Source: an uncultured Candidatus Saccharibacteria bacterium
GTDB lineage: Bacteria; Patescibacteriota; Minisyncoccia; Phycocordibacterales; CAIZLB01
Length of the DNA stretch: 64,000 nt
Assembly (NCBI GenBank): GCA_964368945.1
Contig: CAYJDM010000002.1
Coordinates: 85,386 to 149,385 of the forward strand
Reading direction: 5' to 3'
Shown here: positions 1 through 64,000 of the stretch, piece after piece
How the letters are laid out: each line of letters opens with the position of its first letter
How positions within the stretch are numbered: position 1 is the first letter of the stretch
Position numbers and translations under genes: made by a program
Notes under the pieces: generated by a model
Told to the model about the DNA's origin: nothing
The model's database searches: none
What the model saw: only the letters and a program-made list of their open reading frames with translations

Positions 1-445
1 AGTCTTCTTCATGACATCGCCAGAGCAGGGAGCTCTTACCGTGAAACAGATCGGCACGCTATCAAAGAAGCATCCGCCTTATTTCTTTGATCCTCAGCTG
101 CAGACAGGCTTCGCTGACTATAAGCGCATCCTTGGCGGCACAGATCAGCTCGAAGGAGCGCAATTCGTCTGGGTAAAAACCGATCAGGCCAAAGCGGATG
201 CATTCAAGGCTGCTTTCAAGGAAAAGTACAATAAGGAGCCTGAATCCCTCGCTGATTTCGGATTCGATGCCTTCAATACGCTCATGGCTGCTCGCGCCGC
301 AAGCGTTACTGATTGGAAGGGCAATATCCAAGATACCGATACCGTTGGCGCCTCTGGAGAAATCAAATTCGACCAGAACAATGTGCGCATCCAGGGTATT
401 TCGATCAATACGATCAAGGGCGGGGAGATTGTCGTGGTTAAGTAA
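1..445 (+). CDS. ABC-type branched-chain amino acid transporter substrate-binding protein (LivK/LivJ-like), C-terminal fragment. The ORF is open from nt 2, so the 5' end lies outside the window.
   Basis: The frame is open to the window edge. The C-terminal region (FVWVKTDQAKADAF...GEIKFDQNNVR...IKGGEIVVVK) has the layout of periplasmic Leu/Ile/Val-binding proteins. Confidence 0.5.
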   Translation, partial: VFFMTSPEQGALTVKQIGTLSKKHPPYFFDPQLQTGFADYKRILGGTDQLEGAQFVWVKTDQAKADAFKAAFKEKYNKEPESLADFGFDAFNTLMAARAASVTDWKGNIQDTDTVGASGEIKFDQNNVRIQGISINTIKGGEIVVVK

Positions 446-760
446 AAGAGATATCCGATAAGTGAAGGAATCTTGATCCGATCTTTATCTAAACTTAATC
501 TTCGTTTTGTTAAATTGAGAGCGGACGTTTTCAAGTCCTGCCGAGTCCGTATGAAAAAATCGTACGTTATGGTTATCGGTCTGCTGCGCCTTATGCGCCG
601 GGTCATGACTGCGCCGATACGCTGGAGACAAGTCATTAAGCTTGTTGCCCGACTTCACTTGAGGCAATCCTCCATAGCCACTGCCGGCCGCAAAAAACAA
701 CGCCATCGCCGAATTCCATGGCTTCATATGTTCGATTGAACGGCGACGAATCGAATATCA

Positions 761-812
761 ATCAGCTCCCGCAGGACCTAGCGTCTCTGCGGGAGCTGAT
801 CTATGTATTATT
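761..812 (+). terminator. Hairpin ATCAGCTCCCGCAG-N12-CTGCGGGAGCTGAT followed by a T-rich tail. Terminator-like; the transcript it ends is unknown.
   Basis: A 14-bp perfect inverted repeat read directly (761-774 and 787-800), followed by a moderately T-rich tail. Confidence 0.3.
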
Positions 813-1286
813 GCGGACTATCGGCATGCATGATATCTTATTCCCCGAACCAAGCACACTCGCGTGAGATGCTTGCATTGTTCTCTCAACCAACACATAC
901 AGTTCAATTTCATGAATAACTCCTTGTTCGCCCTCGCACTCTTCGCAAGCATGATTCTTGTCATATTTCTTCTCCTCTCGCTCCTCGAAGGGAGAATGGT
1001 TCTATGGATCCGCTGGAGACATATTCAAAGCCGCAAGTTTCGCTGGTATCACAAAATCCTGCTCAAACGGAAAGAAGGAAAACTGCTGAAGAAGCTCGGC
1101 GCAGCTGAGGGTCCGATTTCTGGGCATATAGCAACAACCGCATTGGCAGATGTGCAGCACGATCTCAGGCATGGTATGAAATATGGCCTCCTTCCTCCGG
1201 GGCCGCGTCGCGTCCTGATGTGGAGCAATCGAGGATGGTGATCCTCCGCTTATCATTCCGGCGACCGTCTGCCTCGATAACAATCA

Positions 1287-1326
1287 AGCTCCGCGTAACA
1301 TCTGTTACGCGGAGCTGATCTTTTTA
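1287..1326 (+). terminator. Rho-independent terminator: AGCTCCGCGTAACA / TGTTACGCGGAGCT stem, then GATCTTTTT.
   Basis: A 14-bp inverted repeat with a short loop and a T5 run. It shares the GCGGAGCTGATC arm and tail with the hairpin at 761. Confidence 0.5.
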
Positions 1327-1354
1327 TAAAATTGCAGAAATCGTTATTGGATGA

Positions 1355-2485
1355 CTACTTAACCGTCCCTTCCAAAAACTTCCAAACCAAATCATTAGTC
1401 ATGAACTGCTCGACATAGATGGTTGCCCGAGTCTTGTCAGCATCCTTGTAATGATTCATGAGGGCTGCGACTTCCTTCTCGACTTCCTCCTTATTCGGCT
1501 CGAGCTTTTCGCTGATGGCGATCTCATTCATGATGACCTGAGTCTTGGCTCGCTTGATTGCATCGGGATTCGCATCCTTTCGCATATCCTCTTCTGTCTT
1601 GCCGATATGCTTGAGATAATCCGTCATGGTCAATCCCATCTGGCTGATCTGTGATGACATCTCGCTCATCATTCGGTTGATTTCAGAATCGATCATGATC
1701 TGAGGGAGCTTGATATCAGACTTCTCGATCAATGCTTCCATGAGCTTGAGGCGGGCGAGCTCCATTTCCTTTCGGCCCTTTTCCTGCTTCATGCTGTCGG
1801 CGATCTTTGCGCGGAATTCCTCTACGGTCTTGAATGGACCGAATTTCTTGATGAAATCTTCATTCACTTCCGGCAGCTCTACGGCTTCCTTGCCATCGGC
1901 TGATTTGCTTCGGCCATGATCATGAGCATGATCATCTGGATTTTCCTCATGCCATTTCTGGTGAGCGACCTGATTCTGCATATCCTTGATTGCCTCGTCG
2001 ATCTCGGCATCCGTTACTTCGAGACGAGCGCTCGCTTCTTCCTGGGCTTTTTTATCAAGAGAAAAGGCATCCTTCGCGAGCTTCTTATAATCCGCGACCT
2101 TCACTTCAGGCAGGGTAGAGATATTCATCTTGAAAGCGAATGGCTCTCCGGGCGCGACCTTCGTGATGAGAACCTTCGGAGAGGCGAGAGGCTTGAGCTC
2201 TGTGGCTACGAGGATGTCCCCATAATGCTTCTCGAGAGCGAGCTGGCCAGCTTCTTCGATGACTGCGATTTCACCGAGTCGGTCTACGAGGACCTTTTCA
2301 GGAATCTTGCCGTCTCGGAATCCATCGAGCTTGATCTGCGTGCCGAGGCTCTTGATCGCCGCATCTCGAAAGAGCGCGACTTCCTCATGCGGAATCTCGA
2401 CGCTTACTACTGTTTCGCAATCGATGAGCTTGTCGCCATCTTTGGCCTGTTCCTGATTTGTGATTTTGAATGGTTTATGTGCCAT
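1355..2485 (-). CDS. tig: Trigger factor (ribosome-associated chaperone), short form lacking the FKBP/PPIase domain.
   Basis: The N-terminal ribosome-binding domain carries the GFRxGKxP signature (KLDGFRDGKIPEKV). The C-terminal TF domain is present. Only about 25 aa sit where the roughly 95-aa PPIase domain normally lies. Confidence 0.8.
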   Translation of the reverse strand: MAHKPFKITNQEQAKDGDKLIDCETVVSVEIPHEEVALFRDAAIKSLGTQIKLDGFRDGKIPEKVLVDRLGEIAVIEEAGQLALEKHYGDILVATELKPLASPKVLITKVAPGEPFAFKMNISTLPEVKVADYKKLAKDAFSLDKKAQEEASARLEVTDAEIDEAIKDMQNQVAHQKWHEENPDDHAHDHGRSKSADGKEAVELPEVNEDFIKKFGPFKTVEEFRAKIADSMKQEKGRKEMELARLKLMEALIEKSDIKLPQIMIDSEINRMMSEMSSQISQMGLTMTDYLKHIGKTEEDMRKDANPDAIKRAKTQVIMNEIAISEKLEPNKEEVEKEVAALMNHYKDADKTRATIYVEQFMTNDLVWKFLEGTVK

Positions 2486-2540
2486 GGGTTTCTGTATTTA
2501 TTTTTGCAAAAAGTTTGCGCTGATAGTTGATAGGTATGGG

Positions 2541-3467
2541 TTAGTTGGGAAGCTTGAGCGAAGGGATGATCTGCTTCTTTCGAGAGACGATTCCTGGAAG
2601 GACTTTCGTATCGGCCTCTACGGTCACTCCGAATGATGTAGCGATGACATCCTTCGTGAATTGATTGTATGCAAGCGCCGTGGCTTCTTCCTTGAGGATG
2701 TCTACGATGAAGAATAGTACGTCATCGACATCTGATTCTTCTGCCTTGATCGTTTCGATCGCTGCTACGAGCCCATCCTTGCGAGCGAGGATTGATTCCG
2801 GATCAGTCGTCTCAACGACTGAAACTCGTACATTCTTGTCGCCCAGAGGACTCTTCTTGCTATCGAGATGGATGAGTCCTTTGTCAGTGAAATCGGATAC
2901 ATCGGACTTTGCCTTGAACATCTCATTTGCATAAGGCTGAATATCGAGTCCGAGAGCTGTTGCGATTTTTTCTGCGACTTCCTTATCTCGCGGCGTCGTT
3001 GTCGGGGATCGGAATGCGAGCGTATCGGATAGGATGGCTGATATGAGAAGTCCTGCCATATCCTGGGGCAATGATTCAGCGTGGCCGCCGATGAGATCGT
3101 AGATAACAGTCGCCGTAGATGCTACCGTCTTGATCGTTACATCGATAGGCTTTCGCGTAGCTATTCCTCCTGCGAGCATATGGTGATCGATGATCTGAAT
3201 GATATTCGCATCGAGGATATTGGCTGGCAATTCCTGGGGATTATTCGTATCGACGATTACTACGGTATCTTCTGCCGTTACATTCTCGATGAGAGTAGGT
3301 TCGGATACATTCCATCTCTTGAGAAGAAAAGAAGTTTCCTTATTCAATTCGCCGAGAACGCATGCCTCTGCCTTATTCGTAGTATGCGTATTGAGATACC
3401 AAGCCCATAATATCGCGCTGACGACCGTATCGGTGTCAGGTGAAATATGTCCAAAAACTTTAATCAT
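2541..3467 (-). CDS. ppaC: Family II (Mn-dependent) inorganic pyrophosphatase, DHH/DHHA2 fold.
   Basis: Motifs: the N-terminal VFGHISPDTDTVVSAI (DHH motif I), IIDHH, and a DHHA2-like C-terminal half. Confidence 0.7.
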   Translation of the reverse strand: MIKVFGHISPDTDTVVSAILWAWYLNTHTTNKAEACVLGELNKETSFLLKRWNVSEPTLIENVTAEDTVVIVDTNNPQELPANILDANIIQIIDHHMLAGGIATRKPIDVTIKTVASTATVIYDLIGGHAESLPQDMAGLLISAILSDTLAFRSPTTTPRDKEVAEKIATALGLDIQPYANEMFKAKSDVSDFTDKGLIHLDSKKSPLGDKNVRVSVVETTDPESILARKDGLVAAIETIKAEESDVDDVLFFIVDILKEEATALAYNQFTKDVIATSFGVTVEADTKVLPGIVSRKKQIIPSLKLPN

Positions 3468-3516
3468 ATTTTGTTTTGCTTATTTGATAATGATTTCGCA
3501 GGTATATGCGCAAATA

Positions 3517-4743
3517 CTATTCAGCATCCTTGAACTTTTCCGCGACATCGTCATTGATGTTCAGGTTCGCAAGGCTTTTGAAATCCTTTTCGTCCACATT
3601 GAATCCGTCCTTGCTGCTTTCATCAGTGGCATCCGCATCTGCGAGAGTCTCACCTTTGACTGATCGGATATCGATTCTCCATCCTGTAAGCTTTGCTGCG
3701 AGTCGAACATTCTGTCCGCCCTTTCCGATAGCGAGAGACTGCTGGTCTTCTGTAACCTCTACGATAGCGGTATTGTCAGTCGTATTTACCTTGACTGAAA
3801 CGGTTCGCGCAGGCTTGAGAGATTCAGCGATATATTTCGCAGGATCCTCATTCCATTCGACGACATCGATCTTTTCTCCTCCCAATTCGCTAGAGACAGT
3901 ATTGACTCGAGTACCGCGCTGTCCAACCATTGATCCGACTGGATCAACATGAGGATCAGTCGCGTATACGGCAACCTTTGATCGGGCGCCTGCTTCTCGT
4001 GCGATTGATTTGATTTCTACTGTTCCTGCTGCTATTTCGAGAACCTCAACCTTGAACAATTCGCTCAAGAATTTAGGGTTGGCTCGCGAGAGTCGGAGAT
4101 AGATTCCTCGAGGAGTCTCATCTACGCGGACGAGGCATGCTCGAACTCGCTCTCCCTGCTTGAAGTGTTCGCCAGGAATCTGCTCTTCATATGGCAAAAG
4201 GCCAAGCGCTCGGCCCATAGTGACATATACATTGCCTCGCTCGATTCGCTCTACGGTTCCGCCTACGATTTCGCCTTCCTTCTTTCCGAATTCTCCTAGG
4301 ACTGAGATCTTCTCAGCTTCTCGGATCTTCTGGATGATGACCTGCTTTGCAGTCTGAGCGGCGATTCGTCCATAGTCTTCCTTGCTTTCGAGAGGGAAGA
4401 TAAGCTCTTCGTTGACCGCGATATCCTTCTTGATCTTTCGTGCATCGTCGATGAGGATATGCTGCTCTTCATTGAAAAAGACCTTGTCCTCAGGAAGCTC
4501 TTCTCCGGCCTCCTTTTCGTAGACTATAGAATCAGGGTCTACGGCTGTTTTGACCTGATAAAAGTGCGTATCCCCCGTATTGACATCGAAAGACGCGCGA
4601 ATGAACTGGCCTCGTCGGCCATATTCCTTCTTGTATGCGGTAGCCAAAGCCAATTCTATGGCTTCAATTATACGTTCTTTAGGGATTCCTCGCTCTTCCT
4701 CGAGCTGTTCTAGGACTGAGTGGATTACTTTAAGGTCAAACAT
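3517..4743 (-). CDS. nusA: Transcription termination/antitermination factor NusA.
   Basis: An N-terminal NusA domain, an S1 domain (GEIVGGTVERIERGNVYV) and tandem KH domains are recognisable. Confidence 0.9.
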   Translation of the reverse strand: MFDLKVIHSVLEQLEEERGIPKERIIEAIELALATAYKKEYGRRGQFIRASFDVNTGDTHFYQVKTAVDPDSIVYEKEAGEELPEDKVFFNEEQHILIDDARKIKKDIAVNEELIFPLESKEDYGRIAAQTAKQVIIQKIREAEKISVLGEFGKKEGEIVGGTVERIERGNVYVTMGRALGLLPYEEQIPGEHFKQGERVRACLVRVDETPRGIYLRLSRANPKFLSELFKVEVLEIAAGTVEIKSIAREAGARSKVAVYATDPHVDPVGSMVGQRGTRVNTVSSELGGEKIDVVEWNEDPAKYIAESLKPARTVSVKVNTTDNTAIVEVTEDQQSLAIGKGGQNVRLAAKLTGWRIDIRSVKGETLADADATDESSKDGFNVDEKDFKSLANLNINDDVAEKFKDAE

Positions 4744-5136
4744 GATATGTATTGTATTTAATTGGTATGAAATTGTGGTGAAAATCCTGCTTTTCAGAGG
4801 AATTTCCGAATTGAGCCTTATTTTTAGCCATATTCAGAGCATTTTGAAGCTCTGCTGGGCCGGATTTTTGGGCAAAATTCAAGGCCCGCCTTTCGGGCGA
4901 ACCGTTACCTCTCTAATATATGCGTTTTGGCGTTTGGTGTCAATTGTGTCTGACATGGCTTTCGTAAGCCGCATGCTCATTATGAAAGGCTGATTTATTG
5001 GCCAATTAGAGCCATATTTCAGATTAAGTTTAGATTAAGAAAAAAATTCTTTTCCCTTGCGGTTCATGAAGGCGGGTGTACGATTAATGTGTTAGCAATT
5101 TGGCGCGAAATTAAGCGCTTTTAACATAAATATAGT

Positions 5137-5889
5137 ATGCAACCTACAACTTCTTCTAATAAGACAATGTGGACATGGATTATCGTAATCGTGGTCCTCA
5201 TAATCATCGGCTGGCTCATCTGGGGAGGCAAAAGCTCTGATATGGCAGTAGCGCCGACGGATACTACTGGCACTACGACTGGATCTGCTATGACAGGCGG
5301 AAATGGCTCAACAGCAGGCTCAAATTCAGGATCAGCGACTAATATTGGAAGCAATTCGGGGGCAAATGGCCTTCCGGCTATCCCTAGCGATGCCACTCTA
5401 ATGGGAATGTTCAATGTCAGCAAGATGCGAGTTCCTTCGACTGGCGTAGACGTGGCTTTGTCAGGAGGACAGGCTTCGTATACTGATGGAACTAATAAGG
5501 GTACAGTCGCTCTCGGATCGATCCTCGCGAAGGTCACTACTACTGATGGATACGATGTATTCGTGAATCTTACGGTTACAAAGATTCCAGTAGCAGGAAC
5601 CGGATCTACGGCGAACTATATCGCTCTATTCCACGTGAAGAATAATGTAGCCAACTATACGTCTGCGGTATTGGTCGGAAACGGCCTCCCCGTTCGAAGC
5701 GTAGAAGCAAAGGCGAATCCAGCGGTTACTGCTGCCGGAACACCGGTCTCTCCATTCATGGATGCGATGAAGGGCTATCTCGTCACGGTTTCTTATCTTG
5801 ACCGAAAGAACAATGAGCCCATGACGACTGCTCCATCAGTGACAAAGGACTTTACTGCCACTGTGAAGGAACATATCATCTCTAAGTAA
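5137..5889 (+). CDS. Hypothetical N-terminally membrane-anchored secreted protein with a Gly/Thr/Ser-rich linker.
   Basis: One N-terminal TM helix (WTWIIVIVVLIIIGWLIWGG), followed by a low-complexity TTGTTTGSAMTGGNGS linker and a beta-rich domain. Confidence 0.45.
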   Translation: MQPTTSSNKTMWTWIIVIVVLIIIGWLIWGGKSSDMAVAPTDTTGTTTGSAMTGGNGSTAGSNSGSATNIGSNSGANGLPAIPSDATLMGMFNVSKMRVPSTGVDVALSGGQASYTDGTNKGTVALGSILAKVTTTDGYDVFVNLTVTKIPVAGTGSTANYIALFHVKNNVANYTSAVLVGNGLPVRSVEAKANPAVTAAGTPVSPFMDAMKGYLVTVSYLDRKNNEPMTTAPSVTKDFTATVKEHIISK

Positions 5890-5914
5890 TATTGAGATCT
5901 CATAAGTAAAAAAA

Positions 5915-5950
5915 GAAAGCCGCATCGCGAGATGCGGCTTTCTTTTTTTT
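5915..5950. terminator. Bidirectional rho-independent terminator GAAAGCCGCATC-GCGA-GATGCGGCTTTC, then T8.
   Basis: A 12-bp perfect stem with a GCGA tetraloop, flanked by an A-run upstream and a T8 run downstream. Confidence 0.8.
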
Positions 5951-5996
5951 CAACACAATGCATGATTTTTTTAAACTAAAAAATGCAAATATGGTC

Positions 5997-6002
5997 TATA
6001 AT
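5997..6002 (+). promoter_or_regulatory. TATAAT -10 box 8 nt upstream of the pilB ATG, implying a leaderless transcript.
   Basis: A consensus TATAAT hexamer ends 8 nt before ATG 6011. No SD is present. Confidence 0.35.
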
Positions 6003-6010
6003 GTCAGTAC

Positions 6011-7765
6011 ATGTTCATCGAATCATCCCAATTGCGAGATGCCTTGCTCGAGGCCAAGATCGTTTCTGAAAAAGATTTCGACAAGGCCTTTGCCGAAGCG
6101 GAAGAAAAGCAGAAAGAAGTCGGCGAAATTCTCATCTCCGGAGGAAAGATTTCCGACGATGATTATCGCCGCATTCTCGCTCATGTTCTCGGCGTGCCAT
6201 TCATCGATCTCAAGCCGATGAAATTGGAATTCGAAGTCCTCTCTCTCATCCCTGAGCCGATCGCGCGCAATCACAATATCGTCGCATATGCGAAGAAGGA
6301 GGATTCGCTCGAAGTCGCTATGCTCGACACTGATGATTTGTCAGCTATAGATTTTGTCAAAAAGAAAACCGGCATGCGCATCCTGCCTCGGCTGACGAAT
6401 GCCGAGTCGATGAAGTCCGCGCTCATCCAGTACCAAAAGACCTTGAAGGCGGATTTCGGAGACATCATCCAGCAGGAAGCATCGAATCTCAAGATGCTCG
6501 CATCAGAAGAAGGGAAGGAGGCGAGCGGAGAGGATCTCAAGAAGCTCGCGGAAGATCTGCCAGTTATTCGAATCGTCGATACTTTGCTGAAGCATGCAGC
6601 GCTTCAGGATGCATCCGATATTCATATCGAGCAAAGCGAGAACGAAGTGATCGTGCGATATCGAATCGATGGAATGCTCCACGATGCCATGGTCTTGCCA
6701 AAGAATGCCGGATCCAGCATCACTGCTCGAATAAAGGTTTTATCAAATCTCAAGCTCGATGAAAAGCGGCTTCCACAGGATGGCCGATTCAAGATCGAGC
6801 TCAATGGAGAAAAGATCTCATTCCGAGTTTCCATTTTGCCTACATATTATGGAGAAAAAACCGTAATGCGATTATTGCGCGAAACGGTTTCTGGATTCAC
6901 GCTTGAGAAGCTGGGCTTTCATGGACGCAATCTCGAAGTCATTCATGAGGCGACGAATCTATCCGATGGCTTGATTCTGACGACAGGGCCTACCGGTTCA
7001 GGAAAGACGACGACGCTCTATACTGTTCTCGATATCGTCAATCAGCCCGACGTGAATATCTCTACGGTAGAGGATCCGGTGGAGTATCAGATGAAGCGCG
7101 TCAATCAGACTCAGGTAAAGCCCGAGATCGGATTCACATTCGCATCAGGATTGCGATCATTGCTTCGACAGGATCCGGATATCATTATGGTGGGAGAAAT
7201 CCGAGACAATGAGACTGCTGCCCTTGCGATCAATGCCGCTTTGACGGGTCACTTGGTGCTTTCCACTTTGCATACGAACTCGGCAGCCGGCGCGATCCCG
7301 CGATTGATCGATATGAAATGCGAGCCCTTCCTCCTCGTTTCTACTTTGCGCGTCATCATCGCTCAGCGCTTGGTCCGACGATTGCATAAGGCTCAGAATC
7401 CCGCGCCTCTTACAAAAGAGGAATATGAGGCGATTGCCAAGCATGTCGATATGGACAAGGTGCTCGATGCTCTCCAGACGGAAGGCATAGTTGAAAAAAA
7501 CGCCACATGGAAGACGGTTCCGTTCTATAAGCCCGTTCCTGATGCCGAAAGTCCCGATGGATACAAGAGCCGAATCGGAATTCATGAGGCGCTCAAGATC
7601 TCTCCAGCGATTCGAGAAATGGTTATCAAGGGCGAAACCAGCGATGCCATCGAAAAGCAGGCGCGATCTGAAGGCATGCTTACCATGATCGAGGATGGCG
7701 TCTTCAAATGCGCGCAGGGAATGACGACGCTCGAGGAAATCCTCCGAGTTGTCAGCGTCGAATAG
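6011..7765 (+). CDS. pilB: Type IV pilus assembly ATPase PilB (GspE family).
   Basis: An N-terminal T2SE_N domain, Walker A (LTTGPTGSGKTTTLY), Walker B and Asp/His boxes, and a tetracysteine-less C-domain. Confidence 0.85.
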   Translation: MFIESSQLRDALLEAKIVSEKDFDKAFAEAEEKQKEVGEILISGGKISDDDYRRILAHVLGVPFIDLKPMKLEFEVLSLIPEPIARNHNIVAYAKKEDSLEVAMLDTDDLSAIDFVKKKTGMRILPRLTNAESMKSALIQYQKTLKADFGDIIQQEASNLKMLASEEGKEASGEDLKKLAEDLPVIRIVDTLLKHAALQDASDIHIEQSENEVIVRYRIDGMLHDAMVLPKNAGSSITARIKVLSNLKLDEKRLPQDGRFKIELNGEKISFRVSILPTYYGEKTVMRLLRETVSGFTLEKLGFHGRNLEVIHEATNLSDGLILTTGPTGSGKTTTLYTVLDIVNQPDVNISTVEDPVEYQMKRVNQTQVKPEIGFTFASGLRSLLRQDPDIIMVGEIRDNETAALAINAALTGHLVLSTLHTNSAAGAIPRLIDMKCEPFLLVSTLRVIIAQRLVRRLHKAQNPAPLTKEEYEAIAKHVDMDKVLDALQTEGIVEKNATWKTVPFYKPVPDAESPDGYKSRIGIHEALKISPAIREMVIKGETSDAIEKQARSEGMLTMIEDGVFKCAQGMTTLEEILRVVSVE

Positions 7766-7769
7766 AAAA

Positions 7770-8972
7770 ATGAAATACGCATACACAGCCATTAACAAGG
7801 AAGGCATGAAATATACCGCGACGCTCGAGGCGGCGGATAAGTCTGTTTTCTATGCCGAATTCAAGAAGATCGGCGATGTGCTCGTGACCGTAAAGGAAGC
7901 GAAAAAGAAAGGGAGCATCGATATCAATTTCATGCGCCGCATAAAGACGCTCGACAAGATCACCTTTGCGCGAAATATCGCAAATATGCTCGAGGCCGGC
8001 CTTTCGCTTTCGCGCTCTATCAGTGTAATCGAGCGCCAGAGCACGAATCCAAAGATGGAAGAAGTCTGCCGTTCCTTGAATGCTTCGATCGCGGCCGGCA
8101 AAAGCTTCAATGAATCGCTCGCGGCGCGACCGAAGGTTTTCTCAAAATTATTCGTCTCGATGGTAAAGGCAGGAGAGGAATCGGGAAACCTCAATGAATC
8201 TCTCAAGCATGTATCGTCGCAGATGGAAAAAAGCTATCTCCTCAAGAAGAAGGTGAAGGGAGCGATGATGTATCCATCGGTGATCATGGGCGTGATGGTT
8301 TTGATCGCCATCCTCATGATGATCTATGTCGTGCCCGCTTTGACAAAGACATTCGCGGACCTCAAGGTTACATTGCCAGCATCGACCAAATTCGTGCTCG
8401 GCATGAGCTCATTCATTCAGAATCATTTCGTGCTCGGCTTCATCGGCCTGCTCGTCTTTATCGCCGCCTTTTTCTATGCGCTCAAGACAAGGATAGGAAA
8501 GAGAATCTTCGATGCATTCACTCTCAGGATTCCCGTCGTCGGCACGATTCTCAAGGAAACCAATTCGGCATATACGACGCGAACGCTCGCCTCGCTGCTT
8601 TCCGCTGGCGTGGATCTCCTACAGGCTGTGCGAATCACGCAGGATGTATTGCAGAATTCATATTATAAAGACGTATTGCTCAAAACAGAGAAGGTCGTCG
8701 AGAAGGGAGGCACGCTATCCTCGGTCTTTACTGAGGAAAAGAAGCTCTATCCGGTCTTCGTAGCCGAAATGATCAGCGTAGGAGAGGAGACTGGAAAGTT
8801 GGCATCCATGCTTATGGGCGTCGCGACATTCTATGAGAATGAGGTGGAACAGAAGACCAAGGACCTCTCTACCATCATCGAGCCTTTCCTTATGGTAATC
8901 ATCGGCGCCAGCGTGGGATTCTTTGCGGTATCGATGATCACGCCTATGTATTCGGTAATGAATAATTTGTAA
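7770..8972 (+). CDS. pilC: Type IV pilus inner-membrane platform protein PilC (GspF family).
   Basis: Two GspF repeats and three TM segments. The ATG at 7770 lies 4 nt after the pilB stop. The table ORF begins at an upstream TTG. Confidence 0.85.
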   Translation: MKYAYTAINKEGMKYTATLEAADKSVFYAEFKKIGDVLVTVKEAKKKGSIDINFMRRIKTLDKITFARNIANMLEAGLSLSRSISVIERQSTNPKMEEVCRSLNASIAAGKSFNESLAARPKVFSKLFVSMVKAGEESGNLNESLKHVSSQMEKSYLLKKKVKGAMMYPSVIMGVMVLIAILMMIYVVPALTKTFADLKVTLPASTKFVLGMSSFIQNHFVLGFIGLLVFIAAFFYALKTRIGKRIFDAFTLRIPVVGTILKETNSAYTTRTLASLLSAGVDLLQAVRITQDVLQNSYYKDVLLKTEKVVEKGGTLSSVFTEEKKLYPVFVAEMISVGEETGKLASMLMGVATFYENEVEQKTKDLSTIIEPFLMVIIGASVGFFAVSMITPMYSVMNNL

Positions 8973-9020
8973 AAAAATCCAGGGTCGGAGAACTGGATCG
9001 GACCAAGGCAAATATACAAT

Positions 9021-9512
9021 ATGAAATTTTCATCAATAAAAAAGCAGGCAAAATCGGCAACAAAGCGAGGATTCACCCTCGTGGAAATGCTCGTCGTCCT
9101 GGTTCTCCTCGGCGTCGTATTTCAGATCTCCATCACGGCATTCTTTGCGATCACGAAGCAGCAGAATCTGGATAAGGATGTAGAAAACGCCTATTCATAT
9201 CTCCTCAAGGCTCGCAATCAGACATTGAATGGCGAGGCGAATAGCGTATATGGCGTTCGCTTTGCTACGACATCCGTCTCGCTATTCAAGGGGCCGACAT
9301 ACAATACCGCAAGCACCACTTCGGTATATTCATTCGTAAACAAATCATATGTCAGCACGATTTCGCTAACGGGAGGAACATACGATGTGATCTTCAGCAG
9401 GATATCGGGAAATCCATCGGCGACCGGAACCGTGATGTATAAAATCGGATCTCTTTCCACAGTTCAGAAAACGATAATCATACATGGCAGCGGTTTGGTT
9501 GAGGTACAATAG
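9021..9512 (+). CDS. Prepilin-type N-terminal cleavage/methylation pilin.
   Basis: Class III signal peptide KRGFTLVEMLVVL (G|FTLxE), followed by a hydrophobic helix. Confidence 0.7.
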   Translation: MKFSSIKKQAKSATKRGFTLVEMLVVLVLLGVVFQISITAFFAITKQQNLDKDVENAYSYLLKARNQTLNGEANSVYGVRFATTSVSLFKGPTYNTASTTSVYSFVNKSYVSTISLTGGTYDVIFSRISGNPSATGTVMYKIGSLSTVQKTIIIHGSGLVEVQ

Positions 9513-9522
9513 TGATATAGAA

Positions 9523-10026
9523 ATGAAAACAATTGATAAAAAAAACAAGGCAGCCAATATCGGGCAGCGAGGATCTGGAATGATCGAGATCCTCATTGCT
9601 GCTGCTCTCATGGGCGTAATCCTCATCGCCGTCATCAATGTCTATTCCTCTCTGACCGCGCTCTCTCTCCAGAATACCGACAAGATCCAGTCAACGTTCC
9701 TTCTCGAAGAGGGCGTTGAGGCGATCCGGACGATGCGAGATGCGAGCTGGTCCAATATTTCCAATATGACGGTTGGTCAGACATATTATCTGCGCTTCCA
9801 GAGCGGTGCATGGCTGGCAACGACGACGCCTCAGATCGTCGATGACTTCTGGAGAACCGCGACTGTCAGCAATGTCAGCCGGGATGGAAGCTTTAATATA
9901 GTATCGAGCGGAGGGACGGTTGATGCCAATACCCGAAAGGTCCAGATATCGGTTGCATGGGAGGTCAAAACAGGGACAACTACTAGGTCTGTCGATACCT
10001 ATATCTTTAATACATTCGGCAATTAG
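9523..10026 (+). CDS. Pseudopilin / minor pilin.
   Basis: N-terminal RGSGMIEILIAAAL, with E at +5 after the cleavage Gly. Start placed at ATG 9523, after the upstream stop. Confidence 0.6.
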   Translation: MKTIDKKNKAANIGQRGSGMIEILIAAALMGVILIAVINVYSSLTALSLQNTDKIQSTFLLEEGVEAIRTMRDASWSNISNMTVGQTYYLRFQSGAWLATTTPQIVDDFWRTATVSNVSRDGSFNIVSSGGTVDANTRKVQISVAWEVKTGTTTRSVDTYIFNTFGN

Positions 10027-10052
10027 CAGGCGGCCCAGAAATTTTTATCCAT

Positions 10053-10601
10053 ATGAAAAAAATCGCAAAGCTCAATAAGGGAATGACCGTAGTGGAGGTG
10101 CTTATCTACCTCTCGATTCTCGTGGTAATGCTTGCTGCCATCACCCAGTCAGTTCTCCTCCTCACGACGCATTATCGCGCGGTTCGAAATACAAGGGATA
10201 TCGAGGATTCAGCAATCGCCGTCATGGACAGAGTCGTGCGAACCGCGAGAGGCGCAGACGATATCGTCATGACTTCAGCGTATGGATCATCGACTCCTTC
10301 CGGCACGGATCCGAGCACCGTGAGCTTTATAACCAATGATTCCTCAACGGGGCTTTCCACTACAACCATGTTCACTGTCGATCAATCGACGCGAAAGATC
10401 CTCCTCTACGAAAACGGCGTATATCTTGGTCCTTTGACGAAGGAAAGCGTGCTCGTCATCGGATTCAAGATCAATCACATTATCAGCGCGAATTCCAAGG
10501 CCATTCGAATCGAGCTCAGCCTCCTTTCTGATCAGGCGACGCCGGCGGTCATCTCGAAGAACTTCTACGATACCGTCGTCTTGCGAGGCACATATCGATA
10601 A
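10053..10601 (+). CDS. Pseudopilin / minor pilin.
   Basis: Prepilin motif KGMTVVEVLIYL. Confidence 0.7.
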   Translation: MKKIAKLNKGMTVVEVLIYLSILVVMLAAITQSVLLLTTHYRAVRNTRDIEDSAIAVMDRVVRTARGADDIVMTSAYGSSTPSGTDPSTVSFITNDSSTGLSTTTMFTVDQSTRKILLYENGVYLGPLTKESVLVIGFKINHIISANSKAIRIELSLLSDQATPAVISKNFYDTVVLRGTYR

Positions 10602-10605
10602 TCTT

Positions 10606-12393
10606 ATGAAAAAAAACACATATAGCATCAATAGGCAGAGCGGACAGGTCGTAATGGCCGCCGTGCTGGTATTCATGTCGCTCTCCCTCGTCGTCGTCAT
10701 CGGCATCTCTGCGCCAATCGCAGCGCAGATCAGGAATACTGCAATCGCCCTCGAGACTCGAAAGGCCGTCGCTACTGCCGAAGTGCTCAATGACGATGCT
10801 CTCTACAGGCTCTATGCCGGAAGGACCCTTCCTTCGACCATCGTCCTCGCACTCAATGAATCGACATCCACGGCGATTGTCTCAGACGTAGGGACGATGA
10901 AGCAGATAATCTCAACATCCGTTTCAAGGCAGACGACGCGCACGACCCAGGCTCGATTCAATGCTGGCGGGAGTGCCGCTCCGATTAGCTATGCTTTGCA
11001 TACCGGACAAGGCGGATTTCAGCTGACAGGAGGCGCGCGAGTGAATGGGAATATCTATTCCAATGGAAGCGTCGTCGGCTATGGCGGCGGAAACGTCGTC
11101 GGGAGCGTGACAGCCGCTTCTTCATTGAACGAGACGATAATCACCGATAATACGAATATTGCCGGACTCGTTGGCGGCGTCGATGTCGGAAAGGTGAATG
11201 ATGTGCAGCAGTTGGGACAGAGCTTTACGGTTTCGACATCCACGGCCATTACGACTTTTTCTTTATATATAAAAAAGACCGGCTCTCCCGCCAATGGAAC
11301 ATTGCGCATCTATAATGCCAGCGGAGCCAATGTGGGGACCACTCAGGTCGGCTCAAACGGAGCCTTGTCGGCGGCATCCGTATCTACTGCTTATCAGTGG
11401 GTAGATGTGTATCCGTATGCGCCCATCACCCTTGTTCCCAGCACTACATATTGGATGACATTGGAAGTCCAGGGAAGCAGCGCCTCGAACTACTATACGC
11501 TAGGAATGAATAACAGCGTGTATTCGGCAGGATCCCTCAAGACCAGAGTAAAGACAGGATCGACATGGGCTGGGTACGTCAATGCTTCTCCTGCCACGAG
11601 AGATTTGCTTTTCAGCGCATCGATCGGCGGAGTGACTTTCATTTCTGGAAACAACTGGGATAAATTCAGCATATCTGGCTCCGCGAATGCCGGAACCGTA
11701 AATAGCACCGATGCCGGCGGCCTAATCTATTGCCAGAATGGAAATATGAATAATAAGGCTTGCGATACGAGCATGCCTATTCCCACTTCGGTAGATTTGC
11801 CGATTCAGCAGGATCGCATCAATACTTGGAAGACTCAGGCTTCTGCGGGAACAGTGCGAAATACAAGCTGGACGATCGGCGGCGGAGTCTCTACGAGCAC
11901 TCCGGGCGCTATGAGGATCAATGGCGATCTGACGGTGTCTGGCGGCGCATCGCTTACATTGAATGGGCCTTTGTACGTTACGGGAACGATTACGGTGAGC
12001 GGGGGCACGACGGTGCGGCTGGCTCCCGGATATTCTTCGACTGATGAATTCGTAGTCGCGAACTATGTGCGCCTTACTGGCGGAGGGCAGATTACGGGCA
12101 GCGGCACGGCTGGCAGCTATGTGATAGTCGCCGTCGAAGGAGCCGATTGTCCTTCATCATGCAGCGGTTCGACATATGCCGCCACTACGGATGGAGGAAC
12201 CGCTTCTATGGTTCTCGTCGCTCCGAATGGAACATTGCGAGTTACCGGCGGCGCTGCTCTCAAGGCGGCTATGGCAAAGACGATAATCATGGACGGAGGC
12301 TCAAGCCTGACATATGAAGCCGCCCTTTCGGGCATCACCTTCTCAACCAGCGGCTCCGCAGCCTGGAGCGTCGATAGCTGGAGAGAGATATGA
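10606..12393 (+). CDS. Large PilX-like pilus-associated protein (possible tip or minor pilin).
   Basis: A PilX_N-like hydrophobic N-terminus (GQVVMAAVLVFMSLSLVVVIG) with a Gly/Thr/Ser-rich beta-rich body. It is the last gene of the pilin block. Confidence 0.5.
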   Translation: MKKNTYSINRQSGQVVMAAVLVFMSLSLVVVIGISAPIAAQIRNTAIALETRKAVATAEVLNDDALYRLYAGRTLPSTIVLALNESTSTAIVSDVGTMKQIISTSVSRQTTRTTQARFNAGGSAAPISYALHTGQGGFQLTGGARVNGNIYSNGSVVGYGGGNVVGSVTAASSLNETIITDNTNIAGLVGGVDVGKVNDVQQLGQSFTVSTSTAITTFSLYIKKTGSPANGTLRIYNASGANVGTTQVGSNGALSAASVSTAYQWVDVYPYAPITLVPSTTYWMTLEVQGSSASNYYTLGMNNSVYSAGSLKTRVKTGSTWAGYVNASPATRDLLFSASIGGVTFISGNNWDKFSISGSANAGTVNSTDAGGLIYCQNGNMNNKACDTSMPIPTSVDLPIQQDRINTWKTQASAGTVRNTSWTIGGGVSTSTPGAMRINGDLTVSGGASLTLNGPLYVTGTITVSGGTTVRLAPGYSSTDEFVVANYVRLTGGGQITGSGTAGSYVIVAVEGADCPSSCSGSTYAATTDGGTASMVLVAPNGTLRVTGGAALKAAMAKTIIMDGGSSLTYEAALSGITFSTSGSAAWSVDSWREI

Positions 12394-12407
12394 TAAGATA
12401 GCCTGAT

Positions 12408-12524
12408 AGCAATCAGGGCACCTTCTTGGACCTAAGCCTTGCATACGGCAAAAGAATACTAAGTACTGACTAGTATTCTTTGGCCAGATGCGGGGAGGGT
12501 TCAGGAAAGTGCCCTGATTTTTTT
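12408..12524 (+). terminator. Extended-stem terminator. A 10-bp perfect closing stem (ATCAGGGCAC / GTGCCCTGAT) encloses about 88 nt that contain a 10-bp hairpin. It is followed by T7.
   Basis: Both inverted repeats read directly from the sequence. A T7 run sits at 12515-12521. Confidence 0.5.
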
Positions 12525-12598
12525 GTGCCTGAATCTCAATCTCGGCTCCTCACGCAACCAAAACCGCAAAAAGGCAATCCTGCCCTGGAAATCCGCGC

Positions 12599-12608
12599 AT
12601 GCTATACT
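12599..12608 (+). promoter_or_regulatory. Extended -10 promoter TGcTATACT, 8 nt upstream of the tpiA ATG (leaderless).
   Basis: TG at -15/-14 plus TATACT. The ATG at 12617 follows 8 nt later. Confidence 0.45.
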
Positions 12609-12616
12609 TTCCCAAT

Positions 12617-13591
12617 ATGCAGAAAAACAAAAAACTTCTTATCGCAGCGAACTGGAAAATGACCCCTCCGACCCTGAGTGAGGCAAAGAAAAAGGCGGCA
12701 GCTTTCAAGATAATCGCCAAGAAATATCAGAAAATCGCAAAGGCCAAGGCATCTCTCCAGGTCTTGGTTTGCCCTCCATATCCATTCATTGGAGAGCTGA
12801 AGGCGGCTTTCACTAATTCTCCGGCACTCGTCGGAGCTCAGGATGTCTCGCAGCATGATGGCGGATCAAAGACGGGCGAGGTGGCATCGACGATGCTTCA
12901 GTCTCTCGGCGCCAGCTATGTGGTAGTTGGCCATAGCGAGAGGCGGGCGGCGGGAGATACTGATGAAATCGTATCGGTTAAGCTTGGCCAGGTCATCCGC
13001 ATGAAGATGCAGGCCATCCTTTGCATCGGCGAAACTGAGCGAGATGAGAATGGCGAATACCTCAATGTCATCAAGGCACAGCTCAAGGTGAGCCTGGAGC
13101 GATTGTCGAATATCGATTTCTCAAGGGTCGTCATCGCATACGAACCGGTCTGGGCGATCGGACGAACTGACAATGTCGCATTGTCCGGACATGATCTGCA
13201 TCAGATGGTTATTTATATTAGAAAAATGCTCCGAGATCTCTATAATGATTCGATCGCCACAGCGACGAAGATCTTGTATGGAGGATCAGTAACTCCCGAA
13301 AATGCTGAAGATATAATCTGGAATGGGGAAGTGGATGGCGTCCTTATAGGACATGAAAGCTTCCAAGCGGAATCATTCGAAGCGATCTGCAAGAATATCG
13401 CTTTGCCCACGCATGCCAATGTCATCATCCGAGAGACTGCCATGAAGCAGATGAAGACGATCAAGAATAATAAGACCATCAAGGCGAATCCTGCAATCAC
13501 CAAGAATAAGGAGAAGGTCGTCAAAAAGATGAAGCGCGTCAAAAAGACAAAGCGAGTGCAGAAGAAGGGCTCGAAAAAATCAGCGCGATAA
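12617..13591 (+). CDS. tpiA: Triosephosphate isomerase with a Lys-rich C-terminal tail of about 55 aa.
   Basis: AANWKMT (AGNWKMN motif), VVVGHSERR, YGGSV. Tail: KNKEKVVKKMKRVKKTKRVQKKGSKKSAR. Confidence 0.85.
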   Translation: MQKNKKLLIAANWKMTPPTLSEAKKKAAAFKIIAKKYQKIAKAKASLQVLVCPPYPFIGELKAAFTNSPALVGAQDVSQHDGGSKTGEVASTMLQSLGASYVVVGHSERRAAGDTDEIVSVKLGQVIRMKMQAILCIGETERDENGEYLNVIKAQLKVSLERLSNIDFSRVVIAYEPVWAIGRTDNVALSGHDLHQMVIYIRKMLRDLYNDSIATATKILYGGSVTPENAEDIIWNGEVDGVLIGHESFQAESFEAICKNIALPTHANVIIRETAMKQMKTIKNNKTIKANPAITKNKEKVVKKMKRVKKTKRVQKKGSKKSAR

Positions 13592-13604
13592 TCAAATACC
13601 AAAT

Positions 13605-14795
13605 ATGAAACCAATCACATCGCTTGATTCAGAAAATCTCGAAGGAAAGGTCGCTCTTGTTCGCGTCGATTACAATGTGCCGATTCAGGATGGCCAAATC
13701 GCCGATGATTTGCGCATCAAGTCTTCGCTCAAGACCATCGAGTATTTGCGAGGCAAGGGCGCCAAAGTCGTACTCATCTCTCATATAGAAGGCAAAGGGT
13801 CTGCCTCTCTCGAGCCCATCTCTCGATATGCTTTTCCGTTTGCCGTGGCATTTGAAAAAGAAATTCCTGCCGCAGACAATGGCGTTTTGAAGGAGCAGCT
13901 TGCCGGATTTGCTGCCGAGGGCGGACCGCTTGCGACTGCTCCGAATGGCTCTGTCTTTCTCTTTGAGAATTTGCGAAATAATCCAGGTGAAAAAGAGAAC
14001 GATCCTGAATTCGCAGCGGCACTCGCATCTATCGCTGATCTGTTCGTAGACGATGCCTTCTCGGTTTCTCATCGAGCTCATGCATCTGTAGTGGGCATTC
14101 CTGCTTTGCTTCCTCACTATGCAGGCTTCCAGATCATCGATGAGGTTTCTCATTTGGAAAAGGGAATCAATCCGCAGCACCCATTCATCTTTGTTCTCGG
14201 CGGCGCGAAGTTCGATACCAAGCTCCCGCTCATTGAGAAGTTTATGAAAAAGGCGGACAAGGTCTTGATCGCTGGCGCATTGTTCAATGACATCATGAAG
14301 GGCCGCGGTCTCGAGGTTGGAAAGTCTCTCGTCAGCAATACGACTTTGCCAGAAGAAATCCTCAATGATCCATCGAAGAAAATGATCGAGCCGACGGATG
14401 TCGTCGTCAAGAATCCTGCGACCGGAGAGATTTTTACAAAAAATGTCGATGCCGTATCTCCAGAAGAAAGCGTCATGGATGCCGGGCCATCGGTGATCAC
14501 GGGAATCAAAGAGGTATTCGATACTGCGATGGCTTCCGGACAGAAGCCATTCGTATTATGGAATGGGCCACTCGGAGATTATGAAGACGGCTTTAAGGAT
14601 CAAACAGTCGCGCTTGCGGAATTGATCATTTCTTCAGGCGTCGATGCATTGATCGGAGGAGGCGATACGACTGCGGTGATCGCGAGTATCCAAGCCGAGC
14701 ATCCATCCGACAGCGTCTATGTATCTACTGGAGGAGGCGCCATGATCGACTATCTCATCAATGAGACATTGCCAGGGATCGATGCTTTGAAGTAG
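13605..14795 (+). CDS. pgk: Phosphoglycerate kinase.
   Basis: Conserved along its length: RVDYNVP, the hinge, and GGGDT-like and nucleotide-binding motifs. Confidence 0.9.
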   Translation: MKPITSLDSENLEGKVALVRVDYNVPIQDGQIADDLRIKSSLKTIEYLRGKGAKVVLISHIEGKGSASLEPISRYAFPFAVAFEKEIPAADNGVLKEQLAGFAAEGGPLATAPNGSVFLFENLRNNPGEKENDPEFAAALASIADLFVDDAFSVSHRAHASVVGIPALLPHYAGFQIIDEVSHLEKGINPQHPFIFVLGGAKFDTKLPLIEKFMKKADKVLIAGALFNDIMKGRGLEVGKSLVSNTTLPEEILNDPSKKMIEPTDVVVKNPATGEIFTKNVDAVSPEESVMDAGPSVITGIKEVFDTAMASGQKPFVLWNGPLGDYEDGFKDQTVALAELIISSGVDALIGGGDTTAVIASIQAEHPSDSVYVSTGGGAMIDYLINETLPGIDALK

Positions 14796-14830
14796 ATGCA
14801 AGTGAGGTTTCGATAGGATTGCGGCAAAGA

Positions 14831-14864
14831 AAAATCCCGGGCATATGATGCTCGGGATTTTCTA
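14831..14864. terminator. Bidirectional terminator between the convergent pgk and HIT genes.
   Basis: AAAAATCCCGGGCA-TATGA-TGCTCGGGATTTT, with an A-run upstream and a T-run downstream. Confidence 0.75.
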
Positions 14865-14872
14865 TCGTTTGG

Positions 14873-15331
14873 CTATTCCGCCAAGACTCTTTTTACGTCT
14901 TCCTGAACCTTCGCATTGTCTTCCTGAGAAATCAGCTTGCCTTGCCATTTAGGAAGGCCGTCATCATTATGTCTCGGAATAATGTGAATATGGCTATGCA
15001 TGATGAGCTGGTTCGCAGCGGCTTCATTGTTCACATGGATATTGATTCCGTCCGCGTCCACGGCTTGCTTGATGGCGATCGCCATCTTCTGTGCGGTGAG
15101 CATGACGCGCGCCCAGATCTCGGGCGGGGTCGAATATACGTTTTCGAAATGGCTCTTTGGAATCACGAGCGTATGGCCTGGATTATTGGGAAAAATGTCC
15201 AGAAAAGCCATCGTCTCATCATCCTCATATACTTTGGATGCTGGGGCATTGCCCGCTACGATCTTGCAAAAGAGGCAGTTCTCGGCGCTTCCTTCCGGAT
15301 GAAATGAGGGGTCGTGTTGTGGTGAATTCAT
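14873..15331 (-). CDS. HIT-family (histidine triad) nucleotide hydrolase.
   Basis: HSHIHII histidine triad, plus the CxxC-less HIT fold motif CLFCKI. Confidence 0.8.
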   Translation of the reverse strand: MNSPQHDPSFHPEGSAENCLFCKIVAGNAPASKVYEDDETMAFLDIFPNNPGHTLVIPKSHFENVYSTPPEIWARVMLTAQKMAIAIKQAVDADGINIHVNNEAAANQLIMHSHIHIIPRHNDDGLPKWQGKLISQEDNAKVQEDVKRVLAE

Positions 15332-15358
15332 GGCTGTATTCTATGATAAAATTGCCCG

Positions 15359-17317
15359 ATGGTTAAGGCCTCCTTCAAGCTCAAAGACTGTCCGGCCGGC
15401 ATCGTGCACAATCCTGACGGCGATCTTTTGGAGCGATTGCTTGCAGTACGCGGAATTACCGACGCGGGGCGGGCGTTATTCCTGCAGCCTGATTTCGAGA
15501 CCGGTCTGCACGATCCTTTTCTCCTGAAGGATATGGATCGGACTGTCGACCGCATTATCAAGGCGATGAAGAATGATGAGCATATCCTGATCTATTCCGA
15601 CTATGACGCGGACGGATTGCCAGGCGCATCGATTTTCCATGATTTCTTCCGGACTGCCGGCTACCCGCATGTAAGTTTCTTTCAGCCCGATCGCCATGTC
15701 GATGGATTCGGCCTGCATGCGCATATCCTGGATGAATATTTGGGCAAAACAGGCGATGGAGTCGAGGCGGTCGATGCGGCTGGATTCCCAATTGCGCCCG
15801 CGACTTTGATGATTACGATCGATTGCGGCATTGCCGATGTTGAACCTGTGCGGATCTTGTCTGCACGATCAAATGAGCCCGGCCGAAAGCCGCTCGATAT
15901 CATCATCACGGATCATCATTTGCCAGGGCCCGTTCTGCCGGATGCATTTGCAATCGTCAATCCGAAGCGCGCCGACTGCGAATATCCTGAGAAGATGCTT
16001 TGCGGCTCAGGCGTCGCTTACAAAATCATCTGCGCTCTGGTCTCGCGCATGGATGCGGAAAAGGTCGCGAACAATGCGGCGAATAGCGAATCAAAGCCCG
16101 GCGTTTTTCCGATTGGATATACGAAGTGGCTGCTCGATCTCGTCGGTATTGCCACGATGTCGGATATGGTTCCGCTTAGGGGAGAGAATCGCCTTCTCGC
16201 ATATTATGGATTGATGGTCTTGAGGAAAACCCGCCGACCCGGAATCCTCTCATTGTGCAGGACGAATATGCTCGAGCCGAAGAATATCGTCGAGGATGAT
16301 ATTGCTTTCACGATCGCGCCGCGCATCAATGTGGCATCCCGCCTCGCGCATCCGCGCATGGCATTCGATTTGCTTACGGCGACATCGTTCGATGGCGCAA
16401 TGCGCATAGCAAAGGATTTGAACAATATAAACAATAGGCGAAAAACCATGGTCGCTCAGATCATGAAGCAGGCCCATGCAAAGGTTCGCGAATCGAAACT
16501 CAATCAGGATCCCGTTCTCGTCATAGGCAATCCAGACTGGAAGCCGCCCGTTCTCGGACTCGTCGCGACTCAGCTCATCAAGGCCTATGGCCGACCGACA
16601 TTCGTATGGGGCCGCGACGATAGCGGAGCATATAAGGGCTCGGCTCGTTCCACTCCCGATATCGATATCGTGCAGCTAATGTATACCGTGCCAGATGAAG
16701 TTTTCATCAACAAAGGCGGACATGCTCAATCCGGCGGATTCTGCGTGCACCCTGATCATATCTTCGATTTCGACAATGCGATGCAGACCGCGTTCGCAAA
16801 GATCTATGGAGCGAAAGTTGAAACTGGCATTAATGCCGAAGTGGAAGGAGGCGATGCGTCGAACGAACTCGGACGTAACGTCCAGGTTTCTTCTACGCAT
16901 GGTAAGGTCTGTCACCTCGTTGATGCGATCATAAGCGTGAACGATATCAATCCGCGCACTTTCGCCATGATCGAGAAGCTTTCCCCCTACGGTGTCGGCA
17001 ATGAGAAGCCGCTCTTTGCGATTACGGATTTTCATATTAAAAACGCCCGACTCTTCGGCAAGACGGGCGAGCATCTCGAGCTCGAGCATGGCGACTGGGA
17101 TAATGGCCAGGTAAAGGCGATCCAATTTTTTTATACTGAAGGAAGCTCTAAAAGCGGCTCAAAAAAGCCCGAAGATATAACGAGCCTGGATGATCTCAAG
17201 CAAGATCCGCTCCTGGCCCTCAAGCAAAATACCCACAAGGCCATCATCGGCTGCATCGAAAAGAATCAATTTCGCGGCGCGAATGAGATCCGGCTCAGAA
17301 TTATTGATATGGTTTAG
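15359..17317 (+). CDS. recJ: Single-stranded-DNA-specific exonuclease RecJ (DHH/DHHA1).
   Basis: DHH motifs (IYSDYDADG, ITDHH), a DHHA1 domain and a C-terminal OB-like region. Confidence 0.8.
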   Translation: MVKASFKLKDCPAGIVHNPDGDLLERLLAVRGITDAGRALFLQPDFETGLHDPFLLKDMDRTVDRIIKAMKNDEHILIYSDYDADGLPGASIFHDFFRTAGYPHVSFFQPDRHVDGFGLHAHILDEYLGKTGDGVEAVDAAGFPIAPATLMITIDCGIADVEPVRILSARSNEPGRKPLDIIITDHHLPGPVLPDAFAIVNPKRADCEYPEKMLCGSGVAYKIICALVSRMDAEKVANNAANSESKPGVFPIGYTKWLLDLVGIATMSDMVPLRGENRLLAYYGLMVLRKTRRPGILSLCRTNMLEPKNIVEDDIAFTIAPRINVASRLAHPRMAFDLLTATSFDGAMRIAKDLNNINNRRKTMVAQIMKQAHAKVRESKLNQDPVLVIGNPDWKPPVLGLVATQLIKAYGRPTFVWGRDDSGAYKGSARSTPDIDIVQLMYTVPDEVFINKGGHAQSGGFCVHPDHIFDFDNAMQTAFAKIYGAKVETGINAEVEGGDASNELGRNVQVSSTHGKVCHLVDAIISVNDINPRTFAMIEKLSPYGVGNEKPLFAITDFHIKNARLFGKTGEHLELEHGDWDNGQVKAIQFFYTEGSSKSGSKKPEDITSLDDLKQDPLLALKQNTHKAIIGCIEKNQFRGANEIRLRIIDMV

Positions 17318-17576
17318 TTTCTCGCGATTGACTTCCGATGGCGCGCAAGGCAAAATATGCTCTCGTGACCGATCTCACGATTGCTCCAGCAATCTCTGGA
17401 AACCAACAACCTCTCCTCAACTCAGCAGCACATTATGCCTTTTTTCTCATCTACTTCCAGTGAAGACGACCCTTCGGGATCAAGCACAGGAATGCTTATC
17501 GATGACGACGAGGATCACGAGCTCGTGCCCGACGACGACCCGGAAGAGTCCGACGAAAACTAAAGCCAGCCCAGAG

Positions 17577-17630
17577 CCCGGAGCGCCGCCATATGCGGCA
17601 GCTCCGGGTCTTCTTTTAATTTCTTTTTTA
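17577..17630 (+). terminator. Rho-independent terminator: CCCGGAGCGCCGC-loop-GCGGCAGCTCCGGG, followed by a long T-rich tail.
   Basis: A stem of 13 bp or more, read directly, followed by TCTTCTTTTAATTTCTTTTTT. Confidence 0.75.
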
Positions 17631-17655
17631 TACATAAATATCATACAATCTAGCA

Positions 17656-18480
17656 ATGAATACACCATCTGCTGGCATCGTGACCATCTATACCGACGGC
17701 TCTTCTCGGGGCAATCCGGGGCCTGGAGGCTATGGCGCTGTCTGCATCTATCCGAATTCGCATGCAAAGGATGGACTTGCCATGTTCGCGCGCGAACTCG
17801 GAGGGCGGGAAGCCGAAACGACCAATAACCGCATGGAAATCATGGCGGCGATCAAGGGCCTCGAATTGATGCAGGGCTTTTATTCGCCGGAGCATGAGAT
17901 GGAGATCCACCTGCACTCTGATTCGGCGTATATGCTGCAAGGAATCGAGAAGTGGATCCATGGATGGAAAAAGAATAATTGGATCACATCGACAAAGGAG
18001 GCAGTCAAGAATGAGGATTTATGGCGTGCGCTCGATTCCGTTATCGAGACTTTGCATAAGGAGGGCGTCGAGGTTGTTTGGCATAAGGTCAAAGGCCATG
18101 CCGGTCATGTCGGCAATGAGCGATGCGATGAGATAGCCACGAGCTTCGCGGACAATGATAAGGAAGCGATGGCAAGCCTCTATGATGGACCGATCAGTGG
18201 CTATGACTTGGCGAGCGATATTTTGAATAAAAACATTTTGGGCGGAGGTTCTGCGACTGGGCAAGGTGCGACATCAACATCCAGCGGCAAGTCGAAATCG
18301 AAATCGTCCAACAAGGGCAAGCCAGCGTATTCATATGTAAGCTATGTCGATGGCGACCTCCGAATCGACAAGACATGGGCTGAATGCGAGAGCCGCGTCA
18401 AAGGCAAAAGTGGCGCGAAATTCAAGAAGGCTTTGTCGGCTTCAGATGAGGCTGAGATCTCAAAAGAATTTACCGGCTAG
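17656..18480 (+). CDS. rnhA: Ribonuclease HI with a C-terminal hybrid-binding-domain (HBD)-like extension.
   Basis: An RNase H fold with DGS..GYG, E (RMEIMAA) and the D..HAG catalytic residues. The C-terminal YSYVSYVDG...TWAECESRVKGKSGAKFKKALSASDEAE segment matches the RNase H1 HBD pattern W-x-EC...V.G..GA.FKKF...EA. Confidence 0.8.
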   Translation: MNTPSAGIVTIYTDGSSRGNPGPGGYGAVCIYPNSHAKDGLAMFARELGGREAETTNNRMEIMAAIKGLELMQGFYSPEHEMEIHLHSDSAYMLQGIEKWIHGWKKNNWITSTKEAVKNEDLWRALDSVIETLHKEGVEVVWHKVKGHAGHVGNERCDEIATSFADNDKEAMASLYDGPISGYDLASDILNKNILGGGSATGQGATSTSSGKSKSKSSNKGKPAYSYVSYVDGDLRIDKTWAECESRVKGKSGAKFKKALSASDEAEISKEFTG

Positions 18481-18569
18481 CATTTGCCTGCTAGCTGGCC
18501 AGCTGGCGCATGGACAATTGTGCGGGTTTCTTGATCAAAATTTAAGGTAGCTCGAATTAAGATGCTCTC

Positions 18570-20069
18570 ATGAATGGAAAATTCATGAGGGTGTTTTTTG
18601 TATCGATCGGCCTTGTCGGGACATATGCATTTAGACTGCATCAATTCCCAAAAGACGATGAAGTGCTGAGCCGTCTCGAAATATCGCCGGCTCCAGCATA
18701 CCGTGCTCGCATCGTCGATGAGCCGGATTCATCGATGTATGGCATTCGTGCCCGCGCCAAGATTGTGGCAGCATGCGATCATGTCGATGTCGCTGAATCA
18801 TGCGCGAAGATCGAGTCTGGTACTTTCGTTCAGATCTCATATTCGGAAAAGGCACTAGACCAGAAAGTGGAAGCGGGCGATCAGGTCTGGCTCACCGGAT
18901 CAGTCAAAAGGATGTCATTTCCGGAAGGCGAAGAATCGCTCGAGAATTTTTTCAAAAAACAAAAGATATTCTATGAGATCAAAAGCGCAAAAATCAGCCA
19001 TATCGAAAAACCTCCTTCGCTTAAAAGGCAACTCATTCGATTCAGGAAATCAATCGAAAAATCAATTGCAGATGCCTTGCCTCGACCCGATTCAGATTTG
19101 GCACAAGGCCTCGTCGTATCAGGAAAGGGAAGCATGTCAAAAGAACTGCTTGAAAAGTTCAAGCGAGTCGGATTGATCCATATCGTCGTATTATCAGGAT
19201 CCAACGTGTCTATCATAGCGGCCGCATTGATGTCTGCCTTGAGATTTTTGCCGCGCTTCATCGGTGGCGTAATTGGCCTGTTCGGGATGTCATTGTTTGC
19301 GTTGATGACGGGTGCGGCACCACCCGTTGTCAGATCAGTTCTGATGTCATCAATTCCGCTGGTTATTCCACTTTTCTATTTGCCGCGTCGTGGCTCAATC
19401 GATATCATCGTCGACTCAGGCGACCCTGATACTGTGAATAATAATCCTGCTGCAAAACGCGCGCAATTGACAGGCATTCAACTTCTGTGTCTTACCGGAT
19501 ATGTCATGTGTCTTTTTAATCCGCTCTACCTTCTGTACGATATTTCATTCCAGCTCAGCTTTATGGCAACGCTCGGACTTGTCCTATATACCGAGCCGAT
19601 CGCCAAGCGTTTGGCTTTTATTCCTGCCCGTTTCGGCTTGCGTGAGATCATAGCATCATCGCTTGGCACGCAGATTTTGGTCATGCCGCTTCTTTTGGAA
19701 ATAGGCGGAAGCATGTCGACTGTATTTCTTTTTGCCAATATCCTGGTGCTTCCATTGCTCCCTTTTGCCATGTTGTGCATATTCCTTACCTCGTTGTCGA
19801 GTTTCATTTTGCCCGCAGCTACGCATATCACCGGGCTTGTTTCATGGATTTTTATGGAATGGATATTGAGGGTAACGGATCTATTCTCTGGCTTTTCATT
19901 CGCTTCAGTCCATCTGATCGATATGGATAAAAAGGAGGTGCTCGTCTATTACTCAGTAGTTCTCTCGGCTACATGGGTTCTGTTCGCTGTCGCAAAGAGG
20001 CGGCGACTTAGGTTGGAGCTTCGTGCGGAATCGGTGCGAAACATAAGAACGAACAATGCCCCGGGCTAG
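18570..20069 (+). CDS. comEC: ComEC/Rec2 DNA-uptake channel, comprising the N-terminal OB (DUF4131) domain and the competence TM domain. The MBL domain is absent from this ORF.
   Basis: Signature GLIHIVVLSGSNVSIIAAAL (competence domain), plus multiple TM helices. Confidence 0.75.
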   Translation: MNGKFMRVFFVSIGLVGTYAFRLHQFPKDDEVLSRLEISPAPAYRARIVDEPDSSMYGIRARAKIVAACDHVDVAESCAKIESGTFVQISYSEKALDQKVEAGDQVWLTGSVKRMSFPEGEESLENFFKKQKIFYEIKSAKISHIEKPPSLKRQLIRFRKSIEKSIADALPRPDSDLAQGLVVSGKGSMSKELLEKFKRVGLIHIVVLSGSNVSIIAAALMSALRFLPRFIGGVIGLFGMSLFALMTGAAPPVVRSVLMSSIPLVIPLFYLPRRGSIDIIVDSGDPDTVNNNPAAKRAQLTGIQLLCLTGYVMCLFNPLYLLYDISFQLSFMATLGLVLYTEPIAKRLAFIPARFGLREIIASSLGTQILVMPLLLEIGGSMSTVFLFANILVLPLLPFAMLCIFLTSLSSFILPAATHITGLVSWIFMEWILRVTDLFSGFSFASVHLIDMDKKEVLVYYSVVLSATWVLFAVAKRRRLRLELRAESVRNIRTNNAPG

Positions 20070-20154
20070 CAGGGCATTGATTTCCTTGGTTCGATCTTGC
20101 GCCATCGGTCCCTTCGCAGGTCCCATACATGACAAAAGGTAGGACTGCGTGAAA

Positions 20155-20757
20155 CTACGCTGTGTATCGCTGTTCGACTACGGATGTATTGAGGTTGGCG
20201 AAGAATGCCTCGACGTATTTCTTCTTCTCGCTTGGCGCATAGTCGAGCATATATGAATGCTCCCACATGTCCAAAGCAAGGATGACCTTGAGGCCTGTCA
20301 GATGTCCTAGATGCTGCTCATCGATCCATGCATGAACGAGCTTGTCCGATGTCTGGTCATGATAAAGGATTGCCCAGCCGAGTCCTCGAGTCATTGCGAG
20401 CGCCTTGAATCTTTCGAGCCATGCATCAGTCGATCCCCAAGTCTCTGAAATCTTGGCAGCAAGCGCGCTATCAGAATTCCAGGCCTTTGCGCCGCCTTCA
20501 AGCTGTTCGAAATAATATTCGTGATTTCGCATGCCGTCGAATTCGAATCCGAATCGTCGCTGAAGCTCTCCGATCGTATATGCATTCTTCGCGGCTTCGT
20601 CAGGAGTCGCCGAAAGCTCGCTGACCTTTTCGAGGATCAGATTCGAATGCTTCACATAGCCTGCATAAAGCTTGAGGTGCTCTTCGATCGTCTTCGTCGA
20701 GATTCCTGGCAATTCAGGAAGTTCGAATTTCTTTTCCGTATACATAGATTGAGTCAT
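20155..20757 (-). CDS. sodA: Fe/Mn superoxide dismutase.
   Basis: DMWEHSYMLDY (DxWEHAYY motif). The metal-ligand His and Asp residues are in place. Confidence 0.85.
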   Translation of the reverse strand: MTQSMYTEKKFELPELPGISTKTIEEHLKLYAGYVKHSNLILEKVSELSATPDEAAKNAYTIGELQRRFGFEFDGMRNHEYYFEQLEGGAKAWNSDSALAAKISETWGSTDAWLERFKALAMTRGLGWAILYHDQTSDKLVHAWIDEQHLGHLTGLKVILALDMWEHSYMLDYAPSEKKKYVEAFFANLNTSVVEQRYTA

Positions 20758-20822
20758 GAATTGATATTAAATAATTGTAATTAAAATCACATTAACACAC
20801 ATTAGCACTGGTCACTTAACGA

Positions 20823-21998
20823 TTGAACATAATGCGCATATTGTCAAAATTAGTATATCACCGAATCATGCCTGGCTTGATTTTGATAGGATCGGCATTC
20901 ATGTTTTTCCAAATGCTCGGATTCATTTCCGAATACGCAGAGCTCGCACGCCGGCGCGAAATGAAAGTCAGCGAATTGATCATGGCAGATGTGGGTCAGG
21001 GCGATGGATTTATGATAAAAATCTGGAACGGCAATGTCATATTCGTTGATGTCGGAGAGTTTGCCGAAAAGTTCAAAACTGCGATTCGCAAGCCTTCGAT
21101 TCAGAACTTTGGAAAAAGGGAATCGATTCATTCAGATCTGATTTTCCTTTCTCATGATGATGCGGATCATGCCGAAGCTCTTGATGGGGTTTGGAAAGAT
21201 ATCGGCGGACATGTCGGAGCTATCGCGCTTTCAGGATATCGATATACATATGTCGATAAACTCAAAGAAAAAAATCCAAAAGCAAGGACGGTGAATGTTG
21301 CGGCCGGCGACTTGCTCACATTCTCGACAGGCGATTCGATCAAGATTATTTTCCCAAGAAATAATGCGAACGACACGAACGAAACCAGCAAAGAGTTGGA
21401 AAGATCTGCTAACGATGACTCGCTCGTCATGAAAACGACCGTTGGCTCGACATCGATTTTATTCACTGGTGACGCATCAGAAGTGGTGGAAAGAGAATTG
21501 ATCAAATCATCCGACTCGATTCAGCACGCCGGAAAACTCAAGGAACTCAAGACCGATATATTGAAAGTCGGACATCATGGATCCAAGACATCGTCCAGCG
21601 AAGATTTTATCAAAATGACAAATCCAAAAATTGCGCTCATATCCGTCGGAAAGAATAATCGATATAAGCATCCTACGGTCGAGGCTTTGCAAAGACTGGC
21701 TCAAAATGGCCGAGACATAATTCGCACTGATCAATGCGGCACATATCGAATCGTGCTTTTTGAAAATGGAGCGATCGGGCGAAGACATTGCGCTGCTTCT
21801 GATGCCGTCATTCAGGTCAAGTCTGCCAAGGCGACAAGCACTAAAAAGACATCGACAAAAAAAGCGACAACGACCAAGAAAATAAAGAAGCCAGCAACCC
21901 CAAAAAAGTCTGAGTCAGAACCAAAACCAAGGTCAAAGCCGAAAAAGAAAAAACCGACTCCATCTAAGGAATCGGCTTCTTCCAGTTCATCCGGATAG
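20823..21998 (+). CDS. ComEC-type metallo-beta-lactamase domain protein, with one N-terminal TM helix and a Lys/Thr/Pro-rich C-terminal tail.
   Basis: DVGQGDG, HDDADH and VGHHGSK motifs typical of the ComEC C-terminal MBL domain. Tail: KKTSTKKATTTKKIKKPATPKK... Confidence 0.7.
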   Translation: MNIMRILSKLVYHRIMPGLILIGSAFMFFQMLGFISEYAELARRREMKVSELIMADVGQGDGFMIKIWNGNVIFVDVGEFAEKFKTAIRKPSIQNFGKRESIHSDLIFLSHDDADHAEALDGVWKDIGGHVGAIALSGYRYTYVDKLKEKNPKARTVNVAAGDLLTFSTGDSIKIIFPRNNANDTNETSKELERSANDDSLVMKTTVGSTSILFTGDASEVVERELIKSSDSIQHAGKLKELKTDILKVGHHGSKTSSSEDFIKMTNPKIALISVGKNNRYKHPTVEALQRLAQNGRDIIRTDQCGTYRIVLFENGAIGRRHCAASDAVIQVKSAKATSTKKTSTKKATTTKKIKKPATPKKSESEPKPRSKPKKKKPTPSKESASSSSSG

Positions 21999-22003
21999 AT
22001 GGC

Positions 22004-22246
22004 TTAGATGATCTTGGCTTTCTTGAGAGTGGCGAAAGCGCCCTTCTTCTGGATGGTCTTGAGAGCTCGAGTTGAAAGAGTCAATCGAACAGACTTTCCG
22101 ATTTCAGGGATGAAGATCTTCTTTGTCTGAAGGTTGGCATATCGTCGAACCTTGCCTACAGGGTTATACTGCGTGGCTCGAGTTTCGTTTGAGTAGCGGC
22201 CTCCCATCTGAGAGCTTCTCTTTGTAATTGCGCAAACTTTTGTCAT
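22004..22246 (-). CDS. rpmB: 50S ribosomal protein L28.
   Basis: The C-terminal 80 aa of the table ORF (MTKVCAITKRSSQMGGRYSNE...TRALKTIQKKG) match L28. The ATG is at 22244-22246 on the minus strand. Confidence 0.75.
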   Translation of the reverse strand: MTKVCAITKRSSQMGGRYSNETRATQYNPVGKVRRYANLQTKKIFIPEIGKSVRLTLSTRALKTIQKKGAFATLKKAKII

Positions 22247-22256
22247 ATGTAGGAGC

Positions 22257-22898
22257 ATGTTATCATATATTTCACGTTTGGCAACAGTTATGACTACCAT
22301 AGCCCTATTTTCATTTCTCATACTCATCATGTCCGTGGTCGTCCACGAGGTGTCCCACGGTATAGTGGCTCTTTGGCAGGGGGACGAGACCGCAAAGAGG
22401 GCAGGACGGCTTACTTTGAACCCGATTAGCCACATTGACCTCTTCGGGTCTGTTCTTTTCCCATTGGCCTGCATCCTCCTTTCGACAGGGGTTATCCTAG
22501 GCTGGGCAAAGCCTGTGCCTATAAACCCCTATAATTTCAAGAATCGCCGCTTTGGGGAGGCTTTCGTAGCCTTTGCCGGCCCGCTCTCGAATATCCTTAT
22601 CGCCATTGTGGCCGGCCTTTATTTGCGATTCATGGGGGCGGGTATACCTATATATATGATAGAGCTGCTCCAGGCGACTGTTCTGATCAACCTGGTTTTG
22701 GCTATTTTCAACCTCGTGCCGCTGCCGCCATTGGATGGTTCCAAGATCCTGTACTCTTTTTTTCCTGAGAAAATGAGCAGATTCATGCGAGCCTTCGAGG
22801 GTTATGGCCTTATTGTTACGCTTCTTTTCGTATTTTTGTTCATCCGGGTACTGGATCCGGTCATTATTTTCATATACAGGCTGATTGTAGGGGTATAG
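22257..22898 (+). CDS. Site-2 protease family (M50) zinc metalloprotease.
   Basis: HEVSHG (HExxH) in TM1 and NLVPLPPLDGS (LDG motif). Confidence 0.7.
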   Translation: MLSYISRLATVMTTIALFSFLILIMSVVVHEVSHGIVALWQGDETAKRAGRLTLNPISHIDLFGSVLFPLACILLSTGVILGWAKPVPINPYNFKNRRFGEAFVAFAGPLSNILIAIVAGLYLRFMGAGIPIYMIELLQATVLINLVLAIFNLVPLPPLDGSKILYSFFPEKMSRFMRAFEGYGLIVTLLFVFLFIRVLDPVIIFIYRLIVGV

Positions 22899-22962
22899 AT
22901 GTAAAAGCACGGCTAAAAATAAGGTTCTTTGCCGTGTATTCCCTAAGCGTGGATTAGATATA

Positions 22963-23001
22963 TTGACAATATTGCATATATATGATATTATATATATGCA
23001 A
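22963..23001 (+). promoter_or_regulatory. Consensus sigma70-type promoter (TTGACA-17-TATTAT) overlapped by a 30-bp palindrome, TTGCATATATAT-GATATT-ATATATATGCAA. Putative operator.
   Basis: Hexamers at 22963-22968 and 22986-22991. The 12-bp perfect inverted-repeat arms are at 22972-22983 and 22990-23001. Confidence 0.5.
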
Positions 23002-23037
23002 TAGCAATTCAGACTAACCCACCAACCCGGTAAAATC

Positions 23038-23319
23038 ATGCACGCATTCCAGTTCATTCAGCAAATCATCGATGAAAATCCCAAAGCTTCTGCCTGTGCC
23101 CATGTTTTCATGGCGTATACAAGGGATGCTCTCAATACGAGCGCTACCTTGGTGGCCAACGGTCAGAAGGGTCTGGTGAAGACCAGGATTCTGACCTTTA
23201 ACGAAGTCTACGACGGCCTTCAGGGCATCGCTAGCGAATGGCCAGCCTCGGCGCGCCAGGAGATTCTGAAGGAGGCCATGGACATCGCGGATTTCATCCA
23301 CGGTCTCCAGCTCAGATGA
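23038..23319 (+). CDS. Hypothetical 93-aa protein downstream of the palindromic promoter.
   Basis: An ORF with a promoter upstream and a terminator downstream. No recognisable domain. Confidence 0.3.
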   Translation: MHAFQFIQQIIDENPKASACAHVFMAYTRDALNTSATLVANGQKGLVKTRILTFNEVYDGLQGIASEWPASARQEILKEAMDIADFIHGLQLR

Positions 23320-23347
23320 GCGACCCTGCCAGGTAACTGGCCCGGAA

Positions 23348-23385
23348 CCCGAGTCCCGCTTTATGCGGCGCTCGGGTTTTCTTCT
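23348..23385 (+). terminator. Rho-independent terminator after the small ORF.
   Basis: CCCGAG...CTCGGG stem with GC extension, followed by TTTT. Confidence 0.55.
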
Positions 23386-23524
23386 TGGCTGTTTTTGACT
23401 GATATTGCCAAATATCGAGGTAAAACCCCTTGCCTTTCCTCTTTATATATAGTAATCTTCAGCCTACTAATTGAGGTCACGGCTATTAGCTTTGCCCCTA
23501 AATTAAGTTAAATCAAGTTACGTA

Positions 23525-23941
23525 ATGCCTACATTAAATCAATTAATCAAGAAGAATCGAAACAAGACAAAGCGAAAGAGCAAGGCCATTGCTCTTACGA
23601 AGGGTTTTAACCATATCCAGAACCGACCTATCTCTTATAACTCGCCATTCAAGCGAGGCGTTTGCACGAAGGTTACTACCAAGACTCCAAAGAAGCCTAA
23701 CTCAGCCGTTCGAAAGATCGCCCGAGTTCGACTTACAAATGGAATGGAAGTAACGGCGTACATCCCGGGAGAAGGCCATAACTTGCAGGAGCACTCAGTA
23801 GTGCTTCTACGAGGAGGACGAGTAAAGGATGTAGGACTCCGATACACTATTGTCCGAGGAAAGCTTGACTGTTCAGGCGTAGAGAAGCGACGAAAGGAGC
23901 GATCTGCATACGGAACAAAGCGACCTAAGGCGGCTAAGTAA
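23525..23941 (+). CDS. rpsL: 30S ribosomal protein S12.
   Basis: Full-length match, including PNSAVRK and GGRVKDLPGVRY-like motifs. Confidence 0.95.
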
Positions 23942-24043
23942 GCATTGCGAGATTGATTTACAAAACTGCAGAGTAAGCCTATATAAAGCGATATAGACTG
24001 AATAACTGCCCAACGATTACAACCCTAAGACTAAACAAACAAA

Positions 24044-24514
24044 ATGCGACGAAAAATAAAGCGAAAAAATACTACCCAGCCTGATACGAAGTACAATTCT
24101 TTGTCAGTTGGAAAGTTTATCAACCACATCATGCTTGATGGAAAGAAAGTAACGGCTATGAAGCTCGTTTACGATGCTTTCGACAAGATTGCTGATATGG
24201 CCAAGACTGAGAACCCTCTCGAGATTTTCGATACAGCCCTTAAGAATGCGGCCCCTACGGTAGAAGTGCGATCACGACGAGTCGGAGGCGCCAACTACCA
24301 GGTTCCACGAGAGGTTCGACCTGAGCGAAAGGATTACCTAGGCATGACATGGATCATCCAGGCAGCCCGAGCAAAGAAAGGACAGCCAATGCACCAGAAG
24401 CTAGCTATCGAGATTCTCGCTGCTTCAAAGAATGAAGGAGAAGCGGTCAAGAAGAAGGAGAATACTCACAAAATGGCTGACGCCAATAAGGCCTTCGCTC
24501 ACTTCGCCTGGTAA
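24044..24514 (+). CDS. rpsG: 30S ribosomal protein S7.
   Basis: Full-length S7 similarity (VEVRSRRVGGANYQVP). Confidence 0.95.
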   Translation: MRRKIKRKNTTQPDTKYNSLSVGKFINHIMLDGKKVTAMKLVYDAFDKIADMAKTENPLEIFDTALKNAAPTVEVRSRRVGGANYQVPREVRPERKDYLGMTWIIQAARAKKGQPMHQKLAIEILAASKNEGEAVKKKENTHKMADANKAFAHFAW

Positions 24515-24628
24515 TAAAGTCTCTATTTTTGGCTACGAAGCTTCGGCTCGACCTCGCAGTACTATAGTACAGCTTCGGTCTGTGCCTCGCTTCTCGCTCA
24601 AAAATATAAACTTTATAAATACAGATAC

Positions 24629-24660
24629 AAAAAGCACCCACGTCGGGTGCTTTTTGTTTG
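24629..24660 (+). terminator. Rho-independent terminator after rpsG.
   Basis: AAAAAGCACCC-ACGTC-GGGTGCTTTTTGTTT. Confidence 0.8.
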
Positions 24661-24733
24661 GTATCTCGGGATCGGACAATTTCGTTCGTGATACAATTAC
24701 CGCATACAAGCTAAATATTAGATATTTTTTATT

Positions 24734-27700
24734 ATGTCAAAGTTCATTATCTCTACACTCGTTGCATTGCTCGGCATCATCCAGGCATTCGTACCTGCGA
24801 GCGCATTCGCGGCTGCAAAGACGATTGAGGAAATCGGATTGACTCCGAACGATGTAAAGAATCTCACGAAGGACCAGATTCAGGGTCTCTTGGATTCAGC
24901 AACGGTAACGTATGTCGATGGCAAGGAGCCGGCGGCTGATGCGGCGACTCCTCTTCTCCCGAATACGGTTAATTGCTTCGATAACTATTCCTTCGGAAGC
25001 GTTCAGGCAAACCTCGTGCCATCGGTAAGCAGCGCGGTTTCTGGATCGCAGATCACATTCTCCGGAAATATAGTGAATGGCAATGCATATCCGGTAGTGA
25101 ACGGAACCCTTGTCGTGAAGATATTCAAGGCGGCCGGCAATGGCCAGAAGAATATCGATGCGGATGATGTCGTGGATGAATTCAATGCGGTAACGAATGT
25201 GAATCTTCCTGCAAACGGAACATTGCCAGTAAGCGTGGATTGGAAAATTCCCGCATTCTTGGATTCTGGATCATACAAGGCAGTCACATTCTTCGTCGTT
25301 GCGGGAAAGTTCAATCTCCTCGGACTGACTTTCACTGATGACATTGTCGGCAACACCGCTGATTTCTCTGTCACGGGCGAAACCGGCGCGGTTCGATTCG
25401 ACAAGAGCACGGTAAATATGAATGGCGGCAAATTCTACTTCGCAGCATATCCTCCTCGAATCGCAGATGATCAGGTAAAAATCACCGCGACTCTCGTAAA
25501 TACGACATCCGTTGAGCAGACGGTTCCTGTTGCATGGCAGGCATATTCTTGGGATGCACAGCATGAATCCAACTTCATCGAGAGCGATATTCAGACAGTA
25601 AGGGTTCCTGCAAATGGCAAAGTCGAAACAAGCCATACCGTTTCTGATAAGGCGAATTCCGTCTATTATGTGCGCGCAGTCGCTGAATCAAATGGGGTAA
25701 AATCAATCATCGGCACGCGATTCGTTCGGCCTGATGCGAATAAGCTGAGAATCAACTTCCCATCGATTGCGAAATTCCCTCTCGTGAAAGGAGAGAAGAC
25801 GGATATTTTCTCATGCCTACACGCTACGAATGATATGGCTGGACCTGCAGATGGAAAGCTTGTCCTGACGCTCAAGGATAAGGTGGGCAAAGTGATTCAC
25901 TCATATGAATATAAAGGACCGGTAACGAGCAGCATGATGGGGGTCAAAGACAGCTTTGTTCCTGATGCTGATTACGATGAATTGACGCTCAAGGCGGAAT
26001 TGTACCAGGGCGAAGCATTGGTAGATAATGTCGAATTGACATATGACTGCAAAGTCATCGATCCGGCGGCTTGTGCTGACAATGGAATGATCATCAAGAT
26101 CGTGCTTGGCATAATCGCGGCATTGGCAATCGTCTTTATCCTGATACTCGCATTCAAGAGAAAGCCGAAGGTGACTGCTACGAGCGCGGTAATGATGCTG
26201 CTTCTCGCATTCGGCTGGACTGCATTTACGAGCAATACGTCTGCTCAGAATTGGTGGGAGAGCGCGGTATTGCCAGGCGAAGCTCGATGGGAAGGAACCG
26301 CTCCGCGCATGAGCACATCGTGGGGAGGCCAGAGGTCTGAGCTTGAAAATGTCCATATAAAGGTCAGATACAGAACGCAGATCGCAAAAGAATCCGGCGA
26401 GGCATTATTGGGCGGCGAGACATTGACGCCAGGAACAAAGGTTAAGCTCAAAGTGCTTCCGTATGAATCCAATGATATCTACTGGTTCGGTCTGGGAGGA
26501 GTATACGATTCTCCTTTTGGAGAATGGCGAGCCGGATCGACTCCGCCGGCGGCCGGATGTCAGGATAAGGATTATACGAGCTTGGGAATCTCGGGTATTC
26601 CGACCGTGACTTCCGTATATCACAGATATATGTTTTTCGATCTCGTGATGAGTCCTCCGACTGCATCTATCGCGGAAACGCAGAATCTCGATTGCGGCGC
26701 ATTGGTTGGCGGAGTTGCGACATGCAGCGTGGTTGCAGAAGGTCCTGTAAAGGCATCGTTCAAATTCACGCCGACGACTGGAAAATTCTATTATAGCTAT
26801 TTCAATAGAAAGCCATTTGAAGGCCTTGCCAATCCCAAGCCATTGTCTCAGGTTTCTGCAGCAGACAGGGCGGCTTGTTTGGCTCAGACCGAGGAATTTG
26901 GAGGGTATACGGTATCCGTGCCTGAGATTACGAAGCCGTATACGTTCGTTGCCGATGCCGATCCTGAAAACCAGCCGCCGACAGTTCCCGTTGTTACGGG
27001 TACGGGTTGGGCGAAACCTGGCCAATCATATTCATTCAGCTCGGTTTCGACAGATCCAGACGGCGATCAGATACGATATGCAGTTGATTTCGACAGCAAT
27101 GGAATTACGGATACCTCGCTTCCTGGAAGCGGCTATGTAAGCAGCGGCGCGGCGATGTCGACATCAAAGTCATGGGCAGCGCTCGGAACATATACGATCA
27201 AGGTTAAGGCAGAGGATACGCCAGGAGGGCTATCTTCGGGCTGGGCTACTCATCAGGTAATAGTAAGCGAAGAGGATCCATTCAATGGCGTGACTCCTCC
27301 TACGAATAATCCGATCGATGGCAAATGCGTGCCAGGATCAGACGGTTGCAGAACGTCTTGCGGCGATGTCGCTCCGATTGAGCGAGGAAGGACACTAACA
27401 ATTTCAACTCCTGGTCTTTGTAGTGCGGATGCCGTGGCGATGTCTCCCGGGACGACCCTTACTGGCTTTACATGGAAATGCCAGGGAGCATGGCAGACGG
27501 TTCCTCAGAACTGTAATGTAGCTTGCGAAACCGGCATATATTCTCCGATCGCCGGCGCTTGCGCTGATTCGGTGGCCGACTATTGTCCAAATCTAGATGG
27601 AGACCAGACCGATGCAAGCAAATACGATATCGTGAAGGATCCAGCGACTGGGGTAAATCGATGTATGCCAAAGGCTAGCATCAAATACTTCAAGTTCTCT

Positions 27701-27964
27701 CCGGACCAGGCTCTCGAGAATTGTCCGGCATATTGGGATACCGAATTGCCCGATGCATCGCTTAAGTTCAGCACGGTCTGCAAGATAAATGGCGGAGCTA
27801 CCGTTCCGGGAAAGAATCTTCTTCCAGGCGGAGCAGCCACATTCCTGCAGCCGGTAGGCAGACTTCATAGCCTGACATGCGCCATCTCCGACCTTGAAGG
27901 AGTTGCCAAGACCCTCACATCCGTAGCTCGATGCTATAGAATAGGCGAGCAGGTTGAGGATTAG
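24734..27964 (+). CDS. Large (1076 aa) cell-surface protein with a signal peptide, two central TM helices and a PKD-like domain.
   Basis: N-terminal signal peptide. TM pair around aa 460-500 (IIKIVLGIIAALAIVFILILAF / AVMMLLLAFGWTAF). PKD-like segment SVSTDPDGDQIRYAVDFDSNG. Confidence 0.6.
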   Translation: MSKFIISTLVALLGIIQAFVPASAFAAAKTIEEIGLTPNDVKNLTKDQIQGLLDSATVTYVDGKEPAADAATPLLPNTVNCFDNYSFGSVQANLVPSVSSAVSGSQITFSGNIVNGNAYPVVNGTLVVKIFKAAGNGQKNIDADDVVDEFNAVTNVNLPANGTLPVSVDWKIPAFLDSGSYKAVTFFVVAGKFNLLGLTFTDDIVGNTADFSVTGETGAVRFDKSTVNMNGGKFYFAAYPPRIADDQVKITATLVNTTSVEQTVPVAWQAYSWDAQHESNFIESDIQTVRVPANGKVETSHTVSDKANSVYYVRAVAESNGVKSIIGTRFVRPDANKLRINFPSIAKFPLVKGEKTDIFSCLHATNDMAGPADGKLVLTLKDKVGKVIHSYEYKGPVTSSMMGVKDSFVPDADYDELTLKAELYQGEALVDNVELTYDCKVIDPAACADNGMIIKIVLGIIAALAIVFILILAFKRKPKVTATSAVMMLLLAFGWTAFTSNTSAQNWWESAVLPGEARWEGTAPRMSTSWGGQRSELENVHIKVRYRTQIAKESGEALLGGETLTPGTKVKLKVLPYESNDIYWFGLGGVYDSPFGEWRAGSTPPAAGCQDKDYTSLGISGIPTVTSVYHRYMFFDLVMSPPTASIAETQNLDCGALVGGVATCSVVAEGPVKASFKFTPTTGKFYYSYFNRKPFEGLANPKPLSQVSAADRAACLAQTEEFGGYTVSVPEITKPYTFVADADPENQPPTVPVVTGTGWAKPGQSYSFSSVSTDPDGDQIRYAVDFDSNGITDTSLPGSGYVSSGAAMSTSKSWAALGTYTIKVKAEDTPGGLSSGWATHQVIVSEEDPFNGVTPPTNNPIDGKCVPGSDGCRTSCGDVAPIERGRTLTISTPGLCSADAVAMSPGTTLTGFTWKCQGAWQTVPQNCNVACETGIYSPIAGACADSVADYCPNLDGDQTDASKYDIVKDPATGVNRCMPKASIKYFKFSPDQALENCPAYWDTELPDASLKFSTVCKINGGATVPGKNLLPGGAATFLQPVGRLHSLTCAISDLEGVAKTLTSVARCYRIGEQVED

Positions 27965-28102
27965 TCCGCAATAAGGCTGACAAAGCCGACAAAACCGCCT
28001 TTCCGGAAACGGAGGGCGGTTTTGCTTTGCATGGGCATTTTTTTGCCTAAAAATACTCGAATCTTCGCTATAAATTGACCGGAATCTCGTTGCAAAAACG
28101 TC

Positions 28103-28270
28103 GAATACATGGTAATTTGGGGCATTCTTCAGTCCCGTAGTTATTGCCTGTAGGGTCGCATAATTTCTGCTGAAATTATGCTTAGTCCTCGCTTCAACGC
28201 TCGGAAATCCCTACTGGCAATAACTACGGGACTGAAAAGGATATAAGACGTGCCCAAATTATTTTTACCC
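28103..28270 (+). other. Structured palindromic element of about 165 nt. A 19-bp perfect closing stem sits inside a longer imperfect stem and encloses two hairpins. It ends in a T-run and lies immediately upstream of fusA.
   Basis: CAGTCCCGTAGTTATTGCC (28130-28148) pairs with GGCAATAACTACGGGACTG (28216-28234). Inner hairpins: CATAATTT-ctgctg-AAATTATG and GTAGGG/CCCTAC. Outer pairing: AATTTGGGGCA / TGCCCAAATT. Confidence 0.4.
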
Positions 28271-28298
28271 AAAAACAACTAATAAGTAACCCATATAT

Positions 28299-30458
28299 AT
28301 GCAAAGAGATTATCCACTAGAGCGAGTACGAAACTTCGGAATCATCGCCCATATCGACGCCGGCAAGACGACTACGTCTGAGCGCGTTCTTTATTATACC
28401 GGCATGAGCCATAAGATCGGTGAGGTTCACGAAGGTGAGGCCGTAACTGACTGGATGGAACAGGAAAAGGAGCGAGGAATCACCATCACGGCTGCCGCGA
28501 TCACTTGTTTCTGGAACCCTACATATATGGGAACTGATATTTCAAAGCGGCATCGATTCAATATCATCGATACGCCAGGACATGTGGACTTTACCGTAGA
28601 GGTAGAGCGATCTCTCAAGGTTCTCGACGGAGGAGTCGTTGTATTCGACGGAGTTGCCGGAGTAGAGCCGCAGTCTGAAACCGTATGGCGACAGGCGGAC
28701 AAGTACCATGTTCCTCGAATCTGCTTCATCAATAAGCTCGACCGAACTGGTGCATCATTCGAGAAATCATATGCGTCTATCCTAGACCGATTGAATAAGA
28801 ATGCGATCCGAATGCAGCTTCCTATCGGAGAAGAGGCGACAGTAGAGGGCGTTGTTGATTTGGTAAAAATGAAGGCATATCGATTCGAAGGAGAAATGGG
28901 CTCTGACGTTATCGAAAGCGAAGTTCCAGAAAATATGAAGGCAGAAGCCGAGAAATACCGAGCTCAGCTCGTAGAAAAGGCTTGCGAATTCGACGAGGGA
29001 ATGATGAATGAATACCTCGAAGGCAAGCTTGATTTCACAGTTGATCAGATCAAGGCCGCTATGCGAAAGGGCGTTATCGCCAATAAGGTATTCCCAGTAT
29101 TCACGGGAACCGCTCTCAAGAATAAGGGCGTACAGCTTATCCTCGATGCCGTTGTCGATTACCTTCCATCCCCTCTAGACGTTCCGCCAATCACGGGAAT
29201 CGATCCTGAGACTGGAGAGACTATCGAGCGATCCGCATCTGACTCAGAGCCATTCGCCGCTCTCGCATTCAAATTGCAGAACGATCCATTCGTAGGTCAG
29301 CTTACATTCTTCCGAGTGTATTCAGGAACCGTCGAAGCCGGCTCATATTTGTACAATGCAACGACTGGCTCAAAGGAGCGACTCGGACGAATCGTACGAT
29401 TGCAGGCGAATAAGCGAGAAGAAGTAAAGAAGGTATATGCCGGAGAAATCGCGGCAGCCGTAGGTCTCAAGGATGCTCGAACTTCTCATACATTCTGCGA
29501 TGAGAACAAGCCTATCATCCTTGATCCTATCAAGTTCGCAGAACCGGTAGTATCACTCAAGATCGAGCCAAAGACTAAGGCTGATCAGGAAAAGATGGGA
29601 ATCGCTCTCAAGAAGCTTCAGGATGAAGATCCTACATTCCGAGTTTCATCAAATACGGAGACTGGAGAAACTATCATCGCCGGCATGGGTGAGCTCCACC
29701 TCGAAATCATGGTTGACCGAATGAAGCGAGAATTCTCAGTAGAGGCCGATGTAGGAAAGCCTCAGGTAGCATACCGAGAGACTATCCAGGGCGAAGCTGA
29801 AGAAGAATACAAATACGTTAAGCAGTCTGGAGGTAAGGGTCAGTACGGCCATGTTCGAATCAAGATCAAGCCTCTTGCACCATTGGTTGAAGGCGCGAAG
29901 ATCCCTAAGAACGTTCATCGAGAAGAAGGATTCGAATTCGTCGACTCCATCAAGGGAGGCGTTATCCCAATCGAATTCATCCCAGCAGTCGAGAAGGGCG
30001 TCAAGGAAGCCATGGATCGAGGTATCGTTGCCGGATTCGTTCTTACGAATGTATCTTGCGAATTGCTCTTCGGATCTTCTCACGATGTGGATTCATCTGA
30101 AATGGCCTTCAAGATCGCAGGTTCTCAGGCATTCCAGGCAGCTGCAAAGCGAGCCCGACCTGTCATCCTCGAGCCGATCATGAAGGTAGAATGCGTTATG
30201 CCAGAACAGTTCATGGGTGACGTTACAGGCTCGCTTTCAGGAAAGCGAGGACAGATCGAAGGAATGGAAGAGCGAGGCGGTCAGGGTCTCCGAGTCATCC
30301 GAGCCATGGTTCCATTGTCAGAAATGTTCGGATATACGACTGATATCCGATCTATGACGCAGGGACGAGGATCAATGACTATGGAATTCGATCACTACGA
30401 TGTCGTTCCGCCAAACGTCGAGAAGGCTATCGTCGAAGCGCGAAAGGTTACTGCATAG
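28299..30458 (+). CDS. fusA: Elongation factor G.
   Basis: [16 protein letters not shown]1 motif, with full-length conservation. Confidence 0.95.
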
Positions 30459-30480
30459 TCGGTAAGGAAAATTTTAGAGA

Positions 30481-30524
30481 AAAGAAAAAAGCGGCGTCCG
30501 GAACTTTCCGGGCGCCGCTTTGCA
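30481..30524. terminator. Bidirectional terminator after fusA.
   Basis: AAAGAAAAAA, then GCGGCGTCCGGA-actt-TCCGGGCGCCGC (12 bp with one G-U), then TTTG. Confidence 0.7.
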
Positions 30525-30838
30525 TTGGAGGAAGTCGAGAAGGTCATTCCTCGCCTCGGGCCATTCGAGCGGCCAGCGCGGTGATGGCAAGCGTCAGAGA
30601 GGGCGCGATCCAGCGCATTCTCGATGACAAATGTCTTCGCGGATCTGAGAGATCGATATGAACTTTTCGTATTCGGCAAAAATGCAGCATCATTTTTTTC
30701 ACCTCCTTTCGGTTTGTTGTTCTGTGATGCTTTTTTATTCTAGCATGCAGCCGTGGAGTGCGCGGATTATGTAAAAAAAATACGCCGGATCCCATCGCTG
30801 GGGTCCGTCGTTTTATTTTGTATGCCGATCGAATGCGC

Positions 30839-31753
30839 TCAGATCGGAGGTTTTTCAAGGTCGAATGGCGCATCCTCCTTTTCTTTCGCAGCGGCCTCCA
30901 TCGCCTTCGCCGCTGCCTCAGCTGCGATGCGAGCTTCGTTTTCGGCATTCGCTTTCTTGGTCAGCGCGCGCTTTACCTTGTCGAATCGCGTCGCATAGAC
31001 GAAGTATTTCGATTCCTGACAGGCTTCATCGCTGCTGCGTCCTTCCCAAGGAATCCAGGTTGCATAGTACATGCCGGCAAGAGCCTTGCTGAATTCGGGA
31101 CTGCTTCGATCGGCTGCAGAGAGGTTGCTCGATTGATACAATGCACATTTGCCAATATAGAGCGGTATGCCCGACATGAAGCGTCGCTTGGAGCGATAGA
31201 GCTCGGCGATGATCTTGCCGGCCGCTTTCGGCACGATGAGCGAGCGCTGCTGCATGAGGAAAGGGAATTTGCTCAGCGTCAGCGTCTTGATCAAGTGCGC
31301 GCCTGCTTTTCGCATATCGTCGGCAGTCAGGAATTCGAATGCTGTCCAGCGGGTATAATCCGCAACGGTTCCCCAGATTGGGAGATCGTCATTGATTCCG
31401 GGCGTCGTGATATGGTCATTTGCCCAAGCGCTGCCAGCGGTTACTCGTGCGAGATTGCGCGGCGTGCATTTCCAGAGCTGGTCTGGCGTTTTTCTTTTTC
31501 TCTTTGCCAGGCCTGGCGCTTTTTTCGGCCATTTCTTCGCAGGGGGACTGTGGCGGATGAGACAGGTAGTTTTCGCACTCATTTCTAGTCTAGTTTCTTG
31601 TTCGGGTTTTTGTTCTATGTTTGTGAAATTGGCGAACGTCTGTGAGGATCTGTTCTGTCCATAATGGTATGACATTTGAGTCAATCTCTTCCAGACAATA
31701 TATTTTGAGTCAATTTGATTTGACCGATTCATCAGGTTTTCGTTCTTGCGCAT
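30839..31753 (-). CDS. Hypothetical protein, possibly a degenerate phage-type N6-adenine methyltransferase-like protein. Start uncertain; the alternative ATG is at 31582.
   Basis: Basic N-terminal patch, a WKCTPRNL (W-x-TP) motif, and a later TWIPW. C-terminal Ala/Glu/Lys coiled-coil. Preferred over the overlapping Arg/Cys-rich plus-strand ORF. Confidence 0.4.
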   Translation of the reverse strand: MRKNENLMNRSNQIDSKYIVWKRLTQMSYHYGQNRSSQTFANFTNIEQKPEQETRLEMSAKTTCLIRHSPPAKKWPKKAPGLAKRKRKTPDQLWKCTPRNLARVTAGSAWANDHITTPGINDDLPIWGTVADYTRWTAFEFLTADDMRKAGAHLIKTLTLSKFPFLMQQRSLIVPKAAGKIIAELYRSKRRFMSGIPLYIGKCALYQSSNLSAADRSSPEFSKALAGMYYATWIPWEGRSSDEACQESKYFVYATRFDKVKRALTKKANAENEARIAAEAAAKAMEAAAKEKEDAPFDLEKPPI

Positions 31754-31762
31754 CGAGAGGTT

Positions 31763-31826
31763 GTTTTTTTGTAAAAAAATACGGCCTGCATACCGTGAGG
31801 TATGCAGGCCGCGCTGTTGTTTGTTG
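31763..31826. terminator. Bidirectional terminator between pyrF and the downstream hypothetical gene.
   Basis: TTGTTTTTTTGTAAAAAAAT, then GGCCTGCATACC-GTGA-GGTATGCAGGCC (12-bp perfect). Confidence 0.6.
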
Positions 31827-31840
31827 GCGCAAGCGCCTTA

Positions 31841-32644
31841 TCAGCCGGGGAGCCCCATGTGGATCTCCTCCAGTGTGCGCTCAACGGCGCCAAGAGGGTC
31901 TCCGTGCTGGAGGATTGGCCTGCCGACGATGATGCGCGAGGCACCTGCAGCGATGGCTTGCTGCGGTCCCATTTTCCGGCCTGTGGCCTGATTGTCGTCC
32001 CTTACGATTGACCATTCGGGGCGAATTGCAGGAGCATTGTATGAGAATCTGTCTCCGAATTTCTCGCGGAGATTCCCGATATCGGTAGCTGCAGAAACCA
32101 GTCCGCCGATGTCTGCCAGTGCGGCTTCTTTGGAAAAGCGCTCGGCTGCTTGTGCGATCGAGCATCCGTACAGTCTTTGGCAGACCTGCTCCGTATGGCT
32201 TGTCAGCACCGTAATGCCGATGATTTCTGTGGCTGGCAATTCGGCCTGAGCTTTTTCCATAGCCTCAGCGCCGGCGGTGCATACGACGGTCAGCAATTCG
32301 GGATCGAATTCGCGCAGGAACTTGCCGTCTGTCGCGAGAGTAGAATCGATATCGTAGAGCTTCAGATCTGCGAAGACCCCGAATCCGAGATCCCGCAAAA
32401 CCTGAAGCAGGTGCGTACCGTTAGCGCGCAGAAGGGAATTCACCTTAAGCGTTATCCCGGTGCCTTTGAGCTTTTTAGCAAAGGCGACCGCTTGTTTCAT
32501 CGCATTATCGGCGCGATCTTCCCTTGTTGTCGGATCGAAGTCGAGTGCGATGACAAGGCGCTCGCTTGGAGTGAGGTCTCTTTTTCTTATGGACATGATT
32601 TTCGGTATGTTGGGTGTTATGGGGCTATGCGGGGCATTCAGCAT
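31841..32644 (-). CDS. pyrF: Orotidine 5'-phosphate decarboxylase.
   Basis: LVIALDF, DLKLYDIDST (DxKxxDIxxT) and the C-terminal IIVGRPI motif. Confidence 0.7.
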   Translation of the reverse strand: MLNAPHSPITPNIPKIMSIRKRDLTPSERLVIALDFDPTTREDRADNAMKQAVAFAKKLKGTGITLKVNSLLRANGTHLLQVLRDLGFGVFADLKLYDIDSTLATDGKFLREFDPELLTVVCTAGAEAMEKAQAELPATEIIGITVLTSHTEQVCQRLYGCSIAQAAERFSKEAALADIGGLVSAATDIGNLREKFGDRFSYNAPAIRPEWSIVRDDNQATGRKMGPQQAIAAGASRIIVGRPILQHGDPLGAVERTLEEIHMGLPG

Positions 32645-33329
32645 TCAGCAATGCCCAATTGTCCAGCTCCTTTGGCCTGATCGCTCTGGAGCCATTTCGG
32701 CAGTATTCGCACTCAGCTTCGCTGTCCCATGTGGGCATATCGCGTTCCACGAGAGAGACTATCGTCCTGTCGCCAAGTTTCTTTTTGCCAGAACGATTGA
32801 CGATTACGGGAAGAAGATCCTGCACAATGCCGCCCGCGGCAATAATTGCCTGAATATTGAGAGCGAGGCTATCGCATGTGGTGACGACGTCTTCGCCGGC
32901 GAGGACGATTTCTCCTGCTTTGATGCCGGTTTTTTGGAATACCATCTTCTTGTCCGCGCCTTTTCCTTCGGGGATCGTGTATGCCCGGAGACATGGCAGA
33001 TCGTTCGGCCGGAACATTTCGATGTTGCGTGCGATATCGTGAACCAGGGTGATTGCGCCCATGGCCGGCCCGACAACGCGTTGGATTCCATCGATATTCA
33101 ATCCTTCGGCGAGCAGTAGCTTGATCAGATCAAAGGCGATCTCATTCACCAAGGCAGGGTGTTCCAGAACGACTTCGCTGTTAAAGAAGCCGCCCGAGTG
33201 CTTGCCAGAGGTGAGAAGGGCATGCGGCCGTTTCATATTGCCATCATGAACCCAGATGGCGTTCATGCGCTTATATATCTCGAACCATTTCTGGTCGAGC
33301 TTTTGTTTTAGCCTGGCTGGATTATTCAT
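32625..33329 (-). CDS. pyrE: Orotate phosphoribosyltransferase.
   Basis: PRPP-binding motif VLAGEDVVTTCDS. Overlaps the pyrF start by 20 nt, indicating an operon. Confidence 0.7.
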   Translation of the reverse strand: MNNPARLKQKLDQKWFEIYKRMNAIWVHDGNMKRPHALLTSGKHSGGFFNSEVVLEHPALVNEIAFDLIKLLLAEGLNIDGIQRVVGPAMGAITLVHDIARNIEMFRPNDLPCLRAYTIPEGKGADKKMVFQKTGIKAGEIVLAGEDVVTTCDSLALNIQAIIAAGGIVQDLLPVIVNRSGKKKLGDRTIVSLVERDMPTWDSEAECEYCRNGSRAIRPKELDNWALLNAECPA

Positions 33330-33998
33330 TGTCTTGATGTATAGGTTCTGTTTTCATGCTTTAAGCCGCATGATTTGGCCGTCAAAATTGCATTTTGCCC
33401 ATTCTGACTCTGTGAAGTAGGGTATAGCAGTTTGCCCGGGCAAGCAAGTGGAATGGATGTTATCTCGGCTGAGGGACGCACTTTGACTCCTGTCTAATGT
33501 GTGATACTATTTCCCCAACGCATTAAGCGTTTTGTTTCGAATCTTCTCGGTGTTTTTAAGACATCGAAGAGACGGCCTAGATTAGCCTTATTTTAGCAAA
33601 AGCCGCAAGGTAGATGCTGGAAAAAGCGCCAAAATAGCCAAATCAAGTTAAACCGATTGCTCGTGAATGTTGGTACAAACGGCTCAACAGAGGCCTTTAA
33701 TCCAACCTATGGCCCAATCGCCTACAACTGAATAAAGACAAATCACCTCTGCATCACCCCTTTGTTCGAGATTACCCGTCCCGTCATATTGTGAGACAGA
33801 GTGAGATAGTCAGTTTCTTTATCAAAAAGCTGATAATATAGCCGAATAAGCCTTATTTTGAGCCTTTTTTTGTTAAATAAGCCGAGAAGCACTGGAAACA
33901 ATTTTTATTTATCAATTTTGCTCCTTCTTACTAGCTTTTGCCAAGTTAACTGGCATATAAGGGCTAATAATAAGGGTAAATAACAACAAACACTAATT

Positions 33999-35192
33999 AT
34001 GGCAGGAACATTTGACCGATCAAAACCTCACGTAAACGTAGGTACAATTGGACACGTTGACCACGGTAAGACTACTCTTACTGCAGCTATCCTAAACGTT
34101 CTTCACCGAGCGGGTATGGAAGCGACTATTAAGGCTGTAGGAGACATCGACAAGGCACCTGAAGAAAAGGCGCGAGGAATCACTATCTCGCTCTCACACT
34201 CAGAGTACGCTACGAACAATCGACACTACGCTCACATTGATGCCCCAGGTCACGCCGACTACATCAAGAACATGATCACCGGAGCCGCTCAGATGGACGG
34301 TGCTATCCTCGTGGTAGCAGCGACTGACGGAGCTATGCCCCAGACTCGAGAACACGTTCTCTTGGCTAAGCAGGTAGGAGTTCCTAAGATCATCGTTTTC
34401 CTTAACAAGTGCGATATGGTTGATGATGCAGACATGATCGACCTCGTTGAAGCTGAAATCCGAGAACTTCTTACGAAGAACGGATTCGACGGAGACAACG
34501 CTCCTGTTATCAAGGGTTCAGCTCTCAAGGCTCTCGAAGCTCCAGGAGTTGATGACGAATGGTCTAAGAAGATCCTCGAACTTGCTGAGGCTCTAGATAC
34601 ATACATTCCGCTTCCAGTTCGAGAAATCGACAAGCCTTTCCTTATGCCAATTGAAGATATCTTCTCAATTGAAGGACGAGGAACTGTAGTAACTGGAAAG
34701 ATCGAGAAGGGACAGATCAAGGTTGGAGAGGAAATTGAGATCGTAGGTCTCAAGGATACTCAGAAGACTACTGTTACTGGTATCGAAATGTTCAATAAGC
34801 AGCTTCAGGAAGGACAGGCTGGCGACAACGCTGGTATCCTACTCCGAGGCGCGAAGAAGGAAGATCTTACTCGAGGACAGGTTCTCTGTAAGCCAGGATC
34901 AGTTAAGCCTCATACTGAATTCGAAGCTGAAGTATATATCTTGAAGAAGGAAGAAGGCGGTCGACACACTCCATTCTTTACAGGTTACAAGCCGCAGTTC
35001 TACGTTCGAACAACGGACGTTACTGGCGAAGTAACACTTAAGGAAGGCGTTGAGATGGTTATGCCTGGTGATACCGTCACTTTCAAGGTTAAGCTCGTAG
35101 CTCCTATTGCCCTAGAGGACAAGCAGCGACTAGCGATCCGAGAAGGAGGTAAAACTGTAGGCGCTGGTGTCGTTACGAAGATCGTAGCGTAA
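33999..35192 (+). CDS. tuf: Elongation factor Tu.
   Basis: [18 protein letters not shown] and NKCD motifs. Confidence 0.95.
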
Positions 35193-35246
35193 TCAGGCGC
35201 TGGGCGCCTTCGGGTGCTTGGCTTACTAATCTAATCTTTCGCCATT

Positions 35247-35603
35247 ATGGCTGTAAAAGAAGCGACAAAAAAGAAATCAATCGGAAAAGAAGAAGTTGCA
35301 TCAAAGCTGCGAATTCGAGTACGAGCATATGAATCAAAGATCATCGATGCATCTATCAAACAGATCATGGATACTGCGCTTCGTTATGACGCCGTTGTAG
35401 TCGGTCCAATCCCTCTGCCTACGGAAATTCGAAAGTATACCGTAAACCGAGCCTCTTTCGTGTTCAAGAACGCGCGAGAACAGTTCGAGATGCGAGTGCA
35501 CAAGCGACTTATCGACATTATCAATCCTAATGCGAAGCTCGTTGAGGCTTTGACTAACTTGTCATTGCCATCAGGAGTCAACATTGACGTAAAGATGATG
35601 TAA
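35247..35603 (+). CDS. rpsJ: 30S ribosomal protein S10, with an N-terminal extension of about 15 aa.
   Basis: RIRVRAYESKIIDAS...GPIPLPT S10 core. Confidence 0.9.
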   Translation: MAVKEATKKKSIGKEEVASKLRIRVRAYESKIIDASIKQIMDTALRYDAVVVGPIPLPTEIRKYTVNRASFVFKNAREQFEMRVHKRLIDIINPNAKLVEALTNLSLPSGVNIDVKMM

Positions 35604-35636
35604 TAAGCACGATTATCTGCCTTCATCTGCATCGTT

Positions 35637-35697
35637 ACGAATTTCGTTTTCTTCCTCACCGTACATTTAGTACGGCTCAGTCGAAAACGAACTTCGT
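35637..35697 (+). other. Nested stem-loop in the unusual 210-bp rpsJ-rplC spacer. Possible r-protein autoregulatory leader or attenuator.
   Basis: A 15-bp stem ACGAATTTCGTTTTC / GAAAACGAACTTCGT (14 of 15 paired) encloses the hairpin CCGTAC-attta-GTACGG. Confidence 0.35.
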
Positions 35698-35814
35698 GCC
35701 TCGCATCTAAAGGCATCTAATCGGCTTATGATTACGATGCAATTCAATTCTGAGGTGTCGAATGGGAGCAATCCACTTCAAGTTGCAATTCTTCTGACTT
35801 AACACAATTCTGCT

Positions 35815-36417
35815 ATGAAGAAATTTATTCTAGGGACGAAGTTGAATATGACCCAGCTCTTTGACGAAGAGGGTCGAGTTCACCCAGTCACGGTTTTGAA
35901 AACGTCTCCGACAACGGTTACGCAAGTAAAGACTGAGGCCACTGATGGCTACGCTGCAGTTCAAGTCGGTTACGGCAAGAAAAGCGCGAAGCGAATCAAT
36001 AAGGCTCAGAAAGGCCATATGAAAGATGGCGCATTTGCAACGCTCAAGGAAATCAAAGGATTCGAAGGAGAACTCCCAGTGGGTTCGACTATCGAAAATA
36101 CCTTCGAAGCTGGAGACATAGTCGAAGTATCGGCTATCTCGAAAGGCAAGGGTTTCCAGGGCGTAGTAAAGCGACATGGTTTCCATGGAGGTCCTCGATC
36201 TCACGGTCAGAAGCACTCTGAGCGAGAGCCAGGTTCCATCGGTGCCGGTGGCTACCAGCGAGTATTCAAGGGTACGCGCATGGGTGGACGAATGGGTGGG
36301 GATCGAATCACGGTCAAAAATCTCGTTGTTGTCTCGGTAGACAATGAGGCGAATGAAATATATATCCGAGGTGCTGTACCTGGTCGACGGGGCACATTAG
36401 TAGAAGTAAGAGGCTAA
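35815..36417 (+). CDS. rplC: 50S ribosomal protein L3.
   Basis: Full-length L3 similarity. Confidence 0.9.
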   Translation: MKKFILGTKLNMTQLFDEEGRVHPVTVLKTSPTTVTQVKTEATDGYAAVQVGYGKKSAKRINKAQKGHMKDGAFATLKEIKGFEGELPVGSTIENTFEAGDIVEVSAISKGKGFQGVVKRHGFHGGPRSHGQKHSEREPGSIGAGGYQRVFKGTRMGGRMGGDRITVKNLVVVSVDNEANEIYIRGAVPGRRGTLVEVRG

Positions 36418-36425
36418 TCAATATC

Positions 36426-37202
36426 ATGACAAAAGTTGCAAAAACGACGAAGAAGGCTCAGCCTTCAAAGCGATCTACCGCGCCAAAGGCCGTAAAGCCA
36501 AAGGCTGTGAAGGATCTGTCTGCGATTGAGGCATCAGTATTCGATATGGATGGAAAGTCGGCCGGCAAAGTTTCTTTGCCAGGATCGATCTTCGGTCTAT
36601 CGTGGAATGCGGATCTCGTACACCAGGTCATCACATCGATGAAGACTGATGCGCGAAAGCCGATTGCTCACACTAAGATGCGAGGCGAAGTTGCCGGAAC
36701 CGGCAAGAAGCCTTGGCAGCAGAAGGGAACAGGACGCGCACGACACGGCTCACGACGGTCTCCGATCTGGGTTGGTGGAGGTGTCGCTCATGGACCTCGA
36801 AACGATCAGAATTTCGATCGAAAGGTGAATAAGAAAATGAAGACGAAAGCTTTGTTTACTATTCTCTCAAAGAAATTCAAGGATGGAGAAGTATTGTTCG
36901 TAAAGAATATCGAGCTCTCAGAGCCAAAGACTAAGAATGCTCACGCTGTCATCAGCCGAGTTGCCACAGTCGCTGGATTCGAGCAGCTTGCTACGAAGCG
37001 AAACAATGCGGCTCTCATCGCTCTTCCTGAAGTAAGCGACAATGTGAAGCGAGGATTCAGCAATTTCGGAAACATGGAAGTTTCTGAAGTTCGAAACCTC
37101 AATCCGCTCGCGCTTATGCATTACAAGTATATCGTGATCGCTTCTCCTGAAGCATCACTCGTCACTCTCTCTTCACGAGTCTCTGGCGGCGCTAAGGCGT
37201 AA
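36426..37202 (+). CDS. rplD: 50S ribosomal protein L4, with an N-terminal Lys/Ala-rich extension.
   Basis: L4 core: [15 protein letters not shown]. Confidence 0.9.
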
Positions 37203-37227
37203 TCCTAATTGAAATAACTACATTCAT

Positions 37228-37521
37228 ATGAAAACTATCTCAATCAAGCATTCGACAAGCGTCATCAAGAAGCCTCGAATCACGGAGAAAGCTACGGTTG
37301 GCGCTGAAAAGGGCCAGTATATCTTCGAAGTGACTCAGGATTCTAATAAGGCATCGATTGCGAAAGCGATCGAGCAGATGTACAAGGTTGTTCCTGCAAA
37401 GGTCAACATTGTGCGAACTCCGGCAAAGAAGGTCTTTGTACGGGGAAAGGTCGGCACGAAACAGGCTATCAAGAAAGCGGTCGTTTTCCTCAAAAAGGGA
37501 GACAAGATCGATCTTGCATAG
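37228..37521 (+). CDS. rplW: 50S ribosomal protein L23.
   Basis: L23 family similarity. Confidence 0.9.
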   Translation: MKTISIKHSTSVIKKPRITEKATVGAEKGQYIFEVTQDSNKASIAKAIEQMYKVVPAKVNIVRTPAKKVFVRGKVGTKQAIKKAVVFLKKGDKIDLA

Positions 37522-37561
37522 GTTTAAATTTTATCTATAAAAATCTCAAAAGAAAAACTAT

Positions 37562-38404
37562 ATGAAACGATTTAAACCAACAACGCCGTCACGACGACAT
37601 ATTACGGTCGTATCATTCCGAGATCACATCACTACGAATGAGCCGTATAAGCCGTTGACGACAGGTTTCAGCCGAGGCGTCGGACGAAACAATACCGGAC
37701 GAATCACTACTCGACATAAGGGTACTGGTCATAAGCGAGCGTATCGAGATATCGACTTCAAGTTCGATAAGCGAGAAATTCCTGCGACCGTTGCCACTAT
37801 CGAGTACGATCCGAACCGAACTGGATTCATCGCGCTCTTGAACTATGCTGATGGCGAGAAGCGATATACGCTTCTTCCTCAGACGGTTCGAGTCGGAGAC
37901 AAGGTCATCTCTGCTGAAAAGGCAGAAGTGAAGCCTGGTAACCGATTGCCGCTTCGAAATATTCCTGTGGGAACATTCGTATACAATATCGAATTGCGAC
38001 CAGAGGGTGGTGCCAAGCTCGTACGAGCCGCGGGATCATTCGCTGAAGTCATCGCACAGGACAACGGATACACTCAGATCAAGATGCCATCAACTGAAAT
38101 TCGCAAAATCATCGATTCTGCTTGGGCTTCAGTAGGTTCGGTGTCCAATGATGAAAATCGACTTCAGAACTTCGGCAAGGCCGGACGAAGCCGATGGAAG
38201 GGTATCCGACCAACAGTCCGAGGTACTGCCATGAACCCTGTGGATCATCCACACGGAGGAGGCGAAGGCCGACAGGGACGAGGACGACGACGACAGATTT
38301 CAATTTACGGTAAGCCTACCGGAAAGGGACAGAAGTCGCGAAAGCCTAAGAAGTATTCAAGCAAGTTCATCGTTACTCGCCGAAAGGTTGGAAAGCGAAA
38401 GTAA
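37562..38404 (+). CDS. rplB: 50S ribosomal protein L2.
   Basis: Full-length L2, including GTAMNPVDHPHGGGEG. Confidence 0.95.
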   Translation: MKRFKPTTPSRRHITVVSFRDHITTNEPYKPLTTGFSRGVGRNNTGRITTRHKGTGHKRAYRDIDFKFDKREIPATVATIEYDPNRTGFIALLNYADGEKRYTLLPQTVRVGDKVISAEKAEVKPGNRLPLRNIPVGTFVYNIELRPEGGAKLVRAAGSFAEVIAQDNGYTQIKMPSTEIRKIIDSAWASVGSVSNDENRLQNFGKAGRSRWKGIRPTVRGTAMNPVDHPHGGGEGRQGRGRRRQISIYGKPTGKGQKSRKPKKYSSKFIVTRRKVGKRK

Positions 38405-38566
38405 TCGTAAGATTGCGAATAAGCGAGAATATAAAAAATATGACGGAGCGCGCAAGCGTTGCGTCCGCCGCGAGACTTCTCTCTCGGCGCCCCTTTCGAA
38501 GCATATCTGCTGATGTGCATCGGAGGGGACTCAGGGAGAGAAGCGATGGTGAAAAACTAGTCACCG

Positions 38567-38600
38567 AAAAGGCTGCCATGCTGGCGGCTTTTTCCTTTTG
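38567..38600. terminator. Terminator after rplB, which breaks the S10 operon.
   Basis: AAAAGGCTGCCA-tgc-TGGCGGCTTTTT, then CCTTTTG. Confidence 0.55.
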
Positions 38601-38628
38601 AGACATTAACTCCGCATTAATCTTTTCA

Positions 38629-38656
38629 TTGACAAAAGATGCTTGGGGCGTATCAT
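38629..38656 (+). promoter_or_regulatory. Promoter TTGACA-16-TATCAT for the PEP-CTERM gene, followed by a C/A-rich leader.
   Basis: Hexamers read directly. Leader: ccaaacccaggtccccagaccccaaacccagaa. Confidence 0.45.
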
Positions 38657-38767
38657 CAGATATGTTACTTTGCTTTGTGTCAATATCTGTCGCGCGCGAG
38701 ACACAAGCAGGGGAACACCAAACCCAGGTCCCCAGACCCCAAACCCAGAATACACAGTACCTAACAT

Positions 38768-39466
38768 ATGAAAACAAGATCCCAATTCGCATTTGCGGCC
38801 CTCGCGGTCGCCTTATGCGCTCCTCCTCAGAAAGCGAGTGCAATCATCAGTATCGCCTACGAAGTTGGTGTCCGCCTCGACGGCAATGCCTTGACTTTGG
38901 CGGGCACGCTGAATGGTGACTACGACCCGGATATCGTCACACCCGTTACGCCCAATATGACGCGCTACGGCGTCGTCTGTTGGTTCGTTGATGACGAACA
39001 TCCGGAAGCGACAATTCCGATTACGGGAATTACATATGCCCATTCTACTTTGCGAAATTCAGGTACCGCATCGTCGCTTGATCTCAACTATTCGGCACTT
39101 ACGTTTTTCCCGGAAGGGTCAGGCGCGCCGGTGGTTGGTCTGTATGACGAATCGAGGGTTAGTCTGACGTCGCAAGTCAATGGCCAGCAGGTGGTCGGAA
39201 CGACCTATCCTCAAGGGACCAAATACGTGGTCTTTGCTGATCAGAGGTTCAGTCAGACGATCGGCGGAGGGCAATATGCGCCGAACAGCGACGGTGAATC
39301 CCAGTTTCTCGACTGGACTTTCGTATTCACGCGCGAAAACGGCTCGTACCTGACGTCTGGTATTCGTGGATCCGTCATGCTGCAGAGCGTGCCGGAACCA
39401 GGCTCGGTCAGTATGCTCGGCATTGCCGCCATCGGCATGCTCCGCATTCGCAAGCGCCGCCTGTAA
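38768..39466 (+). CDS. PEP-CTERM sorting-domain secreted protein.
   Basis: A signal peptide. The C-terminus VPEPGSVSMLGIAAIGMLRIRKRRL has the PEP motif, a TM helix and a basic tail, which is the canonical exosortase substrate signal. GC is about 55-58 percent, against about 45-52 percent in flanking r-protein genes. Confidence 0.7.
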   Translation: MKTRSQFAFAALAVALCAPPQKASAIISIAYEVGVRLDGNALTLAGTLNGDYDPDIVTPVTPNMTRYGVVCWFVDDEHPEATIPITGITYAHSTLRNSGTASSLDLNYSALTFFPEGSGAPVVGLYDESRVSLTSQVNGQQVVGTTYPQGTKYVVFADQRFSQTIGGGQYAPNSDGESQFLDWTFVFTRENGSYLTSGIRGSVMLQSVPEPGSVSMLGIAAIGMLRIRKRRL

Positions 39467-39511
39467 GACACGGCGACGTCCAACCTCAAGCCCGATTCAA
39501 TCGGCAACACG

Positions 39512-39550
39512 GCGGTCACCCTGAAAAGGGGTGACCGCTTTTCTCTTTTT
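39512..39550 (+). terminator. Rho-independent terminator after the PEP-CTERM gene.
   Basis: GCGGTCACCC-tgaaaa-GGGTGACCGC, then TTTTCTCTTTTT. Confidence 0.8.
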
Positions 39551-39607
39551 CGCGATTTCGTATATTTAGAAACATTAACGCCAGATTAAGACACCAGCGA
39601 ATAAATA

Positions 39608-39636
39608 TTGACTTATGTCAATTAATAGTGTTAAAT
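39608..39636 (+). promoter_or_regulatory. Promoter TTGACT-17-TTAAAT, with the -35 box embedded in the palindrome TTGACttatGTCAA. Followed by a long C/A-rich leader of about 235 nt.
   Basis: Read directly. Leader: acacacagcaaaaccccaacacatcaacaccccccacaaaccctcaatcaaaacccc. Confidence 0.4.
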
Positions 39637-39877
39637 CTCGCTAGACGTTTCGTCTCATCTTTGCCTCTGTTCTGACGGTCCAACGACTGGCGGAAAAGAG
39701 GTATTTCATACAAATTGGTTAGTTTTATGGCAAAAAGGCTGCTGAAAGGCGCTTTTTTCATAAAAATAGAGGAAAAAACACACAGCAAAACCCCAACACA
39801 TCAACACCCCCCACAAACCCTCAATCAAAACCCCAAAGGACGGCGAAAATCGTTCCTTGAAAACTTAATACTGAATC

Positions 39878-41995
39878 ATGAAAACCACAACCTCCCAAAT
39901 CCGGGCGGCACTTATCGTGCTGGCCCTATTCTTCGGCTTCTCCCTCACTTCGTGCAAAACACCGAGTGGGCGTCAAGCTTCCGCCGCATCCCCTCAAAAG
40001 GCTGTGGCAACATCCCGTGCAACCGCACGCGATACACGCACTGCTTCCGCCCCGAAAGCCTCCAAAAAGGCCGACAGGGCGATCGCATCGACGACAAAGC
40101 CCATCGCAACGAATAAGTCCCCAATGACGGCCACGGCTCAAAACCAGCGGCCTCCGAAGGCAAAATTCATTGCCGGTCCCGATGATGAATACACGGTAAC
40201 GAAAACTGTCGCAAGACAGGTCAGCGCACCGCGCACACATCCTCAGGCTCCGCCTCTGACCCGAAACGATCCGAATCTATTCCCTGATACCAGCCATGGA
40301 AACATGGTTCCGGATGAGAGAATCCAGGTCGGCGGCGATTGGCAAGGCGGCATGTCCATTGAACTCGCAAGGGCGCTGGGCAAAATCCCATCCGGTCCAT
40401 CAGCTTCAGATATGCCCGACAGGGCAATGCGATCATCGCAAGATGTTCGTCCGCCAGTCGGCGATAATATGCTCGCGCCTCCAAGGTTCACCAAAGAGGA
40501 AGTCGAAAACATCGTTGAAAGCAAATCTGAGAAAAAGCCTGAAAAGAAGGCCGAAAAGACAATCGCAAAGGCAAAGATCGAAATCAAAGCGGCGGCTAAA
40601 ACCGCGGCTCCTTCCGAGCCTGAGAAAGTCGCAAGTCCGACTCCGAAGGAAACTCAGATCGCTTCGGCTCCCGTAGCAAAAGCGCCCGACCCACCGCCGA
40701 TACCGATACCGGCACCCGTGGCTGCAAAACCGCCTGAGATACCAGTGGCTCCGCCACCGCCTCCGGCCGTAGCGGCCATTCCAGAAATTCCCAAGAAAAC
40801 CCCGATCGTAGCGATCGTTCCAGAACCATCTCCCAAACCTCCGGTCGTAGCGACTGTATCAGAATCACAACCCAAAACCCCGGTCGTAGCGACCGTCCCA
40901 GAACCAGCCAAAACGACCCCGGTCGTAGCGGCCAACCCAGATTACGAACCGCAGATGAAGGCTTTTCTCCAAAAGGAGGCCAAATATCTGCGTCTCGCGA
41001 AAGGAGACGGCTTCAATGAGGCGTATATCGTCAGGGCATCCATTCTCACAAAGAAAATGCCCAAATCGGTACAAGGTTCCCAAAACGTCGGGACGCTGCA
41101 TTGCAGCGTCCAGCATTACGGCGAAGGCTTGCCTCTCGGCATAAGGATTTTTCAGGAAAAGCCAGGCACTAAACCCGGCAGTTTCATAACTGAAGGCGTA
41201 AGGCTCATTCCGAGCAATTCGCCCTTTGCGGAAATTCCAGCAGAATTCGAGCGTCCCGCGACTCATTTTGCATACGACATCATCGTCGATGCATCTGATT
41301 CTACCGAGACGTACATTGTCGAAATCGCTTTGGCCAAGGTTGCTCAAAGCATGCGACTCTACCTCCAGCAGGACGGGCAGGATATCGAGGCGCTGAAGAA
41401 GGATTTGAAAGGTGGAATTGCGAAAAACATCATGATTCCCATGCCTGGTCTCGACTGGCAGCCCAAGCCCGAAGTCGTCAAATCGGCGGCTTTACTAAAG
41501 GATGAAACGGCGGCAGCGTTGTTTCCCCCAGAGGTGTTTGCAGACAAAGCCGTGCCGGAACCGGACGGCGATAAGCCAAAGGTGACCGATTCGGCCAGCG
41601 GAGGCAGTCCATTCTGGAATTCCACGAATTCGCCTATATATCAGGTTGCCACAGTCGTTCTCTTTGGGGTAGGATCCTTCCTATTCTTCAAGGGGATTGC
41701 CATGTTCAGGCGTCCCCGGAAGCCGAAAGGACCTGCCGTGCTCGTTGAGAAAATGGAAGCGAAATCCGGCCAGCCTGCCAAGAGTTTGAATTCATGCTTT
41801 AAGGTGGTTGTCCCTAAGCCAATGGGCGCTGCTACTCTGCCCAAGCGCCATGATCCAGGCCTCGGGGTCAGAAAAATGTACACAAGCGATCGTGAAAAGG
41901 ATCAAGAGCCCAGAAGGAAAGGCTTTCCATTCCGAAGCCGCCAGACTCCTGAGTCTAAAGACAGGGCGGAGGATACGGAACCTGTCGTTTCTTAG
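39878..41995 (+). CDS. Proline-rich lipoprotein (705 aa) with a C-terminal TM anchor.
   Basis: Lipobox LTSC after the signal peptide. PxxP/PEIP/PVVATV repeats. C-terminal helix VATVVLFGVGSFLFF followed by RRPRKPK. Confidence 0.55.
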   Translation: MKTTTSQIRAALIVLALFFGFSLTSCKTPSGRQASAASPQKAVATSRATARDTRTASAPKASKKADRAIASTTKPIATNKSPMTATAQNQRPPKAKFIAGPDDEYTVTKTVARQVSAPRTHPQAPPLTRNDPNLFPDTSHGNMVPDERIQVGGDWQGGMSIELARALGKIPSGPSASDMPDRAMRSSQDVRPPVGDNMLAPPRFTKEEVENIVESKSEKKPEKKAEKTIAKAKIEIKAAAKTAAPSEPEKVASPTPKETQIASAPVAKAPDPPPIPIPAPVAAKPPEIPVAPPPPPAVAAIPEIPKKTPIVAIVPEPSPKPPVVATVSESQPKTPVVATVPEPAKTTPVVAANPDYEPQMKAFLQKEAKYLRLAKGDGFNEAYIVRASILTKKMPKSVQGSQNVGTLHCSVQHYGEGLPLGIRIFQEKPGTKPGSFITEGVRLIPSNSPFAEIPAEFERPATHFAYDIIVDASDSTETYIVEIALAKVAQSMRLYLQQDGQDIEALKKDLKGGIAKNIMIPMPGLDWQPKPEVVKSAALLKDETAAALFPPEVFADKAVPEPDGDKPKVTDSASGGSPFWNSTNSPIYQVATVVLFGVGSFLFFKGIAMFRRPRKPKGPAVLVEKMEAKSGQPAKSLNSCFKVVVPKPMGAATLPKRHDPGLGVRKMYTSDREKDQEPRRKGFPFRSRQTPESKDRAEDTEPVVS

Positions 41996-42035
41996 TCCGA
42001 AGCCTTGTTTCGAAATCCGCACACAAAACAACAGT

Positions 42036-42096
42036 CCCGCGTGGCACTTGCTCTGATGACGATCAGACAGGTGCCACCGCGGGGCTATTTTTATAC
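42036..42096 (+). terminator. Terminator after the lipoprotein gene.
   Basis: CCCGCGTGGCAC-23 nt-GTGCCACCGCGGG, then GCTATTTTTAT. Confidence 0.65.
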
Positions 42097-42208
42097 AAAA
42101 AATATGCCCGTCTGCATTAAAAACGCCTCAAAATTAGCCAAAAAACGGCTATTTTTCATAAAAAACTGACCATATGACATCACGGGAAGACCCCTGGAGA
42201 AGCCTCTG

Positions 42209-42236
42209 TTGACATAACTTTGTTTTTTGCTACTAT
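42209..42236 (+). promoter_or_regulatory. Promoter TTGACA-16-TACTAT, which restarts the r-protein operon at rpsS.
   Basis: Consensus -35. The -10 is TACTAT. The ATG of rpsS lies 44 nt downstream. Confidence 0.45.
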
Positions 42237-42280
42237 AACGTGCACTAGCTCAGTTTGGGCTATTATTTTTCGCATAAAAC

Positions 42281-42622
42281 ATGTCACGATCACTCAAGAA
42301 AGGTCCATTAGTAATCGAAAGATTGCTCAAAAAAATCGAGGGTAAAAAGCCTACCGAAACTGGCGTCATCAAGACGTGGTATCGAGCTGCGCACATTTCT
42401 CCCGAGATGGTTGGATTCATCTTCGGTGTCTACAATGGCAAGTCTCATGTCGAAGTGCTCGTAACTGAAGAAATGGTTGGTCACCGACTCGGAGAGTTTT
42501 CACCTACTCGAAAGTTCATCCGACACGGAGGAAAGATGCAGAAGGAACTCGACATTGCTAAGAAGCAGGCTGAGATCGATGCAGCTAAGTCCGCTAAGGC
42601 AGCCGTAGATACAAAAAAATAA
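42281..42622 (+). CDS. rpsS: 30S ribosomal protein S19, with a C-terminal Lys/Ala extension.
   Basis: S19 core [11 protein letters not shown]. Confidence 0.9.
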
Positions 42623-42640
42623 AATATAACGGATAAGATC

Positions 42641-43093
42641 ATGAAAGCAACACTATCTAACTATAGACAATCTCCTCGAAAAGTCGGACTCATCGCAGGT
42701 CTTATCCGGGGCAAAAAAGTAAGCGACGCGCTTGTGGCTCTTCGATTTGCTGTTAAGCGAGCGAGCTCTCCTATGGAGAAGCTCCTTATGAGCGCCGTTG
42801 CCAATGCCAAGAACAATGGCGTCGACAATCCTGAAAACCTTTACGTCGTAGAAATGCGAGTAGACAAGGGCATCGTTCTCAAGCGATTCATGCCGCGAGC
42901 TCGAGGAAATGCTGCTCAGATCCTCAAGCGATCAAGCAATATCATCCTTACTCTCGGCGAGAAGCCATTGAAGGGCAAGGCGCTTGCGAAAGCGACTAAG
43001 GCTGCAAAGGAAGCAAAGGCCGTAGCTGTCTCAAAGGACACTCCGTCTGAAAAGGCTCCAAAGGCAAAGAAAACTAAGACTAAAACTAAATAA
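42641..43093 (+). CDS. rplV: 50S ribosomal protein L22, with a Lys/Ala-rich C-terminal tail.
   Basis: L22 core. Tail: KALAKATKAAKEAKAVAV...KAKKTKTKTK. Confidence 0.9.
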   Translation: MKATLSNYRQSPRKVGLIAGLIRGKKVSDALVALRFAVKRASSPMEKLLMSAVANAKNNGVDNPENLYVVEMRVDKGIVLKRFMPRARGNAAQILKRSSNIILTLGEKPLKGKALAKATKAAKEAKAVAVSKDTPSEKAPKAKKTKTKTK

Positions 43094-43105
43094 TACATAA
43101 TAACC

Positions 43106-43762
43106 ATGTCACACGTAGTTCACCCATATGCACATAGAATTGGAATCATTCGAGGATGGAAGTCTCGATGGTTTTCGATGCATGCCCGATATCGAAAGAA
43201 TCTGAAGTGCGATGTTCTCGTGCGAGAATGGATGGAAAAGAAGATGCGAGGACAGTACGTGGGTGATATCGAGATCGAGCGAGGCGAAAACACTCTCCGC
43301 ATCATTATCAAAACTTCACGACCCGGTATCATTATCGGTCGAAATGGAGAAGGCGCATTGAAGCTCAAGGCTGAGATCGCAGCATTCATGAAGAAGATTG
43401 ACGCTGATACGAAGGTTGATTTCAAGCTGGAAATCGAAGAGATCAAGTCTCCAGAATCGAGCGCTTCTATTGTCGCGCAGATGATCGCTGAGGGCCTCGA
43501 AAAGCGAATGCCTTTCCGACGAGTCATGAAGCAGATGGTGGACAAGGTCATGTCTAGCCGAGACGTACTTGGTCTTCGAATCTATCTCGGAGGACGACTT
43601 GGCGGAGCTGAAATGGCACGAACTGAAGAAATCAAGAAGGGCCAGATTCCTCTACAGACTTTCCGATCTGATATCGATTTCAAGCGATATGAGGCGATTC
43701 TTCCTTACGGAAATATCGGAATCAAGGTCTGGATCTATAAGGGTCAGATTTTCAATAAATAA
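43106..43762 (+). CDS. rpsC: 30S ribosomal protein S3.
   Basis: KH and S3-C domains. Confidence 0.95.
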   Translation: MSHVVHPYAHRIGIIRGWKSRWFSMHARYRKNLKCDVLVREWMEKKMRGQYVGDIEIERGENTLRIIIKTSRPGIIIGRNGEGALKLKAEIAAFMKKIDADTKVDFKLEIEEIKSPESSASIVAQMIAEGLEKRMPFRRVMKQMVDKVMSSRDVLGLRIYLGGRLGGAEMARTEEIKKGQIPLQTFRSDIDFKRYEAILPYGNIGIKVWIYKGQIFNK

Positions 43763-43789
43763 TACCTAGAAGCATTTAATCCTAATACC

Positions 43790-44224
43790 ATGTTATTCCC
43801 AAAGAAAGTAAAGCATCGAAAATGGCAGAGCGATCGAAAGCACCCGGCACGACGAGGTGTTGAAACTCGCGGTACTGAATTGAACTTCGGTTCGTTCGGC
43901 CTCAAATCTCTTGGACAGTCTCGAATGACGTCTAATCAGATCGAATCTGCTCGAAAAATCCTTTCTCGAACAATCGGAAAGACTGGACGACTCTGGATCC
44001 GAATCTTCCCAGACCGACCTGTCACTCAGAAGGGTGCTGAAACTCCCATGGGTAAGGGTAAGGGAGATCCGAAAGGATTCTGCTTCGACGTATTGCCTGG
44101 CCGAATGCTCTTTGAAGTAGAAGGCGCAACTGAGGCAGATGCTCGAGAAGGCCTACGAAAGGCTGGAACAAAGCTTCCTGTACGATGCAAGATTATTAGT
44201 CGAGCCGAGCGAGAAGCCGCATAG
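43790..44224 (+). CDS. rplP: 50S ribosomal protein L16.
   Basis: L16 family similarity. Confidence 0.95.
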   Translation: MLFPKKVKHRKWQSDRKHPARRGVETRGTELNFGSFGLKSLGQSRMTSNQIESARKILSRTIGKTGRLWIRIFPDRPVTQKGAETPMGKGKGDPKGFCFDVLPGRMLFEVEGATEADAREGLRKAGTKLPVRCKIISRAEREAA

Positions 44225-44247
44225 AGAATCACAATTAAATCGAAACC

Positions 44248-44481
44248 ATGAAAGACCTAAACAATAAATCAATCAAAGATCTCATCAAGACTCTTAACGA
44301 AAAGAAAGAGGCTCTTCAGGGTTTTCGATTCGGAAATGCTGGCTCAAAGTCGCGAAACGTCAAGGAGGGACGAGGCATCAAGAAGGATATCGCCCGAATC
44401 ATGACTGCTGTTTCTGTAATCACGAGAGACCAGGCAAACAAGGCTGCGGAAGCCAAGGCGACTAAGGTCACGACCGCATAA
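44248..44481 (+). CDS. rpmC: 50S ribosomal protein L29.
   Basis: Position and size match L29, with a coiled helical hairpin. Confidence 0.8.
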   Translation: MKDLNNKSIKDLIKTLNEKKEALQGFRFGNAGSKSRNVKEGRGIKKDIARIMTAVSVITRDQANKAAEAKATKVTTA

Positions 44482-44498
44482 TCATTTTTAATAATCAT

Positions 44499-44765
44499 AT
44501 GAAAAACTCAACAGAAACAACTAAGCCAAACGAAAGCTCTGCGAAGCGAATCCTCAAAGGGGAAGTCGTCTCAGACAAGATGACGAATACAATCGTCGTT
44601 CTCGTTAAGCGATACGTCAAGGTTCCAAAGTACGAGAAGTACGTTACTAAGACGAAGCGATACAAGGCTCACGATCAGGGCAATACCAAGAAGATCGGAG
44701 ATTTGGTTTCTATCCAGGAGTGCCGTCCTATGTCGAAGGACAAGCGATTCATAGTTATCGGCTAA
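44499..44765 (+). CDS. rpsQ: 30S ribosomal protein S17.
   Basis: S17 OB-fold core. Confidence 0.9.
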   Translation: MKNSTETTKPNESSAKRILKGEVVSDKMTNTIVVLVKRYVKVPKYEKYVTKTKRYKAHDQGNTKKIGDLVSIQECRPMSKDKRFIVIG

Positions 44766-44775
44766 TCTTACATAT

Positions 44776-45147
44776 ATGATACAACCACGATCAATAGTTG
44801 CAGTAGCCGATAATACAGGAGCAAAGATTTGCCGAGTTTTCAAAGTTCTCGGATCTTCAAAGAAGCGATATGCGGAGATCGGCGATACTGTCATCGTCTC
44901 AGTTCAGAAGGCTGAACCGCGAAAGACTGTCAAGAAGAAGGATGTTCTTCGAGGCGTCGTCGTTCGACAGCGAAAGGCATTCCGACGAAAGGACGGTTCA
45001 TACGTTCGATTCGATGAGAACGCTATCGTCATCTTGGATAAGACAAAGCCAGAGCCGATTGCTGGACGAATCTTCGGTCCGATCCCGCGAGAGATCGGCG
45101 AGCTTGGTTACCAGAAAATCGCTTCGCTAGCGCCTGAAATCGTTTAA
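44776..45147 (+). CDS. rplN: 50S ribosomal protein L14.
   Basis: MIQPRSIVAVADNTGAK N-terminus. Confidence 0.95.
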   Translation: MIQPRSIVAVADNTGAKICRVFKVLGSSKKRYAEIGDTVIVSVQKAEPRKTVKKKDVLRGVVVRQRKAFRRKDGSYVRFDENAIVILDKTKPEPIAGRIFGPIPREIGELGYQKIASLAPEIV

Positions 45148-45166
45148 TATACCTAACATTATCATC

Positions 45167-45382
45167 ATGAACATCAAGAAAGGAGACAATGTAAAAGTGC
45201 TAGTCGGCAAGGATAAAGGAAAGACGGGTAAAATCGTCAAGTCTTTTCCTAAGGACGGCATGGTATTGATCGAAGGCATCAATCTCAAGAAGCGACACCA
45301 GCGATCTCGAAAGCAGGGAGGCAAAGGCCAGGTTGTAGACGTAGCGGCACCTATCCATGCTTCTAACGTTGCGAAGGCATAA
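45167..45382 (+). CDS. rplX: 50S ribosomal protein L24 (short form, KOW domain).
   Basis: KKGDNVKVLVGKDKGKTGKI KOW motif. Confidence 0.85.
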   Translation: MNIKKGDNVKVLVGKDKGKTGKIVKSFPKDGMVLIEGINLKKRHQRSRKQGGKGQVVDVAAPIHASNVAKA

Positions 45383-45396
45383 TTAAGAAAACGAAT

Positions 45397-45945
45397 ATGA
45401 AACACGTAACTATCAAAGAAAAAGCAGCCAAGGCATACGAAGACATGAAGGCTGAGTTCGGCTATACGAACAAGATGCAGGCTCCAAAGATCCTCAAGAT
45501 CGCCCTCTCTTCTACGACTGGATCTATCAAGGATCCAAAGAAGCGAGATCTCATTGGAGACCGACTCTCAAAGATCGCCGGCCAGAAGGCTACCGTCAAG
45601 AGCGCAAAGAAGTCTATCGCATCATTCAAGGTGCGACAGGGCGACGCTGTTGGATGGCAGGTTACTCTCCGAGGCCCGCGAATGTGGAGCTTCCTAGAGA
45701 AGCTGGTCAATATCGCGCTTCCTCGAACTCGAGACTTTCGAGGCATCGAGACGAAGTCGGTAGACCAGATGGGCAACTATACCCTTGGAATCAAGGAGCA
45801 TACGGTATTCCCAGAAACCGCCGACGAAGAAATCAAGGATGTCTTCGGATTCGCGGTGACTCTGGTCACTTCAGCCAAGTCGAAGCCTGAGACCCTCGCA
45901 TTACTAACTAAACTAGGATTTCCTTTCAAAAAGGCCGATAAATAG
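45397..45945 (+). CDS. rplE: 50S ribosomal protein L5.
   Basis: Full-length L5 similarity. Confidence 0.95.
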   Translation: MKHVTIKEKAAKAYEDMKAEFGYTNKMQAPKILKIALSSTTGSIKDPKKRDLIGDRLSKIAGQKATVKSAKKSIASFKVRQGDAVGWQVTLRGPRMWSFLEKLVNIALPRTRDFRGIETKSVDQMGNYTLGIKEHTVFPETADEEIKDVFGFAVTLVTSAKSKPETLALLTKLGFPFKKADK

Positions 45946-46034
45946 CCTCAAAAACCATTGACTTTGGGCCGCTAGATTGCTAGTATGCTCAAAGCTCAGT
46001 CCGAGCTATTTTTTTACGGAAAACAGACAATCAC

Positions 46035-46220
46035 ATGGCAAAAACATCGACTTACGTCAGATCGCTAAAAAAACCAAAATTCAAGAGCCGAATCGTTCGA
46101 CGATGCTTTCGATGTGGGCGAAAACGAGGCTACATGCGAGATTTCGACATGTGCCGAATCTGTTTCCGAGAATTAGCAAACGAAGGACGAATCCCAGGTA
46201 TTAGAAAATCATCATGGTAG
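46035..46220 (+). CDS. rpsN: 30S ribosomal protein S14, type Z (zinc-binding, 61 aa).
   Basis: CxxC...CxxC ([20 protein letters not shown]). Confidence 0.9.
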
Positions 46221-46606
46221 ACACAATCGCACAACTCATCATCGGTCTTAAGAATGCAAACAATGCCGGCAAAGCATCAGCTTCTTTCCCTTATTCAAAA
46301 ATGTCTGAGGCTATCCTCAATACATTGCATAAGTCTGGCTTCGTAGGCTCGGTATCAAAGAAGGGTACGAAGAAAATCTACAAGTCTATCGATGTTGATC
46401 TCGTTTATGAGGAAGGCAAGCCGAAAATCGAAGGCGTTCAGCAGCTTTCAAAGTATTCTCGACGAATGTATGCAAAGGCTTCTGAAGCCAATGCTGTTCG
46501 AAACGGATACGGAGCTCTCGTGCTTACGACTCCAAAGGGCATTTTGGTCGACAAGGATGCGCGAAAAGAAAAGGTAGGAGGCGAAATCCTATTCAAAATC
46601 TGGTAG
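46214..46606 (+). CDS. rpsH: 30S ribosomal protein S8.
   Basis: S8 family similarity. Overlaps the rpsN stop (ATGGTAG). Confidence 0.9.
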
Positions 46607-46640
46607 GCCTAACTATTTACCTAATAATAACTGAACTACT

Positions 46641-47174
46641 ATGTCACGAGTCGGAAAGCAAATTCTCCCAATACCAGCAGGAACAGAAGTAACAATTACT
46701 GATGGCAATGTTGTCGTTAAGGGAAAGAAGGGCGAAATCAAGCGATTTTTCAAAACAGTCGTAGAGATCAAGAAGGAAGGCGACACTATCACTTTGACTC
46801 CTCACAAGAAGGACAATGCTACGAGCGCTCTATGGGGAACATATGCCTCACATATCCAGAATATGCTAACCGGCGTTAGCGAGGGCTTTGTCAAAAAGCT
46901 CATCCTCGAAGGTATCGGCTATAAGGCTGATGTCGTAGGTGCAAACCTCAATATGGCACTCGGCTTCTCTCATCCCGTATCTCGAACTATTCCTGAAGGA
47001 GTTACGGTTACATCTGAAAAGGGTGCAATCACCATCTCTGGCTTTGACAAGGAAGTCGTATCTCAGTTCGCAGCTCAGATCCGCGCCCTCAAGAAGCCTG
47101 AGCCATATAAGGGCAAGGGATTCCGATATGACGGAGAAGTTATCAAGCGAAAGCAAGGCAAGAAGTCTGCATAG
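46641..47174 (+). CDS. rplF: 50S ribosomal protein L6.
   Basis: Two L6 repeats. Confidence 0.95.
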   Translation: MSRVGKQILPIPAGTEVTITDGNVVVKGKKGEIKRFFKTVVEIKKEGDTITLTPHKKDNATSALWGTYASHIQNMLTGVSEGFVKKLILEGIGYKADVVGANLNMALGFSHPVSRTIPEGVTVTSEKGAITISGFDKEVVSQFAAQIRALKKPEPYKGKGFRYDGEVIKRKQGKKSA

Positions 47175-47207
47175 TATTCGAAATAGCCATACAATTATTT
47201 AAAAAAC

Positions 47208-47564
47208 ATGAAACGAACTATCAATCTAACTCCACGAAAACGACGACAGCAGCGAATCCGAGCAAAGGTTTCGGGCACGGAGTCTCGACCGCGACTTTCT
47301 ATCTACAAGTCGAATGCTGAGATGTATGCTCAGATCATAGACGATGCAAAGGGAACGACTCTTGTTTCTGCTTCATCAACTAATCTCAAGGGTGCCAAAG
47401 GCGCTACAAAGACAGAGCTGGCAAAGGCTGTCGGAACTGAGATCGCAAAGCTCGCTCAGGCTAAGAGCATCACTAAAGTCGTATTCGATCGAGGTGGATT
47501 CATCTTCACCGGCCGAGTCAAGGCTTTGGCTGATGGCGCGAAGGAAGGAGGACTTGAATTTTAA
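47208..47564 (+). CDS. rplR: 50S ribosomal protein L18.
   Basis: L18 family similarity. Confidence 0.9.
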   Translation: MKRTINLTPRKRRQQRIRAKVSGTESRPRLSIYKSNAEMYAQIIDDAKGTTLVSASSTNLKGAKGATKTELAKAVGTEIAKLAQAKSITKVVFDRGGFIFTGRVKALADGAKEGGLEF

Positions 47565-47575
47565 TCAAAATATTT

Positions 47576-48349
47576 ATGAACGACACTGAAACAAACCCAA
47601 TCGAACAAGAAGTAACTCCAGAAATGGAAGCGGCGCCTGCAACCATGGCTGCTGAAGAGGCACAGACTACTGAAGCGGCTGCAACAGCTGCTCCTACGCC
47701 TGCAGCTGCTCCTTTTGGCAACTCTTCTCCGCGAACAGGCGGATATGCTCCACGAAGCGGTTTCGGTGGTGGCAATCAGGGTGGTTTCGGTGGGCGAGGA
47801 CGAGGCGGCGATAGCCGAGGCGGTCCACGAGGTGGAGGCCGAGGAGGTCCACGACGAGAAATGCGAGCTAAGCCCGAATTTGATCAGAAGATCATCGATA
47901 TCCGACGAGTGACTCGAGTATCATCAGGAGGACGACGATTCAGCTTTGCTGTATCGCTTGTCGCTGGTGATCGAAAGGGACGAATCGGAGTGGGAACAGG
48001 CAAGGGAGGCGATACTGCTCTCGCGGTAGAAAAGGCTTTCCGAAGCGCAAAGAAGAACCTCATCACTTTGAATCTTACGAAGTCTGGAAGCATCTCTCAT
48101 GATGTTAAGGCGAAATATTCAAGCGCTCGGGTAGAAATGTCGCCGGCTCCTGGAAAGGGAATTGCTGCCGGCAGCTCAGTTCGAGACGTTATCGAGCTTG
48201 CAGGTGTCAAAGACATCGTTGCAAAGCTACGATCTGGAACAAAGAATAAGCTTAACAATGCCCAGGCTGCGGTACTCGCACTCTCTATGGTAAAGAAGCC
48301 TCGAGTACGAAAGGCTGCAGATTCTGCTGCAAAGGATTCAGCTAAATAA
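47576..48349 (+). CDS. rpsE: 30S ribosomal protein S5, with an N-terminal Ala/Glu/Thr- and RGG-rich extension of about 90 aa.
   Basis: The S5 dsRBD and C-domain begin around aa 95. Extension contains GGFGGRGRGGDSRGGPRGGGRGGPRRE. Confidence 0.9.
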   Translation: MNDTETNPIEQEVTPEMEAAPATMAAEEAQTTEAAATAAPTPAAAPFGNSSPRTGGYAPRSGFGGGNQGGFGGRGRGGDSRGGPRGGGRGGPRREMRAKPEFDQKIIDIRRVTRVSSGGRRFSFAVSLVAGDRKGRIGVGTGKGGDTALAVEKAFRSAKKNLITLNLTKSGSISHDVKAKYSSARVEMSPAPGKGIAAGSSVRDVIELAGVKDIVAKLRSGTKNKLNNAQAAVLALSMVKKPRVRKAADSAAKDSAK

Positions 48350-48359
48350 TTTCAAATAT

Positions 48360-48797
48360 ATGCAAATTCACGAACTAAAGCCAAGAACAAAACGAATGAA
48401 GTCCGCTCAGGTAGGGCGTGGTGGAAAGCGTGGCAAGACATCTGGACGAGGAACAAAGGGACAGAAGGCTCGAGCTGGACGAAAGATCCGACCTGAACTC
48501 CGAGATATGATCAAGCGATTGCCTAAGCTCCGAGGACGAGGAAAGAGCACATTCAAGTCTTTCGCTGTAAAGCCATTGGCTATCAATCTCTCATCTCTCA
48601 ATGCATTCGCATCTGGAGAAAAGGTAACTCCAACGACTCTTATCTCTAAGGGCGTCATCTCAGAATACAAGGGCCGAGTTCCGGCTGTTAAGATTCTTGG
48701 CACAGGAGAAATCAATACAAAGCTCACTTTCGAAGGTTGCACAGTCTCGGCTTCTGCCAAGGAAAAGATCGAGAAGGCGGGCGGAACTATCAAGTAG
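48360..48797 (+). CDS. rplO: 50S ribosomal protein L15. It follows rpsE directly, with no L30 gene between them.
   Basis: L15 Gly/Arg/Lys-rich N-terminus (GRGGKRGKTSGRG). Confidence 0.9.
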   Translation: MQIHELKPRTKRMKSAQVGRGGKRGKTSGRGTKGQKARAGRKIRPELRDMIKRLPKLRGRGKSTFKSFAVKPLAINLSSLNAFASGEKVTPTTLISKGVISEYKGRVPAVKILGTGEINTKLTFEGCTVSASAKEKIEKAGGTIK

Positions 48798-48831
48798 CAC
48801 CCGAGAACGGGTATAGGGTACAATACGAACC

Positions 48832-50103
48832 ATGAATACATTTTTCACCAAGCTAAAAGCAATCGTCGGAGACCGATCGCTTCGTAATAGAATTTTGATG
48901 GCTCTCGGAATCATCGCGATTTTCCGATTGCTTTCTGCGATTCCTGTTCCGGGCGTTAACCAGGCTGCGCTTACTCAGTATCTCGCTGATAGCGAATTCC
49001 TAGGATTCCTCAACATCTTCGCCGGAGGAGGCCTTTCTATCCTCTCGATCGTAATGCTCGGTGTCGGTCCGTACATCACGGCTTCGATCATCATGCAGCT
49101 TGCGACGGTACTGTCTCCTCGACTCAAGTCTATGGCTACTGAGGAAGGGGATTATGGACGAAAGAAGATCGCTCAGTATTCTCGACTCATGACGATTCCT
49201 CTGGCATTCATCCAGGGGTTCAGCTTCATCGTCTTGCTTCAGAAGCAGGGTATCGTATCGACTCTCTCTCAGTTCGACACTCTCGTAACCCTCTTCATAA
49301 TCGTGGCCGGCTCAATGCTCCTTATGTGGCTTGGTGAAGTAATGACTGAATTCGGCATTGGAAACGGCGTCTCGATGATCATCTTTGCCGGTATCGTCTC
49401 TCAGCTTCCTTCAGCGATCGCAACGCTCCGATTGAACTATGATCCTTCGATGATTACGACATATCTATTGTTCCTCATCGCGGGCGCTCTCACCGTATAC
49501 TTCGTGGTCTATATCACTGAGGCAGAGCGATCTATTCCCGTGACATATGCCAAGCAGATGCGAGGCAATAAGATGTATGGGGGCAGCTCTTCATACTTGC
49601 CGCTTCGATTGAACCAGTCAGGAGTGATGCCTATTATCTTCGCACTTTCCATCCTCGTTTTCCCGCGAATGATCCTCAGCGTCCTTACATATACTCAGTG
49701 GCCTTGGGTTGCTCCAGCCGCTACGTTCGTAAACGATATCCTCGCAAACCAGCTATTCTACGGAATCTTCTATTTCCTCCTCGTATTCCTTTTCACATTC
49801 TTCTATACAGCGGTGACATTCGATCCTCATGCTATCTCTGAGAACTTGCAGAAGTCTGGAGCGTTCATCCCTGGCGTTCGACCTGGAGAGTCTACGACTA
49901 CCTACCTAGGAAAGGTCGTGACTCGAATCACTCTCGTAGGAGCCCTCTTCCTCGGATTGATCGCGGTCCTTCCGGTTATCGTTCAGGCGGCTACAGGCAT
50001 TCAGAACATCACGCTTGGCGGTACATCTCTCTTGATCGTCGTTTCAGTGGTTCTCGAAATGGTGAAAAAATTCGAAGGTCAGCTTGCAATGCGGGAATAC
50101 TAA
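48832..50103 (+). CDS. secY: Preprotein translocase SecY.
   Basis: Ten TM helices and SecY signature regions. Confidence 0.95.
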   Translation: MNTFFTKLKAIVGDRSLRNRILMALGIIAIFRLLSAIPVPGVNQAALTQYLADSEFLGFLNIFAGGGLSILSIVMLGVGPYITASIIMQLATVLSPRLKSMATEEGDYGRKKIAQYSRLMTIPLAFIQGFSFIVLLQKQGIVSTLSQFDTLVTLFIIVAGSMLLMWLGEVMTEFGIGNGVSMIIFAGIVSQLPSAIATLRLNYDPSMITTYLLFLIAGALTVYFVVYITEAERSIPVTYAKQMRGNKMYGGSSSYLPLRLNQSGVMPIIFALSILVFPRMILSVLTYTQWPWVAPAATFVNDILANQLFYGIFYFLLVFLFTFFYTAVTFDPHAISENLQKSGAFIPGVRPGESTTTYLGKVVTRITLVGALFLGLIAVLPVIVQAATGIQNITLGGTSLLIVVSVVLEMVKKFEGQLAMREY

Positions 50104-50112
50104 ACGCAAAGA

Positions 50113-50203
50113 CAAAAGACCTTCCTCTCGCTAAGTCCTCGCAGAGGTGATTCGGAATCGAGTCACAGCTGCGGAATCGCAAGAGGAAGGTCTTTTGTTT
50201 TGC
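50113..50203 (+). terminator. Extended-stem terminator after secY. A 16-bp perfect closing stem (CAAAAGACCTTCCTCT / AGAGGAAGGTCTTTTG) encloses about 53 nt, then TTTTGC.
   Basis: Inverted repeats at 50113-50128 and 50182-50197, read directly. Confidence 0.55.
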
Positions 50204-50292
50204 TTAAAAAGTCATAAGCGTCGAATATTGCACGTATTTAATAACAGCATCCGCGCCTAAGAATGGAAAATGCTATATAATGATCGTACGAT

Positions 50293-50904
50293 ATGACACT
50301 CACAGCAAAAACTTTTATACTCATCGGCCAATCGGGCAGCGGGAAGGGGACACAGGCAAAGATCCTGGAAAATTTTCTAAAGAATCAGGATCCGCATCGC
50401 GCCATATTCCATCTCGAGACCGGCGCGCGATTCCGCGAATTCATCAAAGGCGGCTCGTATTCGAACAAGCTTGCTGCTCAGATCTCCGAGACTGGGGGGC
50501 GACAGCCGGATTTTTTGGCCATATGGAATTGGGCGCATATCATGCTCGAGCAGCTCAAAGGCGATGAGCATATGATCATCGATGGCACCCCTCGATCCTA
50601 TGAGGAGGCATTGGTTTTGGATACGGCGATGACATTCTATGGACGCATCAGGCCGACGGTAATCTATTTGGATGTTTCGCGAGAATGGTCAAAGGCCAGG
50701 ATCGTCAGCCGCGCTGAAAAAGAAGGCAGAAATGACGATCAGGGCATCGCGAAGATAGACAAGAGGCTTGATTGGTTCGAGACGGAAGTCATGCGAGGCA
50801 TCAAATATTTCGAGCAATCGAATGGATACCGCTTCATCCATGTCAATGGAGAGCAGTCGATAGAAAAAGTGGCGGAGGATATTCAGACAATGCTTGCCGA
50901 ATAA
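50293..50904 (+). CDS. adk: Adenylate kinase-like nucleoside monophosphate kinase.
   Basis: P-loop GQSGSGKGTQ. Sits in the conserved position after secY. Confidence 0.75.
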   Translation: MTLTAKTFILIGQSGSGKGTQAKILENFLKNQDPHRAIFHLETGARFREFIKGGSYSNKLAAQISETGGRQPDFLAIWNWAHIMLEQLKGDEHMIIDGTPRSYEEALVLDTAMTFYGRIRPTVIYLDVSREWSKARIVSRAEKEGRNDDQGIAKIDKRLDWFETEVMRGIKYFEQSNGYRFIHVNGEQSIEKVAEDIQTMLAE

Positions 50905-50947
50905 GCTGACGAATCGATGGCGACTCGAGTGCTCGATTGCGAAATGA

Positions 50948-50972
50948 CCTGATTGCGATCAGGCTTTTTTGT
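50948..50972 (+). terminator. Small terminator after adk.
   Basis: CCTGAT-tgcg-ATCAGG, then C and T6. Confidence 0.55.
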
Positions 50973-50991
50973 TCATGATATGATTTACTCC

Positions 50992-51246
50992 ATGAATACA
51001 GCAAAAGTTATAAAGATAATAGTCGGCATCGTAGTAGTTGCGGCCGCGATCTGGTTTATCTGGCATACGATAGGCAATCGCCCTCCTGCAAATACCGCTC
51101 CAGCAGAAGCGCCGTCTGAGCGAGACAGATTAACGGAAATAATGAAGACTTTCCCGACTACGGTAGATAGCGATGCGAGGGCTGAGCTCGAGGCGAAGAT
51201 GCGAGGAACTCCTTCGAAGGATCTAAAGGGGGCTATACGGCAATAA
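50992..51246 (+). CDS. Small single-pass membrane protein (hypothetical).
   Basis: TM helix IKIIVGIVVVAAAIWFIW. Start chosen after the terminator. Confidence 0.35.
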   Translation: MNTAKVIKIIVGIVVVAAAIWFIWHTIGNRPPANTAPAEAPSERDRLTEIMKTFPTTVDSDARAELEAKMRGTPSKDLKGAIRQ

Positions 51247-51285
51247 TTCGTTGTTATCAATAAAATTAAAGAATATAATACATCT

Positions 51286-51942
51286 ATGAAAAACAATAAA
51301 ATGAAAATGTCTCTACGCATAGGAGCATTGGTTCTCGCCGGAGTGCTCATCGGGGTAACCGCAAGCGCTCGAGCCGCGTGGACTAATCCTACGGCAACCC
51401 CTCCATCAGGAAATGCCGATGCGCCTTTGAATACTGGCTCGACTGCTCAGGGCAGGATGGGTGCGCTTTCAATTGGAAAAACATCGCCCACTTCAGGCAT
51501 CGCCCTCGATGTCGTAGGCAATGCCGCGGTCAATACGGGCGGGCTCGCGATCGGAACCTCTTCTACTTCAGGTGTCGCTCTCAACGTGAACGGATCTTCC
51601 GTCATAAATTCCATCGGAGTATTCAATTTGGTTGTCGCAACGGGCACTCCTGCTGCAGGCAAGGTCCTCACATCAGTCGATGGGGTGGGAACGGCAGGCT
51701 GGCAGACTCCTACCGCATCGATCCCGACTCCTACGTTCTATTCATATACCGGGGATATGCCAGGCTGGAATTCCGCTACGCAGACAATGTGGATCACGAT
51801 TGGAAGCTATTCATATTGCGCGATCAACAATATGGGTTCAGTTAACAACTTCGTAGCCCGAGTCCGAAAGAATGTTTCTACTGGCCTATGGCAGGTACAA
51901 TATGCCGGCATGACAGACGGATTCGGCGTCGCTTGTTTCTAA
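51286..51942 (+). CDS. Hypothetical secreted protein.
   Basis: Signal peptide. Gly/Thr/Ser/Ala-rich beta-type repeats. Confidence 0.45.
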   Translation: MKNNKMKMSLRIGALVLAGVLIGVTASARAAWTNPTATPPSGNADAPLNTGSTAQGRMGALSIGKTSPTSGIALDVVGNAAVNTGGLAIGTSSTSGVALNVNGSSVINSIGVFNLVVATGTPAAGKVLTSVDGVGTAGWQTPTASIPTPTFYSYTGDMPGWNSATQTMWITIGSYSYCAINNMGSVNNFVARVRKNVSTGLWQVQYAGMTDGFGVACF

Positions 51943-51976
51943 GCCCTACTAACCCTAATTTAAAAGGAAGCAATCC

Positions 51977-53257
51977 ATGAAGAATAAAAAAACAAAATCA
52001 TCCCTGCTGTCAGGCCTCATCGTGATGGCTGCTGCGGCCGCTTGCTTCGCCGTTTCGCTTTTTAGCGAGACGCCAAGCGTCGCCAATGCTCAAGGAGCTT
52101 CTGGAAACGTTGCCGGATTCGCTTGGTCTGCCAATACAGGATGGATTTCCTTCAACTGTACTAATACTTCTACATGCGGCACCATCTCATATGGCGTCAA
52201 TGTGGATGTGACTACAGGAAGCACGACTGGCTATGCCTGGTCTTCCAATGTCGGATGGATTTCCTTCAACCCTTCAGATCTTGCGGGTTGCCCAAGCGGA
52301 ACATGTGCCGCAAAGCTCCAGAGCGTAAGCGCGACGAATCAGAAGGGCGATAAGCCTCTCACTGGCTGGGCCAAGGCCGTACTTGGCGGCACCGCCGGAA
52401 CTGCCGGCTGGGATGGCTGGATCAGGCTCGATCATACTCAGAACAATGCGGTCTCATACAATTTCAAGACGCAGCAATTCACAGGATGGGCTTGGGGCTC
52501 TGATGTCATCGGCTGGATAAGCTTCAACTCACAGAACCAGGGAACCTCTCCGATATATGCCGTGACAGGTCCCGCTCCGACGATTCCGATCGACGATGTA
52601 TATGCTCTCGGCGGAATAGCCACGAGCTCGAAATGCGATGCTTCCAATGCCTCATATCTTGAAGTATCGGCTCCCGTAAACGGAAATGTCGGCCCTGATT
52701 TCACATATTCTGGATACTCAGTCACTTCCGCAGGAACGGTAAGCGCTTTGCCGACCGGATCGCTCTATGATGCGAGCAGCAGAATCGTATTCAAGCATTT
52801 CGTCTCTACGACAAGCCCATCATACAGATACGCGATCTATGCGCGAAGGACGAGCACGGGCGAATCCACTTCGACGGCGACATCGACGCTTACGGGCCTC
52901 AAATCGACTTTCACTTGCGATACGAATATGCCAGTCGATCCAGCCTCATTCAAATTCACTTCAAAGTCCTTCATTCTCAATCCCGATACGGTAAATGTAG
53001 GCGATCAATGCGTGGCATTCATGAGCTTTACCCATGACGGGGTGATTGATTCACAGGTAAGCGTAAATTGTACGCTGACAAGCCCTCCGGCAGCTCCTAT
53101 TGATCTGGGCTATCAGCTTACGAGCACCAGAAATGTAAATCCTGGCCTCCATACATATTCATGCACATTGGCAAGCTCGACGAATCCATCGACGATATAC
53201 AATACCTTCTCGATCTCTCGACGATGCTATAAGTCGACAGACGTAAAGGAGATCTAG
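51977..53257 (+). CDS. Hypothetical secreted protein with three G-[FYW]-AWS-x-N-x-GWISFN repeats.
   Basis: Signal peptide. Repeats: GFAWSANTGWISFNC, GYAWSSNVGWISFNP, GWAWGSDVIGWISFNS. Confidence 0.5.
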   Translation: MKNKKTKSSLLSGLIVMAAAAACFAVSLFSETPSVANAQGASGNVAGFAWSANTGWISFNCTNTSTCGTISYGVNVDVTTGSTTGYAWSSNVGWISFNPSDLAGCPSGTCAAKLQSVSATNQKGDKPLTGWAKAVLGGTAGTAGWDGWIRLDHTQNNAVSYNFKTQQFTGWAWGSDVIGWISFNSQNQGTSPIYAVTGPAPTIPIDDVYALGGIATSSKCDASNASYLEVSAPVNGNVGPDFTYSGYSVTSAGTVSALPTGSLYDASSRIVFKHFVSTTSPSYRYAIYARRTSTGESTSTATSTLTGLKSTFTCDTNMPVDPASFKFTSKSFILNPDTVNVGDQCVAFMSFTHDGVIDSQVSVNCTLTSPPAAPIDLGYQLTSTRNVNPGLHTYSCTLASSTNPSTIYNTFSISRRCYKSTDVKEI

Positions 53258-53297
53258 AAAATCAAAAAGCATAGAGCTAGAAATGGCCCGAGCCAAG

Positions 53298-53336
53298 ATG
53301 CCGCTTCCAATCGAATGGAGGCGGCATTTTGTCTTT
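53298..53336 (+). terminator. Rho-independent terminator.
   Basis: ATGCCGCTTCCA-atcgaa-TGGAGGCGGCAT, then TTTGTCTTT. Confidence 0.7.
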
Positions 53337-53339
53337 GGC

Positions 53340-53368
53340 TTGGATTTGCGCCGCCAGTAGTGTATCTT
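53340..53368 (+). promoter_or_regulatory. Promoter TTGGAT-17-TATCTT, 8 nt upstream of the map ATG (leaderless).
   Basis: Read directly. No SD is present. Confidence 0.4.
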
Positions 53369-53376
53369 TATCCCAT

Positions 53377-54183
53377 ATGGCCAGCAGTCTCAAGCTCAAG
53401 ACCCCAGAAGAAATAGCGATCCTCAGAGAAGGGGGTCGGCGTCTCGCCTTGATCCTCAAGGAACTCGAATCCATGGTAAAGCCAGGGGTTTCTTCTGCGG
53501 ATTTGGAAATGCGCGCTCGGGAGCTCTGCGCTCAGCATGAGGGCAAGCCGGCATTCATGGGGTATACGCCACGAGGCGCGGACCGGCCTTTTCCCGCAGC
53601 GCTCTGCCTGACAGTAAACAATGGCGTCGTCCATGGAATTCCTCATGAGAATCCGTATACGATCAATGAGGGCGATCTGGTGACCTTGGATATGGGCTTG
53701 ATCTATAAGGATATGATTACGGATTCAGCGATTACTGTCGCATGTGGAGATACGCTTGATAAAAAAGCCCGCGCCCTCCTCGAAGCCGGACAGAAATGCC
53801 TCGAAGCTGGAATCTTTGCTGCTCGAGCAGGAGCAAAGACAGGCGATATAGGTCATGCCATTGCAGAGGCCTTGGAATTTTATACAAAAACATATGGCTT
53901 CCATTTCGCAGAAGGACTAGGCGGACATGGAGTAGGATATTCCGTGCATGAGGATCCTTTCGTGCCGAACTTCTCTAGGCCGAATCAGGGCGTGGTGCTC
54001 GAGCCAGGACTCGTCATCGCCATAGAGCCTATAGTCAATGAAAAAGGCGAAGGCATAGTCCTCGAAGACGATGGCTATACGATCACCACCGAAGACGGCG
54101 GCAGAAGCGTTCACTTCGAGCATACCGTGGTAATTACGGCAAATGGAGACGACAGAGGCGCGGATATTTTGACCCAGGCTTAG
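53377..54183 (+). CDS. map: Methionine aminopeptidase, type I.
   Basis: Pita-bread fold. Metal ligands D, D, H, E, E are conserved (HGIPHE..., GHGVGYSVHE). Start at the ATG after the terminator and promoter. Confidence 0.85.
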   Translation: MASSLKLKTPEEIAILREGGRRLALILKELESMVKPGVSSADLEMRARELCAQHEGKPAFMGYTPRGADRPFPAALCLTVNNGVVHGIPHENPYTINEGDLVTLDMGLIYKDMITDSAITVACGDTLDKKARALLEAGQKCLEAGIFAARAGAKTGDIGHAIAEALEFYTKTYGFHFAEGLGGHGVGYSVHEDPFVPNFSRPNQGVVLEPGLVIAIEPIVNEKGEGIVLEDDGYTITTEDGGRSVHFEHTVVITANGDDRGADILTQA

Positions 54184-54189
54184 CCGACT

Positions 54190-55015
54190 AATCAAACAGG
54201 CCATCCATCAGGATTACATGGCGGAAAACGGGAAATAAAAAACCCGCCGCTGTATTCAGGGGCAGGGTGTATGAGCGCGTATGCTCGTGCATTGCATGGA
54301 AGGTTCCAGGCGGATGAAGGGATACGGCCCTCCATCCGCCCGTCTGCGTGCCGGCTTTCGCCGACCGCACGTTTGGTTCCTGGCGACGGCGTTATGGCTG
54401 TTTGAGCCTGCACCGCACCGGTATCCTCCTTTGGCTCCCATGACGAGAGCGTCGTCATGTCTGGCAAGTGCAGACCCTAATGGCATAAGTGCTATGCCGG
54501 GCCTGGAGCCATCCGCATGAGAGGACATGTATATAATAGCATATATAGGACATCCTGTCAAGTATATGTAGAAAATAAAAAAGCCGCTCCGATCGATTGT
54601 CGGATGCGGTCAATTTGGCGTCTGAGCGACGCGGTGGAACGTGCAAAAGGGTCTGAGCAAGGATCTATATGGTGAGGCGGACAGCGCTGCGAGAACTGGC
54701 GGAAAAGCCAGCCTCGCAGCGCCCGGTGCCCCGGCCCGACGGGCCTGTTGCTGACTGCGACACCGCCTCTCGCGTCCGCATGCATATCTCGGTGGCCATT
54801 CGGCGGTATTTGCGCATTCGGCTGCGCTTCACCGTCTGCCTTCTTGCGGACTCATTAAGTTTTGCATATCTGATATATAAGTCAATCTGCGAATATTCTA
54901 GAGACGATCGCCTGCTGGCGCGAATTTTGCATCCAGAATTTTACCACACTTGCTCGTTTCGTCCTCCGCAGCATGGGTATGGAGATAAAATCGGAAGCGA
55001 GGACCGGACAAACGA
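54190..55015 (+). ncRNA. Candidate large structured noncoding RNA, or degenerate region. About 830 bp, GC-rich and ORF-free. Family unknown.
   Basis: No ORF with a coding signature on either strand. GC is well above coding neighbours. Multiple strong local hairpins: GGCGGATG/CATCCGCC, CATGACGA-gagcg-TCGTCATG, GGCATA/TATGCC, GCCGCATCCGA-type. Confidence 0.3.
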
Positions 55016-55120
55016 ATGGGCGCGGAATTGCATTTCAGATATCTTGTCACATGTCTTCTGTTCAGCCTTCGCAGGAGGCACCATGTAATACAGGAAAATT
55101 TATTCGAACGACGAGGACAG

Positions 55121-58100
55121 ATGAAGGGGGAACATGTGATAAGATATTTACTAATGGAACACGAACTCGCTCCTTCGCATTCATATGAAGGAAAACAATT
55201 TCGCAATGCCGAAGAGGAATTGGCGTATTTGCGGCAAGTGATTGTCGAGAAGGAGGCGCGCATCGCAGCCGATACAGAGCGACGCGCTCAGGAATATCAA
55301 AAGCTCGGCATAAATCCGGCGGAGACCATCGACGGCGCGCCGATGACAGCAGAAGGCCGCGAAAAAATGATTGCTGCAGAAGTGGCGCACTATACGAAGC
55401 AGGATGCTGATCGCGTTTTGCATGAGCATTTCGCCATGCCTGCCGAGCATGCAAAGGACGCCGCTGCCGCGATGAATGCAGAACTAGGGCAAGCCATCAA
55501 TCAGGAAATCACTCTCGAGCTTTCTCCTGATGCCGATGATAAGCGCATCGAGGCTCTCATACCGCGCATGTATAGCGAGGGCATTCTCAATACCATTCAG
55601 GTCGTGCGCAATATGAACGACCCTCACCTTGAGGATGATTTTCATCGTTTCCTCACCCAGTATGTGAAGCAGGGTCTGCCGACGCCCGGCCTCAAGGAGA
55701 CAATGCCGGAAGCGAAGGCTTTGCATAAGACCCTCTATGAGGTTTCGCTCCCCGAAGCTGATGCTGAGAAAGAAGGCCAGAAGCGCACGCTCAAGGAAAT
55801 CATCTCGTCGATGGAACAGTTCTATTCAGGCATGCTTTCTGTGGATGATCAATTCGCGATAGAGCTCGCTGTCTCGGAGGGGAGCGAGGAATTCGTCTTT
55901 TATGTTTCGGTGCCGGATGCGACGAAATCGCTTTTTGAGAAGCAGTTCTTGGGGATTTTTCCAGATGCGAAGGTGATGGAGAAAAAAGACGATTACAATA
56001 TCTATAACCCGGACGGCGTATCAATGGCATCGGAGGCGCAGTATGCGCGCAATGCGATTTATCCTATAAAAAACTATGCGGAATTCGATTTCGATCCGCT
56101 CAATGTCGTGCTCAATACGTTTTCTCAGATACGACGCGATGGGGAAGGCGCCGCGATCCAGATCGTCCTCAACCCAAAGAGCATCCATGGCCGCGATTAC
56201 TATACGAAGGAATATAAGCAGGCTCTCGATGAGATCCAGAAGGGAACCAAGGTCAAAGATGCCATCGATATTCGGCATACGCTCCTCGGCAAATTCGGCA
56301 AGGCAGTAGGCGAGATTGGCAAAGGGGTAGCCGAAGAGTTTTCTCCATTGAAAAAATCAGACGAGCAGAAAGCCAAAGAAAAGGAAAAAAAGATCGAGCA
56401 GGGCAAAACGGTCGACCAGATCGCCGTCGATCAGATCACATCAAAGATCTCCTCGCCAATCGTCGAGGTCAATGTGCGCCTCGTTGCATCCGCGCCGAAT
56501 CGAGAGAGGGCAGAGCGCATCCTCTCGGAGCTCGAATCGTCTTTCAATCAATTCGATAATTCACTGGGCAATGCCATCAAGTTCGGCCGGCCGAAAAGCG
56601 TAGGCGATATTCGCGGCTTGCTCCATAAGTTCACATTCCGCCTCTTTGATGAAGGCTCTGCTTTGCCCATGTCGATTCGCGAGCTCAATACCATGATGCA
56701 TTTCCCTGGCGATAGCATCACTGCCCAGCCTCAGCTCAAGCAGAATAAGGCCAATACTGCGCCTGTTCCTATGGGCTTGCCAGAAGGAGGCCTCTATCTC
56801 GGCACGAACAATCATAGAAATCTGCGCACGAAGGTGTATACGACGCCGGAAGACCGCCTCCGCCACTTCTATGTAATCGGACAGACCGGTACTGGAAAGT
56901 CGACCATGCTTCGAAATATGATCATCCAGGATATTCAGGCTGGAAACGGAGTCTGCTTCATCGATCCGCATGGTTCGGATGTCCAGGATATTTTGGCCCA
57001 TATTCCCAAGGAGCGCTTCGATGATGTCATTTATTTCGATCCGAGCTATACGGAGCGGCCGATGGCTTTGAATATGCTCGAATATAATCGCGCATATCCT
57101 GAGCAGAAGACATTCGTGGTGAATGAGCTTTTCTCTATTTTCCAAAAACTATATGGCGGGGTGCCGGAATCCATGGGTCCGATGTTCGAGCAGTATTTCC
57201 GAAATGCCACGATGCTCGTCATCGAGGATCCGGATAGCGGCTGCACATTGCTCGATGTATCGCGCGTGATGTCAGACAAGAAATTCCGAGATCTCAAGAT
57301 CGCGAATTGCAAGAATCCTATTGTCGTTCAGTTCTGGCGAGAGATTGCCGAGAAGGCAGGCGGGGAAGGGGCATTGGCCAATATGGTTCCGTATATCACC
57401 AGCAAATTCGACGTATTCCTCGCGAACGATATCATGCGGCCCATCATCGCGCAGGAGAAGTCCAGCTTCAATTTCCGCGAGATCATGGATGGCAAGAAGA
57501 TCCTGCTCGTGAATCTGGCGAAGGGTCGCTTGGGCGATATCAACTCGTCTTTGATCGGTCTCATTCTCGTGGGCAAAATCCTCATGGCCGCCCTTTCACG
57601 AGTGGACTCTTTCGGCACGAATATGAATCCTTTTTATCTCTATATCGACGAATTCCAAAACATCACCACGCCATCGATCGCAACGATTCTCTCTGAAGCC
57701 CGCAAATACAAGCTCTCGCTCACCATGGCGCATCAGTTCATCGCTCAGCTAGACGACAGCATCAAGGATGCCGTATTCGGAAATGTCGGCTCTATGGCCG
57801 TCTTCCGCGTCGGTGCCGAGGATGCCGAAGTTCTCCAGAAGCAATTCGAGCCTGTCTTCAAGGCCAATGACATCATGAATATCGACAATATGAATTGCTA
57901 TATCAAGATGCTTTCGCATGGCAAGCCTGTGCGGCCTTTCAATATCGAATTCACTTGGCCGGATCATGGCAACGAGGCGATCGTGCCGAGCCTCAAGGAA
58001 TTGTCTTATCTCAAATATGGCAAAGATCGCGCCATCGTCGATGCGGCCATCATACTCAAATACAAGAAGAGCGAGCCTCTGGTGCCTCCGACACCGGTGA

Positions 58101-58180
58101 GGCCTGCCGTGCCTCAAGCGCCAGCGCCGACGCCTCCTCCTGCGGTGCCTACAACAGCCGATATGACGCCAAAAGCCTAA
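55121..58180 (+). CDS. FtsK/HerA/VirD4-superfamily P-loop ATPase (type IV coupling-protein-like), with an N-terminal soluble domain of about 600 aa and a Pro-rich C-terminus.
   Basis: Walker A VIGQTGTGKST. Walker B LYIDEFQN. Arg/Gln motif ARKYKLSLTMAHQFIAQL. No TM helix. Tail PLVPPTPVRPAVPQAPAPTPPP. Start chosen at MKGEH after a GAGGA. Confidence 0.6.
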   Translation: MKGEHVIRYLLMEHELAPSHSYEGKQFRNAEEELAYLRQVIVEKEARIAADTERRAQEYQKLGINPAETIDGAPMTAEGREKMIAAEVAHYTKQDADRVLHEHFAMPAEHAKDAAAAMNAELGQAINQEITLELSPDADDKRIEALIPRMYSEGILNTIQVVRNMNDPHLEDDFHRFLTQYVKQGLPTPGLKETMPEAKALHKTLYEVSLPEADAEKEGQKRTLKEIISSMEQFYSGMLSVDDQFAIELAVSEGSEEFVFYVSVPDATKSLFEKQFLGIFPDAKVMEKKDDYNIYNPDGVSMASEAQYARNAIYPIKNYAEFDFDPLNVVLNTFSQIRRDGEGAAIQIVLNPKSIHGRDYYTKEYKQALDEIQKGTKVKDAIDIRHTLLGKFGKAVGEIGKGVAEEFSPLKKSDEQKAKEKEKKIEQGKTVDQIAVDQITSKISSPIVEVNVRLVASAPNRERAERILSELESSFNQFDNSLGNAIKFGRPKSVGDIRGLLHKFTFRLFDEGSALPMSIRELNTMMHFPGDSITAQPQLKQNKANTAPVPMGLPEGGLYLGTNNHRNLRTKVYTTPEDRLRHFYVIGQTGTGKSTMLRNMIIQDIQAGNGVCFIDPHGSDVQDILAHIPKERFDDVIYFDPSYTERPMALNMLEYNRAYPEQKTFVVNELFSIFQKLYGGVPESMGPMFEQYFRNATMLVIEDPDSGCTLLDVSRVMSDKKFRDLKIANCKNPIVVQFWREIAEKAGGEGALANMVPYITSKFDVFLANDIMRPIIAQEKSSFNFREIMDGKKILLVNLAKGRLGDINSSLIGLILVGKILMAALSRVDSFGTNMNPFYLYIDEFQNITTPSIATILSEARKYKLSLTMAHQFIAQLDDSIKDAVFGNVGSMAVFRVGAEDAEVLQKQFEPVFKANDIMNIDNMNCYIKMLSHGKPVRPFNIEFTWPDHGNEAIVPSLKELSYLKYGKDRAIVDAAIILKYKKSEPLVPPTPVRPAVPQAPAPTPPPAVPTTADMTPKA

Positions 58181-58263
58181 TCCAGGCCTCCGCATCGCCG
58201 CCACATCATCCCGCTCTGCTCATCTTGGGCGGGTGGGATTTTGATATATACTTAAGGCCATCT

Positions 58264-60705
58264 ATGAACCGAGACATATCGTCGCTTACTGACATCGAAT
58301 CCGGCCTATCCTCGGCATATGCGCATGCCCATCGCCCCAAGAAGCGCAGGAAAGCCGATAGCGATGCCTACGAGGCCTATAGGGTGCTGGTAAATCAGAT
58401 GCGGTCCATATTCTTCGTATTGCTGCTTGTTTCGGCCGTGCTCTCTTTTTATCTAGGAAATCATACGGATGCATATATCTTCATAATCCTGAACGCGCTC
58501 AATGTGCTCGTAGGATTCGTGCAGGAGTTCAAGGCTTCTAAAGCGAGCAAGACCTTGGCCAAAATGATCAAGCATAGGGTGACCGTCATTCGCGATGGCA
58601 AGAAAGCGCAGATCGATCATGATGATGTGGTCGCGGGCGATATCGTCTTTCCCGTGCATGGCAATGTGCTCGTGGCGGATCTGTATGTGCGAGAAAGCAT
58701 CGACGCTTTCGTTGACGAATCATTGCTCACGGGCGAAAGCCTGCCGCGCTCGATTGCAGCGGGCGATACCGCATATGCCGGCACCAGCGTGGTGGGCGGA
58801 CGATTCATAGGGCAGGTCATAGCGGCGGGGGAGGAAAGCTCGCTCATGCAATATGGCAAGGCGCTCCGCAATATCCAGAAGGACAATGACTTTGCGCGCT
58901 TCGTAAAGAAAGTCAGCGCCTATATCCTTTTCATTACCCTCGCTTGTCTCGTCCTGATCGCGATATATGCCGTATTCGTCGAGGGCAAATATACATCGAC
59001 TGCATTCATCCTGTTCGCCATCTCGATGCTCATAGGAGTGGTGCCCGAGTCGTTGTCCCTGATCATCACATTGATGCTGACGCGAGAGGCAATCATCCTT
59101 TCTCGCGAAGGAGTTATCGTAAAAAGCCTGCCGGCGCTCCAGCAGCTCGGCTCGATCAGATATCTTTTGACCGACAAGACGGGCACGATTACGGAAAATG
59201 CCATCCGCCTCGTCGATACATTCGATCTCAAAGGGTTGAAGTCGGTGATATCGCTCGTATCGACTGCGGAATATGAGCGCACTCCGATGGATCAGGCATT
59301 CGATGATGCTCTTCGCGATAAGGTGACGAGCGAGATTTCTGCCGATACCGCCGTCTATGATTTGATGCCCAAAAAACCGATCGTCACGCCATTCACGAAT
59401 AATGCCGGATATGCCTCATTTGATTTCGGCACTTCCATAGTTCGACGCGGACAGTTTTATTCAATATTGAATAGCTCGATAGGACTGAGCGAAACCGAAA
59501 AGAATAAGCTCGAAACCCTCTATATCGAATATGAATCAAAAGGATTGCGCATCCTGGCATTCGGCAGCGCGCCTGTCTATGTCGATCCAACGGGCCGCCG
59601 CAAGAATGGCGAAGACGAGCTGCTATTCTCATTCAGCGGCTTCGCCGTATTCGAGGATCCTCTCAAGGCTGATGCAGCGGATTCATTCAAGGAAGCGGAA
59701 GGGCTCGGAATCAATGTCAAAATTCTGACCGGAGATTCCGTTCTCGTTTCCAAATATGTGGCCAAGAAGCTCGATCCGAATCTCACAGATGATGCGGTAG
59801 AGGAATTGGGCAAGGGCGTCGATATGCCCGCATACGCTGAAAGCGAAATCGAGGAGAATCGCGTTTATGCGCGCTGCATGCCGGAGCAGAAACTCGAATT
59901 GATCAATCGGCATATCCCTTATGGCGCAGTCGGATTCCTGGGAGAGGGAATCAATGATGCCCTTGCATTGAAGCGCGCGGATGTTGGCATCGTAGTTACC
60001 AATGCCAGCGATGTCGGCCGCCAGTCCGCCGATATTCTTTTGACAGAAAAAAGCCTCAATCCCATAATCAAAGCCATCCAGCTGAGCCGTCATGCCTATG
60101 CGCATATCTCCACATATCTGCTCTGTACGCTTACGGGAAATGTCGGAACCTTGATCTCGATCACGCTGGTCGCCATGTTCTGGACCGATCTGCCTATGCT
60201 GCCAATTCAGATCCTGCTCAATAATCTCCTCACGGATGTGCCGCTCATTTTCCTGATTACTGATCGCTTGGCGAAAGAGCAATATGATAAGCCTATCGAG
60301 AATATCGCCAGCGACTTCTTCAAGACGATTTTCGTATTCGGCTTCATCAGCTCGGTCTTCGATATCATTTATTTCTATATGTTCAAAGATCTGCCGCTCG
60401 AAGTGCTCCGAACGGGCTGGTTCATCTTTAGCGTGACATGCGAGCTTGCTCTCGTTTTCTCTCTGCGCACGAAGCTATCTATGTTCAAGGGACCAAGGAT
60501 GTCAAAGCCTCTCACAGCCGCTATCGCGCTCTCTGGACTCGCGGCATTCCTCTTCATGTATGTTCCCGGATTGAATGCCAAGCTCGCTCTGGTGCCTATC
60601 GATGGCCCTCATATCGCTACGATACTCGGCCTGACCGTCGTCTATATGATAGCCAATGAGATCTATAAATTCGCCAAGAGACGGGGAAGGCAAGCAAGGG
60701 CTTAA
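58264..60705 (+). CDS. P-type cation-transporting ATPase.
   Basis: TGES (LTGESLP), DKTGTIT phosphorylation site, TGD (ILTGDS) and GEGINDALALKRADVGI (GDGxND). TM4 carries PESL. Confidence 0.8.
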   Translation: MNRDISSLTDIESGLSSAYAHAHRPKKRRKADSDAYEAYRVLVNQMRSIFFVLLLVSAVLSFYLGNHTDAYIFIILNALNVLVGFVQEFKASKASKTLAKMIKHRVTVIRDGKKAQIDHDDVVAGDIVFPVHGNVLVADLYVRESIDAFVDESLLTGESLPRSIAAGDTAYAGTSVVGGRFIGQVIAAGEESSLMQYGKALRNIQKDNDFARFVKKVSAYILFITLACLVLIAIYAVFVEGKYTSTAFILFAISMLIGVVPESLSLIITLMLTREAIILSREGVIVKSLPALQQLGSIRYLLTDKTGTITENAIRLVDTFDLKGLKSVISLVSTAEYERTPMDQAFDDALRDKVTSEISADTAVYDLMPKKPIVTPFTNNAGYASFDFGTSIVRRGQFYSILNSSIGLSETEKNKLETLYIEYESKGLRILAFGSAPVYVDPTGRRKNGEDELLFSFSGFAVFEDPLKADAADSFKEAEGLGINVKILTGDSVLVSKYVAKKLDPNLTDDAVEELGKGVDMPAYAESEIEENRVYARCMPEQKLELINRHIPYGAVGFLGEGINDALALKRADVGIVVTNASDVGRQSADILLTEKSLNPIIKAIQLSRHAYAHISTYLLCTLTGNVGTLISITLVAMFWTDLPMLPIQILLNNLLTDVPLIFLITDRLAKEQYDKPIENIASDFFKTIFVFGFISSVFDIIYFYMFKDLPLEVLRTGWFIFSVTCELALVFSLRTKLSMFKGPRMSKPLTAAIALSGLAAFLFMYVPGLNAKLALVPIDGPHIATILGLTVVYMIANEIYKFAKRRGRQARA

Positions 60706-60746
60706 AGCCCGACATTCCCTGCGGGTTTCTATCAATTCGCCACTGG

Positions 60747-60755
60747 TGGTATCAT
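60747..60755 (+). promoter_or_regulatory. Extended -10 promoter TGgTATCAT, 6 nt upstream of the ndk ATG (leaderless).
   Basis: TG at -15/-14 and hexamer TATCAT at 60750-60755. ATG at 60762. Confidence 0.45.
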
Positions 60756-60761
60756 GAGCGT

Positions 60762-61361
60762 ATGAATAAGCACCATAAATTCGAACGGACGCTGGTCATC
60801 ATCAAGCCTGATGGCATTCAGCGGTCTTTGATAGGAGAAATCATCAATCGCTATGAGCGAATCGGCCTCAAGCTCGTAGGAATCAAGATGATGATACCTA
60901 CTCGCGAAATGGTAGAAAAGCACTATACCCTCGATCCGGAATGGAAGCGGCTCGTTGGCGAAAAGCGCCTCAAGGCGGCCCCAGATGGCCATCTCGATGG
61001 AGAAAATGATCCTGTCAAAATCGGCGAAGCGGTCCTGGCCGTTCTCGCCAACTATCTCACTGCCGGTCCCGTCATCGCCATGGTCTGGCAGGGCGCCCAT
61101 GCCGTCTCTGTCGTCCGCAAGGTGACCGGAGGCACTGAGCCTCGCATGAGCGATATCGGCACGATTCGCGGTGATTTCATGCTCGACTCATATGAGATGT
61201 CCGAAGTCGATTCTCGCGCCGTTCGCAATCTCGTTCATGCCTCTGGCTCGGTCAAGGAGGCGGAGGATGAGATCGCGCATTGGTTCGATGGTGCCGAGCT
61301 TTTCGATTATCGAATCGTTCAAGAGCAGATCTTGTACGAGAAGGATATGGGGATTTTGTAA
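60762..61361 (+). CDS. ndk: Nucleoside diphosphate kinase (long form with insertion).
   Basis: ERTLVIIKPDGIQR. Active-site region NLVHASGSVKEAEDEIAHWF (NxxHGSDS...E.EI..WF pattern). Confidence 0.8.
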   Translation: MNKHHKFERTLVIIKPDGIQRSLIGEIINRYERIGLKLVGIKMMIPTREMVEKHYTLDPEWKRLVGEKRLKAAPDGHLDGENDPVKIGEAVLAVLANYLTAGPVIAMVWQGAHAVSVVRKVTGGTEPRMSDIGTIRGDFMLDSYEMSEVDSRAVRNLVHASGSVKEAEDEIAHWFDGAELFDYRIVQEQILYEKDMGIL

Positions 61362-61390
61362 AAAATAAATAGCGAAACGAAAAACAAAAC

Positions 61391-61432
61391 AGCGCCTGGT
61401 TCCACGAGTGGGAACCAGGCGCTTTGCGTTCT
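61391..61432. terminator. Bidirectional terminator between the convergent ndk and the minus-strand hypothetical gene.
   Basis: AAAACAAAAC, then AGCGCCTGGTTCCCAC-gag-GTGGGAACCAGGCGCT, then TTGCGTT. Confidence 0.7.
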
Positions 61433-61447
61433 CGCCGATAAGGCGAA

Positions 61448-62644
61448 TCAGTCAGCCGATTGCAGCATTAGGACAGTCATGTCCAGGTCTCGCACGAGGC
61501 CTTGAAGCCTGCGAAGCTCAGTAAGCGCCGCTTGCCGGTCCTCTTTGCTGAGGCCCGGAATCAGACTCGTGTCCACCGTTAGCGAAGCGGCAGAAGACAG
61601 GCTCTTTGCCGAAGCGGTAAGCAGTCCGACGAATGTCTCGGTGGCCTTTTTTCGAGTTGCCCGGGTAATGGTAGAGCGTCCGTTATTGCTGCCGGATCCT
61701 GTGCCTGTGCCGGTCATGGCATTTTCTTTTGCAGCATCGCCTGCTTGCTCACCAACTCTGAGGAGCTTGAGGGCGTTTGCTTCGAGATTGCTGCCAGGGC
61801 CAGTGAGGCGGGTTTCGGCAACGCGTTGCGCATTCTGTTTTCCGTGCGCGACAATGGCGTCATCGAGGATTTTTGCTGATTCGTGTGCGGACTTGGCGAG
61901 CCCCATATTCTTGGCGACTTCGAATTGTTTGTCCTTGGGGATCTGAGCGAGCAGGAGGCCGTCCCTTTTCGGTAGATGTCCTTCCTGACCCCTCTTCATG
62001 TAAAGCCGCGGCTTTACGCCTTCGTGCAGGAGAGAAAGGGTGTAGAATTCTTTGGCGACCTCAGGCTTTACGGCGAGGAACGTTGCCAGGTATTTCATTG
62101 CATCGTCGATCCCGTCATTGTCCTCGTCAGCATTTCTGTGCCTTTTGATTATTCCGCCTGCGACTTTTTCCATCCAGACCACCTTGTCTTGAAGAGTGAG
62201 GGGTCTGCTGGAGTTGTCGAGAGCGGCGTACAGAAGGGCGTTGCTCGGATTGATATCCGGATCATAGCGAACCCAGTGCTCGTGAATTTCAGCGCCTCGA
62301 AGCGATTTGGAGCGGTTAGCTCCACCGCAGCTGAGAAGCGGTCTGGTTGCATTCAAGTTCGGATTTAAAAAGACCGGGTATGCGCTCTTCTGTCCGATCT
62401 TTTTCATACTTCCGGTCATGCCTTCGATGTCTTCATTCGGCAGAGGCACTACGCGAACCTGGTGGTTCTCATCGTGGCCGATCAGACTTGACGAAACCAT
62501 GATGACGCACGCCTTATTCGGATTAAAGCCCGGAATCGCGGCAAGTAGAATCTTGTCGCGCGGATTCTTTGACGGATCGAGCGCTATCGGTTTTCTTTCG
62601 CCGGATTTTGCACCAGTAATGAGTTCGGGTCGACGGTCTGACAT
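61448..62644 (-). CDS. Hypothetical protein (398 aa) with a C-terminal coiled-coil.
   Basis: ATG at 62642-62644 (minus strand), preceded by AAAGGA at a 6-nt spacing. No confident domain assignment. The longer table ORF extends upstream without RBS support. Confidence 0.45.
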   Translation of the reverse strand: MSDRRPELITGAKSGERKPIALDPSKNPRDKILLAAIPGFNPNKACVIMVSSSLIGHDENHQVRVVPLPNEDIEGMTGSMKKIGQKSAYPVFLNPNLNATRPLLSCGGANRSKSLRGAEIHEHWVRYDPDINPSNALLYAALDNSSRPLTLQDKVVWMEKVAGGIIKRHRNADEDNDGIDDAMKYLATFLAVKPEVAKEFYTLSLLHEGVKPRLYMKRGQEGHLPKRDGLLLAQIPKDKQFEVAKNMGLAKSAHESAKILDDAIVAHGKQNAQRVAETRLTGPGSNLEANALKLLRVGEQAGDAAKENAMTGTGTGSGSNNGRSTITRATRKKATETFVGLLTASAKSLSSAASLTVDTSLIPGLSKEDRQAALTELRRLQGLVRDLDMTVLMLQSAD

Positions 62645-62896
62645 GTGGATCCTTTCTGCCGTTTTAAGCGGCATTTTTTTTGGCTGACTGAATGTAAACC
62701 GAACCTTGATCGTCCTTTGCCTCCCCAATCTTTCGAACTGAGTCGGCGCGGGCAAGAGACGGAGTAGGACTGTTCCTGACCTAACGATAGTTCCAAATAT
62801 GAGGCTGGTCAATGACGGTTCGCGCTTTTCTGTGGGCAAGATGAAGTTTGGGTGAGGAAAGGGCATATATAGTAACAGCTTTTGCGTATTGTAAAG

Positions 62897-62924
62897 GTTG
62901 TAAAGTACGGGTTGCGGGTATAAT
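62897..62924 (+). promoter_or_regulatory. Promoter GTTGTA-16-TATAAT, driving the candidate sRNA.
   Basis: Perfect TATAAT at 62919-62924. Confidence 0.45.
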
Positions 62925-62930
62925 GGACTC

Positions 62931-63143
62931 AGGTGGTCTTTATATCCATCTATCTAAATTTTTTAAAAGGGATGCCCGAGGGTGACATAGCCATCCAGCT
63001 TTGTACACGGTCCGAACAGACCTTGGTCTGCTCGGCAGGGAACCCACCTAGCATTCATTTCTAGGTTGGATATACGGACCGCCTATTGCAAAACCCATCA
63101 TTCAGCTGCTGCTGCGTGATGGGTTTTGCTTTATTTGCTTTAT
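62931..63143 (+). ncRNA. Candidate small RNA of about 200 nt, bounded by a consensus -10 promoter and a strong terminator. Family unknown.
   Basis: No ORF. The terminator is GCAAAACCCATCA-loop16-TGATGGGTTTTGC followed by TTTATTTGCTTTAT. Internal helices include GGTCCGAACAGACC and CAGACCTTGGTCTG. Confidence 0.35.
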
Positions 63144-63151
63144 CCAAAAAA

Positions 63152-63179
63152 TTGATCAAAACTTAATGTTCGTTATATT
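63152..63179 (+). promoter_or_regulatory. Promoter TTGATC-16-TATATT, ending 9 nt before ATG 63189 (leaderless).
   Basis: Read directly. The table ATG at 63180 abuts the -10, so the downstream ATG is preferred. Confidence 0.35.
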
Positions 63180-63188
63180 ATGGTATCC

Positions 63189-63596
63189 ATGATCACCTTC
63201 AAGAATATGGGAACCGAATCAATACGAAAGCCGATATATCTCGGGGTGGTGATTGTCACTATCGTTATCGCCCTGCATGCGGGCGCCAGCTATTTCGGCT
63301 GGTATTGGATATTCCGCTGGTTCGATATACCGATGCATATCCTCGGCGGCGTATTCGCCGGATATGTGGGCATGGTTGTCTATATGTTCCGCACTGGCCG
63401 CAAGAATCCGTCATTGTGGGTTCCTCTGCTCTCGGCGCTCGTCATAGGCATAGCATGGGAATTTCTCGAGAATGCCTATGGAGTGTCGGGACTCAATGCG
63501 GTGTATCGATTCGATACCATCAAGGATATCGTGGACGATATGATGGGAGGAGTCATCTCGCTGGCACTCTGGGATTTTTTCATCTATAAAAAATAA
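63189..63596 (+). CDS. Small integral membrane protein (hypothetical, about 135 aa, 4 TM helices).
   Basis: Hydrophobic helices: VVIVTIVIALHAG, MHILGGVFAGYVGMVVYMF, LWVPLLSALVIGIAW, GGVISLALWDFFIY. Confidence 0.5.
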   Translation: MITFKNMGTESIRKPIYLGVVIVTIVIALHAGASYFGWYWIFRWFDIPMHILGGVFAGYVGMVVYMFRTGRKNPSLWVPLLSALVIGIAWEFLENAYGVSGLNAVYRFDTIKDIVDDMMGGVISLALWDFFIYKK

Positions 63597-63653
63597 CAGC
63601 AAAAGCAGCCGCAACAACTGCCAAAAGACGAGAAATAGAATACAATAGATCCA

Positions 63654-64000
63654 ATGAAAACATCCAAGAATGCTCAGACAGACAAGAACGATAAGGGCGC
63701 GCATGCGGAGCCCTTCCTCAAGCTCAAATTCTGCGGCGGGGTAGGGACGACTACGGGCGCGAACTTCCTGCTTACGGGATTGCGCCAAGATCATGGTACT
63801 CATAAATCTGGCGATGAGGCATCCGCTCATGGCGCCGATTCGCATTTCCGAATTCTCATAGACTGCGGACTGGAGCAGGGTGAAGGGCATGATAATGGCC
63901 GCGAATCATCGGATTTCAATCGAAGCTCTTTTCCATATGACCCAACGACAATCGACATCCTCCTTGTCACGCATGCGCATACGGATCATATAGGCCGAAT
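63654..64000 (+). CDS. MBL-fold metallo-hydrolase, N-terminal part. It runs off the 3' window edge and is not in the ORF table for that reason.
   Basis: Frame open from ATG 63654 to the end of the window. FCGGVGTTTGANFLL...ILIDCGLEQG...IDILLVTHAHTDHIGR gives the HxHxDH motif. Confidence 0.55.
   Translation, partial: MKTSKNAQTDKNDKGAHAEPFLKLKFCGGVGTTTGANFLLTGLRQDHGTHKSGDEASAHGADSHFRILIDCGLEQGEGHDNGRESSDFNRSSFPYDPTTIDILLVTHAHTDHIGR

Follow-up and report, generated by a model that had tools for sequence, protein, structure and literature searches.

The window analysed here, a stretch of DNA of 64,000 nucleotides, contains an intergenic gap of 970 bp at 54184-55153. On its left lies map (53377-54183, plus strand; Pfam Peptidase_M24, E 3.6e-41), which encodes a type I methionine aminopeptidase and is the final gene of the ribosomal-protein/secY/adk cluster; an identical protein sequence is already in databases. 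The right-hand neighbour encodes a DUF8128/TraG-D_C/T4SS-coupling-like ATPase. The first-pass annotation had correctly placed the tract between map and a large ATPase and had let it end at 55015; N-terminal alignment sets the start codon of the ATPase at 55154, not 55016, which gives the gap its length of 970 bp. The ATPase has its own promoter (TGaTAAGAT, 55137-55145), which together with the start codon forms the right-hand edge of the insert described below (55137-55156, plus strand), and its mRNA is, as judged from sequence, apparently leaderless. In three relatives (L087, L082 and L083) the ATPase promoter block stands directly 3' of map. No plus-strand terminator was found after map.

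The base composition of the gap is uneven. The segment 54190-55015, previously put at about 57% GC, measures 54.8%. It contains two bodies of 60% GC each (54237-54526 and 54578-54870), separated by a spacer of 51 bp with 25.5% GC, and the tail at 54871-55153 has 45% GC. The mean of the whole window is 49.4% GC and the remaining intergenic gaps range from 39 to 51%; the GC content of the two bodies is higher, not lower, than the coding average. Most likely, the gap holds two tandem mini-genes on the minus strand, here called units A and B, each consisting of a promoter, a hairpin-forming RNA of ~300 nt and a terminator. Both units have a convergent orientation relative to map and a divergent one relative to the ATPase, and in both of them U-tracts 3' of hairpins occur on the minus strand only.

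Signals and predicted RNAs of the two units

Unit A would be transcribed from a near-consensus, TG-extended sigma-70 promoter (54533-54561, minus strand), in which TTGACA and TATTAT are spaced by 17 nt and 11 of 12 consensus positions are matched in addition to the TG. Only two such sites exist in the 64-kb window on both strands. A 29-nt promoter pattern, TTGACA-N8-TATATATGCTATTAT, is common to unit A and to a unit in the closest relative, L082, and a one-substitution variant of the promoter at window position 22963 lies upstream of a real small gene. From the predicted transcription start at ~54526, the product would be an RNA of ~290 nt with 60% GC (54237-54526, minus strand) that is predicted to form several stable hairpins (minimum free energy, MFE, -133.6 kcal/mol) and to end at an intrinsic terminator.

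The 5' domain of unit A (54433-54510, minus strand) is predicted to fold locally into a multi-helix junction of -36.5 kcal/mol, with an outer stem GGCUCC/GGAGCC, a stem GGCCC/GGGUC into which the hairpin GGCAUA/UAUGCC is inserted, and a hairpin CAUGACGA/UCGUCAUG with the loop CGCUC. A long hairpin of 14-15 bp, GGGCGGAUGGAGGG/CCCUUCAUCCGCCU (54308-54343, minus strand), coincides with inverted repeat I3, whose 13-nt arms are 92% complementary. The terminator, recognized by its fold and U-tract (54233-54266, minus strand), comprises a hairpin at 54266-54243 followed by U6 and AUUU; the 58-nt 3' segment with this hairpin and the UUUUUU behind it folds at -14.9 kcal/mol. This first terminator is 290 nt downstream of the -10 element and 50 nt from the map stop codon. 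A long-range closing helix between positions 13-26 and 216-229 of unit A is not favoured, because the forced pairing comes at a cost of 9.5 kcal/mol and shortens the long hairpin. As in an independent ncRNA gene, promoter and intrinsic terminator of unit A lie on the same strand with nothing coding between them.

Unit B appears to share this layout; its terminator is present and its promoter uncertain. The intrinsic terminator (54577-54611, minus strand), detected by terminator scan and folding, reads CCGC.AUCCGA ... UCGGA.GCGG, followed by U6. At its maximal extent the predicted transcript covers 54577-54931 (minus strand), including the body at 54578-54870 with its 60% GC; its length would be ~350 nt from a candidate extended -10 element at 54946-54938, or ~290 nt if transcription starts near 54866. 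The candidate element, TGGTAAAAT (54938-54946, minus strand), matches TGNTAWAAT, and as this pattern has 4 matches in the window versus ~3.5 expected by chance, it is not significant on its own. A degenerate promoter block of the unit A type, with a spoiled -10 (GATATG), is indicated at 54860-54900 (minus strand) by direct repeats D1 and D3 and by the alignment of the two units; the promoter scan of the tract did not call it. In the predicted fold, UGCAAAA at the predicted start is paired to UUUUGCA close to the 3' terminus, and a long hairpin of ~17 bp, GGGCGCUGCGAGGCUGGC/GCCAGuUCUCGCAGCGCU (54683-54724, minus strand; inverted repeat I11 with perfect 10-nt arms), is present in both the MFE and the centroid structure. 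Between units A and B only the promoter-like and terminator-flank blocks align and the bodies do not; the body of unit B also has no similarity to the L082 unit. Unit B may have arisen as a tandem duplicate that has since diverged, or it may be a second acquisition. At 54975-55040 the fold shows no hairpin (z +0.9), which is why a third unit was rejected for that segment.

All four helices that the first-pass annotation had named were found again, namely GGCGGATG at 54309 with CATCCGCC at 54333, CATGACGA at 54439 with TCGTCATG at 54452, GGCATA at 54482 with TATGCC at 54493, and, at 54583-54611, a fourth one that is identical with the unit B terminator. Its suggestion of a large structured RNA survives in part: structured RNA is the best-supported interpretation, but in the form of two minus-strand units with their own signals and not of one 830-nt RNA.

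Comparison with relatives and fold statistics

In 14 relatives with 69-81% map identity, the map-ATPase junction measures only 32-135 bp, and the ~900 bp found here therefore represent a lineage-specific insert. Among the relatives examined at the map junction, a counterpart is present only in L082, the closest of them, whose ATPase N-terminus is 80% identical compared to 53-69% for the others. This unit is syntenic and single, lies on the same strand, has a length of 282 nt and 60% GC, and carries the identical 29-nt promoter pattern and a terminator. Unit A is probably its ortholog, and the best-kept parts of the pair would be the first ~16 nt (GUCCUCUCAUGCGGAU versus GUCUCAGGUGCAGAU) and one long hairpin.

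In essence, the bodies of units A and B and of the L082 unit cannot be aligned with one another. A global alignment of the unit A and L082 bodies scored better than 299 of 300 shuffles (z=2.6). A covariance model built from the 3' half of the L082 unit only returned unit A as the top match in the window, collinear and on the correct strand, with 17.5 bits and an E value of 0.21, which is not significant window-wide and is suggestive only because the target was already given by synteny. With the model of the L082 5' domain, the 5' domain of unit A was not retrieved; by local folding, the 5' part of the L082 unit forms a junction of the same type, whose stems differ in sequence and whose loop is ACGCUC. 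In the long hairpin, 5 of 14 pairs are changed on both sides between unit A and L082 and none is broken in unit A, in an alignment that was fitted to the structure; any two long hairpins would align in this manner. RNAalifold yielded a z of -2.9 versus column shuffles for the pairwise alignment, which comprises one homolog only. Other copies from the same strain are 100% identical and consequently provide no covariation.

The fold of unit A has a z of -5.4 in sense versus -3.4 in antisense orientation, and 1 of 40 random 290-nt pieces of the window reached a value as low, the background being -0.95 +/- 1.63. For the L082 unit, z ranges from -5.9 to -6.4 (antisense -6.2). The fold excess of unit B (-3.0 to -3.6; antisense -3.1) is ordinary and falls into the upper 15-20% of the background, as 7 of 40 background pieces lie at or below -3. 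The antisense strands of the L082 unit and unit B are nearly as well folded as their sense strands. The MFE and centroid folds of all three units are predicted to be multi-branched.

We give somewhat better than even credence to the tract being a lineage-specific insert of ~900 bp with two independent, tandem orphan ncRNA genes on the minus strand. Of the competing explanations, the one that survives best, although we consider it unlikely, is a non-functional residue, that is, imported GC-rich DNA, a decayed gene or a mobile-element fragment with signals that arose by chance. It would fit the absence of the tract from all close relatives but one, the unalignable bodies of the three units, the spoiled A-type promoter of unit B, and the map-ATPase junction being an insertion hot spot in other relatives. 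It is countered by a promoter that ranks among the two best in 128 kb (both strands) and stands at a distance of exactly 290 nt from a downstream terminator, the interval being free of coding sequence, and by the preservation of this arrangement in L082 even though neutral sites are saturated at that distance. Furthermore, unconstrained DNA of this genome has 39-46% GC, and a value of 60% would decay unless maintained or very recent.

The search for remains of genes or mobile elements argues in the same direction. Neither a Pfam match nor a protein remnant was found, the near-consensus promoter and the terminators are intact, and the GC content exceeds the coding average, all of which speaks against the recently decayed gene that had been proposed initially. 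Blastn of the units against the window and 0.9-1.5 Mb of relatives' loci gave self matches and promoter matches only; no further copies were detected in the window or in the relatives' loci (0.9 Mb), no terminal inverted repeats bracket the insert, and neither blastn against phages and plasmids nor exact-pattern scans of IMG/VR gave a match. The insert thus bears none of these marks of a mobile element, MITE or prophage remnant. A DGR template, a retron, an omega-RNA and a bridge-RNA were rejected, there being no reverse transcriptase, IscB/TnpB or recombinase adjoining the units and no second near-copy in the window.

Coding potential and further alternatives

The tract had been described as free of plausible ORFs; ORFs of 55-139 aa do exist, while the lack of a coding signal was borne out. 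Their codon-usage scores lie between -0.05 and -0.28; real genes score +0.27 +/- 0.24 when read in frame and -0.32 +/- 0.20 when read out of frame. Nine ORFs on both strands had no match in Pfam. Against 5.8 billion proteins, the 139-aa ORF matched only itself, and against 1.84 billion representatives the 101-aa ORF matched one 3-repeat TPR protein via 'ADGxxPGxAxxxLGxAL', which we judged a chance match inflated by the repeats. The translations of units A, B and L082 are unrelated to one another.

Fast-evolving orphan genes for small proteins with atypical codons are nevertheless conceivable, namely a leaderless 89-aa ORF at 54525-54256 in unit A and a 55-aa ORF at 54832-54665 in unit B. Unit A and its L082 counterpart each have one sense frame that runs without a stop codon all the way from transcription start to terminator, a joint occurrence with a chance of only ~2% at 60% GC, and the adjoining ATPase is apparently leaderless, too. 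The same 29-nt promoter drives proteins of 67-78 aa in three related metagenomic contigs (L111, L164 and L121), with terminators ~270-320 nt downstream, and its one-substitution variant drives a 93-aa ORF at window position 23038. These small secreted or membrane protein genes (L111, L164, L121 and window 23038-23319) resemble the units in their identical or near-identical 29-nt promoter, their length of ~300-390 bp and their terminator. They differ from the units in having clear ORFs, signal peptides or TM segments, conserved peptides and gene-like codon usage.

Several observations make this coding interpretation quite improbable. The 89-aa and 55-aa ORFs have codon scores of -0.18 and -0.16, respectively, whereas genes reach +0.27 and the real 93-aa ORF +0.19. 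No peptide similarity exists between the syntenic ORFs of unit A and L082, in contrast to the L111 and L164 proteins, which obviously resemble each other, and homologs are missing from Pfam and the databases. The ATG of unit A lies just 4 nt past the -10 hexamer, and no ATG is found near the start of the L082 unit. R, G, A, P and H are abundant in the predicted peptides, which is what translated GC-rich non-coding DNA would give. Of the marks of a small-protein gene (conserved ORF, gene-like codon usage, start signal) the units thus show an open frame whose peptide is not conserved. When JGI metagenomes were scanned for the 29-nt promoter pattern, 83 loci matched; almost all were unrelated genes behind a generic strong promoter, and no further unit was among them.

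A role in cis, in which two strong convergent units with stable hairpins insulate the ATPase from read-through of the ribosomal-protein/secY/adk/map operon, would agree with the orientation of the units towards map, the missing plus-strand terminator after map and the minus-strand hairpins in the path of read-through transcription. It is very improbable, as 14 relatives manage with 32-135 bp and without such a module, and a GC-rich body of ~290 nt is not needed for that purpose.

Known RNA families were not detected. With Rfam there was no match in the whole window at the gathering threshold, and with permissive filters (E<=10) neither RNase P nor anything relevant was found in 54000-55200, nor anything meaningful in the L082 unit and in a 590-nt unit in L008; sub-threshold matches in the window and in the L082 and L008 units were hairpin look-alikes from miRNA and sRNA models only (E 0.3-10). 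The models of Rfam 15 for SRP, 6S, Ms1, GOLLD/ROOL/HEARO/OLE/raiA, group I/II introns and riboswitches gave no covariance-model match, and ARAGORN predicted 0 genes in the window, hence no tmRNA or tRNA. The joint absence of an Rfam match, of expression and of conservation had been named in advance as pointing to junk or decayed DNA; of these, the lack of an Rfam match was observed, and conservation extends to one relative. A full-text literature search returned nothing specific to these units.

A single structured RNA of ~830 nt, be it a divergent RNase P or another known large RNA, possibly on the plus strand as map 3' UTR or ATPase 5' UTR, retains next to no probability despite the GC-rich, hairpin-dense tract and its short words like RNase P core motifs, since no Rfam family or tmRNA was found, the 51-bp spacer (25% GC) with terminator and promoter splits the tract, the U-tracts follow hairpins on the minus strand only, and the ATPase uses its own conserved promoter (55137-55145), apparently leaderless as in relatives without the insert. 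RNase P RNA in particular (RNaseP_bact_a/b) is likewise GC-rich and multi-helical, of a similar order of size, and shares a few words of 8-13 nt. The resemblance noted at first sight did not hold, as no RNase P model matches the tract even at E<=10, not even in part at the conserved P4/CR-I/CR-V core, and the look-alike words are on the plus strand, opposite to the promoters and terminators. RNase P is further disfavoured because the tract is absent at this locus in 14 relatives, which would not be the case for an essential RNA.

Relation to known RNAs and significance

Bacteria commonly have lineage-restricted sRNAs and orphan loci resembling sRNA genes, and tandem paralogs are known as well, among them OmrA/OmrB and the Qrr RNAs. 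The two minus-strand units share with generic trans-encoded sRNAs the stand-alone promoter, the non-coding body, the intrinsic terminator, the intergenic location, the narrow range and the tandem arrangement, and also that conservation is best at the 5' end and in the promoter. Compared to generic base-pairing sRNAs they are longer (290-350 nt) and more structured, with 60% GC and many long hairpins, and unlike known tandem sRNA paralogs, units A and B cannot be aligned.

6S RNA, Ms1 and CsrB-type RNAs, which sequester RNA polymerase or other proteins, combine a promoter of the abundant type with a stable, structured body and poor sequence conservation between lineages, and the units are similar in all three respects, promoter type, structured body and poor sequence conservation. 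In contrast to the rod with a central bubble of 6S RNA, however, the predicted folds of the units are multi-branched, and neither 6S nor Ms1 was matched in Rfam. A rough count by eye shows no clear enrichment of GGA motifs, unit A having ~9 and the L082 unit ~6 of them versus ~5 expected.

On sequence grounds, the units are reasonable candidate RNAs of modest novelty and not demonstrated ones. With low confidence, we guess that these are stable, structured RNAs with a regulatory role in trans; the CU-rich 5' end, which is conserved as GUCYCUC.. / GUGC.GAU and unpaired, might then seed base pairing, and stability or protein binding might come from the GC-rich hairpins. A more far-reaching and doubtful proposal is that unit A and its L082 counterpart represent the first two examples of a rapidly evolving and so far undescribed RNA family, structured, GC-rich, ~290 nt long and restricted to one Paceibacteria/Parcubacteria sublineage, and that a broader class of promoter-to-terminator 'GC-island' RNAs exists in reduced CPR genomes. 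Unit B would be a candidate for this class, as would the 590-nt L008 unit and perhaps positions 1-262 of L046, with selection keeping length, GC content and foldedness but not sequence.

Small CPR genomes have little room for junk, and we know of almost nothing on ncRNAs of Patescibacteria/CPR beyond the universal ones. If the two tandem ncRNA genes are real, a strongly promoted, structured RNA of ~290 nt that a narrow lineage gains, duplicates and loses would offer a handle on lineage-specific regulation in uncultured episymbionts. Should the 'GC-island' pattern hold as well, it would hint at a constraint that acts on structure or composition without sequence, and such RNAs would be missed by homology-based RNA discovery.

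Location and architecture of the inserted tract

The tract lies in a Patescibacteria (CPR) genome, at the end of a ribosomal-protein/secY/adk/map cluster. Among species-representative genomes, the closest homologs of map, at no more than 77% identity, come from MAGs named Saccharibacteria, Parcubacteria, Taylorbacteria or Paceibacteria. Between adk and map, ORFs of 218 aa (51286-51942, plus strand) and 426 aa (51977-53257, plus strand) match no Pfam family but are found in synteny in every close relative; they are conserved CPR-specific proteins inside this cluster. The large ATPase downstream, a DUF8128 plus TraG-D_C/T4SS-coupling-like protein, is encoded next after map in all close relatives. 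Its true start is the ATG at 55154 (MEHELAPS...), and the intergenic gap therefore spans 54184-55153, 970 bp. As an extended -10 element (TGaTAAGAT, 55137-55145, plus strand) ends 8 nt before this ATG, the ATPase mRNA appears to be leaderless; the same block of extended -10 and start directly follows map in relatives (L087:5830-5855; L082:6240-6262), where the arrangement is conserved.

The gap between map and the ATPase gene measures 32-135 bp in 14 relatives whose map is 69-81% identical, hence about 900 bp of the sequence here is an insert. The junction is an insertion hot spot: 20-135 bp long in most relatives, it holds 0.8-5 kb in loci L005, L006, L007, L011 and L014 (about 6800-7700 and beyond), with a 196-aa ORF (6893-7483) in L011 that has its own terminator and no Pfam match.

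On the minus strand the tract consists of two tandem units, A and B; a third was looked for in the tract and not found. Unit A has a TG-extended promoter at 54561-54533 (TTGACA-17-TATTAT) that agrees with the consensus at 11 of 12 positions. Its transcript is predicted to begin near 54526, its body measures 290 nt, and its terminator is a hairpin at 54266-54243 followed by U6. Only one other promoter with 11 of 12 matches and the TG was found on both strands of the window. This near-twin, with one substitution in the 29-nt pattern (TTGACA-17-TATTAT, TG-extended; 22963-23385, plus strand), drives a 93-aa ORF (23038-23319) without Pfam family, which has its own terminator and lies directly upstream of rpsL. 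Unit B ends in a clear terminator (54611-54577), and the A-type promoter block upstream of its body is a degenerate copy with a spoiled -10 hexamer. More promising is the extended -10 TGGTAAAAT at 54946-54938 on the minus strand; by count this motif is not significant. The start predicted from it, UGCAAAA, is nevertheless base-paired in the fold with UUUUGCA close to the 3' end; depending on the candidate start, the unit is 290-350 nt long.

The first-pass annotation had put the tract (54190-55015) at about 57% GC; it measures 54.8%, unevenly spread. The two bodies (290 and 293 nt) each have 60% GC, the 51-bp spacer separating them 25.5% and the final 283 bp of the gap 45%, compared with a window mean of 49.4% and 39-51% in other gaps. 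All four helices described in that annotation were located (54309/54333, 54439/54452, 54482/54493 and 54583-54611). Fold excess was calibrated on forty random 290-nt pieces of the window itself, which gave a z of -0.95 +/- 1.63; seven of the 40 reached -3 or lower, and the lowest value was -5.4. Unit A, with a z of -5.4, is therefore at the extreme of this background, while unit B (-3.0 to -3.6) is unremarkable against it.

Coding potential and known RNA families

The tract had been described as lacking any plausible ORF. ORFs of up to 139 aa do exist, but none carries a coding signal. Nine ORFs on both strands gave no Pfam match, and the 139-aa ORF, annotated by one gene caller, matched only itself among 5.8 billion proteins. 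For a 101-aa ORF across unit A a single match was obtained among 1.84 billion representatives, a TPR protein with three repeats that each weakly resemble 'ADGxxPGxAxxxLGxAL'; we regard this match as a chance one that the repeats have inflated. With codon-usage log-odds trained on 30 window genes, 90-codon pieces of real genes scored +0.27 +/- 0.24 when read in frame; out of frame they scored -0.32 +/- 0.20. All tract ORFs scored between -0.05 and -0.28, the 93-aa gene at 23038 a gene-like +0.19.

Rfam 15 returned no family at the gathering threshold in the whole window, and at E<=10 the tract region gave junk hairpin matches only; the models proposed in the first-pass annotation found nothing. 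ARAGORN was likewise negative. As far as these models can see, RNase P, tmRNA, SRP, 6S, the large named RNAs, introns and riboswitches are excluded. The words said to resemble RNase P lie on the plus strand, opposite to the transcription signals, and have no Rfam RNase P match.

A counterpart in the closest relative

L082, the closest relative (80% identity in the ATPase N-terminus, compared with 53-69% in other relatives), departs from these short gaps. Its gap of 466 bp contains one minus-strand unit, with a 29-nt promoter pattern, TTGACA-N8-TATATATGCTATTAT, identical to that of unit A, a body of 282 nt with 60% GC, and a 9-bp terminator that abuts the map stop codon. Its fold z is -5.9 to -6.4.

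Neither blastn nor translated comparison detected similarity among the three units (A, B and that of L082). In global alignment, the bodies of unit A and the L082 unit scored better than 299 of 300 shuffles (z 2.6), and the pairs A-B and B-L082 did not beat shuffles in this way. A covariance model built from the 3' half of the L082 unit alone, with the terminator left out, had its top match in the whole window in unit A (54272-54358, minus strand, collinear). The score of 17.5 bits (rough E-value 0.21) is not significant genome-wide, but is suggestive, as synteny had fixed the target beforehand. In the aligned 14-bp hairpin, both partners are changed in five pairs and unit A has no broken pair, with the caveat that the alignment had been fitted to the structure. 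RNAalifold on the pairwise alignment gave a z of -2.9 against column shuffles, and the best conserved stretch of the body is its first ~16 nt. In local folds both 5' domains form the same type of junction, in which an outer stem is combined with a GGCCC/GGGYC stem and a hairpin whose loop is (A)CGCUC; the stem sequences differ. This predicted likeness is unproven, since a covariance model of the L082 5' domain did not recover unit A. Other copies of the same strain carry the identical sequence, and searches of 0.9 Mb from relatives, of phage and plasmid collections and of IMG/VR gave no further members.

Interpretation and wider occurrence

In the best-supported reading, unit A would be a stand-alone, highly structured non-coding RNA gene of ~290 nt on the minus strand, with an ortholog in L082. 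Its body has diverged from the L082 unit almost to randomness, yet it has retained its length, a GC content of 60% and its foldedness, as well as the promoter, the 5' end and one long hairpin. Unit B may share this design, having arisen as a tandem duplicate that then diverged or having been acquired independently, and its promoter is uncertain; unit A has moderate support, unit B weak support. As a low-confidence guess, the product could be a trans-acting regulatory RNA, with the conserved CU-rich 5' end as seed and the hairpins serving stability or protein binding.

Among the alternatives, most weight goes to DNA without function, either imported or decayed, whose signals would be fortuitous. 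Next come orphan small-protein genes. In both unit A and the L082 unit one sense frame is open over the whole transcript, but the two translations are unrelated, their codon usage is non-genic, and no ATG lies near the start of the L082 unit. This explanation stays alive because the 29-nt promoter drives such genes in related CPR contigs (L111:1628-1990; L164:6904-6540 and L121:2030-1670, both minus strand), where it lies upstream of small secreted or membrane proteins (67-68 aa with signal peptide, or 78 aa with TM segments) and terminators follow ~270-320 nt downstream. Across JGI metagenomes the pattern occurs at 83 loci, mostly with unrelated genes, and is a clade-wide strong-promoter consensus. 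A cis-acting insulator ranks third. Whereas the structured RNA proposed in the first-pass annotation is favoured for unit A, a single large or RNase P-like RNA is the least probable alternative, the tract being two tandem units.

Other relatives, too, carry non-homologous, GC-rich units that run from promoter to terminator and contain no ORF, for example one of 590 nt in L008 and, possibly, one at the beginning of L046. The former (L008:9650-10250, minus strand; map identity 60%) is an orphan between the DUF8128/TraG-like ATPase gene and ndk, with TTGACA-17-TATAAT, ~590 nt at 54% GC (locus mean 43%), a 14-bp terminator followed by U7, a fold z of -3.9 and no sense ORF above 40 aa; it has no Rfam match and no similarity to the window units. 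L046:1-262 (plus strand), truncated by the locus start, has 61% GC (locus mean 37%), stops in all frames and no Rfam match, and ends in a hairpin and T-run terminator just upstream of rpsN, in a ribosomal-protein cluster. Together with the window units, these are hints of a possible broader class. The units of the tract are a new candidate, as yet unclassified, for a well-known type of gene, the lineage-restricted bacterial non-coding RNA gene, and such RNAs are essentially uncharted in this phylum.

What the first reader, a model, noticed from the sequence alone, without database searches (positions are those of the whole stretch)
55121..60705. Soluble VirD4/TraD/HerA-superfamily ATPase with a 600-aa N-terminal domain, immediately followed by a P-type cation ATPase
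The 1019-aa protein has FtsK/HerA/T4CP-type Walker A (VIGQTGTGKST), Walker B (YIDEFQN) and the R/Q sensor (ARKYKLSLTMAHQFIAQL). It lacks the N-terminal TM helices of conjugative coupling proteins. It carries a large uncharacterised N-terminal domain and a Pro-rich C-terminal tail. It sits in the position where infA-rpmJ-rpsM-rpsK-rpoA would normally follow map, and is coupled 84 nt downstream to a P-type ATPase. The partner machinery, if any, is not in the window. Such orphan T4CP-like ATPases are candidates for DNA or protein translocation at the host interface in episymbionts.
Basis: partly seen in the sequence, partly recalled or inferred. Interest (0 to 1): 0.55.

Follow-up and report, generated by a model that had tools for sequence, protein, structure and literature searches.

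The report
Soluble coupling-protein-like ATPase, Paceibacteria core gene
The gene is real and encodes a membrane-anchor-less relative of the ATP-driven "coupling" motors of bacterial conjugation; it is a conserved core gene of one large group of ultra-small bacteria, its function is untested, and its adjacency to an ion pump is a local accident.

Summary
The ORF, its ATPase motifs, the missing N-terminal TM helices, the Pro-rich tail and the downstream P-type ATPase are all present. Two small corrections apply. The conserved start is 55154 (1008 aa), not 55121. The P-type ATPase starts at 58264.

The protein belongs to a large, catalogued but uncharacterised family: N-terminal Pfam DUF8128 plus a VirD4/TraD-type (T4CP) ATPase. 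At least 585 species genomes carry it. All that are informatively named are Paceibacteria/Parcubacteria.

It is vertically inherited and usually sits in secY-adk-map-[X]-ndk. Its ATPase domain is more conserved than SecY (median 75% vs 60%). No T4SS gene lies within about 8-10 kb in any of the related genomic loci recovered.

The P-type ATPase pairing occurs in only 3 of 50 informative loci, all close relatives, so functional coupling is rejected.

New here: the predicted N-domain structure matches only VirB4 (TrwK) in the PDB. This holds at fold level only; sequence profiles do not confirm it. A soluble remote homologue occupies the coupling-protein slot of a Bacillus conjugation module.

Best reading (confidence about 0.45): a peripheral, hexameric T4CP-type translocation motor that docks on a membrane machine encoded elsewhere. 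Moderately interesting; a variant of a known kind.

The parts
55154..58180 (+). CDS of the DUF8128 + T4CP-type ATPase (1008 aa from the conserved start; an in-frame ATG at 55121 would give 1019 aa)
   Evidence: ORF. More than 2249 homologues, the top 120 at 58-89% identity, all carrying PF26449. Start codon supported by invariant M12 and by the L001 comparison.
55135..55148 (+). Conserved upstream motif TGTGATAAGATATT, 6-19 nt before the ATG. Possibly an extended -10 promoter giving a leaderless or short-leader mRNA (inference).
   Evidence: The nucleotide block is conserved in L001 and partly in L085, while the rest of the upstream gap is not.
55154..55507 (+). Variable, helical N-terminal extension (aa 12-129). 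Absent from the roughly 790-860 aa subfamily.
   Evidence: Low conservation and occupancy. Helices in the model. Shorter representatives match the profile only from position about 65 onward.
55508..56716 (+). DUF8128 domain (aa about 130-532): alpha/beta domain with a VirB4-N-terminal-domain-like predicted fold
   Evidence: PF26449 in the precomputed Pfam annotation of all homologues. AF2 model with pLDDT 80 and pTM 0.76. The top 14 Foldseek PDB hits are all TrwK/VirB4.
56783..57970 (+). T4CP-type P-loop ATPase domain (aa about 555-950)
   Evidence: Pfam and NCBIfam hits. TrwB alignment. 70-94% identity across relatives.
56879..56905 (+). Walker A, GQTGTGKST
57632..57661 (+). Walker B, FYLYIDEFQN
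57698..57751 (+). ARKYK...AHQ motif. It aligns with GRKAG...GLQS of TrwB. A role as Arg finger or sensor is inferred, not tested.
58073..58177 (+). Pro-rich, poorly conserved C-terminal tail
58264..60705 (+). P-type cation ATPase (813 aa), a lineage-specific insertion between the ATPase gene and ndk. Not part of the system.
   Evidence: Present in 3 of 50 loci.
53377..54183 (+). map (methionine aminopeptidase), the conserved upstream neighbour
60762..61361 (+). ndk, the conserved downstream neighbour in relatives

Best explanation
The gene encodes a soluble ring-forming translocation ATPase of the VirD4/TraD (type IV coupling protein) branch of the FtsK-HerA superfamily.

Instead of the usual N-terminal membrane anchor it carries a roughly 400-aa alpha/beta domain (DUF8128). 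The predicted fold of that domain resembles the N-terminal domain of VirB4, which in solved T4SS structures docks the ATPase onto VirB3/VirB8 at the cytoplasmic face of the membrane.

In Paceibacteria the gene is a vertically inherited, constitutively placed core gene at the tail of the ribosomal-protein/secY-adk-map cluster.

The most likely mechanism:
- It is recruited peripherally to a membrane channel encoded elsewhere. The best candidate is the relaxase-less, monoderm-type T4SS that most Patescibacteria carry near dnaA.
- It uses ATP hydrolysis to feed a polymer substrate (DNA or protein) through that channel.

Shown: family assignment, motifs, solubility, conservation, synteny, and lack of linkage to the P-type ATPase.
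Inferred: hexamer formation, membrane docking through the N-domain, the identity of the partner, and the substrate.

The neighbouring P-type ATPase is an unrelated insertion.
For: Sequence family:
- Pfam T4SS-DNA_transf, TraG-D_C, TrwB_AAD_bind and DUF87 are above gathering score.
- The best NCBIfam partial matches are SXT_TraD, the CD1115 VirD4-like family and TOL TraD.
- TrwB is the best PDB sequence match, with Walker A, Walker B and the RK...Q motif aligned.

Solubility: no TM segment in aa 1-580.

Fold:
- N-domain model pLDDT 80, pTM 0.76.
- All 14 best PDB matches are TrwK/VirB4 (E 2e-5 to 8e-3, probability at least 0.96).
- The full-length model aligns collinearly with TrwK over 860-970 columns (E 7e-8). 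Its ATPase part then aligns with TrwB at 16-17% identity.

A remote homologue in a real conjugation module:
- It is an 886-aa protein without TM helices.
- It aligns over aa 223-936 of the 1008-aa protein that starts at 55154.
- It occupies the coupling-protein slot of a Bacillus subtilis plasmid: DUF87 protein, Replic_Relax, TcpE/VirB3-like, AAA_10 VirB4-like, a large 'conjugal transfer protein'.

Precedent: pIP501 TraJ is proposed to be held at the membrane by the small protein TraI (PMC12857230).

Housekeeping status:
- At least 585 species genomes carry it.
- map lies upstream in 41 of 60 loci and ndk downstream in 32 of 50.
- Its divergence tracks that of SecY, Map and Ndk (rho 0.5-0.7), and GC3 equals that of its neighbours.
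- The ATPase domain is more conserved than SecY in 33 of 34 loci.

Literature:
- Patescibacteria carry 5,713 T4CP homologues in 2,918 genomes, almost never next to virB4.
- T4CP genes are often encoded away from virB4 (PMC12102498).
Against: - No T4SS component lies within about 8-10 kb of the gene in any of the related genomic loci recovered, including loci where the map/ndk context is replaced.
- Conjugative T4CPs are usually fast-evolving, whereas this ATPase domain is about 75% identical across the class.
- The VirB4-like reading of the N-domain rests on fold comparison alone, with low TM-scores (0.32-0.39).
- hhalign against a ConE-type VirB4 N-domain alignment was not significant (probability about 1%). 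A profile search of PDB sequences found nothing.
- The ATPase half of the full-length model is unreliable (pLDDT below 50 for most of aa 644-900).
- The one T4CP homologue that PMC12102498 discusses in S. epibionticum is dispensable, while the T4SS is essential.
- Co-occurrence with virB4 in the same genomes was not testable here.
Confidence: 0.45

Rival explanations
1. Exapted stand-alone DNA motor. A coupling-protein-derived ATPase no longer works with a T4SS and instead acts on the cell's own DNA (segregation, partition, repair, or handling of imported DNA) as a housekeeping enzyme.
For: - No T4SS neighbour in any locus.
- The ATPase domain is more conserved than SecY, as expected for a motor with an invariant substrate such as DNA.
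- It sits repeatedly inside translation or housekeeping operons: the spc tail, the str operon in L079, next to rplS in L023.
- Phage and phage-plasmid homologues sit beside ParA/partition genes rather than transfer genes.
- 264 of 327 plasmids with homologues are typed non-mobilizable.
- PMC12102498 itself raises exaptation.
Against: - Patescibacteria also carry FtsK/TcpA-type (t4cp2) homologues, so the classical segregation motor is not obviously missing.
- There is no DNA-binding domain, no FtsK gamma domain, and no NurA or Par partner next to the gene.
- A VirB4-like docking domain is hard to explain for a free cytoplasmic motor.
Confidence: 0.27
2. A divergent VirB4-type assembly ATPase (not a substrate receptor) that powers assembly of a pilus or channel, for example of VirB2-like pilins.
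For: - Collinear structural match of the whole protein to TrwK/VirB4, better than to TrwB.
- The N-domain matches only VirB4.
- VirB4 proteins are likewise peripheral, without TM helices (established knowledge of the family).
Against: - Sequence families favour VirD4/TraD over VirB4. TIGR00929 scores 19 bits against a cut-off of 643, and there are no AAA_10, P-loop_TraG or CagE_TrbE_VirB hits.
- Patescibacteria already have a distinct canonical VirB4 clade, encoded with VirB3, VirB6 and VirB8.
- No VirB3-like gene is adjacent.
Confidence: 0.12
3. One reading: a functional two-gene unit of the ATPase with the downstream P-type cation ATPase.
For: The 83-nt spacing holds only a weak terminator-like hairpin (58219-58237). 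The pair recurs in L001, L085 and L008.
Against: - The pair is present in only 3 of 50 loci, all close relatives.
- L006, which is about as close, and all more distant relatives have ndk directly downstream.
- No known mechanism links the two families.
Confidence: 0.03
4. A remnant of a recently integrated conjugative element or prophage.
For: Remote homologues are common on plasmids and phages.
Against: - GC and GC3 are the same as in neighbouring genes.
- The chromosomal position is conserved across the class, and divergence is correlated with SecY, Map and Ndk.
- No integrase, relaxase or repeats flank the gene.
- No close relative was found in IMG/VR.
Confidence: 0.03

Closest known systems
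TrwB / VirD4 / TraD type IV coupling proteins (R388 TrwB, PDB 1E9R/1GKI)
   Same: - Walker A, Walker B and the RK...Q motif align.
- Pfam T4SS-DNA_transf, TraG-D_C and TrwB_AAD_bind are above threshold.
- A long helical insertion lies between Walker A and Walker B.
- TrwB is the best PDB sequence match and the second-best structural family.
   Different: - No N-terminal TM anchor.
- An additional roughly 550-aa N-terminal region.
- Not linked to a relaxase or T4SS genes.
- Chromosomal, vertically inherited, and far more conserved than plasmid T4CPs.
pIP501 TraJ, a Gram-positive T4CP proposed to be anchored to the membrane by TraI
   Same: A T4CP that relies on another protein for membrane attachment. 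It belongs to the monoderm T4SS world, to which the patescibacterial T4SS is related (PMC12857230; PMC12102498).
   Different: TraJ is plasmid-borne within a tra operon. Whether it has a DUF8128-like N-domain was not tested here.
VirB4 / TrwK (R388, PDB 7O42, 7O43, 8RTD)
   Same: A two-domain, TM-less architecture. The N-domain model matches only this protein in the PDB, and the full-length model aligns collinearly with it.
   Different: No sequence-level match of the N-domain. VirB4 sequence models are far below cut-off. No VirB3 neighbour.
WP_121549396.1, the 'DUF87 domain-containing protein' of B. subtilis plasmid NZ_CP032854 and similar Bacillus plasmids
   Same: Same two-domain layout, aligning over aa 223-936 of the 1008-aa protein at 22% identity. 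No TM helices.
   Different: It sits in the coupling-protein slot of a conjugation-type module, next to Replic_Relax, TcpE-like and AAA_10 VirB4-like genes. The window gene has no such neighbours.
PHROG 5156 / Bacillus phage G gp156, SPO1-like phage 'VirD4-like' proteins, phage D6E ORF23
   Same: Profile match E 1.8e-78 over aa 219-934 of the 1008-aa protein. Best structural neighbours of the N-domain among viral models.
   Different: These are phage genes of unknown function, 21-23% identical, some next to partition genes.
Southlakia epibionticum SEML1_0142 (essential) and SEML1_0293 (dispensable) T4CP-like proteins
   Same: Both are Patescibacteria-enriched core families with a 360-380-aa N-terminal region followed by a P-loop domain. 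They carry the same kinds of database names as this family.
   Different: They come from a different class (Saccharimonadia). Which of the two, if either, is the orthologue could not be determined, because no sequences were available.

Membership tests
VirD4/TraD/TrwB type IV coupling protein (T4CP) | P-loop NBD with Walker A, Walker B and the conserved RK...Q segment, matching T4CP sequence models | tested here: met
   PF02534 31.4 bits (GA 20.1), PF12696 26.3 (GA 22), PF10412 24.8 (GA 20.5). TrwB alignment. The full-length NCBIfam equivalog and subfamily T4CP models are all far below cut-off, for example TIGR03743 at 45 bits against 366.
VirD4/TraD/TrwB type IV coupling protein (T4CP) | N-terminal transmembrane anchor (two TM helices in canonical members) | tested here: not met
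   Maximum 19-residue hydropathy in aa 1-580 is 0.85. Some Gram-positive T4CPs also depend on a separate anchor protein.
VirD4/TraD/TrwB type IV coupling protein (T4CP) | All-alpha domain inserted in the NBD | tested here: inconclusive
   About 240 residues, predicted helical, lie between Walker A and Walker B, but the model confidence there is below 50. The PF10412 match covers only the Walker A region.
VirD4/TraD/TrwB type IV coupling protein (T4CP) | Genetic linkage to a relaxase and/or mating-pair-formation genes | tested here: not met
   None in the window or in the related genomic loci recovered. T4CP genes can be unlinked. The rest of the genome was not available.
VirB4 | N-terminal domain plus C-terminal ATPase, with no TM helices | tested here: met
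   Fold level only. The top 14 (N-domain) and top 13 (full-length) PDB matches are TrwK, with E down to 7e-8 and TM-scores of only 0.17-0.39.
VirB4 | Match to VirB4 sequence models (TIGR00929, AAA_10, P-loop_TraG, CagE_TrbE_VirB) | tested here: not met
   TIGR00929 scores 19.2 bits against 643.1 and no Pfam VirB4 family is hit. hhalign against a ConE-like N-domain gave probability about 1%.
VirB4 | Adjacent VirB3-like gene and other T4SS genes | tested here: not met
FtsK/SpoIIIE | FtsK_SpoIIIE motor domain above threshold, N-terminal TM domain, gamma (KOPS-reading) domain | tested here: not met
   PF01580 scores 17.2 bits, below GA 24, and matches the Walker A region only. No TM helices and no gamma-domain hit.
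HerA | HerA central ATPase domain with N-terminal HAS barrel, usually with a NurA partner | tested here: inconclusive
   DUF87 scores 25.7 bits (GA 23.2) but covers only aa 572-654. HerA structures rank below VirB4, TrwB and TcpA. No NurA neighbour.
Pfam PF26449 (DUF8128) + TraG-D_C family of Patescibacteria | DUF8128 N-domain followed by a T4CP-type ATPase, 790-1030 aa | tested here: met
   The window protein is 58-89% identical to 120 listed proteins, all carrying PF26449 in the precomputed annotation. The local Pfam copy lacks PF26449, so the domain was not scored directly on the window protein.
P-type ATPase (the downstream gene) | DKTGT phosphorylation site, TGES, hinge GxGxND, E1-E2/HAD/C-terminal domains | tested here: met
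   No subfamily model reaches its cut-off (the best are the Mg type IIIB and H+ type IIIA models), so ion specificity is undetermined.

The most novel reading that the evidence does not exclude
The DUF8128 ATPase is the missing motor of the relaxase-less patescibacterial T4SS, or of another envelope channel. It would work as a housekeeping importer or exporter of DNA or other polymers at the host interface, analogous to the T4SS-derived DNA-import systems of archaea (Ced/Ted) and Helicobacter (ComB). It could be orthologous to the essential S. epibionticum gene SEML1_0142. That would explain why a conjugation-type motor is fixed in a ribosomal-protein operon and is more conserved than SecY.
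Probability: 0.15. Interest if true: 0.75.

Novelty: new variant of a known kind. Interest (0 to 1): 0.4.

Why it matters
Patescibacteria depend on hosts, and in the one genetically tractable species an unusual T4SS is essential. No coupling protein or relaxase has been recognised within that species' T4SS gene cluster.

A T4CP-type motor that is universal in Paceibacteria, vertically inherited, under stronger constraint than SecY and equipped with a VirB4-like docking domain is a concrete candidate for the energising component of that or another envelope machine. Alternatively, it is an example of a conjugation motor domesticated for a core cellular task.

Either outcome would be useful. At present it is a well-conserved protein of unknown function in an already catalogued family, not a surprise in itself.

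Tried and rejected
- Pairing with the P-type ATPase: tested across the related loci and rejected (3 of 50).
- Recent mobile-element origin: rejected on GC3, synteny and correlated divergence. There were no IMG/VR relatives.
- Search for partners in alternative contexts: loci lacking map/ndk had neighbours such as L19, lipase-like, CrtC, bPH and unknown proteins, never T4SS genes.
- Sequence-level confirmation of the VirB4-like N-domain: hhalign of A1, and of a broadened 63-sequence alignment, against a ConE-type VirB4 N-domain was not significant. A profile search of PDB sequences was also negative. The VirB4 N-domain search gave only 12 homologues.
- Full-length AF2 model: the ATPase half is unreliable, probably because the alignment is too shallow and too similar.
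- Literature: 'DUF8128' returns no paper. The searches pairing FtsK with CPR or Parcubacteria were uninformative.
- Orthology to S. epibionticum SEML1_0142 or SEML1_0293: could not be resolved, because no sequences were available. The family's accessions were absent from the stored part of Table S3 of PMC12102498.
- The 970-nt gap upstream of the gene: no Rfam match even at E<=1, no similarity to relatives, and two metagenome pattern scans found nothing related.

Full report
**Observation**

The ORF is real. A single open frame runs 55016-58180 (+). The quoted Walker A, Walker B and ARKYK...AHQ segments are at aa 587-595, 838-847 and 860-877. They align with the corresponding TrwB segments.

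Four Pfam families of the conjugative-ATPase world pass their gathering scores: T4SS-DNA_transf, TraG-D_C, TrwB_AAD_bind and DUF87. The best NCBIfam partial matches are TraD/VirD4-like models, but none comes near its full-length cut-off.

No hydrophobic segment exists in the first 580 residues. The only one, aa 807-825, lies inside the ATPase core. The C-terminal 35 residues are 37% proline and not conserved.

The downstream gene, 58264-60705, is a bona fide P-type ATPase with TGES, DKTGT and GEGIND motifs and E1-E2, HAD and C-terminal domains. Its ion specificity is undetermined. It lies 83 nt downstream.

One correction concerns the start codon. The invariant methionine in 34 homologues is M12. 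In the 81%-identical relative L001, the ATG equivalent to 55121 is out of frame. The start is therefore most likely 55154, giving 1008 aa. A conserved TGTGATAAGATATT block 6-19 nt upstream may be an extended -10 element (inference).

**What family it is**

The protein is not an orphan. A word-indexed search found more than 2249 homologues. The best 120 are 58-89% identical and 912-1033 aa long. All carry Pfam PF26449 (DUF8128) in front of the T4CP-type domains. Where named, they are called 'TraM recognition domain-containing protein' or 'type IV secretory system conjugative DNA transfer family protein' from Patescibacteria/Paceibacteria.

Their informative titles are Paceibacterota, Parcubacteria, Nomurabacteria, Taylorbacteria and Campbellbacteria. 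Many records carry generic labels such as 'uncultured Candidatus Saccharibacteria bacterium'. I read those as pipeline labels, because the loci share the same synteny and 50-78% SecY identity with the window.

An exhaustive profile search with the N-domain found 2003, 964 and 310 representatives (50% identity clusters) at E <= 1e-3, 1e-10 and 1e-30. The full-length ones fall into two size classes:
- about 900-1000 aa;
- about 790-860 aa, lacking the first helical segment.

Named members of the shorter class include Wolfebacteria and Minisyncoccia proteins, one of which UniProt labels 'DUF8128 domain-containing protein'. No paper in the searchable library mentions DUF8128.

**N-terminal domain**

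An AF2 model of aa 125-575, built from 29 sequences, is confident (mean pLDDT 80, pTM 0.76). Against the PDB, the 14 best matches are all chains of TrwK/VirB4 of plasmid R388 (E 2e-5 to 8e-3). Nothing else falls below E 0.04.

The full-length model aligns collinearly with TrwK over 860-970 columns (E 7e-8). Only after that does it align with TrwB, over about 425 columns at 16-17% identity, followed by TcpA, HerA and DotL.

So the overall layout, a TM-less N-domain followed by a motor domain, is VirB4-like. The motor sequence itself is closest to VirD4/TraD.

Caveats:
- TM-scores are low (0.17-0.39).
- The ATPase half of the full-length model is unreliable (pLDDT below 50 for most of aa 644-900).
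- Sequence-profile tests do not confirm homology of the N-domain to VirB4.

Among viral models, the N-domain's best neighbours are Bacillus phage G gp156 and gp155 and related phage proteins.

**Conservation and context**

In L001, L002, L003 and L085 the order is secY ... adk, map, [this gene], (P-type ATPase), ndk, DUF2238, beta-CASP nuclease, methyltransferase.

Across the related loci:
- map lies upstream on the same strand in 41 of 60 loci with enough sequence;
- ndk lies downstream in 32 of 50;
- a P-type ATPase is adjacent in only 3 of 50 (L001, L085, L008).

Where the context differs, the gene sits in other housekeeping surroundings, for example between rpsG and fusA in L079 or before rplS in L023. 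It is never next to T4SS genes.

The identity of the ATPase domain to the window protein has a median of 74.7%, against 59.6% for SecY, 50.8% for Map and 62.2% for Ndk. It exceeds SecY in 33 of 34 loci. Divergence of both domains correlates with that of SecY, Map and Ndk (Spearman 0.49-0.68, against 0.73 for SecY versus Map). GC3 (0.62) equals that of its neighbours. This is the signature of an old, vertically inherited, strongly constrained gene, not of a mobile element.

**The P-type ATPase**

The P-type ATPase is an insertion between the ATPase gene and ndk. It is confined to the window's close relatives. L006, which is about as close, lacks it. Only a weak terminator-like hairpin lies between the two genes. 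The distribution argues against any functional coupling.

**Remote homologues**

PHROG 5156, of unknown function, matches aa 219-934 of the 1008-aa protein that starts at 55154 at E 1.8e-78. tblastn finds 21-23%-identical proteins with the same two-domain layout in Bacillus phage G, SPO1-like phages, phage D6E and related phage-plasmids. Some of these lie next to ParA/partition genes.

Homologues also occur on 327 plasmids of Bacillus, Streptomyces, Staphylococcus, haloarchaea and Sulfolobus.

The most informative case is a 24.7-kb B. subtilis plasmid. Its 886-aa homologue has no TM helices and aligns over aa 223-936 of the 1008-aa protein. It occupies the coupling-protein position of a Gram-positive conjugation-type module, followed by a Replic_Relax protein, a TcpE (VirB3-like) protein, an AAA_10 VirB4-like ATPase and a large 'conjugal transfer protein'. 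This supports 'soluble coupling protein' as the ancestral role of the architecture. It is an inference from gene position.

**Literature**

Quinonero-Coronel et al. 2025 (PMC12102498) report:
- VirB4 in 2,417 of 3,035 Patescibacteria genomes, usually with VirB3, VirB6, VirB8 and TrsD near dnaA, and almost always without a relaxase;
- 5,713 T4CP homologues in 2,918 genomes, only 148 of them near virB4, with the remark that the T4CP may have been exapted.

Their Table S3 shows that these hits are a mix of t4cp1 (VirD4-type) and t4cp2 (TcpA/FtsK-type) profiles.

The 2025 T4SS review notes that pIP501 TraJ is proposed to be anchored by a separate small protein, TraI (PMC12857230).

Wang et al. 2023 (PMC10633639) state that the essential T4SS of S. 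epibionticum lacks a recognisable coupling protein in its cluster. Their Table S1 lists two Patescibacteria-enriched core T4CP-like genes elsewhere in the genome:
[quoted passage not shown] I could not obtain their sequences, so orthology with the window gene is unresolved.

**Mechanism**

The best-supported reading (about 0.45) is a ring-forming T4CP-type translocation ATPase. It would be recruited to the membrane peripherally through its VirB4-like N-domain, and would energise substrate transfer through a machine encoded elsewhere, most plausibly the patescibacterial T4SS.

The main rival (about 0.27) is that it has been exapted as a stand-alone DNA motor. That view is favoured by the complete lack of T4SS linkage, the extreme conservation and the partition-gene contexts of the phage homologues. 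A VirB4-type assembly role is a further possibility (about 0.12). Coupling to the P-type ATPase and a recent mobile-element origin are each given 0.03.

**Verdict**

The gene belongs to an already catalogued but uncharacterised family that differs from canonical coupling proteins in three ways: it has no TM anchor, it has a VirB4-like N-domain, and it is a housekeeping, stand-alone gene. I therefore rate it a new variant of a known kind, with moderate interest (0.4).

Noticed in passing
window 54184-55153, especially 54228-54530 (-) and 54568-54870 (-): A 970-nt gap lies between map and the ATPase gene. It is absent from relatives, where the gap is 60-450 nt, and it has no convincing ORF.

On the minus strand it holds two units of about 300 nt, each ending in a hairpin plus T-run.
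- The first has a near-consensus promoter (TTGACA-17-TATTAT with TG, at 54561-54533). It folds with z = -5.7, against -4.1 for the plus strand.
- The second folds with z = -3.0.

There is no Rfam match at E<=1, and no related sequence in the fetched loci or in two metagenome pattern scans. These may be lineage-specific small RNAs or a decayed insert.
   Followed up: partly
window 39878-41995 (+): A 705-aa ORF inside the ribosomal-protein gene cluster. It has a lipoprotein-like signal (LTSC), a long Pro/Ala/Lys-rich region and a C-terminal TM helix. It has no Pfam match, and local GC is raised (0.545).
   Followed up: partly
window 6011-8972, 15359-17317, 18570-20069: Type IV pilus ATPase PilB (T2SSE) and platform protein PilC (T2SSF), RecJ, and a ComEC-type competence channel lie 35-49 kb upstream of the finding. 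The DNA-uptake hardware is therefore in the same genome segment but is not linked to the ATPase.
   Followed up: partly
window 51286-53257 (+): Two secreted proteins of unknown function (218 and 426 aa, signal peptide, no Pfam) are inserted between adk and map. Similar genes are found at this position only in L001 and L085.
   Followed up: partly
window 1-64000: There are no tRNA or tmRNA genes and no Rfam family at gathering score anywhere in the 64 kb, despite dense housekeeping content.
   Followed up: no
window 63180-63596 (+) and the equivalent genes in L001-L003, L006 and others: A small multi-pass membrane protein (DUF2238) is conserved two genes downstream ([ATPase]-ndk-DUF2238) in at least 19 relatives. 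It was not tested as a possible membrane dock for the soluble ATPase.
   Followed up: no
window 24734-27964 (+) and 10606-12393 (+): Large ORFs (1076 aa with only a weak PKD-like hit, and 595 aa with no hit) of unknown function lie near the pilus and translation genes.
   Followed up: no
PMC10633639 Table S1 (S. epibionticum SEML1_0141-0142): The essential T4CP-like gene SEML1_0142 is preceded by a small essential hypothetical gene (SEML1_0141, 420 bp). This is a possible partner worth checking in Paceibacteria.
   Followed up: no
L016 and L019 (both from Nomurabacteria MAG MsH-01oct19-81): Two different copies of the DUF8128 gene occur on two contigs of one MAG. This means either true paralogues or strain mixture in the bin.
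   Followed up: no
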